A stretch of DNA of 32,923 nt from Calditrichota bacterium (GTDB lineage Bacteria > Zixibacteria > MSB-5A5 > GN15 > FEB-12). The stretch lies in NCBI GenBank assembly GCA_008501655.1, contig QQUK01000150.1, positions 1-32,923 of the forward strand, given 5' to 3'. Below the pieces are notes generated by a model. That model was not told where the DNA came from and made no database searches. It saw only the letters and a list, made by a program, of their open reading frames with translations. Numbering within the stretch: the first letter of the stretch is position 1; each line of letters starts with the position of its first letter. Positions 1 to 32,923 of this stretch are shown here, in pieces. Position numbers and translations under genes: made by a program.

Positions 1-717
1 AGCATAGGTTTTCCGAATATAATGATTTACATAGACTGTTAAACCATAATCTCCGAGAGCTTCGAACGCATCTTCATCTGTTAAATCATCGCCCAGATAA
101 GCAATTGCTGCATTTGACACGTCATTTTCAGCTAAGATTTTTTTTACTGCATTCCCTTTATTGACAGATGATAATTTAAACTCAATACCTCCGTCAAAGT
201 TATGCATCTCCATTCCAAGAGATTTGATTTCCGGATTCCATCTTGTTTCAATAGCTGATTTCATTTCTTCAATTTCAGCAGTGGGCTTCCCTCGCCAATG
301 AAAAGCACAGCTTAATGATTTTGATTCAAAATGTGTTTGGTAAGAATTATCAACAGCCCATTTTTTTACTTCTGAAATAAATTCTTTACTATCATCACCT
401 GCTAAAAGTGTATATCCCTCAGTCTCAGAAAAATATTCACCCCCATGCGAACCATACAACTCCGGATATCTGTCAAGTGGAAGTAATTTTTTCAGCATTG
501 CAATATCTCTACCGGAGACAATGATAATTTTTGAAGATGTTAGCTCTATTAATTTTACTAATCTCTCAGGAACTCCTTCATACGGCAGAGCATTTTCTCT
601 GTCGATAGTGAAAGGTGCAAGTGTCCCGTCATAATCAAGCATCAGGATACTGTTATCTGATTCTTTGAGATTTGAAAAAAATGAATCTATCGATATGTTC
701 TGATTTAACAGCTGCAT
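1..717 (-). CDS. otsB: Trehalose-phosphatase (OtsB-type HAD phosphatase); C-terminus runs off the left window edge
   Basis: Absent from the ORF track because it is open to the window edge. My translation from ATG at 717 gives MQLLNQNISIDSFFSNLKESDNSILMLDYDGTLAPFTIDRENALPYEGVPERLVKLIELTSSKIIIVSGRD...AYLGDDLTDEDAFEALGDYGLTVYV. DYDGTL (HAD motif I), SGR (motif II) and GDDxTDEDAF are the trehalose-phosphatase signature. The start lies 10 nt after the treT stop. Confidence 0.8.
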   Translation of the reverse strand, partial: MQLLNQNISIDSFFSNLKESDNSILMLDYDGTLAPFTIDRENALPYEGVPERLVKLIELTSSKIIIVSGRDIAMLKKLLPLDRYPELYGSHGGEYFSETEGYTLLAGDDSKEFISEVKKWAVDNSYQTHFESKSLSCAFHWRGKPTAEIEEMKSAIETRWNPEIKSLGMEMHNFDGGIEFKLSSVNKGNAVKKILAENDVSNAAIAYLGDDLTDEDAFEALGDYGLTVYVNHYIRKTYA

Positions 718-727
718 TGGTTATAAA

Positions 728-1966
728 TTAACCGGCTATAAGATGATTTGCAAGTCCTTTACGAAGACCTAACATCAAAGTCAGATATTCCCGCAGCTGG
801 CGGTTACAGAGATAGTTTTCTTTAACAAACTCTTTTGCTGTATTTCCGATAGTGTACATCAAGTCAGGATTTGAGAGAAGTCTTCGGATACGAAGTGCAG
901 CACCTTCCGGTGTATCGACTAAAAATCCGGTATGATGATTATGTACCTGAAGACGAATACCTCCGGTATTACCGCCGATAACCGGTTTGTTTTTCCAGAG
1001 TGCTTCGGTTACCGTCAGTCCAAAACCTTCCTGTAAGGATTTTTGAATGACAATCGCTGAGGCACGCTGGAGAGCGTTGATTATTCTATGCGCATCGGGA
1101 GGAAGCATCAGAATATGAATATCCGGATTACCGTTGGCAGCTTCCTTAACTTCTTCGAGAACCGCGGCACCTTCAGGATCATCGGTTGCACCGCCGCCTG
1201 CTAATACAAGTTGTGCATTAAACGCACCATTCAACAGGTTAAATGCTTCAATAACACCGATGGGGTCTTTGAACCGGTCAAATCGCGAAATCTGAGTAAG
1301 TATCGGTCGATTCGGATCGATATTAAAATTCGACAGTGTATCTAAAATCTCCTGTTCGGACAGATCAATATTTTTATCCGACAAAGGATCAATTGACGGA
1401 GCGATAATAAACTGTGGATGATCCAGACGCTGGGCATAATCTGGCATAGAAAAAATTGAGGCATCGTAATCATTTACTTTTGATCGCAGATAATTCCATA
1501 CCTGACGATTCGGATGGGAAGCGTCTATATGACAACGCCAGATCCATTTACCTTTTTTCTCCGGTACTAATTGATGTAAGTACGCTGGTTGGGGGTCATG
1601 GATAACTACAATATCAGCATCAGCAAGTTTTTCACGCAGGCGTTCGGCATTTTCCTCAACTGTATCCTCGTATGCTTTTATCATCTTTTCAGAAAGGATG
1701 ACTTTATTTCCCTGCAAGCCGTTGTGAAAAGTTTTTGTCGTATTAAAATAATCGGCATTACCATTCAGAACTTCCCATGATGCATCCATCCCAAGTTCGT
1801 TCATCAGCGGAATCATCCAGAAAAGGATTTCAGCAACTCCACCGCCTTCTTTAGTCGAATTGACGTGTACGACCGATGCACCTTTGAGATCGCGGGCGAC
1901 CTGACGAAGTTTCGAAGTCGCAACCGTGCCGATTATTGATTCATAATTTTGTAATGTTTTTTCCAT
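728..1966 (-). CDS. treT: TreT-type trehalose synthase (GT4 glycosyltransferase)
   Basis: Blocks HVNSTKEGGGVAEIL, TKTFHNGLQGN, HDPQPA, WRCHIDASHPN, APSIDPLSDKN, TQISRFDRFKD, DDPEG and QRASAIVIQKSLQEGFGLTVTEALWKNKPVIGG match my recollection of archaeal/bacterial TreT proteins along the whole length. Confidence 0.72.
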   Translation of the reverse strand: MEKTLQNYESIIGTVATSKLRQVARDLKGASVVHVNSTKEGGGVAEILFWMIPLMNELGMDASWEVLNGNADYFNTTKTFHNGLQGNKVILSEKMIKAYEDTVEENAERLREKLADADIVVIHDPQPAYLHQLVPEKKGKWIWRCHIDASHPNRQVWNYLRSKVNDYDASIFSMPDYAQRLDHPQFIIAPSIDPLSDKNIDLSEQEILDTLSNFNIDPNRPILTQISRFDRFKDPIGVIEAFNLLNGAFNAQLVLAGGGATDDPEGAAVLEEVKEAANGNPDIHILMLPPDAHRIINALQRASAIVIQKSLQEGFGLTVTEALWKNKPVIGGNTGGIRLQVHNHHTGFLVDTPEGAALRIRRLLSNPDLMYTIGNTAKEFVKENYLCNRQLREYLTLMLGLRKGLANHLIAG

Positions 1967-2636
1967 ATTGATAATTTTTCATAAAATTCGATGTTATAGC
2001 TGTCAGTGTACTGCGGAGTTCCGCAAGGGTCATAAAGTAAAAATCTATCATTCGCAACGATGCAACGAGGTCCTCTACATCTTCACCGGTCTCTAAAAGC
2101 CAGGCGGTAAAATCATCTGCGTGTGAATCAGTTCTCCGGCGGGCTTCAACAAAATGATAATATATTGAACCAAGAGAGAATTCAGACATTTTAGTGCAGA
2201 GATCTCCGGCTGATTCCAGAACTATACCAGTATCAAAAACAACTGTCGCTGCCTGCATGAACTGAAACGCTCTTCCTTTCGGTGCCCAGGGGATATGATC
2301 GATTTCCCCAAGCCGCTCCTGAAGAATATCTATAAGCTGCTGGCGAAGTTCATCAAAAGATTCAGTTTTATACGGATTGATAAGCGAAAGCCGTTCGGCA
2401 AGTTTTTTATCCCGAAGCTCAGCTCCTGCCCATAAAGCAAAATCATTAGTATATTCAGGATAATCAAAAGTCGGTCGTATGACCGTTTCACAAAAATGAT
2501 GAAAGAGTGATTCATCCGGGCAGTTTTTCACCCGTTCTTCAAGTTCTCTCAGATTGAGAGCTTCTCTAACTCCTGCCATTCTTGTTATTAATGTACAATC
2601 TTTAACTGCAAATCCCATATATGTAGAGTCGGACAA
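1941..2636 (-). CDS. Conserved hypothetical protein; first gene of the treT-otsB operon
   Basis: 231-aa ORF with no credible competitor. It overlaps the treT start by 26 nt, which suggests translational coupling. I can assign no catalytic motif. Confidence 0.6.
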   Translation of the reverse strand: MSDSTYMGFAVKDCTLITRMAGVREALNLRELEERVKNCPDESLFHHFCETVIRPTFDYPEYTNDFALWAGAELRDKKLAERLSLINPYKTESFDELRQQLIDILQERLGEIDHIPWAPKGRAFQFMQAATVVFDTGIVLESAGDLCTKMSEFSLGSIYYHFVEARRRTDSHADDFTAWLLETGEDVEDLVASLRMIDFYFMTLAELRSTLTAITSNFMKNYQYGKNITKL

Positions 2637-2789
2637 TTTTCTTTTTCCTTAAATTATAAGCATTTCCTGTTATTTTTACACATAAACGGGTTTTTCTTTC
2701 CCTGTTTTTATCCCTTACATCATATAACATATATAGTTAGGGTCAAGCTATTTTGCTGATAATTACTAAATTTAGTCCATTATTACTAA

Positions 2790-2978
2790 TTAAAGGATGA
2801 ATTGTCAAAACGGCATGCTGATTTGACAATTAAAAGTCAGTTTGAGCGACAGTTTACATTGCCTGATTCGGTAAAAACTGAAAATATAAACGCTTAATAC
2901 AAAAACGGTATTCTGACAATCGAACTTGAGAAAAAAGAAGAAGTCAAACCGAAACAGATTGATGTAAAAATTAAATAA
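2790..2978 (+). pseudogene. Relic of a small heat-shock protein (Hsp20/alpha-crystallin) C-terminus with an in-frame TAA
   Basis: My translation gives ...DELSKRHADLTIKSQFERQFTLPDSVKTENINA*YKNGILTIELEKKEEVKPKQIDVKIK*. F.R.F.LP..V....I.A.Y.NG(V/I)L.I.L.K is the conserved Hsp20 C-terminal pattern. The in-frame stop is at 2895-2897. There is no start codon and no N-terminal half upstream (stop at 2787-2789). Confidence 0.5.
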
Positions 2979-3121
2979 CTCTACAGGTATCTCATACCAA
3001 TTACTTCAAGTAAGGATCAGGTTCAATACCCGTTCTTTTTTATTATTTTTCTCTGATGATAGGAACAATAAATGAGGAGAAAAGTTATACTGTTAATTAA
3101 CAAATATTAAAAGGAGAAACA

Positions 3122-3994
3122 ATGAGTCAAAACATTCTCATTACAGGTTCAAGCTCCGGCTTTGGACTCTTATCTGCACAAACACTACTTGAAAAAGGTC
3201 ATACGGTAATTGCAACCATGCGTGACCCGGAAAGTCGAAACAAAGAATTTTCTAATCAGTTGAAAGCTAAAGGTGCTCATATAATCAGTATTGATGTCAC
3301 CGATGATTCATCTGTAGAAAAGGGAGTGAAAGATGCGCTCGCTGCAGTCGGTCATATTGATGTTCTTGTAAATAATGCCGGTGTAGGTGTAAGTGGATTA
3401 CAGGAATCATTTACGATTGATGACTGGAAAAATCTTTTTGACATCAATGTTTTTGGTGTTCAGCGAATGAACCGAGCGATCCTTCCACATATGCGTGAAC
3501 GAAAATCCGGACTTCTTATACATGTCTCGTCATTGTTAGGAAGGTTCGTTTTACCTTTCTTTGGACCATACAATGCATCAAAATATGCACTTGAAGCAAT
3601 GGCTGATAACTACCGTGTTGAGCTTTCTGCATTTGGTATCGAATCAGTACTTGTTGAGCCGGGTGGTTTTGGTACAGATTTCACTGCACGTATCTTAAAA
3701 CCTGCCGATGCTATGCGATCACAATCTTATGGTGAACTTGCAAACGGCCCTGAACAACAGATTGCTGCTTTTGAAAAAAACTATGCTGGTGAAAATGCAC
3801 CTAACCCACAAATGGTTGCCGATGCAATCTTTTCCGTAATAGAAGAACAACCCGGGAAGCGACCATTCAGAACAGTAGTCGATGGTCTCGGAATGGGTGA
3901 CCCGATTAAACAGTATAATGAAGCTGCCGACAAAATGACGAATGGAATCTATAACGCATTCGGTATGGCAGATATGCTAAAAATACAGAAATAA
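3122..3994 (+). CDS. SDR-family NAD(P)-dependent oxidoreductase
   Basis: TGSSSGFG (TGxxxGxG), NNAG and the catalytic YNASK (YxxxK). An AAGGAG RBS sits just upstream of the ATG. Confidence 0.9.
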   Translation: MSQNILITGSSSGFGLLSAQTLLEKGHTVIATMRDPESRNKEFSNQLKAKGAHIISIDVTDDSSVEKGVKDALAAVGHIDVLVNNAGVGVSGLQESFTIDDWKNLFDINVFGVQRMNRAILPHMRERKSGLLIHVSSLLGRFVLPFFGPYNASKYALEAMADNYRVELSAFGIESVLVEPGGFGTDFTARILKPADAMRSQSYGELANGPEQQIAAFEKNYAGENAPNPQMVADAIFSVIEEQPGKRPFRTVVDGLGMGDPIKQYNEAADKMTNGIYNAFGMADMLKIQK

Positions 3995-4018
3995 CGCCCT
4001 GCTAGCGTATAGATAGTT

Positions 4019-4049
4019 AAAGGACAGGTATAATCCCTGTCCTTTTTTG
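4019..4049 (+). terminator. Rho-independent terminator of the SDR gene
   Basis: AGGACAGG (4021-4028) pairs perfectly with CCTGTCCT (4036-4043) across a 7-nt loop, followed by a T6 run. Confidence 0.7.
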
Positions 4050-4351
4050 TTTAGTTGTACCTGTTCAACAGCTTACACCCTATTAGCTGTCACCCTTCTC
4101 AGATAAGTATCTTTTATCTTTTTTTTTACTATTTATGAAAATAACAGTAGGTTTTGAATTTATAACCGATATATTTAAATGTAAATGTAATTTGAGTTCA
4201 ACTTTCTCGTAGCCTTGTTCTGTATTCACAACCTCCGATAAAAGCTTAATCTCGAATTTCCGGCGCAATCAGGCGCACAAAACTTTATCCGGAATACCGG
4301 TGATATCTATCAAAGGTATGTTTGGGATAAGCAATTATTAAGGAGCATAGA

Positions 4352-4645
4352 ATGAAAATCTATGTAGGCAATATGTCATTTGACACAACTGAAGATCAGC
4401 TGCGCGAACAGTTCGGCAGTTTTGGTGAAGTAACTTCTGTAAGTATTATTACAGACAAATATGACGGTAGACCAAAAGGTTTTGGTTTTATCGAAATGGC
4501 ACAGAAAAGTGAAGCTATTGAAGCTATTACCGCATTAAACGGTAAAGAAGTCAATGGCCGCACACTTAACGTGAACGAAGCCAAACCACGTACAGACAAT
4601 AACAATCGTCGTGGTGGTGGAAACAACTTCCGTCGTAATTACTAA
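4352..4645 (+). CDS. RRM-type RNA-binding protein with an N/R/G-rich tail
   Basis: RNP2 IYVGNM, RNP1 KGFGFIEM and a C-terminal NNNRRGGGNNFRRNY tail. An AAGGAG RBS lies 6 nt upstream of the ATG. Confidence 0.9.
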   Translation: MKIYVGNMSFDTTEDQLREQFGSFGEVTSVSIITDKYDGRPKGFGFIEMAQKSEAIEAITALNGKEVNGRTLNVNEAKPRTDNNNRRGGGNNFRRNY

Positions 4646-4675
4646 TTTGATATTTTAGATTATTAGTATATAAAG

Positions 4676-4708
4676 AAAACCGGTGCGCTTATGCGAGCCG
4701 GTTTTTTT
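4676..4708. terminator. Bidirectional hairpin terminator between the convergent RBP and kinase genes
   Basis: AAAACCGGTGCGC / GCGAGCCGGTTTT stem with one mismatch and one G-U pair, and a 4-nt loop. It is flanked by an A-run on the left and a T7 run on the right, so it can terminate both strands. Confidence 0.6.
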
Positions 4709-6944
4709 ATTCAGTAAAACCGATCTTTTTCAAAAGAACCGGCCAACGAGGATCGGAGTGAAGATTTTTAAAATAAAAAGCAACCTTTAGCTGTGGAAGT
4801 CCGGCGTCTCTATCACGGTAGGCACGTTCTAACCACTTAAAAGATTTATCCACTTCATTTCTTTCTCCATATATCATAGCTAACTGAAACGCCCATGCAT
4901 CAGCATTCGGCATGTTTAACATAGTCTCAACAGCAGCATCTGATTCCTTTTTGTTTCCCAATCCAAAGTATGATATAGCTAAAGCCTGCAGACGATGCCC
5001 TTCAGATTCTTCAAGCTTTGCATATTTTAAAGACTCTTCATATTTCCCCTGAATATACAATATCCCACTGATCCATGTATATATTCCAGCCATTCCCTGA
5101 CTTAATTTTAATGCTTTGTGAAAAGCTTCAAGAGATTCATCAAACTTATTTACAATAGTATAAAACCTCCCTATGCTCATATATACTTCCGGGTTTAAAG
5201 GATCCAGTTCCTCTGCCTTCGCCAGTAATTTCTCAGCTTCTGCAGACTCCCCAAGCATTCCTTTAAACGCACCGACGCTACTGACTATCCGACAATCATT
5301 CGGAGCTAATTCAAGCGCTTTTTTCATAGCAACATTCGCTTCATCAAAATGATATTCAAGTGATAACCGAATCCAACCGAGAACTTCGTATGCATCTGCT
5401 AACTGATTATCAAACTCCAGTGCTTTCATAACAGCTTTTTTTGCATTTCGATATGTTGTTTCGTGGTCATCAAAACCATAAGCACATTGGACAAAATAAA
5501 CTCGTCCCAAACCTGCCCAGGCTTTTGCATTTTCAGAATCTATTTTAATCGCCTGTTCGTACAACGATATTGCTTCATTCATTGTGGATACAGTCCAGGA
5601 ATAACTTAATTGCTGTGCTTTAAGGGTCAGTTCATAGCTTTCAGGTGAAGTCGGTTCAATAATCTTTGATTTACCAAGTAGTGTCACATGCATCTCTTCA
5701 GCAACAGCTGCAGCGATTTCATCCTGAACGGCAAAAATATCTTCAATTACCCGGTCGTAGGTATCCGACCAGAGATGGAAACCGTCGGTTGTTTTCACAA
5801 GCTGGGCGGTTATGCGTACCCGATTGCCGGATTTGCGAACCGAGCCTTCCAAGATTGTTGACACACCAAGTTTACTTCCGATTCCTCTTAAATCTTCCTG
5901 TTTCCCTTTGAATGCAAACGATGATGTCCGACCGGTGACTTTAAGTTCCGGGATTTTTGCAAGAACATTTAACAACTCTTCTGTAAGACCGTCAGCAAAA
6001 AACTCATTTTCCGGATCGGTTGACATATTTGCAAAAGGAAGTACCGCAATTGATGGGCTTTCATCTGTTATTGTCTTTTTATTTTTTGTCTGCATGGCAA
6101 CAGCACGCAATGCCTTGGAAAGTTCCTGAGCTGATTGAAATCTCTCTGTTTTCTGTTTATGCAGACATTTTTCGACGATCTCCTGCAAGGCATACGGTAT
6201 TTCTGAATTATATGTCTGCACCGAATCCGGTTTTTTATGTAAAACATTCTGAAGAGTAGCGGCATCATTTGAATCTTTGAAAGGTGCTTTCCCGGATATC
6301 AATTCATACATCACCACACCGAAAGAAAAGATGTCAGACCGATGATCAACCTCTTTCCCCTCAGCCTGCTCCGGCGACATATAGGCAAATGTTCCAAGTG
6401 TAGAGCCTGCTTTCGTTAGCTCTTCGGTTCCCTGGATGGTTGCCAGACCAAAATCTAATATTTTTGCTCGGAACTCATCGTTTACTATAATATTAACCGA
6501 TTTTATATCCCGGTGAGTTATTCCGCTCTTGTGTGCTTTTGCAAGTCCGTCCGCAACCTGAATCATCAGATCAACAATTTTATCTAAAGATAGTTTTTCT
6601 TCATAACAATAATGATGGAATGTATTTCCGCTGATATACTGCATAGCAATAAATGGACGTTGCTCATGTTCGGAAACTTCAAAAATTGTAACTATATTGG
6701 GATGTTCAAGTTTCGCTGCTGCCTGCGCCTCGCGGGTGAACCTGAGACGGAGTTCTTCGTTTGCTGCCAGATGGTTCGGCATAAACTTTAAAGCAACCTT
6801 ACGGTTCAGCTTTGTATCATCAGCAAGATATACCTCGCCCATCCCGCCGGCACCGATCTTTTTTTCGATTCGATAGTGAGCAATCATCGTACCTTTGGTC
6901 AATGGTACATGCATCTGTGTGTTATCGTCTTCAAATTCTGACAT
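4707..6944 (-). CDS. Hanks-type Ser/Thr protein kinase fused to a TolB-N-like module and TPR repeats
   Basis: GAGGMGEVY P-loop, VALK, HRDIKSVN catalytic loop, DFGLA and SPEQ. These are followed by SIAVLPFANMS...FADGLTEELL (TolB-N-like/COG5616-type block) and TPR-like repeats to the C-terminus. Confidence 0.9.
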   Translation of the reverse strand: MSEFEDDNTQMHVPLTKGTMIAHYRIEKKIGAGGMGEVYLADDTKLNRKVALKFMPNHLAANEELRLRFTREAQAAAKLEHPNIVTIFEVSEHEQRPFIAMQYISGNTFHHYCYEEKLSLDKIVDLMIQVADGLAKAHKSGITHRDIKSVNIIVNDEFRAKILDFGLATIQGTEELTKAGSTLGTFAYMSPEQAEGKEVDHRSDIFSFGVVMYELISGKAPFKDSNDAATLQNVLHKKPDSVQTYNSEIPYALQEIVEKCLHKQKTERFQSAQELSKALRAVAMQTKNKKTITDESPSIAVLPFANMSTDPENEFFADGLTEELLNVLAKIPELKVTGRTSSFAFKGKQEDLRGIGSKLGVSTILEGSVRKSGNRVRITAQLVKTTDGFHLWSDTYDRVIEDIFAVQDEIAAAVAEEMHVTLLGKSKIIEPTSPESYELTLKAQQLSYSWTVSTMNEAISLYEQAIKIDSENAKAWAGLGRVYFVQCAYGFDDHETTYRNAKKAVMKALEFDNQLADAYEVLGWIRLSLEYHFDEANVAMKKALELAPNDCRIVSSVGAFKGMLGESAEAEKLLAKAEELDPLNPEVYMSIGRFYTIVNKFDESLEAFHKALKLSQGMAGIYTWISGILYIQGKYEESLKYAKLEESEGHRLQALAISYFGLGNKKESDAAVETMLNMPNADAWAFQLAMIYGERNEVDKSFKWLERAYRDRDAGLPQLKVAFYFKNLHSDPRWPVLLKKIGFTE

Positions 6945-7060
6945 AGAAATATATATATTATCCCTTTATTATTCCAGTAGATGTTAATATAACAGCTATA
7001 ACGCAATTGCCAACAATAAAATTGACCAAATATACCTATATTAAATGATTATCTCTTCAG

Positions 7061-7960
7061 TTACTTTTTTCTTGTGAAAATTGTCATAAAGATTCCACCA
7101 AGAATCAGGATAGATGCAATTATCAGACGGTTTGTTACCTGCTCACCTAAAAAGACTATACCTCCGACAGCAGCCAGAACCGGTACGGCGAGTTGCGAGA
7201 TTGATGCCTGGGTTGTGGTGATATTTTTAAGGGAAATGTACCAGAGAACATAACCGATACCTGAGGCAAGGGCACCCGATATTCCAGCAAGCAAGATACC
7301 GGAAAGATTAAAAGACTCTGAGTCTAAATCTACTGGATTTATAAAAATAACTATAAGGAGTATTATCACCATTGGCAGCGTGTACAGAAAGTTACGGGAT
7401 GTTGCCAAAATTGATTCGGTTACTTTCTGTCCTAAGAGAGAATAGACTGCCCAGCAGATTCCGGAACCGGCCATCAATAATGTTCCCTGTAATGGTGGAG
7501 CTGAAATTCCCGGTAACAAGAGATAAATCAAACCGACAAATGAGATTAAAAATCCTGTTAGTTCTATAAAGCTGACTCTGTTTCCCTGAAACATTGAAAC
7601 CGCCATCATTGTAATCTGTACTGTCGGAAATAATACAAGTGCTCCAATGGCTGCATCAAGCTGAACATATGCATAAGAAAAGAAAATTGCATATCCAAAC
7701 AGCATCAACGGCTGCCAGAAATTCTCAATTTTGATTGAAAGAAGTCTATGATCCTGCTGTTTTGTCCCGATGATTGTTCCATGAAGACGCTTTTGAAAAA
7801 GAATCAACGGAAGCAGCATAAGCATCCCTGAAGCTAATCGGATCGATGTAAAAAGTCCGGGGCTGATGGCATCAGTTGCCAGAGCAAGTCTGCAAAATAT
7901 TGAATTCGATGCAAAAAAGATCATTGTTAAAATTAGTGTGAGAAATGATGAGAGACGCAT
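7061..7960 (-). CDS. DMT-superfamily (EamA-type) transporter
   Basis: 299 aa with about ten hydrophobic helices arranged as two EamA-like halves. Confidence 0.8.
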   Translation of the reverse strand: MRLSSFLTLILTMIFFASNSIFCRLALATDAISPGLFTSIRLASGMLMLLPLILFQKRLHGTIIGTKQQDHRLLSIKIENFWQPLMLFGYAIFFSYAYVQLDAAIGALVLFPTVQITMMAVSMFQGNRVSFIELTGFLISFVGLIYLLLPGISAPPLQGTLLMAGSGICWAVYSLLGQKVTESILATSRNFLYTLPMVIILLIVIFINPVDLDSESFNLSGILLAGISGALASGIGYVLWYISLKNITTTQASISQLAVPVLAAVGGIVFLGEQVTNRLIIASILILGGIFMTIFTRKK

Positions 7961-8010
7961 AAACTATAATACGCATTCAATGGAAAACTAACCAACAAAA
8001 AATACTATAC

Positions 8011-9120
8011 CTATCCTGATTTTTCACTCACTAACAGCATACAGCGGTAGACTTCCTGACCATACCGGGTCATTTTCAGGAAATCATTTTTTTTTATTTT
8101 TATATTTTTTGCTTTAGCTTTCGATCTATAAGATTCAATATCTGTATCATGAATAAACAGATGTTCCAAATCAAACCCTGTGACAATAACCCAATGAGGA
8201 ACTTTGCTTCCGGTCAGCCGGTAAGTACTTATCATCACGATAGGGATTTTGTTCTGATATAAAGCTGAGATTATCTCTTCAATCCCGAACTCGTAAAACG
8301 CACAGCCTAATCCTTTTTCTTTTGCTTTTTGCTTCATATCATTATGAACAATCCGCATAACTTCTTTTTTCTCCGGACGCCTGACCGACTTTAACAGAGG
8401 TGTTGCATCCATAGACATTACCATAAAAACATCAAGATCCCGTTTTAATGCTGAAAGTGCAAGACCATACCCATCGGTCCCGCCGAAACCGGATGTCATA
8501 AAAATCAACGTCGATTCTTTCCATAATGCAAGCTCAAGAGCCCGGTTAAATTCTATCTCTTTTTCGAAATATTTAAGAGCCATCATCAGACAGGCAGGAC
8601 CGCAAGTGAATTCAAGACTTTGAGGAAAGTAAGGGATTGGAAGCATTACCTTCAGGGGTAGATTATTTACAAGATCTTTCGACATCTTGATACCATATTC
8701 ACCTTTTCCGTAATAATCTTTCAGTCGACGCACAGAAGTATAGCCATGGTTTTTATAAAATTCCACAGCATGATGATTCCCTTCCCGAACTTCAAGAACA
8801 ATTTTGTCACATCCCCGTCTGATTGCCTCACGTTCACACTCTTTTAATAAAATGTTCCCGAAACCTTTTCCCTGAAATACCGGGTCTACACCGATATTAT
8901 ATAAACGTGCATTTTTATTCGATTTCCGCCAGACAAGAGATGCCGATGCTGCAGCTTCCGATTTATATTCCAAAAGCAGATTTGTTGCACGGGAGTCCGT
9001 CAAAAGATATGAAATCTGATCTTCACTGAATTGATCTTTGGTAAATGCGGCCTGTTCAATTTTTAACAAAGCAGCAAGATCATGTTCCGTAGCAAGACGT
9101 ATTGTAGTTTTACTTTTCAT
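8011..9120 (-). CDS. GNAT N-acetyltransferase fused to a C39-like papain-fold cysteine peptidase domain
   Basis: The N-terminal half has GNAT motif A (VDPVFQGKGFGNILL) and a RimI-like layout. The C-terminal half has CGPACLMM (nucleophile Cys), PHWVIVTG (His) and IHDTD (Asp). It overlaps the ATP-grasp gene stop by 11 nt. Confidence 0.75.
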   Translation of the reverse strand: MKSKTTIRLATEHDLAALLKIEQAAFTKDQFSEDQISYLLTDSRATNLLLEYKSEAAASASLVWRKSNKNARLYNIGVDPVFQGKGFGNILLKECEREAIRRGCDKIVLEVREGNHHAVEFYKNHGYTSVRRLKDYYGKGEYGIKMSKDLVNNLPLKVMLPIPYFPQSLEFTCGPACLMMALKYFEKEIEFNRALELALWKESTLIFMTSGFGGTDGYGLALSALKRDLDVFMVMSMDATPLLKSVRRPEKKEVMRIVHNDMKQKAKEKGLGCAFYEFGIEEIISALYQNKIPIVMISTYRLTGSKVPHWVIVTGFDLEHLFIHDTDIESYRSKAKAKNIKIKKNDFLKMTRYGQEVYRCMLLVSEKSG

Positions 9121-10009
9121 TATTTATATCGAGCAGGTAGCGGATTAAGCGTTCATACAGATCCGAGTTAACCTGATCCTCTTCTCCGGCATTAATAGTC
9201 GGATTATCATTTACTTCGATTACAATAAATCCGTTATCGGTCTGTTTTAAGTCAACACCGTACAAGCCGGTGCCAATAGAACCGGTAGCTTTGAGTGCAC
9301 ATTCCAATAACCCTTCTGGTGCTTTATCAATCGGTATTCCTTTCACAGGACCATCAACAGTCCGTCCATCTGACAAATGAGTCAGTATCTTCCAGTGTTT
9401 TTTTGGTATCGTATATTGACAGACATATAACACTTCATCATTTAAGATACCGACACGCCAGTCAAAGGCGGATTTCACAAATCTCTGAGCAACGATTCTA
9501 TCCGCTCTTCGGACAAACCGTTTAGCAACTTTAACAAACTCATCAACTGTCGAGGCTTTTTCGACATACCGTGAAAAACTACTGTTTGGTGCTTTCAGAA
9601 TAATCGGTTTACCGAGAATAGCAAACAGCTCCTTTGCTTTTTCAACCGTAATCTCTTCACGGCCAATAACCCGCGTATCAGGAATCGGGACATCATGAGT
9701 TATCAGATGCTCGTACATGTTCACTTTGTCACAGCAGATCCTGATTGAATCAGGGTCATCAATTACTTTGACATTATGCATTTCAGCCGTTCTTGCGGCA
9801 ACATATGCGGAGTTCAACGGATCGGTTAGAGCCCGAATATAAAGTGCATCATATTCCGGAATTTTGTACATATCAGCCCGAAACAAAAAATCAACCCGGT
9901 GACCAAGCTTTCGGGCTACCTGACTCAAACGCATAAGTGCGTTCATCTCTTCCGATGATGAAATCGTATACCGTTCGACATAAATCCCTAACTGTCCCAT
10001 ACGACACAT
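9110..10009 (-). CDS. RimK-family ATP-grasp amidoligase
   Basis: DALYIRALTD, VIDDPDSIRICCDKV, ILKAPNSSFSRYV, IVAQRFV and GVDLKQTDNGFIVIEVNDNP (E-x-N Mg/ATP site) follow the RimK/alpha-L-glutamate ligase pattern. Confidence 0.8.
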   Translation of the reverse strand: MCRMGQLGIYVERYTISSSEEMNALMRLSQVARKLGHRVDFLFRADMYKIPEYDALYIRALTDPLNSAYVAARTAEMHNVKVIDDPDSIRICCDKVNMYEHLITHDVPIPDTRVIGREEITVEKAKELFAILGKPIILKAPNSSFSRYVEKASTVDEFVKVAKRFVRRADRIVAQRFVKSAFDWRVGILNDEVLYVCQYTIPKKHWKILTHLSDGRTVDGPVKGIPIDKAPEGLLECALKATGSIGTGLYGVDLKQTDNGFIVIEVNDNPTINAGEEDQVNSDLYERLIRYLLDINNEK

Positions 10010-10647
10010 CCTTTCAAATGCTTGAGTTCGGTCTTGGTCAGATCTTTAATAAAAAGCGGAGCAATATCACTAAGCAGATATTTTTCATCAGCTGTGATAA
10101 TGACCCTGACTCTGGCAAGCGGGATTGAAAAAACCTCCCAGACATTCCTGGAAAATTCCTGAAACTGTATTTGTGATGACCAGCCCAGTACCGAATTGAA
10201 ATATTTAATTTTACAACCTTCGGTTAACTCCTGGCAACAGACAGCATAGGTATAGTTTCTCGTTAAAGACTTAGCGATACTTTTTACCCGACCGCTTTTA
10301 TAGACGATCTTCCCTTTTAACGTAAACGGATTAATCGGGTCAACAATCACAGGTGGTTCGAAATAACCATTACTCAGATAATACTCAGCAACCGGAAGAC
10401 CGGCGATTTTTGCTTTTTCCAGAAACAGAGGTGGGACGTAAGCATCAAGCATATCTTTACAAGTCGGTTTTATCGGCTGACCGCGATGTTCATAGTCCTG
10501 GGAGAGGTAATATCCCTCGCTCAAATAATCATAATCTCCGGAGAGATTTATTAACTGATTACCTGTTTCTGATTTCTTTATCAGAGCAGATTGAAGCCTT
10601 GATTCTACGCTGCTCTGGTTTGGTTTTGAAGTGACCATTTTTCTCAA
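9988..10647 (-). CDS. RimK-like ATP-grasp N-terminal (RLAN) domain protein
   Basis: YDYLSEGYYLSQDYEHRGQPIKPTCKDMLD and FSIPLARVRVI...LSDIAPLFIKDLTKTE resemble the RLAN domain, which is normally fused N-terminally to RimK-like ATP-grasps. It overlaps the ATP-grasp ORF by 22 nt. Confidence 0.6.
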   Translation of the reverse strand: MRKMVTSKPNQSSVESRLQSALIKKSETGNQLINLSGDYDYLSEGYYLSQDYEHRGQPIKPTCKDMLDAYVPPLFLEKAKIAGLPVAEYYLSNGYFEPPVIVDPINPFTLKGKIVYKSGRVKSIAKSLTRNYTYAVCCQELTEGCKIKYFNSVLGWSSQIQFQEFSRNVWEVFSIPLARVRVIITADEKYLLSDIAPLFIKDLTKTELKHLKGCVVWDS

Positions 10648-10853
10648 ATTTAAAAGTTAGTATCCTACCCGGTATTCCAAACCCGGAAAACTGCAAATCG
10701 AAATATACCTGACAACAAGATATGTGCAAAGGGAATTATTCTACTTTTGAAGAATTCTTAGAAATAAACCGAGTAAAACTCCCGGTACTTTCTACCGATA
10801 ATATGATAAGATAAGAATAGATAATGTGAACTATAATATTATTGAGGTCTGCA

Positions 10854-11282
10854 ATGTCGGAACACTTATATTGGAATGAAATCTACAAAACCGGCGTGGA
10901 GAAAATAGATCGTCAACACCGAAAACTCTTTGATCTGTTCGAACGACTCAGGCAATCACTTAAATTTGGGTTGAATAATCCAATTGTCGGAGCAACGATA
11001 AAAGACCTGGTAGAATATACTCAAGAACATTTTGCGGATGAAGAGGAAATTCAAAAACAGATTAATTTTGAAGAATACAAGCGACACCAAAAACTGCATC
11101 GAGACTTGTTGAATGAAATGGCACAGATACTGCTCAAACTCAAGAATAATGAACAGTTTAATGCAATGGATTTGCTTAACTTTTTAAAGCATTGGATCCA
11201 GGATCACATCCTAAAAGAAGATCTTAAAATCGGTGAAGCATACAAAAAGACTGTAGATTCTGCAGCATCTATAAATAACTAA
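10854..11282 (+). CDS. Hemerythrin-like di-iron protein (bacteriohemerythrin)
   Basis: W.E.YKTGVEKIDRQHRKLF, HFADEE, HQKLH and HWIQDHILKED give the His/Glu/Asp di-iron ligand pattern. I prefer the ATG at 10854 over the TTG at 10842 used by the ORF track. Confidence 0.85.
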   Translation: MSEHLYWNEIYKTGVEKIDRQHRKLFDLFERLRQSLKFGLNNPIVGATIKDLVEYTQEHFADEEEIQKQINFEEYKRHQKLHRDLLNEMAQILLKLKNNEQFNAMDLLNFLKHWIQDHILKEDLKIGEAYKKTVDSAASINN

Positions 11283-11349
11283 ATGAATGATTTAAACGTA
11301 TTTACTTCGTCAAATTCTTTCATCTAATCTCATATATTTATCCGATACA

Positions 11350-11856
11350 TCACCTTTTACCGCCGCTACCTTGATTCCTTCCCTGCCCACGGCCACGGTT
11401 AATTCCTATACCTTGTCCCCGTCCAATTCCCCGACCCTGTCCGGTTCTGAAACCTTGATCTTGTACCGAGACATCTTTTTCATTATGATCCTGATGTTGT
11501 CCATGACCACGACATGCTTTTGACGGATCGATGTCAAGAGTTTTACCGTTTTGCAAATCAGCAATCGCCTGTTGGACAGACTCAGATTCAGAGATTTTTG
11601 TTTCAATTCCTTCGGCGTTAAGAGCTTCAACCGCCCTTCTTCCCATTCCATTACAGAGAACTGTATCAATTTTGTATATACATAATTGATTCATCGGATG
11701 ACACGTCCCGTGAGAATGATGGGAGTTTCTATTTTCAATCACCTGCACCTCTTCGGTATCAGTATTATATAATGTAAAAAACGGTGATGAACCAAAATGT
11801 CCAAACAATCTGGAATTAAGCCCTTCACCACTACTTGTTGGAATACATACTAACAT
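11350..11856 (-). CDS. NifB/NifX-like (Nitro_FeMo-Co domain) protein with a C-terminal G/R/Q-rich tail
   Basis: HFGSSPFFTLY and CNGMGRRAVEALNAEGIE blocks of the NifX-like fold, with His-rich loops (NSHHSHGTCHP, GHGQHQDHN). The last ~35 aa read GQGRGIGRGQGIGINRGRGQGRNQGSGGKR. The ATG at 11856 starts 1 nt after the DUF134 stop; a GTG at 11868 is an alternative. Confidence 0.72.
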   Translation of the reverse strand: MLVCIPTSSGEGLNSRLFGHFGSSPFFTLYNTDTEEVQVIENRNSHHSHGTCHPMNQLCIYKIDTVLCNGMGRRAVEALNAEGIETKISESESVQQAIADLQNGKTLDIDPSKACRGHGQHQDHNEKDVSVQDQGFRTGQGRGIGRGQGIGINRGRGQGRNQGSGGKR

Positions 11857-11857
11857 A

Positions 11858-12148
11858 TTATTTCTCACTTTCTTCTAACTTTATGAGGATTGCCGAATTT
11901 GTAAGCATTGCATCTATAAGCTGACTGCGTCCGGCTTGTAAAAGTCTTTGAATAGTTCCCCTGGAAATGCCCATAATATCACCTGCTTCCGTTTGATCAT
12001 ACCCCTGATGGTCGACTAAGCGCATCGCCTCAAACTGATCAAGCGGAATTTCAACCTCACCAATCGTTCTCATCGGTATACCCTGCGGTTTATAAACCCT
12101 GTTTTCGCGGTATCGCCGGCAATATCTTTTTTTGTGCGGTCGGGGCAT
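11858..12148 (-). CDS. DUF134/UPF0251-family HTH DNA-binding protein
   Basis: MPRPHKKR...YKPQGIP...LDQFEAMRLVDHQGYDQTEAGDIMGISRGTIQRLLQAGR is the DUF134 pattern with a sigma-70 region-4-like HTH. This family is a frequent operon partner of NifX-like proteins. An AAGGA RBS is present. Confidence 0.8.
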   Translation of the reverse strand: MPRPHKKRYCRRYRENRVYKPQGIPMRTIGEVEIPLDQFEAMRLVDHQGYDQTEAGDIMGISRGTIQRLLQAGRSQLIDAMLTNSAILIKLEESEK

Positions 12149-12169
12149 CGTTAATTTCCTTAATTATTT

Positions 12170-12185
12170 ATGTGCATATGCACAT
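12170..12185. promoter_or_regulatory. Perfect 16-bp palindrome ATGTGCATATGCACAT; candidate operator
   Basis: Read directly from the sequence. It lies 22 nt upstream of the DUF134 start codon, in the divergent intergenic region shared with the metal-efflux operon. Confidence 0.4.
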
Positions 12186-12413
12186 TACTAATATCGGGAA
12201 ATTCCTCATTACTGTCAAGACTTGATATATCAAAATAGAGATAAATATTGAAATCCGGGGTAAAAAACATTTACCACATATTCATAAAACATTGATTTAC
12301 AAGAAGATAGTATATTTATTTGCTATTATTTTTACTAAAAAGCTATGATTTGGAACTGAATCGGCCGATAATTGTTGAAAAGATAACAAAATATGATATA
12401 TTAAATATGGTTT

Positions 12414-12806
12414 ATGATAAAATTTAGAATTTATACATTATTGGTTGTGGCATTGCTTTTAGTGGCAAGCCCATGGTTAACAACGCCGGAGGTTAACGCT
12501 TCTGAAGTTATGGAATCCTGCAGTTGTTGTGATGGTCCATGTCAAGGATGTTGTGCACAACCGATCGAAAAGACAAAAGAAACTACCCGCGACTGCAATT
12601 GCAAACTTTCCGATATACCTGTTATCCCCAATCAGCCAGTTGAAGTTGTCGATACTCGTTCAGACTTTCAGTTAAATAAAGATATAGCAACTGATAAAGA
12701 GTTGGTATACTATCAACCCCAGGTTTATCATTATGCAGCTCCTTCAGGAGTTTCGCCACCGGATGATTTTTCACCTCCACTCTATGTCATCAACGCTTCT
12801 TTTTAA
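12414..12806 (+). CDS. Secreted Cys-cluster protein; putative periplasmic thiophilic-metal binder
   Basis: Signal peptide MIKFRIYTLLVVALLLVASPWLTTPEVNA, then CSCCDGPCQGCC...CNC (8 Cys within ~30 residues). It is the first ORF of the cus-like operon. Confidence 0.6.
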   Translation: MIKFRIYTLLVVALLLVASPWLTTPEVNASEVMESCSCCDGPCQGCCAQPIEKTKETTRDCNCKLSDIPVIPNQPVEVVDTRSDFQLNKDIATDKELVYYQPQVYHYAAPSGVSPPDDFSPPLYVINASF

Positions 12807-12886
12807 TTTAATATCTCTCTTTGATACTATCTAAAGTATCACCGTCCAATTAATCTAATTATCATTTGAAATGGAGAATAATTGCT

Positions 12887-14146
12887 ATGAAAATTTCATG
12901 GCTGGTTCTTCCTGTTACGCTCCTATTTTTGATAACATTTCAAAATAGCAATGCACAACAGGTGGTTCTGGATTCACTGATAGATATTGCTTTAAAAAAC
13001 AATCCGGAGATAAAAGCTTCCGAGAGCATGAGTAAGTCGTTTGCATATAAATCTCACGCCTCCGGTTCTCTCCCCGACCCGAGCATCAATGTAGGTTTAC
13101 TGAATCTTCCGGTAAATTCCTTCGCATTTGATGAAACCCCGATGTCCGGAATAAATATAGGCATATCTCAAAAAATACCCTGGCTGGGTAAATTGAGTAA
13201 CGAAAGAAAACTTGCAGACATAAATACGCAGATTTCTGAAACTCAAACAAATATATTAAAAAATCAGATAATAAAGAATGTTACTGATGCCTATGCTGAA
13301 TATTCATTCTTTGCTTTATCTATACCTATTATTGAGGATTTTCTGGATTTATTAGAAGCAACCAGAAATACTTCGGAAATCAAATACGCCAACGGTGATG
13401 CTCCTGCTCAGGATATGCTTCGGATTAGTTCGCTGTATTCCCGAGTGAAAGTTAAATTGCTGAACATAAAACAAAATAAGTACAAGTCTCTGGTAAAGCT
13501 GAGACAATTAGCAAATGACTTTTTACTCCCTGAAAACCTTACTCCGACACTTGCTGAGCCATATGAAGATACAGAATCTCTAATCACTATCGATAAAAGT
13601 CCGTATCTGTACAAATCTTCATTAGGTGTTGAGTTTTCGAAGTATAACAAAAAAATATCACACAACAACTATTACCCTGATTTTGTATTGGGAGTTGATT
13701 ATCGGCTACGGGAACATGTCACCGGTGACCCGGTAAAAGGAGCTGACTTTCTTTCTTTTAAAGTCGGATTTACACTCCCTCTCTGGTTTAACAAAAAACA
13801 GGATAATAAACTCAGAGCAGCCAATCAGATGATAATCAGTTCAAAGGAACAGGAAAACTCTGTACGAAACTTATTGCTTGCCCGCTCAACTGAACTTGAA
13901 TCACAACTTGATACTGAAATGAAAAGTATCCGGGAATATGACAACTCAATTATTCCGGAAGCAAATGCTGCTGCTGAATCAGCCGAAATTGCCTATGAAG
14001 TTGGGCAAGTTGATTTTAATGCGTTGTTAGCAGCCCAAAAAGAACTATTTGAAATCAAAATTGAACGCCTGAACTTACTAAAACAATATCACCAATCAAA
14101 AGCTGCTTTGACAGAAGTAGCTGGAACATCATATGAAAGAGAATAA
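12887..14146 (+). CDS. TolC-family outer-membrane efflux channel (CusC/CzcC-like)
   Basis: Signal peptide ending SNA-QQ, with OEP-type repeat structure and operon context next to the MFP and RND genes. I prefer the ATG at 12887, which has GGAG 10 nt upstream, over the TTG at 12866. Confidence 0.82.
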   Translation: MKISWLVLPVTLLFLITFQNSNAQQVVLDSLIDIALKNNPEIKASESMSKSFAYKSHASGSLPDPSINVGLLNLPVNSFAFDETPMSGINIGISQKIPWLGKLSNERKLADINTQISETQTNILKNQIIKNVTDAYAEYSFFALSIPIIEDFLDLLEATRNTSEIKYANGDAPAQDMLRISSLYSRVKVKLLNIKQNKYKSLVKLRQLANDFLLPENLTPTLAEPYEDTESLITIDKSPYLYKSSLGVEFSKYNKKISHNNYYPDFVLGVDYRLREHVTGDPVKGADFLSFKVGFTLPLWFNKKQDNKLRAANQMIISSKEQENSVRNLLLARSTELESQLDTEMKSIREYDNSIIPEANAAAESAEIAYEVGQVDFNALLAAQKELFEIKIERLNLLKQYHQSKAALTEVAGTSYERE

Positions 14147-16004
14147 GATGAAAACAATAATGATAGCAGTACTATGTCTCGGACTAGGTTTTACTGCAGC
14201 CTACTTTGTTTTGCCAACTTCGAATGCTGCTGAATTCACATCTGAACAATCTGAAGTTCAACTCTACACCTGCGGTATGCATCCTGATATAATCAGTGAT
14301 AAACCGGGGATCTGCCCTATTTGTAATATGAAGCTGACTCCAAAAAGAGACAGTGGTTCAGAAACCGGAACGGTAAAAATAAATCCGGCAACAAAACAGA
14401 ATATGGGTCTGGTGACTACAGCTGTTGCAAAATATAATCTACAAAAATCTGTAAGTGCATTTGGAAAAGTTGTCGTACCCGATCCAAATCATTATAAAGT
14501 TACAATCAAAACAAAAGGATGGGTGGAAAAACTGTTTGTCTCGGAAGTCGGTGAACAGGTCTTTAAAAATCAGCCTCTTTTTGAAATCTATTCTCCGGAG
14601 ATTGTCACCGCCCAAAAAGAACTACTTGTTGCACTGGCAAAACCGGAAAATCAATCGATGCAGAGATTAGCTGAAACAGTTCGTCAAAGATTAAAAAACT
14701 GGGATATATCCGATGAGCAGATAGCAGAAATTGAACGAACCGGTGAAATCTCGCGCACAATGATTATTCGCTCTCCGGCAAATGGCTTTGTACAAAATAA
14801 AAATATAAATGACGGTAATAGAGTTGACCCGAATTCTGTTCTGTTTGACATCGTTGATATCTCTTCAGTATGGGTAGAAGCTCAGGTTTACGAACAGGAT
14901 ATCCCGCATATTACCCTAAAACAATCGGGACAGATTGTAATTCCAGGTTTACCGGGGAAACAGATTGAAGGGAAAATTTCCTATATCTCCCCGATTATAG
15001 ATAAAAACGGACAGCTTGAAATAAGACTCACGATTCAAAACGGAGATTTCTTACTAAAGCCGGAAATGTATGCTGAAGTTACTCTTGGTCAATCTGATGT
15101 AAATTCGGTTCTTGCAATTCCACGAAAAGCAGTTATCAACTCAGGTAAACGGCAACTTGTCTATATAGCTGACAGTGAAAATTCATACAAAGCTCGTGAA
15201 ATTAATACAGGTGTTGTTGGAATGAACGACATGGTGGCAGTTAAAAGCGGGCTTGCTAAAGGTGACAATGTAGTTACTTCAGGACAATTTTTAATTGATA
15301 GTGAGTCACGCCTGAGTGAATCTATCAGCAGTTCAGAGATGCATAACCATTCTGCAAGTACAAAAACTTCTGATGACCACAAATCACATTCACAAATGGC
15401 AAACAGTGAAGCGACTGAAAACAAAGCTAAGATGTCAATCGATACCGAAAAGACAGACCCTTATGATATCCATACCTGCCCGATGGAATCACACAGTCAT
15501 ATTCTGAACTATGGACCGGGTGAATGTGCTGACTGCGGAATGAATTTAGTGCCAATTACTGAAACGAAACATGCACCTGTTTTCGTCTGTCCGATGCCGA
15601 GTTGCGGTACCGTTTCGCAGGAATCGGGTGTTTGTCCAAAATGTAATATGAAACTCATCGAATATAAACCTGAAAGCTACACATCACATGAACATTCAAA
15701 AGATAGTAATACTTCTGCGAAGCAACCAGGAAAATCAGCTACCAAGGACTCTACAGCTGCTGTCAATACAGATCCGTATAATATCCATACCTGTCCGATG
15801 GCGTCCCATAGTCATATCCTGAACTATGGTCCCGGCAAATGTGCCGACTGCGGGATGAATCTAGTACCGATTTCCGAAACAGAACATGCACCAGTTTTCG
15901 TCTGTCCCATGCCGAGTTGCGGTACCGTTTCACAGGAACCGGGTGTATGTCCAAAATGTAACATGAAATTGATTGAGTACAAACCGGGAGCTTCGAATGA
16001 TTGA
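14133..16004 (+). CDS. RND efflux periplasmic adaptor (CusB/CzcB-like) with five heavy-metal-binding CxxC modules
   Basis: The core carries the MFP barrel-sandwich/beta-barrel blocks (VTTAVA..., FEIYSPEIVTAQKELL, VWVEAQVYEQDI, VVTSGQFLIDSES). The N-terminal module is YTCGMHPDIISDKPGICPICNMKLTP (14265-14342), and four more modules sit in the C-terminal extension. An alternative start is the ATG at 14148. Confidence 0.85.
   Translation: MKENKMKTIMIAVLCLGLGFTAAYFVLPTSNAAEFTSEQSEVQLYTCGMHPDIISDKPGICPICNMKLTPKRDSGSETGTVKINPATKQNMGLVTTAVAKYNLQKSVSAFGKVVVPDPNHYKVTIKTKGWVEKLFVSEVGEQVFKNQPLFEIYSPEIVTAQKELLVALAKPENQSMQRLAETVRQRLKNWDISDEQIAEIERTGEISRTMIIRSPANGFVQNKNINDGNRVDPNSVLFDIVDISSVWVEAQVYEQDIPHITLKQSGQIVIPGLPGKQIEGKISYISPIIDKNGQLEIRLTIQNGDFLLKPEMYAEVTLGQSDVNSVLAIPRKAVINSGKRQLVYIADSENSYKAREINTGVVGMNDMVAVKSGLAKGDNVVTSGQFLIDSESRLSESISSSEMHNHSASTKTSDDHKSHSQMANSEATENKAKMSIDTEKTDPYDIHTCPMESHSHILNYGPGECADCGMNLVPITETKHAPVFVCPMPSCGTVSQESGVCPKCNMKLIEYKPESYTSHEHSKDSNTSAKQPGKSATKDSTAAVNTDPYNIHTCPMASHSHILNYGPGKCADCGMNLVPISETEHAPVFVCPMPSCGTVSQEPGVCPKCNMKLIEYKPGASND
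15456..15986 (+). repeat. In-frame tandem duplication (2 x 216 nt, 315-nt period) inside the adaptor gene
   Basis: Unit 1 is 15456-15671 and unit 2 is 15771-15986. Each encodes DPY(D/N)IHTCPM.SHSHILNYGPG.CADCGMNLVPI.ET.HAPVFVCPMPSCGTVSQE.GVCPKCNMKLIEYKP. Confidence 0.9.
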
Positions 16005-18561
16005 TCGAATAATCGAACTTTCGATTAAAAACCGATGGCTGGTTCTCTGGATGACCATAGCAATTCTTGCCCTCGGATTTTGGGCGATTGATAATATTGC
16101 TATTGATGCCATACCGGATTTATCGGATGTTCAGGTAATTATACAAACCGATTATAACGGGCAACCTCCGCAAGTTGTTGAAGATCAGGTTACTTTTCCA
16201 ATCTCTACAGCAATGCTGTCAGTTCCCGGAGCAAAAAATGTTCGCGGCTTCTCATATTTCGGAACATCATTTGTATATATAATTTTTGAAGACGGCACCG
16301 ATATTTACTGGGCACGAAGCCGTGTACTCGAATACCTTTCGCAACTGACCGATAATTTACCGGCTACCGCCAAACCAAAACTTGGTCCTGATGCAACCGG
16401 TGTCGGCTGGGTTTACCAATATATTTTAACTGATACAACCAATCAACTGGATTTAGCTGAATTGCGTTCCTTGCAGGACTGGTTTTTAAAATATGAACTT
16501 TCAGCTCTTGCAGGAGTATCTGAAGTCGCTTCGGTTGGAGGGTTTGTCCGTCAATATCAGGTTGAAGTCGATCCCCGCAAACTGCAGCACTATAACATTC
16601 CATTAAAACATGTCCTGATGGCTGTAAAAAAATCCACTTCTGCAACCGGTGCAAAGCTGATTGAAATCGGTGAAACCGAGTTTATGGTGCGAAGTCAGGC
16701 ATATATCGGTGATTTAGATGATCTCAGGAATCTTCCGATACACAAATCGAAAGATGCCCCGCCAGTTTTACTTTCCTCGGTTGCTGATGTTCACTTAGGT
16801 CCCGACATTCGCCGCGGTATTGCTGAAAATAACGGCGAAGGTGAAACCGTTGGTGGCATCATTGTGATGCGTTATGGCGAAAATGCACGAGAAGTTATCA
16901 AAAAAGTTAAAGAACGAATTGATGAACTTCAGAACAATTTACCCGAAGGGGTTCAGATTCATCCGGTCTACGATCGTACTGATTTGATAAATCGTGCAAC
17001 AGAAAATCTTACGGTAACCTTAATTAAAGAGATGATTTTTGTTGTTCTGATTATCCTGCTGTTTCTTCTCCATGTACGGTCTACTTTGGTTGCGATGATA
17101 GTAATACCAGCCGGGGTCGCATTATCAATCTTGATTATGTATTTGTTAGGTATCAATGCAAACATCATGTCTTTAGGAGGAATCGCCATCGCTATCGGTG
17201 TAATGGTCGATGCTTCGCTTGTCACCGTGGAAAATGCACATAAACATCTGGAGCGATTAAAAGAAGGTGAATCAAGAAATACAGCAATCCTTGAAGCAAC
17301 CAAAGAAGTTGGTCCGGCTCTCTTTTTCTCATTACTGATAATTACCGTTTCATTCCTTCCGGTTCTGGCGCTTGAAGGACAAGCTGGTAGGCTGTTCAAA
17401 CCGCTTGCCTATACAAAAACATTTGCAATGGCAGCTTCAGCACTCCTTTCGATTACCATTGTACCGGCTCTGGTCGTTTTGGTATTAAAAGGTAAAATCA
17501 GGTCAGAGAAAAAGCATCCGGTCTCAAATTTTTTAATTTTACTCTATCGTCCACTCATTAATATTGCCTTAAAATTCAGATGGCTGGTAGTAATCGCGGC
17601 ATTTATCTTATTAGTTATATCAATCATCCCGATATCAAAAATCGGTTCTGAATTTATGCCCCCACTCTATGAAGGTGATCTGCTATATATGCCGACGACC
17701 CTCCCCGGTATGTCGGTTGAAAAGGCTCGGGAACTTCTGCAACAAACTGATCGGATTATTAAAACATTTCCCGAAGTCGAAAATGTATTCGGGAAAGCCG
17801 GTCGCGCTGAAACAGCAACTGATCCAGCTCCATTGACGATGCTTGAAACGACGATAATGCTCAAACCGAAAGAGGAATGGCGTCCGGGACTGACACCGGA
17901 TATGCTCATTGATTCACTTGATGCTGCTGTACAGTTCCCCGGTTTGACAAATTCCTGGACGATGCCAATTCGTACCCGTATTGACATGCTTGCTACCGGA
18001 ATCAAGACTCCAGTTGGAATTAAAATTCTTGGACCGAATCTTGATAGTTTGAATAACATCGCCCAAAGAATCGAAACAGAAGTCAAAACAATGTCCAATA
18101 TTCGCTCTGTTTATGGTGAACGGATTACCGGCGGTAATTATCTTGATATTGATATCGACCGTTTCAAGGCTGCCGCTTATGGGTTGACTCCCGGCGATAT
18201 CAATGAAGCTCTCATGGCTGCCGTTGGCGGAATGAAAGTCATCGACAACATAGAAGGTCGGGAACGGATATCTGTGTTGGTTCGCTATCCAAGAGAACTG
18301 CGAGATAATCCTGAAGAGATTGCCCGTATCATCATTCCCGCACCGGATGGACGCAATGTTCCCTTAGGACAGATTGCTTCTATCGGATTCACAAAAGGTG
18401 CCGCGATGATTAAATCAGAAAATGCCCGCCCGACAGCCTGGGTTTTTATTGATTTGAAAGATATCGATGTTGGAACTTTTGTAGAAAATGCTCAGGAGCA
18501 GGTCGTCAATAATATCAGTTTACCACAGGGATATTCATTAGTTTGGTCGGGGACAGTATGA
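15997..18561 (+). CDS. cusA: CusA/CzcA-family heavy-metal RND pump, N-terminal fragment (frameshifted; fragment 1 of 2)
   Basis: MIDRIIELSIKNRWLVL... is the canonical CusA/CzcA N-terminus. The ATG at 15997 overlaps the adaptor stop (ATGATTGA). The frame ends ...LPQGYSLVWSGTV* at 18561. Confidence 0.85.
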   Translation: MIDRIIELSIKNRWLVLWMTIAILALGFWAIDNIAIDAIPDLSDVQVIIQTDYNGQPPQVVEDQVTFPISTAMLSVPGAKNVRGFSYFGTSFVYIIFEDGTDIYWARSRVLEYLSQLTDNLPATAKPKLGPDATGVGWVYQYILTDTTNQLDLAELRSLQDWFLKYELSALAGVSEVASVGGFVRQYQVEVDPRKLQHYNIPLKHVLMAVKKSTSATGAKLIEIGETEFMVRSQAYIGDLDDLRNLPIHKSKDAPPVLLSSVADVHLGPDIRRGIAENNGEGETVGGIIVMRYGENAREVIKKVKERIDELQNNLPEGVQIHPVYDRTDLINRATENLTVTLIKEMIFVVLIILLFLLHVRSTLVAMIVIPAGVALSILIMYLLGINANIMSLGGIAIAIGVMVDASLVTVENAHKHLERLKEGESRNTAILEATKEVGPALFFSLLIITVSFLPVLALEGQAGRLFKPLAYTKTFAMAASALLSITIVPALVVLVLKGKIRSEKKHPVSNFLILLYRPLINIALKFRWLVVIAAFILLVISIIPISKIGSEFMPPLYEGDLLYMPTTLPGMSVEKARELLQQTDRIIKTFPEVENVFGKAGRAETATDPAPLTMLETTIMLKPKEEWRPGLTPDMLIDSLDAAVQFPGLTNSWTMPIRTRIDMLATGIKTPVGIKILGPNLDSLNNIAQRIETEVKTMSNIRSVYGERITGGNYLDIDIDRFKAAAYGLTPGDINEALMAAVGGMKVIDNIEGRERISVLVRYPRELRDNPEEIARIIIPAPDGRNVPLGQIASIGFTKGAAMIKSENARPTAWVFIDLKDIDVGTFVENAQEQVVNNISLPQGYSLVWSGTV

Positions 18562-18565
18562 AAAT

Positions 18566-19108
18566 ATGCAGGCGGTAGCTACAAAAATGAAAGTCATAAT
18601 ACCGCTGGCATTGTTTGTTATCATAGCATTGCTCTATATCCATTTCAGAAGGATATCTGATACCTTGATTGTGATGCTGTCACTTCCATTTTCATTGGTT
18701 GGCGGTATATGGCTGATTTATCTGCTCGGGTACAACACATCGGTTGCGGTATATATCGGCTTTATTGCACTTGCCGGTTTAGCGGCAGAAACCGGAGTAG
18801 TGATGATTATGTATCTCAATTCAGCCAAAAAACAGAGGGAGATAAATAATCAGCTTCAATCGGATGCTGATTTAAAAGAAGCTATAATCGAAGGTGCCGT
18901 TGACAGAGTCCGGCCAAAAATAATGACTGTTGCTACGACAATTCTGGCATTGCTGCCGGTAATGCTTGGTCATGGAGTCGGTTCAGAAGTAATGCAGCGA
19001 ATCGCTGCACCGATGGTGGGTGGATTGATTACTTCGACATTCCTGACTCTGGTGATCGTTCCGTCACTTTATTACATAGTACATCGAAACAAAGATAAAA
19101 TTATCTAA
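18566..19108 (+). CDS. cusA: CusA/CzcA-family RND pump, C-terminal fragment (TM8-12 region; fragment 2 of 2)
   Basis: The +1 frame reads GQYENMQAVATKMKVIIPLAL..., continuing the conserved WSGQ(Y/F)E block. The fragments sum to about 1040 aa, the normal CusA size. Confidence 0.8.
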   Translation: MQAVATKMKVIIPLALFVIIALLYIHFRRISDTLIVMLSLPFSLVGGIWLIYLLGYNTSVAVYIGFIALAGLAAETGVVMIMYLNSAKKQREINNQLQSDADLKEAIIEGAVDRVRPKIMTVATTILALLPVMLGHGVGSEVMQRIAAPMVGGLITSTFLTLVIVPSLYYIVHRNKDKII

Positions 19109-19122
19109 TAGTAGTATTTAAC

Positions 19123-19153
19123 AAAGAGGCAGAGCTGAAAGCTCTGTCTCTTT
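19123..19153 (+). terminator. Strong hairpin after the RND operon; probable terminator with a weak U-tract
   Basis: AAAGAGGCAGAGCT / AGCTCTGTCTCTTT forms a 14-bp stem (one G-U pair) with a 3-nt loop, 15 nt after the cusA stop. Confidence 0.5.
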
Positions 19154-19306
19154 AAAAACCGATACTGTATTAGTATGACTAACGGTCCTATATATTTATC
19201 AATTAAACATTCAATTTTTCTTAATTTCTCAGTTATAAATTCAAATTGATTTCTTAAGTAGTATGCAGTATATATGTCTATGATATTAAAGAGATTAGGT
19301 TAATTG

Positions 19307-20653
19307 ATGAAAAATAGCAGTAACAAAAATCGTCTTGAATCAATTCTATCCTTATTTACTGAAGTGAAAGCAAAAGAGGGTACAAAAGCTCTCTTGATGT
19401 CATTAAACATCTTTTTGATTTTAACAGCTTACCTGATTGCCAAAGTTGTACGTGAACCTTTAATTCTCGATAGTCCCGGTGGTGCCGAAATAAAAAGTTA
19501 TGCTTCAGTTATTCAGGTCTTTTTACTAATCGGAGTTGTACAGATATTTGGATGGTTAGTTTCAAAATTGAGCAGCAGGAAACTCATAAACTCAGTAACT
19601 TTATTTTTTGTATCTTGTTTTGTTCTGTTTTATCTGTCACATCTCATTCTTGGCGGAATAAATGGAATCACTTATTTTCTCTGGGTCGGCATATTTTCTC
19701 TAATGATAATAGCGCAGTTCTGGTCCTTCGCAAATGATATCTATACCCCTGAAGAAGGAAAGCGGTTGTTTGTCCTTCTTGCTTTTGGTGCTTCCTTGGG
19801 CGGTGTGATAGGTCCGACTATTGCTTCAGCGATACTCAGTATATTTGGAATTTTTAATCTATTGTTAGTTTCTGCAGGAATACTGCTTATCTCACTCCTG
19901 TTGACAAATTTTATCATTACAAAATATGTTGATGATATAAGTAACAAGGGAAAAGAAAAAACGAAAACAGAGATAGAAAAAACCGGTGCACTTAAAGTTG
20001 TTTTTCGCAATAGATATTTATTGATGATCGCTCTTTTGATACTTGTCACTAATCTGGTAAATACAACCGGAGAATATATTCTTGGAAAAGGTGTTGAACA
20101 GGCAGCTCAGGACCTTACACCCCAACTATCAGCAGATCCTGATATTCAGAAAACATTTATTGGTAAATTTTATGCCGACTTTTATTCTATCGTCGGGTTT
20201 GTCGGATTGATTTTACAACTGGTCGTTGTTTCCAGGATATTAAAATATTTTGGCGTTCGTACGGCAATTATGACACTGCCGATTATTGCACTCGGGACAT
20301 ATCTGAGCATAGCTATTTTCCCGGTACTTGCTGTTATACGCTGGGGAAAAACAGCTGAAAATGCTACCGATTATTCACTAAATAATACAGTCCGGCACAT
20401 TCTCTTTTTACCAACAACAAAAGAAGAGAAATATAAAGGAAAAGTTGCCATCGACTCATTCTTTGTAAGAGCTGGTGATGTTCTTTCAGCCGGGTTAGTT
20501 TTTGCAGGTGTAAGTTGGTTTACTTTTCAGATTCAGCATTTTGCAATTGTTTGTCTCTGTCTGGTCATAATCTGGCTTTTTATCGCATTCTGGATTGGTA
20601 AAGAAAATAAAAGGTTGATAAAGGAAAAAGAACTCAGCATAGAGAATGTGTAG
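19307..20653 (+). CDS. TLC/AAA-family (ATP:ADP-antiporter-like, Npt-type) membrane transporter
   Basis: LNIFLILTAYLIAKVVREPLIL and FWSFANDIYTPEEGKRLFVLLAFGASLGGVIG resemble the F..FF.IL.NY..LR..KD and FW.FAN.I....EAKRFY.LFG.GAN blocks of TLC nucleotide transporters. The protein is multi-TM. I prefer the ATG at 19307 over the TTG at 19304. Confidence 0.7.
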   Translation: MKNSSNKNRLESILSLFTEVKAKEGTKALLMSLNIFLILTAYLIAKVVREPLILDSPGGAEIKSYASVIQVFLLIGVVQIFGWLVSKLSSRKLINSVTLFFVSCFVLFYLSHLILGGINGITYFLWVGIFSLMIIAQFWSFANDIYTPEEGKRLFVLLAFGASLGGVIGPTIASAILSIFGIFNLLLVSAGILLISLLLTNFIITKYVDDISNKGKEKTKTEIEKTGALKVVFRNRYLLMIALLILVTNLVNTTGEYILGKGVEQAAQDLTPQLSADPDIQKTFIGKFYADFYSIVGFVGLILQLVVVSRILKYFGVRTAIMTLPIIALGTYLSIAIFPVLAVIRWGKTAENATDYSLNNTVRHILFLPTTKEEKYKGKVAIDSFFVRAGDVLSAGLVFAGVSWFTFQIQHFAIVCLCLVIIWLFIAFWIGKENKRLIKEKELSIENV

Positions 20654-20658
20654 ATTCT

Positions 20659-21948
20659 ATGAGAATTCAATTATCCAAATATATATTCATCTCCTGCTTG
20701 ATTGCTTTTACATCAATAGTTAGTCATGCGACTGTTATTGACACCACTAAAGTACGGATAACAAAAAAAGTAAAAAAAACGACTGCCGAGATAATCGGAG
20801 ATATTCCCGGTGAAATACTCAAACTCCCCTTTTATATCTTAGACTTTTCCATCGAACAAATTACATTTCATACCCCGATGAAAAATGTACTGTCCTGGAT
20901 TGGAACACCCCGCCCGGCTGCATTTTATACGCCGGTTGCCGGATACAACTCTTCTGCCGGATTCAAATATGGTATCAGTTTTAAATTTCAGGATGTTTAT
21001 TCAAAAAATGATTATTTTAAAACAAAAATTTATTATTCAACAAATAAATACCAGTCATATCAAATCAAAACAAGATCCAAGGATTTTTTTACCAAAGATT
21101 TTGGTTTTGATTTTTACTTCAGATATAAAAAACGCCCCAGAGAAGATTTCTTTGGAGTATCAAACCAAAGCGTTGCTCACATGAGCGCAAATTATAATTT
21201 GGAGAATACAGAAGTAAAAACTCAGTTACTGTATAATGCTTATGAACAGGCAGACTTCTCATTTATTCTTGGGTATCTGAGTACAAATTTATATAACGGA
21301 GAAAATCCCGATTTACCCGGTGATCTCGATTCGATAACTTCAAATACTGATTATCATTTAGCGGATGGGAATCTTGATGATTCCCGTTTTATTACATACG
21401 GTATGGAAATTGAATATGATCTTCGAAACAACAAAGGGCAGCCTTCAAGCGGGACTCATCTGATTTCTCAGCTGATACGTTACCGTGGTGTTGGTCTTTC
21501 CGATGATTTAAGATTTTCTAAATATTCAATTGATGTCCGGCAGTATCTGCATCTATGGAAAAATAGGATCATTGCTCTCCGTGCCGTAGTTAATCGATTA
21601 AATGCATATAAGAACAACACAAAAGCAACACCGATATATATCTTAAGTTCGCTTGGAGGTAAAGATTACCTTCGGGGATATTCCAGCGGTCGTTTTGTTG
21701 ATAATGATTTTGCCCTCTTTTCTGTTGAATATAGATATCCGATACATGATTTTCTTGATCTTTTCCTCTTTCATGACCAGGCAAGAGTCTATGGAAATCT
21801 GACCGATGAGGAATTCTTCACTAACTGGAAAAGTTCATTTGGCGGTGGTATGCGAATCTGGAAAAGTGATGAAGTCAAAGCTGTCTTTCAGATTGGCAAA
21901 AGCAATGAGGCAACAAAATTGTATTTAGAAATGGAAGCTGTCTGGTAA
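20659..21948 (+). CDS. Omp85/BamA-TamA-family outer-membrane beta-barrel with no obvious POTRA array
   Basis: Signal peptide, GGKDYLRGYSSGRFVDNDFALFSVEYRYP (bacterial surface antigen motif), alternating beta-strand pattern and a C-terminal ...YLEMEAVW aromatic terminus. Confidence 0.75.
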   Translation: MRIQLSKYIFISCLIAFTSIVSHATVIDTTKVRITKKVKKTTAEIIGDIPGEILKLPFYILDFSIEQITFHTPMKNVLSWIGTPRPAAFYTPVAGYNSSAGFKYGISFKFQDVYSKNDYFKTKIYYSTNKYQSYQIKTRSKDFFTKDFGFDFYFRYKKRPREDFFGVSNQSVAHMSANYNLENTEVKTQLLYNAYEQADFSFILGYLSTNLYNGENPDLPGDLDSITSNTDYHLADGNLDDSRFITYGMEIEYDLRNNKGQPSSGTHLISQLIRYRGVGLSDDLRFSKYSIDVRQYLHLWKNRIIALRAVVNRLNAYKNNTKATPIYILSSLGGKDYLRGYSSGRFVDNDFALFSVEYRYPIHDFLDLFLFHDQARVYGNLTDEEFFTNWKSSFGGGMRIWKSDEVKAVFQIGKSNEATKLYLEMEAVW

Positions 21949-21949
21949 G

Positions 21950-23611
21950 ATGAAACGGTTGATTCTACTGTTATTTATAATGGTTATTGCGCTTCAGTTA
22001 TCCTGTGCTCATAATCCACATATCAATCCGGAAGGTCCTTTTTGGAAAGATGATGACACCAAAGCAATTCCTGAACCGGAATATGATGAACCCTCACTTA
22101 TCTGGCTGTCTTTTCAACGAACTACCACCGATCAGCTTTTTGAACTACTTGATATTGATAGAAATATCCGAAAAATTTCCGGAAAACCAACGCAGGCGAA
22201 AAACAGTAATTGCTACGATGAGGTTCCGAACTCCAGCTGGTTTACCAACAGGCATGGGCATCCTGACACAAGATTATCACCGGAAGAGATAAAACAAGGC
22301 TTACAGAGAACTAAAGGTCCCGATACATCAGGTGTATGGAAAGTTTTCCGCCCTAAAGTCGGAGGAGCTACTCCCGGATTCTGGATTGAAGATATCCATG
22401 GTGACCAGTATATCATTAAATTTGATCCTTTATTCAATGCCGAGATGGCTACTGCTGCCGCTGCTATCGGTTCCAGATATTTTTACGCATGCGGTTATAA
22501 TACACCACAGGAGACAATCGTCTTCTGGAATCCGGATAAGCTTGAGATTAAAAAAGGTGCTACCATTAAAGGTAAAAACGGTAAACGCCCCCTTACAATG
22601 ACTGATATAGATAGTATTCTTTCTATGGTAAACCATGAACCCGATGGTTCGATTCGTTCTTTGGCATCTTTAAATATCGGAAATGTTAAAGGTCCTTTTA
22701 TGTATAAAGGAACCAAGGACGATGACCCTAATGATTGGTGCCCTCATGAACATCGGAGAGAACTTCGGGGACTGTATGTTATTGGCTCATTAGTAAATCA
22801 TTATGATTTAAAGGACCATAACTCAATGGATGTGTATGTAGGGGAACCAGGACAAGGTTACTTAAAACATTATTTAATGGATTTTGGTTCTATACTCGGT
22901 TCTGACGGCAAAGGAGATAAACATCCCCGCAAAGGTTATGCAAACATGTTTGATTTACGGGACATTTTAGTGACCTCTTTTACTCTCGGTCTGAAATCAT
23001 GGGCGTGGCAGAATTCCCTTGGTCCCCGCTACTCTTCGATTGGTTATTTTGAATCTGATATTTTTGAACCGAATAAGTTTGACCCGATTATCCCCAATCC
23101 GGCATTTGAACAGATGACCTATCAGGATGCATATTGGGGTGCTAAAATTGTAATGTCATTTACAGAAGAGGATTTGATTGCTTTAATCGATGCCGGACAA
23201 TATAGTAATCCTGAAGCCAAAGCATACCTTTTAAAAACACTAAAAGAACGCCAAAGAAAAATAGGTAATTACTGGTTTGATAAAATCAATCCGCTTGATT
23301 TTCCGGAACTCTCTCAAAGCAGTGAAACTATCAATATTAAATTTCATGATTTAGCTGTTGAGTATGGACTTGAAGATGACAATGCTGTTTATTATTATAA
23401 ATTATTAAATGAGAATAATTCAATTATCCACGAAGCAACCGTATCAAAAACAGAAATAGTCTTAAATGTTGACCAATTTGATAGTGGTATAAGAGAACTG
23501 CAAATTTTTACGGAGCGAAAAGGAAAAGATATTTCAAAGCCTGTTATTTTCTATCTCATGAAACAGTATAAGAATAATGTTAAAATCATCGGCATCGAGC
23601 ATCCGGGATAA
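21950..23611 (+). CDS. Exported (lipo)protein of unknown function with protein/lipid-kinase-like catalytic motifs
   Basis: Signal peptide MKRLILLLFIMVIALQLSC (Cys19, relaxed lipobox). Motifs: GDQYIIKFDP (K157), NAEMATAAA (E165), VNHYDLKDHNSM (D286, K288, N291) and HYLMDFGSILGS (D311-F-G). Confidence 0.7.
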   Translation: MKRLILLLFIMVIALQLSCAHNPHINPEGPFWKDDDTKAIPEPEYDEPSLIWLSFQRTTTDQLFELLDIDRNIRKISGKPTQAKNSNCYDEVPNSSWFTNRHGHPDTRLSPEEIKQGLQRTKGPDTSGVWKVFRPKVGGATPGFWIEDIHGDQYIIKFDPLFNAEMATAAAAIGSRYFYACGYNTPQETIVFWNPDKLEIKKGATIKGKNGKRPLTMTDIDSILSMVNHEPDGSIRSLASLNIGNVKGPFMYKGTKDDDPNDWCPHEHRRELRGLYVIGSLVNHYDLKDHNSMDVYVGEPGQGYLKHYLMDFGSILGSDGKGDKHPRKGYANMFDLRDILVTSFTLGLKSWAWQNSLGPRYSSIGYFESDIFEPNKFDPIIPNPAFEQMTYQDAYWGAKIVMSFTEEDLIALIDAGQYSNPEAKAYLLKTLKERQRKIGNYWFDKINPLDFPELSQSSETINIKFHDLAVEYGLEDDNAVYYYKLLNENNSIIHEATVSKTEIVLNVDQFDSGIRELQIFTERKGKDISKPVIFYLMKQYKNNVKIIGIEHPG

Positions 23612-23615
23612 AAAT

Positions 23616-24452
23616 ATGAAAAACTTATTGAAATGCATTATTGTTCTCGCAATTGTCATGCTTTGGTTTAATGACTCCCCAAAGGCTGACAGCTTTTTAT
23701 CAGCTGGTGATGTTGCCGGTATTTCCGTTGGTACTGCTACCCTGTCGTTTTCAGGATATTACCTCAGAAGATATGACACTACCCGTACAGCTAAAATAAG
23801 TACAACACTTCCCATGGACAATGCTATGATGAAACTTATTGGAGGTTCATTTTATCCGGGTAAAACAAATTTTTTAGATAATCATTTCGGATCAGCTGTT
23901 ACTCCGGTTTCCGGTGCAGTTATTCTTACTATAGCAAACTTATCACATATAAATCATCAAAAAAGTAAATTCTATTTTCAGGACTTGTTTTTGTATACAT
24001 CGGGGATTATTGCAACGAAAGGTGTTACCGATTTAACCAAAGGATTTTTCACTCGTCCGAGACCGTACATTGCATCTGTGCCTATGGAAATGCGGACTTC
24101 AAAAGATTTCATAACAGACCGGTCATCATTCTTTTCAGGGCATACATCGGGTGCATTTTTTGCAGTCTCCTATCTAAATATGCGCATCAGGTCAATCATG
24201 CGCTCGGAAATGTCTTCGCAGGGTTATCGGGATTATCGCTGGATATCTCCAACGTTGTTATACAGCTGGGCAACATTTGTCGGAATGAGCCGTATTCATG
24301 CATACAAACATTATTTTTCCGATATTTTGTTTGGAGCAGCAGCCGGATACCTTATGGCTGAACTATTTTATTCCTTTGGTAAATCAGAAGAGTTAAATAT
24401 GGGAAACAGCGAAGTTTCTCAAATGATAATCCAGCTTAACTTTTCATTTTGA
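23616..24452 (+). CDS. PAP2-superfamily membrane phosphatase (lipid-phosphate phosphatase-like)
   Basis: KGFFTRPRP (KxxxxxxRP), SFFSGHTS (SGH) and SRIHAYKHYFSD (SRxxxxxHxxxD), with a signal/TM segment. The ATG at 23616 lies 4 nt after the upstream stop, and I prefer it over 23577. Confidence 0.85.
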   Translation: MKNLLKCIIVLAIVMLWFNDSPKADSFLSAGDVAGISVGTATLSFSGYYLRRYDTTRTAKISTTLPMDNAMMKLIGGSFYPGKTNFLDNHFGSAVTPVSGAVILTIANLSHINHQKSKFYFQDLFLYTSGIIATKGVTDLTKGFFTRPRPYIASVPMEMRTSKDFITDRSSFFSGHTSGAFFAVSYLNMRIRSIMRSEMSSQGYRDYRWISPTLLYSWATFVGMSRIHAYKHYFSDILFGAAAGYLMAELFYSFGKSEELNMGNSEVSQMIIQLNFSF

Positions 24453-24522
24453 TAGCAACATGAATAGCCTATATTGTATTGATGATAAACAAATTTCGTT
24501 CTTGTTAACGGATTAGATAATA

Positions 24523-26730
24523 ATGACTCATTACAAAACATTTTTTATATCTTTTGCCCTTTTAATTCTGATAACGGCTACCAAAGGCCGTTCAACAGAA
24601 TCATTGGATTTAGATATTAATACTTTGGACACACTTGCATACTTCTGTTCGGTAGATGAAAATTGGTTGTATATTAAAGATGATAAACCTGAATATAAAA
24701 AACTTTCGTATAATGATTCCGGGTGGATCAAAATAGCTCCTTTAATTGATGTCGATTCTGTTGAAAATTACACTTACGGATGGTTTCGTCTCCATCTTAA
24801 TGTTGATTCTTCATTATTCAATAAAAAAGTATATGTTACATGCGTTCAGATCGGCGCGATTGAACTTTATTATAATGAAGAGTTAATATACTCACTTGGA
24901 ACTGTCGGTAAAACCAAAGAATCGGAAATCGCATATTTTCGTCCGAACTATAGCCTCCCATTCGAACTAGAGATTGAGCCGAGAGAAAAACAACTGTTAG
25001 CCGTACGATATTCAGCTGTTAATGAAGAATTGAGAATTCTTCATAACATTGGCGGTGGGTTTGTAATAAAAGCTGATACAGCAAAAAGCGTTATCGCAAA
25101 ATTTCAAGAAGAATCAAATCGTATTGTAAAACACCAGATGTTTTTTACGGGGCTTTGTTTCGCTCTGTTTATCCTGCATATACTCATGTTTCTTTTTTAT
25201 AGAAAATCAAATATCAATCTGTATTTTGCACTCTTCACATTAAGTTGTGCCTTGCTTTCTTATGCTCCGATAGAGTTTAACAAAGCCGGTGTAATCGAAA
25301 AAGCAGTTAATTTGCTCTACCTGTTTAAGCTCTCTTTAATCGGCTGTTCGGTTATGGCAATTCGTGTCCTCTATGCCATTTATTATGAAACAGTTCCCCG
25401 TTCATTTAAATATTTTGCCGGTGCCGGTATCATTATTATGCTGTTTCAATCATATATCAATTTTATGCTGTTTTATGTTATAACCCTCCTTTACTTTCTT
25501 GAAGTGTTCCGGGTTATTCTCAAAGCTATCAAAGATAAAAAAGAAAATCTCTGGATTATTACAACCGGATTTGTTGTCTTTTTACTTTTTTCTACATATC
25601 AAATGTTTCTGGAACTTCTGCAAGTTCCAAATTGGGATTTTTCTCTGATACAGCCGTATATGATTGGTCTCTTTACCCTGATGATTGCTCTTTCCGCTTA
25701 TATTGCACATTCTATATCAGCAACAAATCTTAAACTTGAAAATAAGCTAACTGAAGTAAAAGAGCTATCTGAACATGCATTAGAACAGGAACGATTCGCT
25801 CAGGAACAACAGATGAAGCAGAAACTTCTTGAAGCTGATATCGAACACCAAAAAGAACAAATTGAAAAAGGTAAAGAACTTGAAAAAGCATACAAAGAAC
25901 TCGAAGCAGCGACTAAAAAAATACAGGACACCCAAACTCAGCTTATTCAATCGGAAAAGATGGCATCACTCGGTCAGTTAGTTGCCGGCGTTGCTCATGA
26001 AGTTAACAATCCTATCGGAGCGATCAAAAGTATTCATGCAACGCAGGTAAAGGCTTACGAACGGCTGAAAGAACAACTCACAAATCTTGAAAAACTAAAT
26101 GATTCAGATAGAGAGAAATTTACCAAATATTTGAAAATTATCGAAAATGCAAACTCAGTTATTTCAAACGGCTCAGACCGGGTTTCAGAAATTGTCAGGC
26201 GGCTAAAAAGTTTTGCACGACTTGATGAAGCTGAGTTACAACGAATAGACATCAACGACTGTATTGATGATACACTTTCATTGATTCATCATGAAATTAA
26301 ACATGACATCATTGTTAATAAAATCTGCGGTGAAGTCCCGTTGATCGCCTGTTATCCGGGACAATTGAACCAGGTTCTTTTAAATCTGTTGATAAACGCG
26401 AAACATGCGGTCAATGATGTCGACCGTAAAGGCGAGATTCATATTTCAACCAATTTTATTGAAAATCGTGTTTTGATTATTATTGAAGATAACGGCAAAG
26501 GAATCCCAAAAGAGAATCTGACAAAAGTCTTTGATCCGGGATTTACAACAAAAGGTGTAGGAGTCGGTACCGGGTTGGGTCTCTCAATCTGTTACCAGAT
26601 TATAAAGGACCATCATGGCGAGATAAAAGTTGAAAGTAAAGTAGGTGCCGGCTCAATGTTTGTGATTGATCTGCCGGTAAACTTAGAAGAAATACTCGGT
26701 AAAAAAATTACCGATTCAACTCAAACTTAA
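24523..26730 (+). CDS. 7TM-DISM sensor histidine kinase
   Basis: N-terminal extracytoplasmic domain (YGWFRLHLNV, 7TMR-DISMED2-like), seven consecutive TM helices, a coiled coil, H-box SEKMASLGQLVAGVAHEVNNPIGAI and HATPase blocks NLLINAKHA, DNGKGIP and GVGTGLGLSI. Confidence 0.85.
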   Translation: MTHYKTFFISFALLILITATKGRSTESLDLDINTLDTLAYFCSVDENWLYIKDDKPEYKKLSYNDSGWIKIAPLIDVDSVENYTYGWFRLHLNVDSSLFNKKVYVTCVQIGAIELYYNEELIYSLGTVGKTKESEIAYFRPNYSLPFELEIEPREKQLLAVRYSAVNEELRILHNIGGGFVIKADTAKSVIAKFQEESNRIVKHQMFFTGLCFALFILHILMFLFYRKSNINLYFALFTLSCALLSYAPIEFNKAGVIEKAVNLLYLFKLSLIGCSVMAIRVLYAIYYETVPRSFKYFAGAGIIIMLFQSYINFMLFYVITLLYFLEVFRVILKAIKDKKENLWIITTGFVVFLLFSTYQMFLELLQVPNWDFSLIQPYMIGLFTLMIALSAYIAHSISATNLKLENKLTEVKELSEHALEQERFAQEQQMKQKLLEADIEHQKEQIEKGKELEKAYKELEAATKKIQDTQTQLIQSEKMASLGQLVAGVAHEVNNPIGAIKSIHATQVKAYERLKEQLTNLEKLNDSDREKFTKYLKIIENANSVISNGSDRVSEIVRRLKSFARLDEAELQRIDINDCIDDTLSLIHHEIKHDIIVNKICGEVPLIACYPGQLNQVLLNLLINAKHAVNDVDRKGEIHISTNFIENRVLIIIEDNGKGIPKENLTKVFDPGFTTKGVGVGTGLGLSICYQIIKDHHGEIKVESKVGAGSMFVIDLPVNLEEILGKKITDSTQT

Positions 26731-26733
26731 TCT

Positions 26734-29526
26734 ATGCTAAAATCAGCCCGTTCCATATTTGATATCAGAGAAGGAGAGTATAAGATAACTTTTCTGATGC
26801 TTGCCAATATTTATCTGATACTCCTGACATTCTATTTTCTCAAACCTGCCCGTGATTCTCTCTTTTTAGTGGAACTGGGTGCTGACCAGCTCCCCTATGT
26901 ATTCATTCTCACCGCATTGATTGTGATACCAATAACCACCTTGTATTCCAAAGCAAGCCGGATATTAAAACTGAACCGGCTAATCATATATACGAATGTG
27001 GCTCTGATTTTTTGTCTTTTTATATTAAGGTACTTGATGATTCATCCAAATGACTGGGTCCCCTATCTTTTTTATTCCTGGGTTTCAATTTATGGCGCTT
27101 TGACGACTTCACAGTTCTGGTTATTAGCAAATCATATCTATACCGCTACTCAGGCAAAGCGGTTGTTTTCACTTCTTGGGCTTGGTGCTATTTTTGGCGC
27201 ATTTTCCGGAGGTGAAATTACAAATATAATGGTCGATTATATGAATGTATCAACCGAAGATCTTTTATTGTTTTGTGCCGGCTTTGTCTTCTTCTCGATA
27301 CTGCTCATTAAACTAATTTGGAACTCAAAAAAAACTGAAATCGAGCTGCAACACAGACAGCTTAAAAAAGAACCACAAAGAAAAGAATCACTTTGGACTA
27401 TTTTTGAATCAATAAAAACTTCAAAACACCTTATGTTAATAGTTGGAATTCTATCTATTACAATGATTGTAGGTTCACTGATAGACTTTCAGTTTAAAGC
27501 TATTTCAACCGAATCATTCACCGATACTACAACTGGTATAGTAAATAAATCGGAGTTAACAGCATTTTTAGGAACTTTCTATGGAAGACTTTCATTAGCA
27601 TCTATATTTATACAGATGTTTCTTGCCGGAAAAGTTATCAAAAAATTCGGTGTCGGCACAATTATCCTGTTACTGCCAATTGGATTGCTATTAGGTTCTG
27701 TTGCATTCTTTGCTTACACATCACTGATTTCTGCTGTTCTTCTCCGTGGTACTGATGGCGCATTAAAAAATTCAATTGATAAAACCGGGAGGGAGTTACT
27801 TTTTTTACCGGTTACTCCGGAATTGAAAAAGAGAACAAAACTCTTCATCGATCTTTTTGTCGACAGAGTTGCCAGAGGGCTTGCCGGTTTTCTTTTACTT
27901 TTACTGATCGCTGTTTTTCATTACGATGAGGACCCTGTGTCCGCGATGCAGTCAATTTCTTTGGTCATCGGATTGTTTGTTACTGTTTGGCTAATACTCG
28001 CCTTTCTGATGCGTGTTGAATATGTGAATACTTTCCGTCAGGCGATTGAAAACAGAGAATTGAATCTTTCAGAAATTCGCCAGCAAATTAACGAATCATC
28101 TACAATCAACATCCTCATCACTTCATTGCAAAGCAGCAACCAACGAGAGATTATCTATGCCCTTGATATGCTTGAAGGGATCAAGAATGAATCCCTTATT
28201 GACCCGCTGAACAAGCTTCTACAGCATAATTCTGATGAAATTGTTATTAAAACACTGAAGCTCTTGAAACATAACTATGAAGAGATTGAAATCACCAACA
28301 TAAAATCGTTTGTTGATTCACCAAATCCACAGATTCGAATTCAGGCTCTCCATATTCTCATGCTCAAAGAATCCGATAGATCAGATGAACTTGTTCAGTC
28401 ATATTTGACGCATGAAAATGTTGAACATAGAATAACAGCTATTTGTATGCTTTCTGAAATTGGTACAAATAAACAAACTGCCCTTATAAATGATGTGATG
28501 ATATCAAATATCATTACGTTTTCGGAAGACAATCAGGAAAATCTGAAACTTCTTGTTCGTGCACTCGGTCAACTTCAGAATCCTGAATACTCCAAATATG
28601 TCGGCCGGATGCTCGACCATCCCTCCGATGAAATCGGTAACGAAGCCATAAAGGCGATCAGGAAATTAAAAGATCTTGAGTTTACCAATTGGCTGATCAA
28701 GGCTCTTGCTGATAGCCGGTATCGGGTTGAAGCAAGAAAAACATTAGCATCATTTGGTACATTGATCCTTTATAGACTCAACGAACAATTGAATGATTTT
28801 ACAACATCCTGGCAGATTAAAATTCAATTACCGAAAACAATGAGCCTGATTCATGATCAGATGTCGATTGATATCCTGACCGCATCACTTAGTCACACAG
28901 TAGAAAATTTGAAGTTTCATATTATAAAAGCCCTGAGTAAACTTCGGGTAAATTGTCCTGATCTTAATTTTTATCAGAAAAAGATAGATCAATTTATCAT
29001 TTCCGAAATTAAAATGTATTATCAATATGAACAGATACTATCTGTGATAGCTCAAAATAGTGATGATGAAAAGCTTCTCCATAAATCAATCGAAGAGAGT
29101 CAGAATTTAAAAATTGAACAGATATTCAGGTTACTTGGACTATATTTAAATCCGACAGATATTTACAATGCTTACCAGGCAGTAGTCAGCAAAGACAAAA
29201 ACAGGCAGTCATCAGCTGTCGAACTTTTAGATAATATCTTAAGTAGAGAATTAAAAAAGTATCTGCTTCCTATATTCGATGAACAAGACCGAGATAAAAT
29301 AGTTAATACTGGTAGAGAACTCTATAAACTAAAAAGATTAAGCAGCGAAGGTGCTCTGCTGCTTCTTGTTGATGGTAAAGATATCTGGCTGAAATCACTC
29401 GCCACTTATGTAGCCCGAAATCAGCAAACAGATAAAATTACAAAATCAGTACAGAAACTTCAGAACTATAAAATTACTGTTGTAAATGAAGCTGTTGAAC
29501 TATATCTTAATACAGCAGATAGGTAA
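26734..29526 (+). CDS. TLC-like transporter domain fused to a long C-terminal HEAT-repeat domain
   Basis: The N-terminal ~430 aa are paralogous to 19307-20653 (IYLILLTFYFLKPARDSLFL; FWLLANHIYTATQAKRLFSLLGLGAIFGAFSG). The C-terminal ~480 aa carry HEAT/PBS-lyase-like repeats (NQREIIYALDMLEGI, NPQIRIQALHIL, VEHRITAICMLSEIG, SDEIGNEAIKAIRKL, SRYRVEARKTLASFG). Confidence 0.72.
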   Translation: MLKSARSIFDIREGEYKITFLMLANIYLILLTFYFLKPARDSLFLVELGADQLPYVFILTALIVIPITTLYSKASRILKLNRLIIYTNVALIFCLFILRYLMIHPNDWVPYLFYSWVSIYGALTTSQFWLLANHIYTATQAKRLFSLLGLGAIFGAFSGGEITNIMVDYMNVSTEDLLLFCAGFVFFSILLIKLIWNSKKTEIELQHRQLKKEPQRKESLWTIFESIKTSKHLMLIVGILSITMIVGSLIDFQFKAISTESFTDTTTGIVNKSELTAFLGTFYGRLSLASIFIQMFLAGKVIKKFGVGTIILLLPIGLLLGSVAFFAYTSLISAVLLRGTDGALKNSIDKTGRELLFLPVTPELKKRTKLFIDLFVDRVARGLAGFLLLLLIAVFHYDEDPVSAMQSISLVIGLFVTVWLILAFLMRVEYVNTFRQAIENRELNLSEIRQQINESSTINILITSLQSSNQREIIYALDMLEGIKNESLIDPLNKLLQHNSDEIVIKTLKLLKHNYEEIEITNIKSFVDSPNPQIRIQALHILMLKESDRSDELVQSYLTHENVEHRITAICMLSEIGTNKQTALINDVMISNIITFSEDNQENLKLLVRALGQLQNPEYSKYVGRMLDHPSDEIGNEAIKAIRKLKDLEFTNWLIKALADSRYRVEARKTLASFGTLILYRLNEQLNDFTTSWQIKIQLPKTMSLIHDQMSIDILTASLSHTVENLKFHIIKALSKLRVNCPDLNFYQKKIDQFIISEIKMYYQYEQILSVIAQNSDDEKLLHKSIEESQNLKIEQIFRLLGLYLNPTDIYNAYQAVVSKDKNRQSSAVELLDNILSRELKKYLLPIFDEQDRDKIVNTGRELYKLKRLSSEGALLLLVDGKDIWLKSLATYVARNQQTDKITKSVQKLQNYKITVVNEAVELYLNTADR

Positions 29527-29529
29527 ATT

Positions 29530-29967
29530 ATGTTAAGTATAATTGAAAAAGTTCTCTTTTTACAGAATATTGATGTTTTTGATCAGGTTCCATCGGAACT
29601 TCTTGCTATGCTTGCAGCAATCACTACAGATATTAAAATTCCAAAAGATTCTACAATATATAATATTAATGACCACTCCGATGCGATGTATCTTGTATTA
29701 AGCGGTTCTGTTAAACTGCATATAGATAACAGAGAAATATCAACAGCAAAAAGTAAAGATGCTTTCGGTACCTGGGCACTCTTTGACGATTCACCGAGAG
29801 TTGTTACAGCGGTTACGCTTGAGGATACACATCTCTTAAAAATCGACAGAGAAGAATTTGTTGATCTACTTGCCGACAATGTGCGCATCACTCAGGCAAT
29901 AATGAAAACACTTGTGCAGAGAATGAGAAACCTTGTAAATCGGATTGATATTAGTAGTAATAAATAA
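29530..29967 (+). CDS. Cyclic-nucleotide-binding (cNMP/CAP-effector) domain protein
   Basis: 145 aa with the layout F..V....L..L......I.KD..IY...D..DAMYLVLSGSVKL...FG..ALFD..PR..T..A...T.LLKI.REEF. It has no DNA-binding domain. Confidence 0.78.
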   Translation: MLSIIEKVLFLQNIDVFDQVPSELLAMLAAITTDIKIPKDSTIYNINDHSDAMYLVLSGSVKLHIDNREISTAKSKDAFGTWALFDDSPRVVTAVTLEDTHLLKIDREEFVDLLADNVRITQAIMKTLVQRMRNLVNRIDISSNK

Positions 29968-31529
29968 TGACAAATTCAGATAAGCATAATCATACCGATT
30001 CAATGGAAAAATTCCAACAGATGGTCGAATTTTCAAATGATGCTATATTTTTAATCGACCCAGACAATGCGGCTATCATCTATGCAAATCTGAAAGCTGA
30101 AAAATACTGCCAACTTGATAGAGAGAAATTATACGGATTAAAAGTTTGGGAATTACATCCGGAAGATGAAAAAGATAAAGTTCAAAATGTATTTGAAACA
30201 GTTAAAAAGGAATCTTTTGGATATCATAACGAACTTAATCTCCTGAGACCAGATAAGTCAACTCTTGTAGTCGATGTTTCCTCAACAATGATTACCTGCA
30301 ATGGTATTCAGGTAATTCAGAGAATTTGTCATGATATCACTAATCGTAAAAAATTGATGGAAGATAAACAGCAAATCTTAGATACTTTTAGGCTTGTTTT
30401 GGATATGATGCCGGTAGGATTTGGAATACGGTCTGATTTAAATGGAACACCTAAAATTATTTTTGAAAATATTCAGTTAAAAAAAATGTTTCATACAGAT
30501 GATCAAGACCACAATCATGATCACTGGGATATAGTTGGTAAATCAGACGTTATTTGCGAAAATGTGGTAATAGATGAGAACGGGACCTACGTAGAGGAGC
30601 ACAAACTCCCCGATGGCCGGATTATGCAGTTTACAATCTCGTATATACGGGATCTATATAATGAATGGCGTGAACTGCAGATAGTGCGCGATGTCACCAA
30701 ACGGCGTGAACTTGAACAGGAACTCATCTCAGCTAAAGAAAATCTCGAAGAAAAAGTAAAAGAACGCACTCTTGAATTACAAGAAAAACAAACACAGCTC
30801 ATTCAGGCGGAAAAAATGGCTGCACTCGGCAATCTTGTTGCCGGAGTAGCACATGAAATCAATACTCCGATGGGTGCTTTAAAGAGCAATAATGACCTTT
30901 TTAAGCGGTATATGCTCAAAATTAAAAATATTATTGAATCTTCAGAAAATTCTAAACAACTCATGGGTTCTTTAGCAAAGTTTTTTGAGAATATTGATAA
31001 ATTAAATGATATCAACGAAACAGCGGCGGAACGAATTATCAAAATCGTTCAATCATTAAAGAATTTTGCAAGACTTGATCAATCAGAAAAAGATACAGTG
31101 GATATCCATGAAGGCATTGAATCTACATTGACATTAATTCACCATGAGATTAAAAATAAGATAATTATCGAAAAAGATTATAAGCTTACCAGTATGATTA
31201 ATTGTTATCCGAACCAGCTAAATCAGGTATTCATGAATATTCTGGTTAATGCCGCTCAGGCAATTGAAAAAGAAGGGACAATTAAGATTAAGACTTATCA
31301 ACAGTACTCATCTGCTTATATTGAAATTTCTGACACCGGTAAAGGAATACCTGAATCCGAGCAAAACAGGATTTTTGACCCCGGTTTTACTACCAAAGGA
31401 GTCGGTATAGGTACCGGGCTCGGATTGTCAATTGTACATCAGATTATTCAGCACCATAATGGTGATATTTCTCTTTTGAGTGAAGAAAATAAAGGAACTA
31501 CTTTTACAATTTGTCTCCCCATCAAGTAA
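29967..31529 (+). CDS. Cytoplasmic PAS-domain sensor histidine kinase
   Basis: PAS block FQQMVEFSNDAIFLIDPDNAAIIYAN...CHDITNRK, a second PAS-like region ending VRDVTKRRELE, H-box AEKMAALGNLVAGVAHEINTPMGAL, and HATPase blocks NILVNAAQA, DTGKGIP and GIGTGLGLSI. The ATG overlaps the upstream stop (TAATG). Confidence 0.85.
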   Translation: MTNSDKHNHTDSMEKFQQMVEFSNDAIFLIDPDNAAIIYANLKAEKYCQLDREKLYGLKVWELHPEDEKDKVQNVFETVKKESFGYHNELNLLRPDKSTLVVDVSSTMITCNGIQVIQRICHDITNRKKLMEDKQQILDTFRLVLDMMPVGFGIRSDLNGTPKIIFENIQLKKMFHTDDQDHNHDHWDIVGKSDVICENVVIDENGTYVEEHKLPDGRIMQFTISYIRDLYNEWRELQIVRDVTKRRELEQELISAKENLEEKVKERTLELQEKQTQLIQAEKMAALGNLVAGVAHEINTPMGALKSNNDLFKRYMLKIKNIIESSENSKQLMGSLAKFFENIDKLNDINETAAERIIKIVQSLKNFARLDQSEKDTVDIHEGIESTLTLIHHEIKNKIIIEKDYKLTSMINCYPNQLNQVFMNILVNAAQAIEKEGTIKIKTYQQYSSAYIEISDTGKGIPESEQNRIFDPGFTTKGVGIGTGLGLSIVHQIIQHHNGDISLLSEENKGTTFTICLPIK

Positions 31530-31591
31530 ATTCATTGAAACAATTGCTCTGTTTATGTATATATAGAGATAACAAACGAAGGAGTAGATAA

Positions 31592-32074
31592 ATGTCAGAT
31601 ACAGATAATGATAAAGTTGTATTAATCGTTGATGATGAAGAGATGGTTCTAAGTTCTATCAGTTCATTTCTGGAACTTGAAACATCTTATAAAGTAGTAA
31701 CATTTACAGAACCGGGAAAAGCATTGGAATACGTAAATGAAAACTCAATTGACCTGGTTATTTCTGATTACCTGATGCCGCATATGAACGGTATACAGTT
31801 TCTAAGCAAAATGAAAGAAGTTATGCCTCAGGTTCCCCGTATTATCCTGACCGGCTATGCCGATAAAGAAAATGCTATCAAGGCAATTAATGATGTCGGT
31901 TTATTTCAGTATATAGAAAAACCGTGGGATAACGATGATATTCTTCTGATTATCCGAAACGGTCTGGAACGGAAAGAACTAATGAAAAAACTCGATGATA
32001 AGATTTCACAGATTAACGCTGCATACAGTGAACTTCAGGGGTTGCATAAAGAGATTGTGAAAACTTTTATATAA
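31592..32074 (+). CDS. Stand-alone response-regulator receiver (CheY-like) with a short coiled-coil tail
   Basis: VDDEE acidic pocket, phospho-acceptor in LVISDYLMP, LTGY, KPW, and a GGAG RBS upstream. There is no output domain. Confidence 0.9.
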   Translation: MSDTDNDKVVLIVDDEEMVLSSISSFLELETSYKVVTFTEPGKALEYVNENSIDLVISDYLMPHMNGIQFLSKMKEVMPQVPRIILTGYADKENAIKAINDVGLFQYIEKPWDNDDILLIIRNGLERKELMKKLDDKISQINAAYSELQGLHKEIVKTFI

Positions 32075-32539
32075 GAGAAATTATAAAATCTACACCATTG
32101 TAATTATAGGTCGACAGAATAATTACTTTAAACGGTGGAAAATGCAGCGATCAGAACTCACATCCCGATTTGATGAACCGCTGTACACTATATAGCAAAC
32201 TAGCCCAAAATCAGATTCTGTTATAGATACAATTTCTTTTAAACAGATTAATAAACTGTGGTGGCGTAGACTCCATACTTGCGTTATAGCACAAGAACTT
32301 ACACCCTATTGTGATCTCACTATCACATTTTTATACAATCATTAAATACTTTATGCTATGATCTGTTTATCTCTGAACGTAAGTGCCTACATACAATATG
32401 TACAGTATATTTAATATTTGTGGTTATGATATTGATACTTATATGATTTGGACATAACAGATATACATTTAGCCATTCAGACCGTAAATCGTTAACTTCA
32501 CTTAAACATTCAATAATTACACGTTTTTAATATTGTTTT

Positions 32540-32670
32540 TATAACATATATACTAAACACTTATTTTATCTGTTTATCACTTATTTCTCTTGACATCTAA
32601 GCATATTATAACTATTTTCATACTACAGTTACTATAACATTATATATACTAAACATTTATTTCTTTGGAC
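32540..32670. repeat. Two direct copies of an AT-rich motif (TATAACAT..ATATACTAAACA[C/T]TTATTT..CT[C/T]T[T/G]GAC), with an inverted core copy at 32765-32774
   Basis: Copy A is 32540-32594 and copy B is 32633-32670. The core ATACTAAACA sits at 32550-32559 and 32646-32655, with its reverse complement at 32765-32774. All were read directly. Confidence 0.5.
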
Positions 32671-32923
32671 GAGAGGTAATGACGATTGAACTCAATCCTA
32701 TATACATTATCGGTATAACCCTCTGTAAATAGATAAACAACATAAATATTTAGTAAAATCATTATGTTTAGTATTTGTATAAATTACCCTCTTTTTCCTA
32801 TTGAAAGGAGGTTTAAATAAGGAAAAGGGTATCAGATGATTTAGGAGCAATTAACCGGATTATAAAAAACGGATTAAGGAGATATTAGAAGATCTTATTT
32901 AAATGCATTTGCTAAAACTATAA

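Follow-up and report, generated by a model that had tools for sequence, protein, structure and literature searches.

A conserved RLAN, RimK-like ligase and GNAT-cysteine peptidase module in a Calditrichota bacterium, a candidate system for N-acetylated acidic peptides

RESULTS AND DISCUSSION

Three overlapping genes of a Calditrichota bacterium code for an RLAN protein, a RimK-like ATP-grasp ligase and a GNAT acetyltransferase fused to a C39-like (DUF3335) cysteine peptidase, and they form a real, co-conserved functional unit. They lie within a stretch of 32,923 nucleotides (QQUK01000150.1), here called the window. The reading that we favor, quite possible rather than probable, is that the trio works on its own as an amidoligase module, producing a short acidic peptide with an N-acetyl group and turning it over with a built-in thiol peptidase.

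Organization of the locus

The recomputed ORFs (Table 1) agree exactly with the placement given in an earlier note on this DNA, including overlaps of 22 nt between the RLAN and RimK-like genes and of 11 nt between the RimK-like and fusion genes; a gap of 50 nt precedes the EamA gene. These values refer to the longest ORFs. In identical public contigs, gene callers prefer shorter forms, RLAN from the ATG at 10638 (216 aa) and the RimK-like gene from that at 10000 (296 aa), and the overlap between these two genes is then 13 nt. A GAAAGGA motif is located 9 nt 5' of the ATG at 10000, and we consider both of these starts probable. The profile searches that the note had proposed were run, and every Pfam match in the four proteins was above its curated cut-off.

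Table 1. Genes, domains and catalytic codons of the locus (window positions)
Feature	Position	Strand	Length or residues	Remarks
RLAN gene	9988..10647	-	219 aa	longest ORF
RimK-like ATP-grasp ligase gene	9110..10009	-	299 aa	longest ORF
GNAT-DUF3335 fusion gene	8011-9120	-	369 aa	ORF
GNAT domain of the fusion protein	8671..9120	-	residues 1-150	RimI-like N-alpha-acetyltransferase
C39-like (DUF3335) domain of the fusion protein	8029..8637	-	residues 162-364	papain-fold cysteine peptidase (predicted)
Peptidase catalytic codons	8602-8604, 8194-8196, 8146-8148	-	C173, H309, D325	also Q167
EamA/DMT transporter gene	7061..7960	-	299 aa	

Co-conservation and fusions of the three genes

The GNAT-DUF3335 fusion was found in at least 251 species-representative genomes of 185,579 species, a count to be read as a lower bound, and the distribution of the trio is rare and patchy, spread over at least eight phylum-level labels. 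Co-conservation of the three genes, on which the proposal in the earlier note depended, was borne out by the gene-neighbourhood comparison suggested there: the RimK-like gene is adjacent to the fusion gene in 77 of the 78 evaluable loci, and the trio occurs in three gene layouts, RLAN and RimK being fused in one of them. Such RLAN-RimK fusions are found in Proteobacteria, a single chain (P0347) carries GNAT, RLAN and RimK together, and another protein (P0351) joins RLAN and RimK to a GCS2 domain, a family of small-molecule carboxylate-amine ligases. The functional link of the three parts is confirmed, since these Rosetta-stone fusions join them. The catalytic residues of ligase, acetyltransferase and peptidase are all conserved among the homologues. 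No conserved substrate-protein gene is found beside the trio in most loci, the window included, and the trio must therefore act on something that every cell has.

The ligase and its RLAN partner

The ligase matches the Pfam RimK family (PF08443, 47.2 bits against a cut-off of 21) and falls below every NCBIfam cut-off, i.e., 80.1 of 143.4 bits for rimK_fam (TIGR00768), 25.1 of 331 for the S6-Glu ligase (NF007764), 67 of 275.6 for LysX_arch (TIGR02144) and 53 of 350 for MptN. By these scores it is best classed as a distinct subfamily of RimK-family ATP-grasp amidoligases. An S6--L-glutamate ligase RimK, orthology with which would have spoken against the earlier proposal, was rejected on the NF007764 and rimK_fam cut-offs. 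A LysX/ArgX carrier ligase was rejected as well, given the LysX_arch score, the lack of a carrier ORF in the window and the lack of LysZ/Y/J/K domains among its annotated ORFs. The best match among PDB sequences is ArgX (3vpb, E 2e-10), followed by RimK and LysX. Because the ligase is closest to enzymes acting on protein C-termini, a protein or carrier substrate is equally conceivable. Residues K95, K139, Q175, D183, R185, D253, E265 and N267 are invariant in 56 homologues and include, from K139 onwards, the ATP/Mg-binding residues of the ATP-grasp fold. In the predicted substrate region, the alignment with ArgX places WKIL plus an insertion where ArgX has WRAN..GG.

RLAN (Pfam PF14401, 54.2 bits against a cut-off of 25) is in the window a separate protein of a longer form, in which some 70 inserted residues split the Pfam match into two stretches. 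In the related loci it is always adjacent or fused to the RimK-like gene, and here it is adjacent and overlapping. Its AF2 model (pLDDT 86.6) was compared with the PDB by Foldseek, and all 50 of the 50 matches listed were ATP-grasp enzymes, among them PsnB, LysX/ArgX, Ddl and a RimK-domain protein (E 1e-8 to 4e-7; TM-score on the query of 0.48-0.60 among the matches listed). A search for an ATP-grasp signal in RLAN at the sequence level found none. From the model, we predict that the standalone RLAN folds like an ATP-grasp enzyme but no longer has the catalytic residues, and that it is a catalytically dead partner of the ligase, one that would probably position the substrate or hold the growing chain.

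The acetyltransferase-peptidase fusion

The N-terminal domain of the fusion protein (Acetyltransf_1, 62 bits against a cut-off of 20.7) has the acetyl-CoA motif and the catalytic acid/base that define the GNAT superfamily. The motif, [R/Q]xxGx[G/A], reads QGKGFG in the window; among the 79 homologues, G86 is kept in 75 and position 88 is Gly or Ala in all. E110, N115 and Y137 are identical throughout (79/79), and position 122 has Tyr in 67 homologues and Phe in the other 12. The domain scores 81.5 bits on the rimI equivalog TIGR01575, narrowly under the cut-off of 86.4, and is thus not assigned to RimI (ribosomal protein S18-alanine N-acetyltransferase). Its top PDB matches, both in sequence and in fold, are the N-terminal acetyltransferases RimI, Ard1 and Naa. 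The modelled fold is nearest to that of RimI (5isv and 2cnm, 30-32% identity, TM-score on the target 0.85-0.89), and PaiA and SpeG appear at lower rank. By these comparisons, the domain is closest to protein N-terminal acetyltransferases, not to amino-acid acetylases.

The C-terminal domain belongs to PF11814 (DUF3335, “Peptidase_C39 like,” clan CA), with 219 bits against a cut-off of 25; the bacteriocin-processing family PF03412 matches residues 163-198 alone (36 residues). The intact Cys/His/Asp triad described earlier proved real: none of the 79 homologues departs from C173, H309 or the oxyanion residue Q167, and D325 is kept in 73 of them and replaced by Glu in 6. In a profile alignment, the Q..C and H..D motifs fall on those of double-glycine peptidase domains of known structure (6mpz, ComA), and some 110 inserted residues separate the Cys motif from the His motif. 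We predict from this alignment a papain-fold cysteine peptidase with the full Gln/Cys/His/Asp set. The model of the whole fusion protein has a pLDDT of 90.4 and a pTM of 0.89. A bacteriocin-type C39 peptidase with an ABC exporter was considered and rejected, as neither an ABC transporter nor a conserved short precursor ORF was found.

Transporters, decarboxylases and zinc-ribbon proteins around the trio

The EamA protein has the two PF00892 repeats of EamA/DMT transporters (88.6 bits against a cut-off of 28.2) and is below all the specific exporter equivalogs (e.g., RhtA, 30 against 354 bits). The earlier view of an exporter gene following the trio holds in the window, where it is probably co-transcribed with it, but not for the conserved system, as EamA is absent beside the trio in 80 related loci (weak matches in L021 alone). 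It adjoins the trio only in L001 and L002, identical contigs of the window's own lineage, and is lineage-specific and outside the conserved core. Transporter neighbours vary and most loci have none; MFS genes adjoin the trio in L031 and L034, and MscS channel genes in L015, L025/26/28/29 and L070. Efflux-type neighbours in independent lineages (EamA, MFS and MscS) fit a small exported or released solute.

A cassette of LysA-like decarboxylase, ATP-grasp_4, Acetyltransf_6 and AdoMet_dc is joined to the trio by translational coupling in L031, L034 and L038. AdoMet_dc and Orn/Arg/DAP-type decarboxylases are found beside the trio in 13 Zixibacteria/Ignavibacteria-type loci, and a decarboxylase also in two Mariprofundaceae loci (L063 and L064); these decarboxylases are LysA-like and under all cut-offs. 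An agmatinase/arginase-family gene adjoins the trio in L016, and MetK in L079 and L081. The window itself has a TreT trehalose synthase about 5 kb from the trio. No PADLOC defence model was matched there, the sole match being the GNAT region at 14 bits (E 0.0035).

A LysW-like zinc-ribbon protein with an acidic tail adjoins the trio in about 13 loci. Genes for small acidic-tailed proteins of this family immediately precede RLAN in at least 8 loci and lie in its vicinity in another 4; the protein tails often end in DW[DE], and the C-terminal residue varies, unlike the invariant Glu of LysW. The family profile shows a weak similarity to LysW (E 0.005, among generic zinc ribbons), and L036 has a genuine LysW homologue beside the trio (E 8e-6 to 3wwl and 5k2m), outside any lysine operon. 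The family is rare (55 clusters), and in at least 23 of these clusters the longest contig is equal in size to one with an RLAN or fusion match. In L085 and L088, the zinc-ribbon gene accompanies the decarboxylase/ATP-grasp_4 cassette but not the trio. The window has no zinc-ribbon or LysW ORF, most loci also lack a nearby carrier gene, and LysZ/Y/J/K domains were not found among the annotated ORFs of the window.

Possible functions of the module

In the synthesis of an N-acetylated acidic peptide, the RimK-like ligase together with RLAN would, at the expense of ATP, link an amino acid (by family precedent most likely Glu or Asp) through its alpha-amino group to a carboxylate. The RimI-like GNAT would acetylate the free alpha-amino end, and the fused cysteine peptidase would hydrolyse the same kind of bond, either limiting chain length or recycling the product, as RimB does for RimK. 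The net product would be a free dipeptide or oligopeptide of acidic residues bearing an N-acetyl group, a solute resembling NAAG or NAGGN, which in this genome may leave the cell via the adjacent EamA carrier. What is inferred in this scheme is which amino acid is used, what receives the acetyl group, what RLAN does, in which direction the peptidase works, and that the acceptor is a free metabolite. We favor this reading because the trio is co-conserved, with fused parts and three conserved catalytic sites, and because of the GCS2 fusion, the recurrent solute-efflux neighbours and the coupled small-molecule cassette. The lack of a substrate-protein gene in most loci and the proximity of TreT also count for it, as do the precedents of Ngg (PMC8070244) and of poly-alpha-Glu synthesis by RimK/RimB (PMC11957791). 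Against it, the closest characterised relatives of every domain act on proteins (RimI/Ard1/Naa, ArgX/LysX/RimK and leader-peptide C39), no Ngg model is matched, transporter neighbours are variable and missing from most loci, and the LysW-like zinc ribbons point to a protein acceptor, at least in the loci that have them.

Modification of a protein or carrier tail is a serious rival. RimK targets S6 and RimI targets S18, two proteins that form a heterodimer. The ligase and RLAN could extend a housekeeping protein with an acidic C-terminus, such as S6, by Glu residues at that end, with the RimI-like domain acetylating an N-terminus, e.g., that of S18, and the C39-like peptidase removing the tail like RimB or processing the target. 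We regard this as conceivable but rather doubtful. The closest solved or curated relatives of the three catalytic domains do modify proteins, the GNAT is only just under the RimI cut-off (81.5 of 86.4 bits), a ligase-protease antagonism of RimK and RimB on RpsF is established (PMC11957791), and a housekeeping target would account for the lack of a linked substrate gene in most loci. However, the ligase reaches 25 bits against 331 on the S6-Glu ligase model, its substrate region differs from that of ArgX, the distribution is rare and patchy, and efflux and small-molecule neighbours would be unexpected for a ribosome modifier. We give less weight to loading on a carrier, which seems unlikely. 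The ligase would attach the alpha-amine of an amino acid to the acidic tail of a LysW-like zinc ribbon, other enzymes would modify it, the C39-like peptidase would cleave it off and the fused GNAT would acetylate the freed alpha-amine. This would account for the rigid fusion of a peptidase with an N-alpha-acetyltransferase, and agrees with the best PDB match (ArgX complexed with LysW), the LysW homologue in L036 and the rare acidic-tailed family at RLAN. Yet the window and most loci have no nearby carrier gene, the zinc ribbon may instead serve the decarboxylase/ATP-grasp_4 cassette with which it occurs apart from the trio, its C-terminal residue is not conserved and its likeness to LysW is weak, and the trio by itself would run a futile load/unload cycle.

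An equally unlikely variant, with a biosynthetic logic not described before, would have the ligase and its dead ATP-grasp paralogue RLAN form a peptide bond with an acidic carboxylate, which in some lineages would belong to the tail of a new zinc-ribbon carrier resembling LysW; the fused enzyme would then free the product with its peptidase and at once acetylate the released alpha-amine. Polyamine-amide metabolism, in which the ligase would join a carboxylate to a polyamine, the papain-like domain would be the opposing amidase, much like that of glutathionylspermidine synthetase/amidase, and the GNAT would acetylate the polyamine, appears distinctly improbable. Recurrent AdoMet_dc, decarboxylase, agmatinase/arginase-family and MetK neighbours and the lower-ranked likeness of the GNAT to PaiA and SpeG would suit it, but such neighbours are confined to a minority of loci that does not include the window, the decarboxylases resemble LysA and reach no cut-off, the GNAT is nearer RimI than SpeG, and the amine donors of the RimK family are amino acids. 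We consider it highly improbable that the trio matures a RiPP or bacteriocin, with the C39 domain removing a double-glycine leader (its classic role) and the ATP-grasp and GNAT enzymes tailoring the core, or that it acts in anti-phage defence. Graspetides are indeed tailored by ATP-grasp enzymes, and the fold matches of RLAN include PsnB, but the trio has no conserved precursor-peptide ORF or ABC transporter beside it and no PADLOC defence match, and the ligase is of RimK/LysX type, not graspetide type.

Relation to known systems

Neighbourhoods of RLAN, RimK-like, GNAT and papain-like peptidase genes were reportedly predicted by comparative genomics in 2009, by Iyer, Abhiman, Burroughs and Aravind in Mol Biosyst. 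The families of the window, PF14401 RLAN and PF11814 DUF3335, are presumably the same Pfam families in the same association. In the module predicted then, RLAN was reportedly the N-terminal domain of the ligase, whereas here it is a separate and longer protein. Our literature search found no experimental work on any member of an RLAN/RimK-like/GNAT-DUF3335 module. New here are the predicted dead ATP-grasp-like fold modelled for RLAN, the recurrent MscS and MFS/EamA neighbours and the LysW-like zinc ribbons.

The combination of a pseudo-ligase, a ligase and an acetyltransferase-cysteine peptidase fusion has no characterised precedent, although several systems share parts of it. Mammalian NAT8L and RIMKLA/B together synthesize NAAG. 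Glutathionylspermidine synthetase/amidase (Gss) combines an ATP-dependent amide ligase with a papain-fold cysteine amidase of opposite activity; it is an analogy, as Gss has a CHAP domain in place of the C39-like one and differs in ligase family and substrates. The C39 domains of bacteriocin exporters (PCAT1, ComA and LahT) have similar Q/C/H/D motifs, but the trio comes without ABC transporter and leader-peptide gene. With LysX/ArgX-LysW the trio shares the best match of its ligase and, at some loci, the LysW-like zinc ribbons; release there is by the M20 enzyme LysK, here it would be by a cysteine peptidase, and LysZ/Y/J/K were not found among the annotated window ORFs. RimK/RimB of E. coli and Pseudomonas, the S6 polyglutamylation system, likewise pairs a RimK-family ATP-grasp with a dedicated peptidase. 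RimK makes free poly-alpha-Glu, and RimB cleaves it, removes Glu residues and stimulates RimK and the synthesis; RimB-RimK hybrid proteins exist (PMC11957791). However, RimB is a retropepsin and the peptidase here a C39-like cysteine enzyme, RLAN and GNAT are additions here, and our ligase is under both the S6-ligase and the rimK_fam cut-offs. In NAGGN synthesis, a single bifunctional enzyme, Ngg, carries out both the N-acetylation of Gln and the formation of the peptide bond (PMC8070244). The earlier comparison of the GNAT and RimK chemistry with NAAG and NAGGN synthesis stands as a reasonable functional analogy, in which N-acetylation and an ATP-grasp peptide bond together yield an N-acetyl dipeptide, and P0347 is a single-chain GNAT-RLAN-RimK relative. 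Membership of the Ngg family does not follow, since no Ngg-type NCBIfam model was among the matches of the window proteins or of P0347; the GNAT is RimI-like and accompanied by a cysteine peptidase and RLAN. An AsnO/asparagine-synthase-like gene was not found among the annotated window ORFs either, and a NAGGN system (Ngg plus AsnO) was rejected on both counts.

ATP-grasp amidoligases with peptidases serve in ribosome control (RimK/RimB), osmolytes (NAGGN), neurotransmitter-like peptides (NAAG) and lysine synthesis (LysX/LysW), and the trio is a widespread relative of these systems across several phyla. With only three genes, it is directly reconstitutable. Defining its product would assign functions to RLAN and DUF3335, two families that as yet have none, and might bring to light a novel compatible solute, or a novel way of modifying proteins or carrier tails, among little-known sediment bacteria. 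If the peptide is indeed built on an acidic carboxylate, then freed and capped, this would be a new class of N-acetylated solutes or metabolites in Zixibacteria, Zetaproteobacteria, Trueperaceae and others.

Conservation of the RLAN, RimK-like and acetyltransferase-peptidase genes

The genes for RLAN, the RimK-like ATP-grasp ligase and a RimI-like GNAT acetyltransferase fused to a C39-like (DUF3335) cysteine peptidase (here, the trio) form one co-conserved unit, as an earlier note on this DNA had proposed. A scan seeded with sequence patterns, in which each GTDB species was represented by a single genome, turned up relatives of the fusion protein in at least 251 species; the figure is a lower bound, since only exact motifs were accepted. 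Among the best 80 loci, two were truncated by contig ends, and a RimK-like gene adjoins the fusion gene in 77 of the 78 evaluable ones; the sole exception (locus L069) shows just a 129-aa remnant. Three layouts were found. The one in the window, RLAN > RimK > fusion, overlapping and on the same strand, occurs in genomes labeled Zixibacteria, Ignavibacteriales, Eisenbacteria, Chloroflexota, Acidobacteriota, Gemmatimonadetes and Nitrospinota. Ten Trueperaceae/Deinococcaceae-type loci have the convergent order fusion > < RimK < RLAN, and among Zeta- and Gammaproteobacteria (Mariprofundus ferrooxydans PV-1 and Marichromatium gracile are examples) the fusion gene precedes a gene for a single RLAN-RimK protein of ca. 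490 aa. Rare single-chain relatives join GNAT to RLAN-RimK (P0347, 651 aa), suggesting acetylation directly coupled to ligation, or RLAN-RimK to GCS2, a YbdK-type carboxylate-amine ligase (P0351, 975 aa), suggesting two-ligase peptide assembly. Linkage maintained through rearrangement, together with these Rosetta-stone fusions, is strong evidence that the members of the trio share a function.

ORF calls placed four minus-strand genes at 7061-10647 exactly as described before. With the longest ORFs, the trio genes overlap by 22 and 11 nt, and 50 nt separate the fusion gene from the EamA gene. Gene calls on identical public contigs use somewhat later ATGs (RLAN, 216 aa; RimK, 296 aa; first overlap, 13 nt), and a GAAAGGA motif lies 9 nt 5' of the later RimK start. 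GC content is ca. 39% throughout the region, and the fusion protein has its closest relatives in entries annotated as Candidatus Zixiibacteriota.

Features of the window, with Pfam scores for the trio and the exporter
Feature	Coordinates	Strand	Details
RLAN (PF14401)	9988-10647	-	219 aa; 54 bits vs cut-off 25
RimK (PF08443)	9110-10009	-	299 aa; 47 bits vs cut-off 21
Fusion, Acetyltransf_1	8011-9120	-	369 aa; residues 18-127; 62 vs cut-off 20.7
Fusion, DUF3335 "Peptidase_C39 like"	8011-9120	-	369 aa; residues 162-364; 219 vs cut-off 25
EamA	7061-7960	-	299 aa; two repeats; 88.6 vs cut-off 28.2
TreT-type trehalose synthase (GT1/GT4) and DUF5752 protein	728-2636	-	ca. 5 kb from trio
RRM_1 RNA-binding protein	4352-4645	+	bacterial; immediately downstream of EamA
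Ser/Thr kinase with TPR repeats	4707-6944	-	745 aa; immediately downstream of EamA
Hemerythrin	10842-11282		divergent from RLAN gene
DUF134 and Nitro_FeMo-Co-domain genes	11350-12148	-	overlapping
Cys-rich ORF	12414-12806	+	130 aa; signal-like N-terminus; motif CSCCDGPCQGCC; no Pfam match
OEP/CusB-like (HMBD) efflux operon	12866-19108		includes the split RND pump
AcrB/CusA-type RND pump	15973-19108	+	broken at ca. 18561-18566; 862 aa (ACR_tran profile 1-853) and 180 aa (profile 861-1021)
TLC (ATP/ADP translocase-like)/MFS protein	19304-20653	+	
TLC/MFS protein	26734-29526	+	fused to HEAT repeats

Properties of the three proteins

The ligase reaches none of the curated NCBIfam cut-offs (rimK_fam, 80/143; LysX, 67/276; MptN, 53/350; S6-Glu ligase, 25/331), which sets it apart from the S6-modifying RimK; the earlier note had named such orthology, coupled with independence from the GNAT-peptidase, as telling against its proposal. 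Among solved structures it is most similar to ArgX (3vpb, E 2e-10), a RimK-domain protein, RimK and LysX. Since the ATP/Mg residues K139, Q175, D183/R185, D253, E265 and N267 show no variation across 56 homologues, the sequences indicate an active enzyme of a distinct subfamily. Aligned with ArgX, it has WKIL and an insertion in place of the WRAN..GG substrate motif, suggesting a different substrate.

Long-form RLAN is rare: 1.84 billion proteins yielded 129 representative clusters. Compared with the fused form of Proteobacteria, the standalone form has ca. 70 additional residues as an insert, and both have the motif NLxxxYxYxxxGY[YF]xS. All 50 PDB matches listed for its predicted model (pLDDT 86.6) are ATP-grasp enzymes (PsnB, LysX/ArgX, Ddl and a RimK-domain protein; E 1e-8 to 4e-7, TM-score on query 0.48 to 0.60), AlphaFold and Foldseek being the sole basis for this fold. 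At the level of sequence, no homology was found between the RLAN and co-encoded RimK-like profiles (hhalign probability, 1.8%), nor did any ATP-grasp family appear among the weak Pfam matches of 30 RLAN proteins. IVDPINP, RVRV and LLSDIAP stand where, by our own reading of the sequence rather than by structural alignment, the ATP-binding Lys and the Mg-binding Asp/Glu/Asn would be expected. Because the listed fold matches are exclusively to ATP-grasp enzymes and other residues occupy these presumed catalytic positions, we read RLAN as a putative ATP-grasp paralogue that has degenerated into a non-catalytic partner of the ligase.

The GNAT domain narrowly misses the RimI equivalog cut-off (81.5 vs 86.4) and, both by sequence and by fold, is closest to the RimI, Ard1 and Naa N-terminal acetyltransferases; its acetyl-CoA motif and E110, N115 and Y137 are conserved. 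The Cys/His/Asp triad of the peptidase is intact, as first noticed from the sequence: Q167, C173 and H309 are identical in 79/79 sequences, and D325 is kept in 73 and replaced by Glu in 6. A fold search with the whole fusion, in which GNAT matches dominated, returned no structural neighbor of the peptidase domain, and a sequence profile was used instead; by this comparison the four residues match the catalytic motifs seen in solved C39 domains of the double-glycine type, and ca. 110 inserted residues separate the Cys motif from the His motif. AlphaFold models the entire fusion with confidence (pLDDT 90.4, pTM 0.89), which implies that the two domains would be held in a fixed arrangement. The GNAT-DUF3335 fusion was mentioned in a 2023 survey (PMC10318531).

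Variable neighbors of the trio

Clustering of all neighbors in the 80 loci, within flanks of ca. 8 kb, revealed no universal fourth gene. The EamA exporter, proposed before as part of the system, adjoins the trio only in the contigs near-identical to the window, so this part of the proposal falls; the window has a split-RLAN variant plus a lineage-specific exporter. Efflux-type neighbors do recur across lineages that are independent of one another: the window has EamA, L031 and L034 have MFS, and MscS channels lie beside the trio in L015, L025/26/28/29 and L070. In 13 Zixibacteria/Ignavibacteria-type loci, a co-directional cassette directly upstream of RLAN codes for TetR, AdoMet_dc(-like), Acetyltransf_6, ATP-grasp_4 and a PLP decarboxylase resembling LysA, sometimes together with MFS, and it overlaps or almost abuts RLAN in L031, L034 and L038. 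The trio adjoins in most cassette loci (L005, L006, L010, L011, L013, L014, L015, L022, L031, L034, L038, L080, L085-L088), most of which also have a small zinc-ribbon protein. The cassette probably constitutes a pathway of its own, uncharacterized and based on a carrier protein or a small molecule. In Mariprofundaceae, a related decarboxylase gene precedes the fusion gene (L063, L064), and a convergent DUF2817 gene lies immediately downstream of the RLAN-RimK gene (L063, L064, L066, L074); its product, which we take to be M14 carboxypeptidase-like, may serve as an additional enzyme, of the metallo type, for trimming acidic tails.

The zinc-ribbon protein (60 to 81 aa) has the pattern CPRCxS...CxDCDxEFEVGG and an acidic tail often ending in DW[DE]. 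Its gene is just upstream of RLAN in at least eight loci and nearby in four more. The family is tiny (55 clusters), and in at least 23 of these the longest contig equals in size one with an RLAN or fusion match. As a dedicated substrate of the trio it is a weakened candidate, since L085 and L088 pair it with the cassette where the trio is absent. L036 has a genuine, orphan LysW homologue instead (5787-6002, minus strand; E 8e-6 to 3wwl/T. thermophilus LysW); its gene is flanked by a cytochrome oxidase operon and, on the other side, by the RLAN-RimK-fusion operon, i.e., not by lysine genes, and the tail of the protein is the acidic FEDELFDD, whereas that of LysW is EDWGE.

Several other features of the window deserve mention. 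Conservation of the kinase-TPR gene is confined to the lineage of the window itself (L001). The trehalose synthase is a compatible-solute gene close to a candidate solute system, a closeness that may be coincidental. The Nitro_FeMo-Co-domain protein ends in a Gly/Arg-rich repeat, GQGRGIGRGQGIGINRGRGQGRNQGSGGKR. The Cys-rich ORF, directly upstream of the metal-efflux operon, may code for a metal-binding protein, and the split of the RND pump could mean that it is a pseudogene, or else point to recoding or to an error in the assembly. Between and beyond the two TLC/MFS genes are Omp85, PAP2 and histidine-kinase genes; TLC-type transporters are uncommon outside obligate intracellular bacteria.

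Predicted function

The firm part of our reading is that the trio would comprise a RimK/LysX-type ATP-dependent amide former, its obligatory non-catalytic partner, an N-alpha-type acetyltransferase and a thiol peptidase, all its enzymes apparently intact and acting on one substrate family. As to the product, we tentatively favor a free N-acetyl acidic peptide, at somewhat less than even odds, because most genomes have the trio by itself, the variable neighbors of the trio are solute channels, carriers and small-molecule enzymes, and one lineage has the fusion to the GCS2 small-molecule ligase. Ngg offers a chemical precedent for acetylation plus ligation (PMC8070244), and RimK/RimB one for pairing a ligase with a peptidase (PMC11957791). 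The main rival, modification of protein tails, is a serious if rather unlikely option, the nearest characterized relatives of every trio domain acting on proteins. A carrier-based pathway of loading, release and capping would account for the peptidase-GNAT fusion and the LysW-like neighbors but leaves the lone trio of the window unexplained, and we consider it improbable. Polyamine-amide chemistry is a minor option with a slim chance, and RiPP processing a very faint one. Within the window, no precursor-peptide or carrier ORF, including the zinc-ribbon protein, was found. Two further assignments were rejected: a defense system, since the trio proteins match no known defense-system model, and membership of the Ngg family.

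Iyer et al. (2009) reportedly predicted that RLAN, RimK-like, GNAT and papain-like domains are associated, and Pfam and NCBI names mirror this. No experimental or functional study of DUF3335, RLAN+RimK or RimK+C39+GNAT systems appeared in the literature searched. New here are the prediction that RLAN has an ATP-grasp-like fold, the figures for co-conservation with the three layouts, and the associations of the trio with MscS, transporter and LysW-like genes. The trio is a real finding that merits experiment, if no categorical surprise.

Follow-up and report, generated by a model that had tools for sequence, protein, structure and literature searches.

A conserved nine-gene cluster with a kinase-like lipoprotein, an Omp85 barrel and two nucleotide-carrier relatives in a Calditrichota bacterium

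The window analysed here, 32,923 nucleotides of contig QQUK01000150.1 from a Calditrichota bacterium, contains nine + strand ORFs at 19307-32074 (Table 1). Taking the ATG at 23616 as the start of gene 4 (an alternative ORF start lies at 23577, and one for gene 1 at 19304), the spacers from gene 1 to gene 9 were 5, 1, 4, 70, 3, 3, -1 and 62 nt. This tight packing, described in the initial annotation, was reproduced exactly from the ORF listing, and both of the borders proposed there were confirmed. On the left, a hairpin with a 14-bp stem including one G-U pair (dG -24 kcal/mol; z = -6.3, with 0 of 200 shuffles equally stable) closes a CusCBA-type RND efflux operon of OEP, HlyD/CusB and ACR_tran genes. 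On the right, the tail contained no ORF of at least 48 aa and had a GC content of 24–36%; no Rfam family was matched in it, and folding found no terminator-like structure directly 3' of gene 9. No stable or terminator-like structure was found in the internal 70-nt and 62-nt gaps when they were folded against shuffles (z about +1).

Table 1. Features of the cluster and its borders (nucleotide positions in the window unless residues are given).
Feature	Position	Strand	Description
Terminator-like hairpin	19123..19153	+	Left border of the cluster; closes the upstream RND efflux operon
Gene 1	19307..20653	+	Short TLC/NTT-family (ATP/ADP-carrier-like) MFS transporter, 448 aa
Gene 2	20659..21948	+	Omp85-family outer-membrane barrel; signal peptide, POTRA undetected ("noNterm" type)
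Gene 3	21950..23611	+	Exported lipoprotein (Cys19): conserved N-terminal region, kinase-like core, C-terminal beta-sandwich
Gene 3, protein-kinase-like core	22235-23293 (residues about 96-448)	+	Predicted, structure model
Gene 3, C-terminal Fn3/Ig-like beta-sandwich	residues about 449-553		Predicted, Fn3-like fold matches
Gene 4	23616..24452	+	Signal-peptide-bearing PAP2 phosphatase; all three catalytic motifs
Gene 5	24523..26730	+	Membrane sensor histidine kinase; HisKA + HATPase_c
Gene 6	26734..29526	+	TLC/NTT carrier fused to a C-terminal HEAT-repeat domain (NTT-HEAT)
Gene 7	29530..29967	+	Stand-alone cNMP-binding-domain protein; 3 nt past gene 6
Gene 8	29967..31529	+	Cytoplasmic PAS histidine kinase; start overlaps the gene 7 stop (TAATG)
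Gene 9	31592..32074	+	Single-domain response regulator; receiver + about 40 aa tail
AT-rich ORF-free tail	32075..32923		Right border of the cluster

The earlier domain calls were reproduced, and only the 7TMR-DISM label of gene 5 proved weaker than stated. Gene 1 matched Pfam TLC (2.5e-23; 83 bits vs cutoff 21) and MFS_1 (5.5e-12), contained ten hydrophobic segments, and had homologues named in their sources as "AAA family ATP:ADP antiporter" or "NTP/NDP exchange transporter". Its family profile matched the solved ADP/ATP carriers 9j3n (8e-16) and 9j3j (5e-8). Gene 6 combined TLC (2.1e-18) with HEAT_2 (6.8e-21), and by these matches genes 1 and 6 are both true NTT relatives. The cNMP_binding match of gene 7 (3.1e-17, 63 bits) included a phosphate-binding cassette in which the Arg was kept and a Thr replaced the canonical Glu. 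In gene 5, a periplasmic domain of about 180 aa, without any Pfam match, was followed by 6–7 transmembrane segments (residues 207-391) and HATPase_c (1.3e-22), while HisKA (24.7 vs 26.9 bits) and 7TMR-DISM_7TM (22.4 vs 29 bits) remained under the Pfam cutoffs. Gene 8 matched PAS_9 (1.8e-11), HisKA (3.9e-7) and HATPase_c (4.1e-25), with no transmembrane segment found by hydrophobicity, and gene 9 matched Response_reg over residues 10-121 of 160 (5.8e-28, 98 bits), with no output domain.

Omp85 was matched by gene 2 at residues 116-400 (1.4e-15; 58 bits vs cutoff 24), and an LRGY loop-6 (lid-lock) motif was read from the sequence. Neither POTRA nor any other Pfam family was detected at E <= 10, in agreement with the POTRA-less barrel first proposed. 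Gene 3 had no sequence match in Pfam, NCBIfam or PDB, and the comparison of its profile with PKA found nothing. The structural check suggested by the initial annotation was carried out on the gene 3 core and gave a confident model (pLDDT 92.3, pTM 0.92), for which every significant or top Foldseek match in PDB was a kinase. The best was CtkA of Helicobacter pylori (PDB 3akl; E 4e-6; TM 0.44 query-normalised and 0.53 target-normalised; 11% identity), then Fam20C (1e-4), then PINK1 and Rio2, with SidJ among the weaker matches; these are distant relationships (TM 0.44–0.53, identity 10–12%). K136/G139/G143, K157, N283, D286, K288, N291, D311 and F312, which cover the Gly-loop, the beta-3 Lys, HxDxKxxN and DFG, were invariant across 67 homologues, and the alpha-C Glu/Asp was kept in 64 of the 67. 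A lipobox, with its Cys conserved, was present in 58 of 66 homologues, and the whole family comprised 3,517 clusters at 50% identity. The exported kinase-motif lipoprotein of the initial annotation was upheld by this motif, fold and lipobox conservation. From its modelled fold and its invariant catalytic residues, the gene 3 product is predicted to be an exported protein-kinase-like enzyme, which may act as a kinase on an envelope target.

A different function of gene 3 was the least probable of the explanations weighed, its chance being put as low. The lipoprotein would then be an accessory component of an Omp85 assembly machine (BamB-E-like), or its fold would catalyse AMPylation (as SelO) or glutamylation (as SidJ). 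All Omp85 proteins characterised so far assemble or translocate proteins and have lipoprotein partners (PMC4104836, PMC11358297), and kinase folds with other reactions are known, SidJ being one of the fold matches. Nevertheless, invariance of the full canonical phosphotransfer set would be unusual for pseudokinases, and a purely structural partner would leave the linked carriers and phosphatases unexplained.

Gene 4 matched PAP2 (3.6e-21, 76 bits), and the motifs KX6RP, SGH and SRX5HX3D were read from its sequence. The protein was strongly hydrophobic in the N-terminal segment only, and since it was weakly hydrophobic beyond the signal peptide, it was unlike a polytopic lipid phosphatase. The PAP2 motifs and the export signal are shared with the periplasmic lipid A phosphatases LpxE/LpxF and the phosphotransferase LpxT, although LpxE was only a marginal match (E 0.72). 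Gene 4 also differed from these enzymes in lacking a strongly hydrophobic multi-span profile, no LPS genes were present in the cluster, and a calcineurin-like phosphoesterase replaced PAP2 in the gene-3 loci of other genomes. A phospho-lipid or phospho-glycan substrate had been suggested for the cluster, but nothing pointed specifically to either.

The gene-neighbourhood search proposed earlier, anchored on the lipoprotein and on the TLC-HEAT protein, revealed homologues syntenic across many phyla. The 80 best gene-3 loci carried about 14 phylum-level labels, and 41 of them had full 10-kb flanks. Of the 80, 72 had an Omp85 gene, which directly preceded gene 3 in 64 loci; 44 had a TLC carrier, 33 a phosphatase (PAP2 or calcineurin-like metallophosphoesterase) and 22 a cNMP gene. 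The corresponding counts among the 41 full-flank loci were 39, 26, 24 and 16, about a third of these loci having no TLC gene within 10 kb. PAP2 itself was present in 23/80, phosphoesterase lipoproteins adjoined gene 3 in 12/80, and these two unrelated families, PAP2 and calcineurin-like phosphoesterase, alternated at one position beside gene 3. TLC-HEAT, fused or split, was observed in about 27 of the 80, from Zixibacteria, Ignavibacteria, Latescibacterota, Calditrichia, Bacteroidota, Gemmatimonas and Nitrospira. Gene order in the closest relative (L081) was identical to that of the window, and in Nitrospira moscoviensis it was PAP2-Omp85-gene 3. Order and strand differed between lineages, with convergent, divergent and co-linear arrangements, and the linkage kept despite this variation argues for selection on it.

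When TLC-HEAT was used as the anchor, 80 metagenome loci were retrieved, 31 of them long (15 kb or more). Gene 3 was found in 18 of these 31 and was absent from 54 of the 80, many of which lay on short contigs. A cNMP gene followed TLC-HEAT in 60/80, and homologues of gene 9 (60–80% identity) accompanied the two in 45/80. Gene 3 was within 8 kb of none of the seven stand-alone gene-1-type carriers looked up. Hence, carriers of the gene 1 type are often found apart from gene 3, and the link between the two genes is asymmetric.

These counts bear on the possibility that two neighbours without mechanistic link lie side by side, genes 1-4 as an envelope unit and genes 5-9 as a regulated NTT-HEAT for cytoplasmic nucleotide or energy balance. 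The 70-nt gap between genes 4 and 5, the 54 loci without gene 3 and the frequently solitary gene-1-type carriers are consistent with it. TLC-HEAT with a cNBD gene has been reported in cyanobacteria, chlamydiae and oomycetes (PMC5381601), none of which was a label among the 80 best gene-3 loci, and the carriers therefore have roles beyond the gene 3 kinase. Nevertheless, gene 3 was present in over half of the long TLC-HEAT loci, the recurrence of TLC-HEAT in gene-3 loci of varied order and strand is difficult to account for unless the two are functionally coupled, and the 70-nt gap had no terminator-like structure. Two independent units were therefore judged distinctly unlikely.

The explanation preferred, tentatively and at somewhat below an even chance, is a widely conserved envelope system in which an extracytoplasmic phosphotransfer module, formed by two linked modules, would be supplied by nucleotide carriers. 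Module A would consist of a noNterm Omp85 (gene 2) translationally coupled to the kinase-like lipoprotein (gene 3). A short TLC/NTT carrier (gene 1) usually accompanies them, as does an exported phosphatase (PAP2, gene 4, in the window; a calcineurin-like phosphoesterase in other genomes). Module B would be TLC-HEAT (gene 6) as a regulated carrier, together with the small cNMP protein (gene 7), the receiver (gene 9) and either one or two histidine kinases (genes 5 and 8). The barrel would hold the lipoprotein or pass it through, and there gene 3 could phosphorylate a protein, lipid or glycan of the envelope, with a nucleotide as donor. Supply would come from the TLC carriers, which would export ATP through the inner membrane in exchange for ADP; the phosphatase would remove the phosphate mark, and the cytoplasmic HEAT domain, the cNMP protein and the phosphorylated receiver would gate the second carrier on periplasmic and cytoplasmic signals. 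If this is true, some free-living bacteria may phosphorylate targets outside the cytoplasm.

The synteny of gene 3, its invariant kinase residues, the alternating phosphatases, the existence of PF00149-Omp85 fusions and the terminator-free gaps all point towards this phosphotransfer system. Against it stand the import function of known NTTs, the gene-1-type carriers found alone, the third of full-flank loci without TLC, the distant fold match and the empty PKA comparison. To our knowledge, there is no precedent for NTT export of nucleotides to the periplasm, and periplasmic ATP could leak out via outer-membrane pores. Furthermore, if gene 3 were moved to the cell surface by the Omp85, as proposed for Leptospira, a periplasmic nucleotide supply would miss it.

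Such surface display or secretion was considered unlikely as a whole: the Omp85 would translocate gene 3, in a split type V-like manner, to the cell surface, where the enzyme would act on extracellular substrates, and the carriers and phosphatases would scavenge inward the nucleotides or phosphate released outside. Both PAP2 acid phosphatases and calcineurin-like phosphoesterases typify the exported enzymes that cleave phosphoesters, and each kind adjoins gene 3, whose C-terminal Fn3-like domain is of a kind common in surface proteins. PlpD is an Omp85 barrel that exports an enzyme domain (PMC4104836), Leptospira noNterm Omp85 genes precede lipoprotein genes, for which the authors propose translocation (PMC11358297), and the characterised NTTs named in PMC5381601 all import nucleotides, into parasites or organelles. 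Nevertheless, invariance of every phosphotransfer residue would be unnecessary for a binding or scavenging protein, a surface kinase of free-living sediment bacteria would have no nucleotide donor, and gene 2 lacks the POTRA domains used by TpsB and PlpD. We also know of no Omp85 barrel that serves as a nutrient channel, which counts against scavenging.

The preferred phosphotransfer system resembles the Fam20C secretory-pathway kinases in logic only, by an extracytosolic kinase fold, a nucleotide carrier and lumenal phosphatases. Carriers of the eukaryotic ER and Golgi supply lumenal ATP to the secretory-pathway kinases, but they are of other families than the TLC/MFS type found here. Fam20C ranked near the top of the fold matches (E 1e-4, prob 1.0), with 10–12% identity, TM 0.30–0.39 and no sequence-level relationship to gene 3. 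CtkA is likewise an exported bacterial Ser/Thr kinase, but it is described as proinflammatory and cell-translocating; it is not known to be a lipoprotein paired with an Omp85, and in free-living bacteria gene 3 could draw on no host cell for ATP.

No characterised locus matching the cluster was found in Pfam, NCBIfam, PADLOC, PDB or the literature searched. The initial claim that this is not a described pathway stood for the whole cluster, but two of its gene pairs were already on record. The noNterm Omp85 and lipoprotein pairing of Leptospira (LIC12252/12254/12258; PMC11358297), with no function assigned, resembles genes 2 and 3 by a missing POTRA and a lipoprotein gene directly downstream; gene 2 is a candidate member of the same noNterm subgroup (DUF5982). 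Unlike gene 3, the partners there are DUF1566 or Big-domain lipoproteins, and neither carriers nor phosphatases are mentioned at those loci. Omp85 barrels that carry a fused PF00149 phosphoesterase domain, and that noNterm barrels resemble (Heinz and Lithgow, 2014, PMC4104836), echo the phosphoesterase lipoproteins beside gene 3. The second pair, NTT-HEAT next to a cNBD gene (Major, Embley and Williams, 2017, PMC5381601), was reported as conserved, with no function, and corresponds exactly to genes 6 and 7. It differs from the present case in that gene 7 lacks the canonical cassette Glu, that no link to an Omp85, a kinase-like lipoprotein, a phosphatase or a two-component system is mentioned there, and that the pair is embedded here in a larger conserved cluster.

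The nine plus-strand ORFs that the initial annotation had grouped into one cluster were reproduced by an ORF listing, with the same spacers of 5, 1, 4, 70, 3, 3, -1 and 62 nt. Its two borders were also recovered: a hairpin on the left, which closes a CusCBA-type RND efflux operon, and an ORF-free, AT-rich tail on the right, where 850 nt with a GC content of 24-36% contained no ORF of at least 48 aa. When the internal gaps of 70 and 62 nt were folded, no stable structure was found in either; hence, nothing in the sequence opposes a single transcript. The sigma-70 promoter scan of the window stayed at chance level (49 found vs. 54.6 expected), the sigma-54 search gave fewer matches than expected by chance, with none upstream of gene 1, and the Rfam search of the window detected no RNA family.

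Coordinates of the features described in the text. Loci with L-numbers are retrieved genome or metagenome loci holding relatives of the cluster genes
Feature	Locus	Position	Strand	Details
Nine-gene cluster (genes 1-9)	window	19307-32074	+	
Left-border hairpin	window	19123-19153		14-bp; dG -24 kcal/mol; z -6.3
Gene 3, residues 30-128	window	21950-22340	+	lipobox to kinase core
Gene 4 (PAP2)	window	23616-24452	+	ends ...LNFSF
Gene 7 (phosphate-binding cassette, residues 79-96)	window	29530-29967	+	FG-T-W-AL..PR-V-x-T-A
CusA-like RND pump gene, whole	window	15973-19108		two ORFs, different frames
CusA-like RND pump, first ORF	window	15973-18561		ACR_tran match, model positions 1-853
CusA-like RND pump, second ORF	window	18566-19108		ACR_tran match, model positions 861-1021
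Three-gene set	window	8011-10647	-	GNAT + C39-like peptidase fusion (DUF3335); RimK-type ATP-grasp ligase; RimK-like N-terminal domain protein
Gene directly after gene 3 (example)	L024	11571-12929		phosphoesterase lipoprotein or ~420-aa protein
Gene directly after gene 3 (example)	L006	6586-7938		phosphoesterase lipoprotein or ~420-aa protein
Separate TLC and HEAT ORFs (example)	L013	3364-6118	-	
TLC carrier and kinase gene	L163	8001-11765		Pkinase-TPR-AhpC/TSA protein
TLC carrier and kinase gene	L168	15009-17389		dCache-Pkinase protein

The cluster was confirmed as real, conserved across phyla and centred on a new kinase-like family of exported proteins, that of the lipoprotein encoded by gene 3. 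At 50% identity, this family comprises 3,517 clusters with E <= 1e-3 (1,111 with E <= 1e-30), its members are uniform in length, and every homologue is named "hypothetical protein". No match was obtained in Pfam, NCBIfam or the PDB sequences (phmmer/hmmsearch) with either the single sequence or a 24-member profile, and the 24 members searched against Pfam and NCBIfam had none even at E <= 10. By sequence profile, gene 3 matched no described kinase family (Pkinase, Fam20C, CotH, HipA, RIO, APH, Kdo and others), and the alignment of its family with PKA by hhalign reached a probability of 0.4%. A search of the viral structure library was uninformative.

The full-length model (pLDDT 80) contained a central domain weakly resembling Fam20C and a C-terminal Fn3-like sandwich, and its kinase matches were weak and mixed with Fn3 matches. 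This ambiguity was resolved when the core (residues 96-448) was re-modelled alone with a deeper alignment of 67 sequences, which raised the pLDDT to 92.3 with a pTM of 0.92. The top 24 matches of the core among PDB structures at E <= 1e-3 were all kinases, although distant ones, with probabilities up to 1.0 and TM scores up to 0.53. The best of them was the Helicobacter pylori kinase CtkA (4e-6; TM 0.44 normalised by the query and 0.53 by the target), followed by Fam20C, PINK1, Rio2, CAMK1D and amicoumacin kinase.

The catalytic residues agreed with this fold. K136, G139 and G143, in the loop joining the first two strands, and the beta-3 lysine K157, at the end of the third strand, were present in all 67 homologues; the alpha-C residue E165, at the start of the helix after the third strand, was E or D in 64 of them. 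The HxDxKxxN motif (N283-H284-x-D286-x-K288-D-x-N291) follows the helix 270-281, with N283, D286, K288 and N291 invariant in the 67 sequences and H284 kept in 64, and the DFG motif comes after two further strands (D311 and F312 67/67; G313 57/67). In the model, the placement of these residues on strands and helices corresponds to kinase topology. Export was indicated by the lipobox at the end of the signal peptide, whose Cys19 was invariant in 24 sequences; a lipobox-like N-terminus was found in 58 of 66 homologues, most of the remaining sequences being displayed in N-terminally truncated form. The kinase-motif lipoprotein of the initial annotation was thus upheld by lipobox, modelled fold and invariant catalytic residues, and we conclude that gene 3 probably encodes an exported enzyme of protein-kinase-like fold whose family has no model in the libraries searched. 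From the same evidence we infer kinase activity. That the protein instead plays a non-kinase role is, given the complete set of invariant catalytic residues, considered very unlikely.

The stretch that links lipobox and kinase core (residues 30-128) is highly conserved (e.g., FDEVPNSSWFTNRHG), has low model confidence and matches no family; it is a candidate for docking onto the Omp85 barrel. A tandem second copy of gene 3, in some cases with a second Omp85 gene, was seen in L035, L037, L043, L065, L116/L151, L144 and L148, indicating that the family duplicates locally.

The neighbourhood of gene 3 was analyzed in 80 genome loci, fetched with an alignment of its homologues from among at least 584 relatives. 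They carried the labels Zixibacteria, Ignavibacteria, Calditrichia, KSB1, Latescibacterota, Krumholzibacteriia, Gemmatimonas, Bacteroidota/Cytophagia, Rhodothermales/Balneolaceae, Marinimicrobia, Poribacteria, Acidobacteriota, Nitrospira, Deferribacteres and Deltaproteobacteria, and included the cultured Nitrospira moscoviensis, with the order PAP2-Omp85-gene 3. Unbiased clustering of all the ORFs in these loci returned the window's own genes as the commonest neighbours. Counts were obtained by iterative profile searches, both in the 80 loci and in the 41 with full 10-kb flanks. Omp85 was found near gene 3 in 72/80 (39/41), immediately upstream in 64; any TLC carrier in 44/80 (26/41); PAP2 or a calcineurin-like phosphoesterase in 33/80 (24/41), the 33 being made up of PAP2 in 23 and the phosphoesterase in 12, with both in 2; a cNMP gene in 22/80 (16/41); and histidine kinases in 27-28 of the 80. 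Gene order and strand varied among lineages. The position directly after gene 3, held by PAP2 in the window, was occupied in 12 loci by a calcineurin-like phosphoesterase lipoprotein (Metallophos 3e-14) and in 8 by a secreted protein, about 420 aa long, that had no match in Pfam.

These last two proteins and a sigma-54-type response regulator were recurrent neighbours missing from the window. Homologues of gene 3 also appeared on contigs binned as Heimdallarchaeota (L056, of just 2 kb) and Eubacteriales (L054), for which mis-binning looks likelier than true presence in these groups.

The combination of genes had been said to match no described pathway, and this was borne out in the literature searched, where no paper described either the lipoprotein with its kinase-like fold or the cluster as a whole; only papers on NTT-HEAT proteins and on Omp85 barrels without an N-terminal domain (noNterm) surfaced. 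A role in anti-phage defence was rejected, as the PADLOC matches were generic only (cNMP, HEAT and receiver domains).

The immediate upstream partner, gene 2, was identified as an Omp85 barrel (PF01103, 58.1 bits, cutoff 24) with the loop-6 RG(Y/W) motif present as LRGY. It lacks POTRA domains, as initially annotated: no POTRA family was matched even at E <= 10, and in the roughly 90 residues between signal peptide and barrel neither a POTRA nor any other N-terminal domain was detectable by sequence. It scores below the BamA equivalog threshold (TIGR03303, 50.7 bits, cutoff 297), and two-partner secretion (TpsB) was discarded because there was no POTRA/POTRA_2 match. The noNterm Omp85 subfamily was defined by Heinz and Lithgow (2014; PMC4104836), who also defined Omp85 proteins with a fused PF00149 domain and likened the noNterm barrels to these fusions. 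In a 2024 study of Leptospira, lipoprotein genes follow noNterm Omp85 genes, and roles in either assembly or translocation were proposed (PMC11358297).

The phosphatase assignment of gene 4 was likewise confirmed (PAP2, PF01569, 75.7 bits, cutoff 27.2), with all three catalytic motifs present: K-GFFTRP-RP (KX6RP), SGH (of PSGH) and SR-IHAYK-H-YFS-D (SRX5HX3D). The polytopic topology of PgpB/LpxE-type lipid phosphate phosphatases was not found; by the crude Kyte-Doolittle method only the N-terminal signal reaches 1.6, other segments scoring <=1.5. Being weakly hydrophobic beyond its signal peptide, the protein looks exported rather than polytopic and may reside in either the periplasm or the outer membrane. 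Its C-terminus, being aromatic, recalls the signals of outer-membrane proteins.

Genes 1 and 6 are both members of the TLC family (PF03219; 83.1 and 66.8 bits, cutoff 21) and fall outside TIGR00769, the model of the characterised NTP/NDP exchangers (65.5 and 44 bits, cutoff 387); as judged from these profiles, they are distant relatives of that clade. Gene 1, assigned to TLC/MFS by Pfam, has 10 hydrophobic segments and gene 6 has 9, both being multi-span and MFS-like, and the gene 1 family profile matched the solved ADP/ATP carriers 9j3n (8e-16) and 9j3j (5e-8). To our knowledge, TLC/NTT carriers are the sole bacterial family known for ATP/ADP exchange across a membrane. Gene 6 is a TLC-HEAT fusion, as proposed, with TLC and HEAT_2 in one ORF (Pfam), and gene 7 begins 3 nt past it. 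This is the pair of NTT-HEAT fusion and adjacent cNBD gene described as widely conserved and of unassigned function by Major et al. (2017; PMC5381601). The characterised NTTs are importers, and why free-living bacteria retain such carriers was left open in that work (PMC5381601).

The cNMP-binding domain of gene 7 was verified (PF00027, 62.7 bits, cutoff 27.5). Its phosphate-binding cassette retains the Arg in 60 of 65 homologues, but the canonical Glu is replaced by Thr in 51 of 65, followed by an invariant Trp. Since this Glu is systematically missing from the family, the proposed cyclic-nucleotide input is uncertain, and the ligand may be other than a standard cyclic nucleotide. In five Ignavibacteria genomes (L013-L018), TLC and HEAT parts lie in separate adjacent ORFs (about 506-528 and 418-462 aa), representing either two working proteins or a recurring identical frameshift.

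The remaining genes encode two-component proteins, with HisKA and HATPase_c domains in the kinases (genes 5 and 8) and an acceptor Asp in the receiver (gene 9); the H-box His of the kinases and the Asp, Thr and Lys of the receiver were read in the sequences. Pfam and NCBIfam agreed with the description of gene 8 as a PAS histidine kinase and of gene 9 as a receiver without an output domain. Gene 5, previously called a 7TM-DISM kinase, is a multi-span histidine kinase (6-7 hydrophobic segments), but its 7TMR-DISM_7TM score (22.4 bits) lies below the cutoff of 29, and its periplasmic domain matched no Pfam family, DISMED included.

The association was also approached from the carrier side, with 80 metagenome loci fetched from an alignment of the TLC-HEAT protein. 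The next gene was a cNMP gene in 60, a histidine kinase was adjacent in 48 and a receiver like gene 9 was present in 45. Gene 3 occurred in 26 of the 80 and in 18 of the 31 that were at least 15 kb long, and in the closest relative, L081, the gene order was identical to that of the window. Synteny was seen with both the lipoprotein and the TLC-HEAT protein as anchor. For the short carrier, seven gene-1-type proteins (53-70% identical) on long contigs were looked up; none had gene 3 or Omp85 within 8 kb, and in one case the contig did carry gene 3, some 17 kb away. This contradicted the idea that such carriers are dedicated partners of gene 3. The association is thus strong whether the kinase or TLC-HEAT is taken as the starting point, and short TLC carriers occur in other contexts too. 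These other contexts would suit an arrangement of two unrelated units that merely adjoin; with gene 3 in over half of the long TLC-HEAT loci, that arrangement appears distinctly unlikely.

The best-supported reading, held tentatively, is that of two linked modules for nucleotide-supplied phosphotransfer. One would comprise the Omp85 barrel, the exported kinase-like lipoprotein, the short carrier and the exported phosphatase; the other, the HEAT-gated carrier, the small ligand-binding protein, the sensor kinases and the receiver. The case for nucleotide supply is indirect: an enzyme that is exported and has a complete nucleotide-dependent active site must find its donor beyond the cytoplasm, and the carriers are the putative supply because the ATP/ADP-exchanging family is the most enriched beside gene 3 after Omp85. 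The two unrelated phosphatase families alternating at one position fit a write/erase pair, and the same supply logic operates for eukaryotic secretory-pathway kinases. Against nucleotide supply, the characterised NTTs import, carriers are also found without gene 3, and a nearby carrier is missing in a third of the well-sampled gene 3 loci. Moreover, the lipoprotein might reach the cell surface through Omp85, beyond a periplasmic supply; the rival reading of surface display with scavenging is judged unlikely. The initial proposal of envelope phospho-remodelling was partly supported, by the synteny and by the exported kinase-like fold, and the function of the cluster itself we infer.

Carried further, nucleotide-supplied phosphotransfer would amount, in some free-living diderms, to a phosphorylation cycle that is fuelled by nucleotides and runs outside the cytoplasm, with ATP export by relatives of the ATP/ADP carriers of intracellular parasites working in reverse, an envelope kinase docked on an Omp85 barrel of its own, an exported eraser phosphatase and a second, HEAT-gated carrier under two-component and nucleotide-ligand control. 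This fuller scheme is rather doubtful as a whole; if true, the NTT carriers of free-living bacteria would gain a function and a new envelope kinase family would be defined. The periplasm is generally held to lack ATP, and the envelope processes known so far take their energy or phosphate from other sources. The cluster brings together an exported, unannotated enzyme of a large family (some 3,500 clusters at 50% identity), in which the kinase active site is complete, and homologues of the sole bacterial proteins known to be dedicated to ATP/ADP exchange. Were this link mechanistic, it would account for NTT retention in free-living bacteria, give one group of noNterm Omp85 barrels a role and provide a bacterial counterpart to eukaryotic secretory-pathway phosphorylation. 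The hypothesis is specific and testable. Should the mechanism prove wrong, the cluster still offers a well-defined multi-phylum target, cultured N. moscoviensis included, and the new kinase-like family deserves a family model.

Additionally, TLC carriers were observed away from gene 3 with a Hanks-type Ser/Thr kinase gene as their next downstream neighbour (L163 and L168), which may reflect a broader carrier-kinase link or a coincidence. Upstream of the cluster, the CusA-like RND pump gene is broken into two ORFs, by a frameshift that would make it a pseudogene or by a sequencing error, and a three-gene set unrelated to the cluster is encoded on the minus strand.

Follow-up and report, generated by a model that had tools for sequence, protein, structure and literature searches.

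A lipoprotein family with a predicted kinase-like fold, encoded beside a POTRA-less Omp85 barrel and often near nucleotide-carrier homologues

Analysis of a 32,923 nucleotide stretch of DNA, referred to here as the window, identified a lipoprotein gene whose product is predicted from its structural model to adopt a bilobal kinase-like fold. The gene for a POTRA-less Omp85 protein is its most constant partner. The best explanation, which is given an even chance of being right, is that the lipoprotein is an undescribed extracytoplasmic kinase-like enzyme working with a dedicated Omp85 barrel, and that carriers of the NTT type may supply its nucleotide. The features of the window that bear on this are listed in Table 1.

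Table 1. Positions of the lipoprotein gene, its motifs and its neighbours in the window.
Feature	Position	Strand	Basis
449-aa TLC/NTT-like carrier (MFS-like), first gene of the co-directional block	19304..20653	+	PF03219, MFS_1
Partner gene, 429-aa Omp85-family barrel	20659..21948	+	PF01103, aa 116-400
Target lipoprotein gene with divergent protein-kinase-like (PKL) domain	21950..23611	+	ORF, 553 aa
Signal peptide and lipobox (MKRLILLLFIMVIALQLS-C19)	21950..22006	+	conserved Cys19
Gly-rich beta1-beta2 loop (K136-V-G-G-A-T-P-G143-F-W)	22355..22384	+	model strands, conservation
beta3 Lys (YIIK157FDP) and alphaC-like helix start (E165)	22409..22462	+	model elements, conservation
Charged block D259-P-N261-D262-W-x-x-H266-x-x-R269-R270-x-L-R273	22724..22768	+	conservation; outside the standard kinase motifs
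Catalytic-loop-like D286-L-K-D-H-N291	22805..22822	+	model position, conservation
DFG-type metal-binding motif HYLMDFGSILGS, aa 307-318 (H307-S318)	22868..22903	+	after beta8
C-terminal Ig/Fn3-like beta-sandwich domain, approximately aa 449-553	23294..23608	+	all-beta model elements, Foldseek matches
PAP2 lipid-phosphate-phosphatase-like membrane protein	23577..24452	+	PF01569, 74 bits
7TMR-DISM-type sensor histidine kinase	24523..26730	+	Pfam HATPase_c, HisKA, 7TMR-DISM_7TM
930-aa NTT(TLC)-HEAT fusion carrier	26734..29526	+	PF03219 and PF13646
145-aa cyclic-nucleotide-binding (cNMP-binding) protein	29530..29967	+	PF00027; 3 nt after NTT-HEAT
PAS histidine kinase	29967..31529	+	Pfam
Stand-alone receiver protein	31592..32074	+	Pfam

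Recomputed from the open reading frame, the motifs LQLSC, YIIKFDP, NAEMATAAA, and DLKDHN fall at aa 15-19, 154-160, 163-171, and 286-291, and D311-F-G falls at nt 22880-22888. The reading frame and all of the motif positions in the original prediction, which described an exported lipoprotein with kinase-like motifs, are present as it gave them. The leader of the protein consists of MKR, a hydrophobic stretch, and LQLS-C19, with an atypical Q at position -3. Throughout the family, a hydrophobic stretch in the leader precedes a small residue and the Cys, which is itself followed by G, A, or S. The signal peptide ending in LQLSC holds up in the homologues, Cys19 being conserved in 40 of 40 close relatives and in 57 of 58 of a wider, genome-derived set. 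Because this lipoprotein signal is conserved, the predicted extracytoplasmic placement of the protein is well founded.

Three sets of homologues were compared: the close set of 40 (48-66% identity), the genome-derived set of 58 (identity down to approximately 28%), and a distant set of 62 representatives (30-40% identity). In the close set, K157, D286, K288, D289, N291, H307, D311, and F312 are present in 40 of 40. K157, D286, and D311 are each found in 58 of the 58 genome-derived sequences and N291 in 56. In the distant set, K157 and D286 are each kept in 58 of 62, N291 in 57, and D311 in 59, and residue 288 is K or R in 47. The motif list of the original prediction therefore stands for K157, D286, N291, and D311, which the alignment shows to be near-invariant. 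It is less secure for E165, the proposed alphaC-like Glu, which is present in 54 of the 58 genome-derived sequences but in only 45 of the 62 distant ones, and for D289, which is variable in the wider family although invariant among the 40 close homologues.

The Gly-rich loop (K136, G139, G143) was absent from that list. In the distant set G139 is kept in 58 of 62, K136 in 50, and G143 in 48. Within the DFG-type motif, H307 and G317 are present in 62 of 62, D311 as above, and F312 in 55. The charged block is strictly kept, with D259, D262, R270, and R273 in all 62 distant members, H266 in 61, R269 in 60, and N261 in 59. Because the catalytic residues are near-invariant across the homologues, the putative kinase motifs are more than a chance resemblance. 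A possible C181-C264 disulfide was also considered; the co-occurrence of the two Cys is strong but confounded by clade, and it was dropped as evidence. The family comprises 3,534 clusters at 50% identity, mostly from the FCB group, and every member seen with a name is "hypothetical".

The AlphaFold2 model of the protein has a pLDDT of 89.7 and a pTM of 0.90. In the model, the Gly-rich loop lies between strands E130-136 and E143-147. K157 is at the end of strand E153-158, and helix H166-181 comes next with E165 at its very start. The D286-N291 loop is between helix H275-281 and strand E292-297, and the D311-F-G motif comes after strand E303-309. The PKL hallmarks (beta3 Lys, catalytic Asp, Mg-binding Asn, and DFG Asp) are in order and on the expected structural elements. 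The kinase fold of the original prediction is recovered as a bilobal kinase-like model; neither a lack of such a fold nor a lack of conservation of the catalytic residues was seen. The core, approximately aa 125-445, would be a very divergent PKL domain, with a helical N-terminal extension before it and an Ig-like beta-sandwich after it.

Foldseek searches of the PDB gave Fam20 (Golgi casein kinase), Rio2, PINK1, and SidJ as the best matches, with weak scores (best E 3e-4, range to 3e-3; TM 0.26-0.38). Fam20 was the best match in both Foldseek searches, with a probability of 0.97-0.99 for 4kqb/4kqa and an rmsd of 8.6-16.7 A on superposition. When the C-terminal Ig-like domain was removed, all of the top 50 matches were kinase-like, including the Fam20 family, AmiN, MK2, DAPK1, PknG, PI4KIIalpha, and WaaP, although this trimmed-core model has low confidence (pLDDT 58.8) and is supporting evidence only. 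The elements of the C-terminal domain (E449-550) are all beta in the AlphaFold2 model, and this domain has many Foldseek matches to Fn3 and cytokine-receptor structures, with TMt up to 0.55. A T9SS sorting domain is unsupported here, there being no NCBIfam match at E<=1.

None of the sequence methods gave a significant match to any kinase family. There was no match to the protein in Pfam or NCBIfam, no match in PDB sequence searches (phmmer and two profiles), and no significant match to PKA by hhalign. The sole recurring Pfam families among the 62 distant members are weak HipA matches, to PF07804 in 12 and to PF20613 in 7. These HipA_2/HipA_C matches are colinear and are located on the N-lobe. 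They score 11-16 bits in the members against Pfam cut-offs of 27-30.5, and the protein of the window itself has none. In hhalign, the probability of a match to HipA was 0.3-0.6%, a weak comparison made with a shallow HipA profile (relatives of at least 73% identity only). The aligned stretches are nonetheless colinear, with D286, N291, and D311 opposite HipA D309, N314, and D332 and the alphaC regions aligned. The HipA N-terminal domain, PF13657, was not matched in the protein or in the 62 members. No HipB-type/HTH antitoxin was found as a neighbour among the loci, Omp85 and PAP2 being the neighbours there. With scores below the Pfam threshold, no PF13657, and no adjacent antitoxin, membership of HipA is unsupported, and the apparent link is a recurrent sub-threshold signal only. 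The likeness to the HipA loop that was originally proposed has gained colinear catalytic residues, but all of its scores are sub-threshold. The two proteins have similar 'IIK-F/L-(D)P' strands. They differ in that HipA is a cytoplasmic toxin and the protein described here is an exported lipoprotein, and HipA is not in its top 50 Foldseek matches.

A specific affinity to PI3K/PI4K, suggested by the resemblance of the last motif to that of the PI3/PI4 kinases, was supported by neither PF00454 nor Foldseek. PF00454 was matched in 1 of the 62 members at E 0.3, and PI4KIIalpha ranked 38th with an E of 0.045 and a TM of 0.25-0.29. The kinase-like fold is common to both (4HNE, PI4KIIalpha), and the D..N and DFG blocks are alike by eye. 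A lipid substrate, as for PI3K/PI4K, would be compatible with the PAP2 lipid phosphatase encoded next to the lipoprotein.

The nearest solved structures are those of the Fam20 family (Fam20C Golgi casein kinase and Fam20B xylose kinase; 4KQA/4KQB, 5YH0, 5XOO). An atypical kinase fold, an N-terminal extension, and work outside the cytosol are shared, the activity of the bacterial protein being predicted. Fam20 kinases rely on nucleotide transport into their compartment. The identity between the two is 9-13% and the TM 0.26-0.38, with no detectable sequence similarity, and the Fam20 profile PF06702 is absent at E<=1 from the protein and from the 62 members. Fam20 proteins are eukaryotic and not lipid-anchored; distinguishing features of the bacterial family are its Gly-rich loop and its ePK-like D-x-K-x-x-N loop. 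Another comparable family is SEAE1, a newly described and unannotated 'PAP2-PIK-like module' PKL family from Segetibacter, in the Bacteroidota (bioRxiv 10.64898/2026.09.18.752743). In both SEAE1 and the protein described here the K, D, N, and D are intact, with equal D-to-N (5) and N-to-D (20) spacing, and both are near a PAP2 phosphatase. SEAE1 is also near a secreted protein of unknown function (bioRxiv 10.64898/2026.09.18.752743). However, compared by description only, SEAE1 is reported to be intracellular and non-secreted, its PAP2 linkage is reported as lineage-specific, and its description mentions no linkage to Omp85 or NTT.

The Omp85 gene upstream was missing from the original prediction. 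One nucleotide separates its stop codon from the ATG of the lipoprotein gene. No POTRA domain was matched in it at E<=1 in Pfam, and its match to NF047779 (Omp85_fam) is below threshold. It corresponds to the noNterm Omp85 type, in which the barrel lacks POTRA and any other periplasmic domain, and from its mature length of approximately 405 aa it would have room for a 16-strand barrel only. An Omp85 gene is directly upstream of the lipoprotein homologue in approximately 48 of 55 loci. When the search was reversed, starting from NTT-HEAT loci, Omp85 always accompanied the lipoprotein homologue. One distant locus (L067) has two Omp85-lipoprotein pairs and a third tandem paralogue, and there are distant members without Omp85 or carriers (L066, L052). 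A POTRA-less Omp85 gene followed by a lipoprotein gene is also found in Leptospira (LIC12252/54/58), where a two-partner-like role in export or assembly has been proposed (PMC11358297). The Leptospira lipoproteins are adhesin-like, with Big, integrin, or DUF1566 domains and unproven function, and in this they differ from the kinase-like lipoprotein of the window.

Two further neighbours named in the original prediction, a PAP2 phosphatase and a nucleotide-carrier-like transporter, were found, the latter represented by two different carrier genes (Table 1). The PAP2 gene overlaps the 3' end of the lipoprotein gene by 35 nt and is within 10 kb of the lipoprotein homologue in 24 of 36 loci. Its product has all three motifs, C1 (KxxxxxxRP) as KGFFTRPRP, C2 (SGH) as FFSGHTSG in the translation, and C3 (SRxxxxxHxxxD) as SRIHAYKHYFSD. 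In the PDB it is matched best by human phospholipid phosphatases 1-3, and it resembles the ecto-facing lipid phosphate phosphatases. The 449-aa carrier matches PF03219 (TLC) with 83 bits and MFS_1 with 45 bits, with TIGR00769 far under its cut-off. Its position is repeated in four other loci (L005, L006, L029, L069).

An NTT-HEAT gene is within 10 kb of the lipoprotein homologue in 24 of 36 loci, and any NTT/TLC carrier in 26 of 36. In the reverse direction, a lipoprotein homologue was near 12 of 20 NTT-HEAT loci. The cNMP-binding gene follows NTT-HEAT in 63 of 69 metagenomic loci. Among the 36 loci of the lipoprotein, the cNMP-binding gene recurs in 21, the receiver in 20, the 7TMR-DISM sensor kinase in 16, and the PAS kinase in 15. 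The linkage to carriers spans the Zixibacteria, Balneolaceae, Salinibacter-related bacteria, KSB1, and Cytophagia-labelled genomes, in differing gene orders. One locus (L069) has the genes of the window in the same order, except for the position of the best PAS histidine-kinase match. Between about a quarter and half of the loci are without a nearby carrier. Many Zixibacteria encode a secreted 423-aa protein ('unk423') 3' of the lipoprotein gene; the window contains no homologue of it, and it is not a core part of the system. A scan for Sigma70 promoters and terminators across the block gave counts at chance level.

The combination of TLC and HEAT domains in the 930-aa protein, with the cNMP-binding gene, is the NTT-HEAT/cNBD architecture of Major, Embley and Williams (2017, PMC5381601), who described it, with the cNMP-binding pairing, as widespread but uncharacterised. 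No member of the NTT-HEAT clade is characterised there (PMC5381601), and a literature search found no later characterisation. NTT-HEAT carriers are also present in cyanobacteria and Chlamydiae (PMC5381601), phyla in which the lipoprotein family was not seen; the carrier is therefore not dedicated to the kinase. No association of NTT-HEAT with Omp85, PAP2, or a lipoprotein of the kinase-like type is reported in PMC5381601; the linkage seen here is a new context.

Other explanations have to be weighed against that of an active enzyme. It is rather unlikely that the protein is a pseudokinase-like binding or scaffold subunit of the Omp85 barrel, serving as its plug, regulator, or ligand sensor, possibly for nucleotides, with no phosphotransfer since the periplasm is without ATP. 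We know of no NTP pool that has been established for the bacterial periplasm, among the papers listed by a literature search there was no periplasmic kinase from bacteria, and there are pseudokinases among the kinase-fold proteins, Fam20A being one. Such a role would also suit the 9 of the 62 distant members in which at least one of K157, D286, N291, and D311 is not kept, and the KSB1 and Cytophagia variants, in which the Gly-loop is lost and D-M-G-P-H-H replaces D-L-K-D-H-N. However, these four residues are kept in 92-95% at 30-40% identity, which is much stricter than expected of a scaffold, and the strong two-way linkage to nucleotide carriers suggests that nucleotide is on hand. That linkage also weighs against a surface enzyme, exported by Omp85 in a two-partner-like manner to act on external substrates or environmental nucleotides, for which the NTT link would be shared regulation only. 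This quite unlikely reading leaves unexplained why, of the accessory genes, homologues of ATP/ADP carriers persist most across phyla, even though noNterm Omp85 and lipoprotein genes have been proposed as export pairs for surface lipoproteins (PMC11358297), the Ig-like C-terminal domain is typical of surface proteins, and the Omp85 and lipoprotein genes have 1-nt stop-start spacing.

It is improbable that the kinase fold has been turned to another chemistry, using ATP for AMPylation as in SelO, glutamylation as in SidJ, or similar, rather than for phosphorylation. SidJ is among the structural matches, but with low probability (0.16-0.57), and while the extra charged block is without a canonical kinase counterpart, the Gly-loop, Lys, Asp-x4-Asn, and DFG are all present in canonical order. 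Least credible is a chance resemblance of motifs, or a cytoplasmic protein whose start was mis-called, with no real kinase fold. The lack of a Pfam, NCBIfam, or PDB sequence match would be expected in such a case, and a database gene call (P0001) starts 10 codons later, truncating the signal peptide. Kinase folds are retrieved with each of two independent models, the key residues are near-invariant, and the lipobox Cys and hydrophobic leader are conserved family-wide, by which this explanation is effectively refuted.

For the extracytoplasmic kinase-like enzyme, the set of residues for nucleotide- and Mg2+-dependent phosphotransfer appears complete, with the Gly-rich loop, K157, D286, N291, and the DFG D311. 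Because this full set is kept, the protein is, judging by its sequence, most likely an active NTP-dependent transferase outside the cytoplasm. It would be exported through the Sec/lipoprotein pathway, and the POTRA-less Omp85, as its obligate partner, probably serves to dock it at the outer membrane or to translocate it. In the clade of the window, the pair sits in a nine-gene block containing two NTT/TLC-type carriers, a cNMP-binding protein, PAP2, and two-component regulators. The characterised relatives of the NTT carriers are ATP/ADP antiporters. The carriers here may swap cytoplasmic ATP for periplasmic ADP and thereby feed the kinase, and PAP2, with its active site expected to face outward, may remove or recycle phosphate on a lipid-linked or envelope substrate. 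The cNMP-binding and two-component proteins would gate the system. The reading frame, the lipobox, the kinase-like fold of the model, the conserved residues, and the two-way gene linkage are observations, while catalysis, placement at the outer membrane, ATP export by the carriers, and the kind of substrate are inferred. A more detailed scheme, which is tentative and rather doubtful, is a phosphorylation system of the FCB group outside the cytoplasm. In this scheme ATP would be exported by the antiporters, an inner-membrane NTT-HEAT gated by the cNMP-binding protein and a short NTT-like carrier. A Fam20/HipA-like lipoprotein kinase held or exported by Omp85 would phosphorylate an envelope lipid, glycan, or protein, with PAP2 reversing the reaction.

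The Gram-negative periplasm is generally treated as ATP-free, and nucleotide-dependent kinases are unexpected there. Here, a large family without a Pfam or NCBIfam model is tied genetically to homologues of ATP/ADP antiporters. The presence of a lipid-anchored kinase-fold family beside Omp85 and often near ATP/ADP-carrier-like transporters suggests that bacteria may phosphorylate targets outside the cytoplasm. Since the family has cultured hosts, Fodinibius salsisoli (WP_265767479.1) and Fodinibius/Aliifodinibius salipaludis (WP_095605226.1), this idea is directly testable. If true, it would show that regulated phosphorylation takes place in the bacterial envelope. A function would follow for one class of POTRA-less Omp85 and for the NTT-HEAT/cNBD carriers, the first of these carriers in free-living bacteria, where their role has been open since 2017 (PMC5381601). 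The pairing of a compartment-specific kinase with a nucleotide carrier would then not be solely eukaryotic, and the system would be a bacterial analogue of the arrangement of kinase and ATP carrier in the eukaryotic secretory pathway.

Three alignments of homologues were used to assess the ORF at 21950-23611 (+), which is genuine and encodes a 553 aa product: 40 sequences (48-66% identity), 58 genome-derived sequences (to ~28%) and 62 representatives (30-40%). The protein had been predicted from its sequence to be an exported lipoprotein with PI3K/PI4K/HipA-like kinase motifs, and the motif coordinates were all exact on recomputation. The lipobox Cys19 is kept in 40/40 and 57/58 of the first two sets, and the leader throughout the family is a hydrophobic stretch leading to a small residue and Cys, with G, A or S next, which bears out the export of the protein as a lipoprotein. 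The public gene call for the identical protein (P0001, 543 aa) begins 10 codons downstream (MVIALQLSC...), truncating the signal peptide; a start at 21950 gives back, through the differing stretch 21950-21979, a normal n-region and h-region.

Features of the kinase-like lipoprotein and its gene neighbourhood
Feature	Position	Strand	Basis or detail
Lipobox LQLSC	aa 15-19	+	Recomputed from ORF
K157 in YIIKFDP, E165 in NAEMATAAA	aa 157, 165	+	Recomputed from ORF
D286-LKDH-N291	nt 22805-22822	+	Recomputed from ORF
D311-F-G	nt 22880-22888	+	Recomputed from ORF
N-lobe	beta1 130-136, Gly-rich loop, beta2 143-147, beta3 ending K157, long helix 166-181, more strands		AlphaFold2
Catalytic region	helix 275-281, D286...N291, strands 292-297 and 303-309, D311-F-G		AlphaFold2
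C-lobe, helical	to ~aa 445		AlphaFold2
Separate all-beta domain	aa 449-550		AlphaFold2
OEP gene, upstream of RND pump	12866-14146		
CusB-like gene, upstream of RND pump	14133-16004		Five heavy-metal-binding repeats
Gene 1, TLC/NTT-like carrier		+	449 aa
Gene 2, Omp85-family barrel	20659-21948	+	429 aa; no POTRA match; stop codon 1 nt before lipoprotein ATG
Gene 3, kinase-like lipoprotein	21950-23611	+	
Gene 4, PAP2	23577-24452	+	35-nt overlap with gene 3
Gene 5, 7TMR-DISM histidine kinase		+	
Gene 6, NTT-HEAT carrier		+	930 aa
Gene 7, cNMP-binding protein		+	
Gene 8, PAS histidine kinase		+	
Gene 9, receiver protein		+	

The AlphaFold2 model made from the 40-sequence alignment is confident (pLDDT 89.7, pTM 0.90) and its elements follow the order of a protein kinase. 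When the full model was compared with the PDB by Foldseek, C. elegans Fam20, a Golgi casein kinase, ranked first (E 3e-4, probability 0.97-0.99), followed by Rio2, PINK1, zebrafish Fam20C and SidJ, and the C-terminal domain independently matched Fn3/Ig-like sandwiches. A second model, which omitted the signal peptide and sandwich, was of low confidence (pLDDT 58.8), but its 50 best PDB matches were all kinase-like, the Fam20 family leading, then AmiN, MK2, DAPK1, CDPK2, SidJ, PknG, PI4KIIalpha, Rio2, WaaP and others. Structural scores were weak in both searches (TM 0.26-0.38), which marks the protein as a very divergent kinase-like branch outside any solved family. The kinase fold originally predicted was recovered in both models, and it is very probable that the family combines such a fold with export.

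Neither Pfam nor NCBIfam gave a match in the protein, PDB sequences gave none by phmmer or family profiles, and no sequence method was significant against any kinase family. Among 62 diverse members, sub-threshold Pfam matches were to HipA_2 in 12 and HipA_C in 7, any other family being matched by one member only; the HipA matches span the N-lobe (~aa 136-230 against profile positions 1-84). Comparison by hhalign with E. coli HipA and with a shallow HipA profile was not significant (probability 0.3-0.6%). Its only aligned stretches are colinear and make biological sense, pairing the alphaC regions and setting D286, N291 and D311 opposite HipA D309, N314 and D332, the catalytic and Mg-binding residues of HipA. 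From these alignments, a HipA relationship is suggestive and unproven. The proposed PI3K/PI4K affinity found no specific support, with one of the 62 members matching at E 0.3 and PI4KIIalpha only at rank 38; the resemblance is to Fam20 and HipA instead. SEAE1, a new cytoplasmic protein-kinase-like family, occurs near a PAP2 gene in Segetibacter (September 2026 preprint, bioRxiv 10.64898/2026.09.18.752743). Compared by description only, it has the same D-to-N and N-to-D spacings, but it is cytoplasmic whereas the present protein is an exported lipoprotein. Among the papers listed by a literature search, none gave an example of a bacterial periplasmic or extracytoplasmic kinase.

The family is large, with >3,800 homologues in a word-indexed search, where the named ones are for the most part from Zixibacteria/FCB-group genomes and the named matches listed are all "hypothetical protein", none with a Pfam domain. 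When 1.84 billion cluster representatives were searched exhaustively with HMMER, 3,534 clusters passed E<=1e-3, of which 1,141 passed E<=1e-30. RefSeq and UniProt call the homologues from cultured Fodinibius species "hypothetical" or "uncharacterized".

The catalytic set is conserved. K157, D286, K288, D289, N291, H307, D311 and F312 are invariant in the 40-sequence set. Four of the predicted catalytic residues hold across the more diverse sets: K157, D286 and D311 in 58/58 and N291 in 56/58 genome-derived sequences, and K157 in 58, D286 in 58, N291 in 57 and D311 in 59 of the 62 representatives. The fifth, E165, is kept in 54/58 but falls to 45/62 at 30-40% identity, and is only moderately conserved. 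Among these representatives K or R occupies position 288 in 47/62, and D289 is not conserved. The Gly-rich loop, absent from the original motif list, is conserved (G139 58/62, G143 48/62).

About 5-8% of members are without one catalytic residue. Divergent members from KSB1 and Cytophagia-labelled MAGs (loci L059 and L061) have no Gly-rich loop (IKHHRRHSS there) and D-M-G-P-H-H replaces D-L-K-D-H-N, with K157 and DFG retained; these loci have no adjoining Omp85 gene, yet both NTT-type carriers are next door. Judging by their motifs, these members may be pseudokinase-like derivatives.

Other residues that are invariant or nearly so in the 62-sequence set are without a canonical kinase counterpart: D259-x-N261-D262...H266...R269-R270...R273, H307, G317, D393, W396 and R434. 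The strictest invariant part of the whole family is aa 259-273 (nt 22724-22768; D-P-N-D-W-x-x-H-x-x-R-R-x-L-R), with D259, D262, R270 and R273 each in 62/62, and it may be an anionic-substrate binding site. Cys181 (nt 22490-22492) and Cys264 (nt 22739-22741) are both present in 55 members, both missing in 75 and mixed in 27, hydrophobic pairs such as A/I taking their place. This co-occurrence, although confounded by phylogeny, fits contacting residues, which in the window's clade may form a disulfide. The Ig-like domain ends in a G-I/V-E-H motif (window 23594-23602, aa 549-551), with G548 and H551 kept at >=90% in the 40-sequence alignment; the motif might help the protein dock to its Omp85 partner.

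In the window, nine co-directional, nearly contiguous genes occupy 19304-32074. A 49.8 kb metagenomic contig (L069, SWCD01004516.1) has the same genes, order and orientation from the 449 aa carrier to the receiver, except for the position of the best PAS histidine-kinase match. Among available relatives of the cluster this contig is the closest (lipoprotein ~65% identical, NTT-HEAT 57%). Before the block, a CusA/AcrB-type RND pump gene lies in two ORFs in different frames (15973-18561 and 18566-19108, +), of 862 aa and 180 aa, corresponding to Pfam ACR_tran positions 1-853 and 861-1021; a frameshift, a pseudogene or an error in sequencing could explain the split.

A forward survey covered 62 homologous loci in GTDB species representatives from Zixibacteria, Ignavibacteria-labelled MAGs, Balneolaceae, Salinibacter/Salinivenus, Latescibacterota, KSB1, Calditrichota, Bryobacterales and Cytophagia-labelled MAGs. 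The pairing with Omp85 is tight, its gene being immediately upstream in ~48 of the 55 loci with sufficient upstream sequence (41 automatically, plus seven misclassified by an ORF-start artefact and reassigned from tblastn positions). Of 36 loci with >=7 kb each side, 26 have a TLC-type carrier, 24 PAP2, 21 a cNMP-binding gene and 20 a receiver; the PAP2 and nucleotide-carrier-like neighbours first noticed in the window are recurrent. Gene order is lineage-dependent, with a single block in the window and L069 and two convergent blocks in many Zixibacteria, and the persistence of the gene set despite this argues for functional linkage.

The linkage is two-way. In a reverse test, seeded from an NTT-HEAT alignment and covering 80 metagenomic loci, the lipoprotein was found in 12/20 loci with >=5 kb each side and 6/12 with >=9 kb, always with Omp85 and sometimes only ~55 bp from the carrier, and a cNMP-binding gene follows NTT-HEAT in 63/69 loci. 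In a distant metagenomic locus (L067, ENA ERZ24794666 contig, 3-9324) there are three lipoprotein paralogues, of 586, 596 and 544 aa. Two Omp85-like genes accompany them in Omp85-then-lipoprotein pairs, interspersed with two Hanks-type Ser/Thr kinase genes. Omp85 and the lipoprotein are therefore the core module. In many relatives the gene directly after the lipoprotein, ahead of PAP2, encodes a ~425 aa secreted protein without a Pfam match ('unk423'; L002:7756-9027 and the equivalent site in ~20 Zixibacteria loci). This protein is missing from the window and could be a substrate or accessory subunit.

The PAP2 protein has all three catalytic motifs, its best PDB matches being human phospholipid phosphatases 1-3, a family whose active site lies on the non-cytosolic side. 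In the PDB the Omp85 partner best matches a POTRA-containing protein, in its barrel region, and the mature ~405 aa of the partner would leave no room for a POTRA domain. The same arrangement, a POTRA-less Omp85 gene and then a lipoprotein gene, is seen in the "noNterm" Omp85 genes of Leptospira, which are directly followed by lipoprotein genes and for which a two-partner-like role has been proposed (PMC11358297). NTT-HEAT carriers, with a cNMP-binding domain downstream or fused, have been described as a monophyletic and functionally uncharacterised group that is widespread in bacteria (Major, Embley and Williams 2017, PMC5381601), and a literature search found no later characterisation.

The original observation is therefore confirmed and its interpretation supported, with the Fam20/HipA likeness, the moderate conservation of E165 and Omp85 as the key partner as refinements. 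From its conserved residues the lipoprotein is probably catalytically active. It would be an NTP-dependent transferase at the outer membrane or in the periplasm, docked or exported by the Omp85 barrel. By analogy with characterised relatives, which are ATP/ADP antiporters, the NTT carriers of an ATP-rich free-living cell would move ATP out and ADP in, the exact need of an extracytoplasmic kinase. Such a supply is doubtful. Several results weigh against the scheme as a whole: structural scores are weak, sequence methods give no significant kinase match, some members have lost a catalytic residue and the KSB1 and Cytophagia variants look degenerate, between a quarter and a half of the loci lack a carrier close by, and NTT-HEAT is found also in phyla where the lipoprotein family was not seen. 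PAP2 would reverse or recycle phosphate, which would point to a lipid-linked or envelope substrate, and the cNMP and two-component proteins would regulate the system. The family is an unannotated, very divergent kinase-like branch, placed in a compartment where it would not be expected and embedded in a gene system that is conserved and suggestive.
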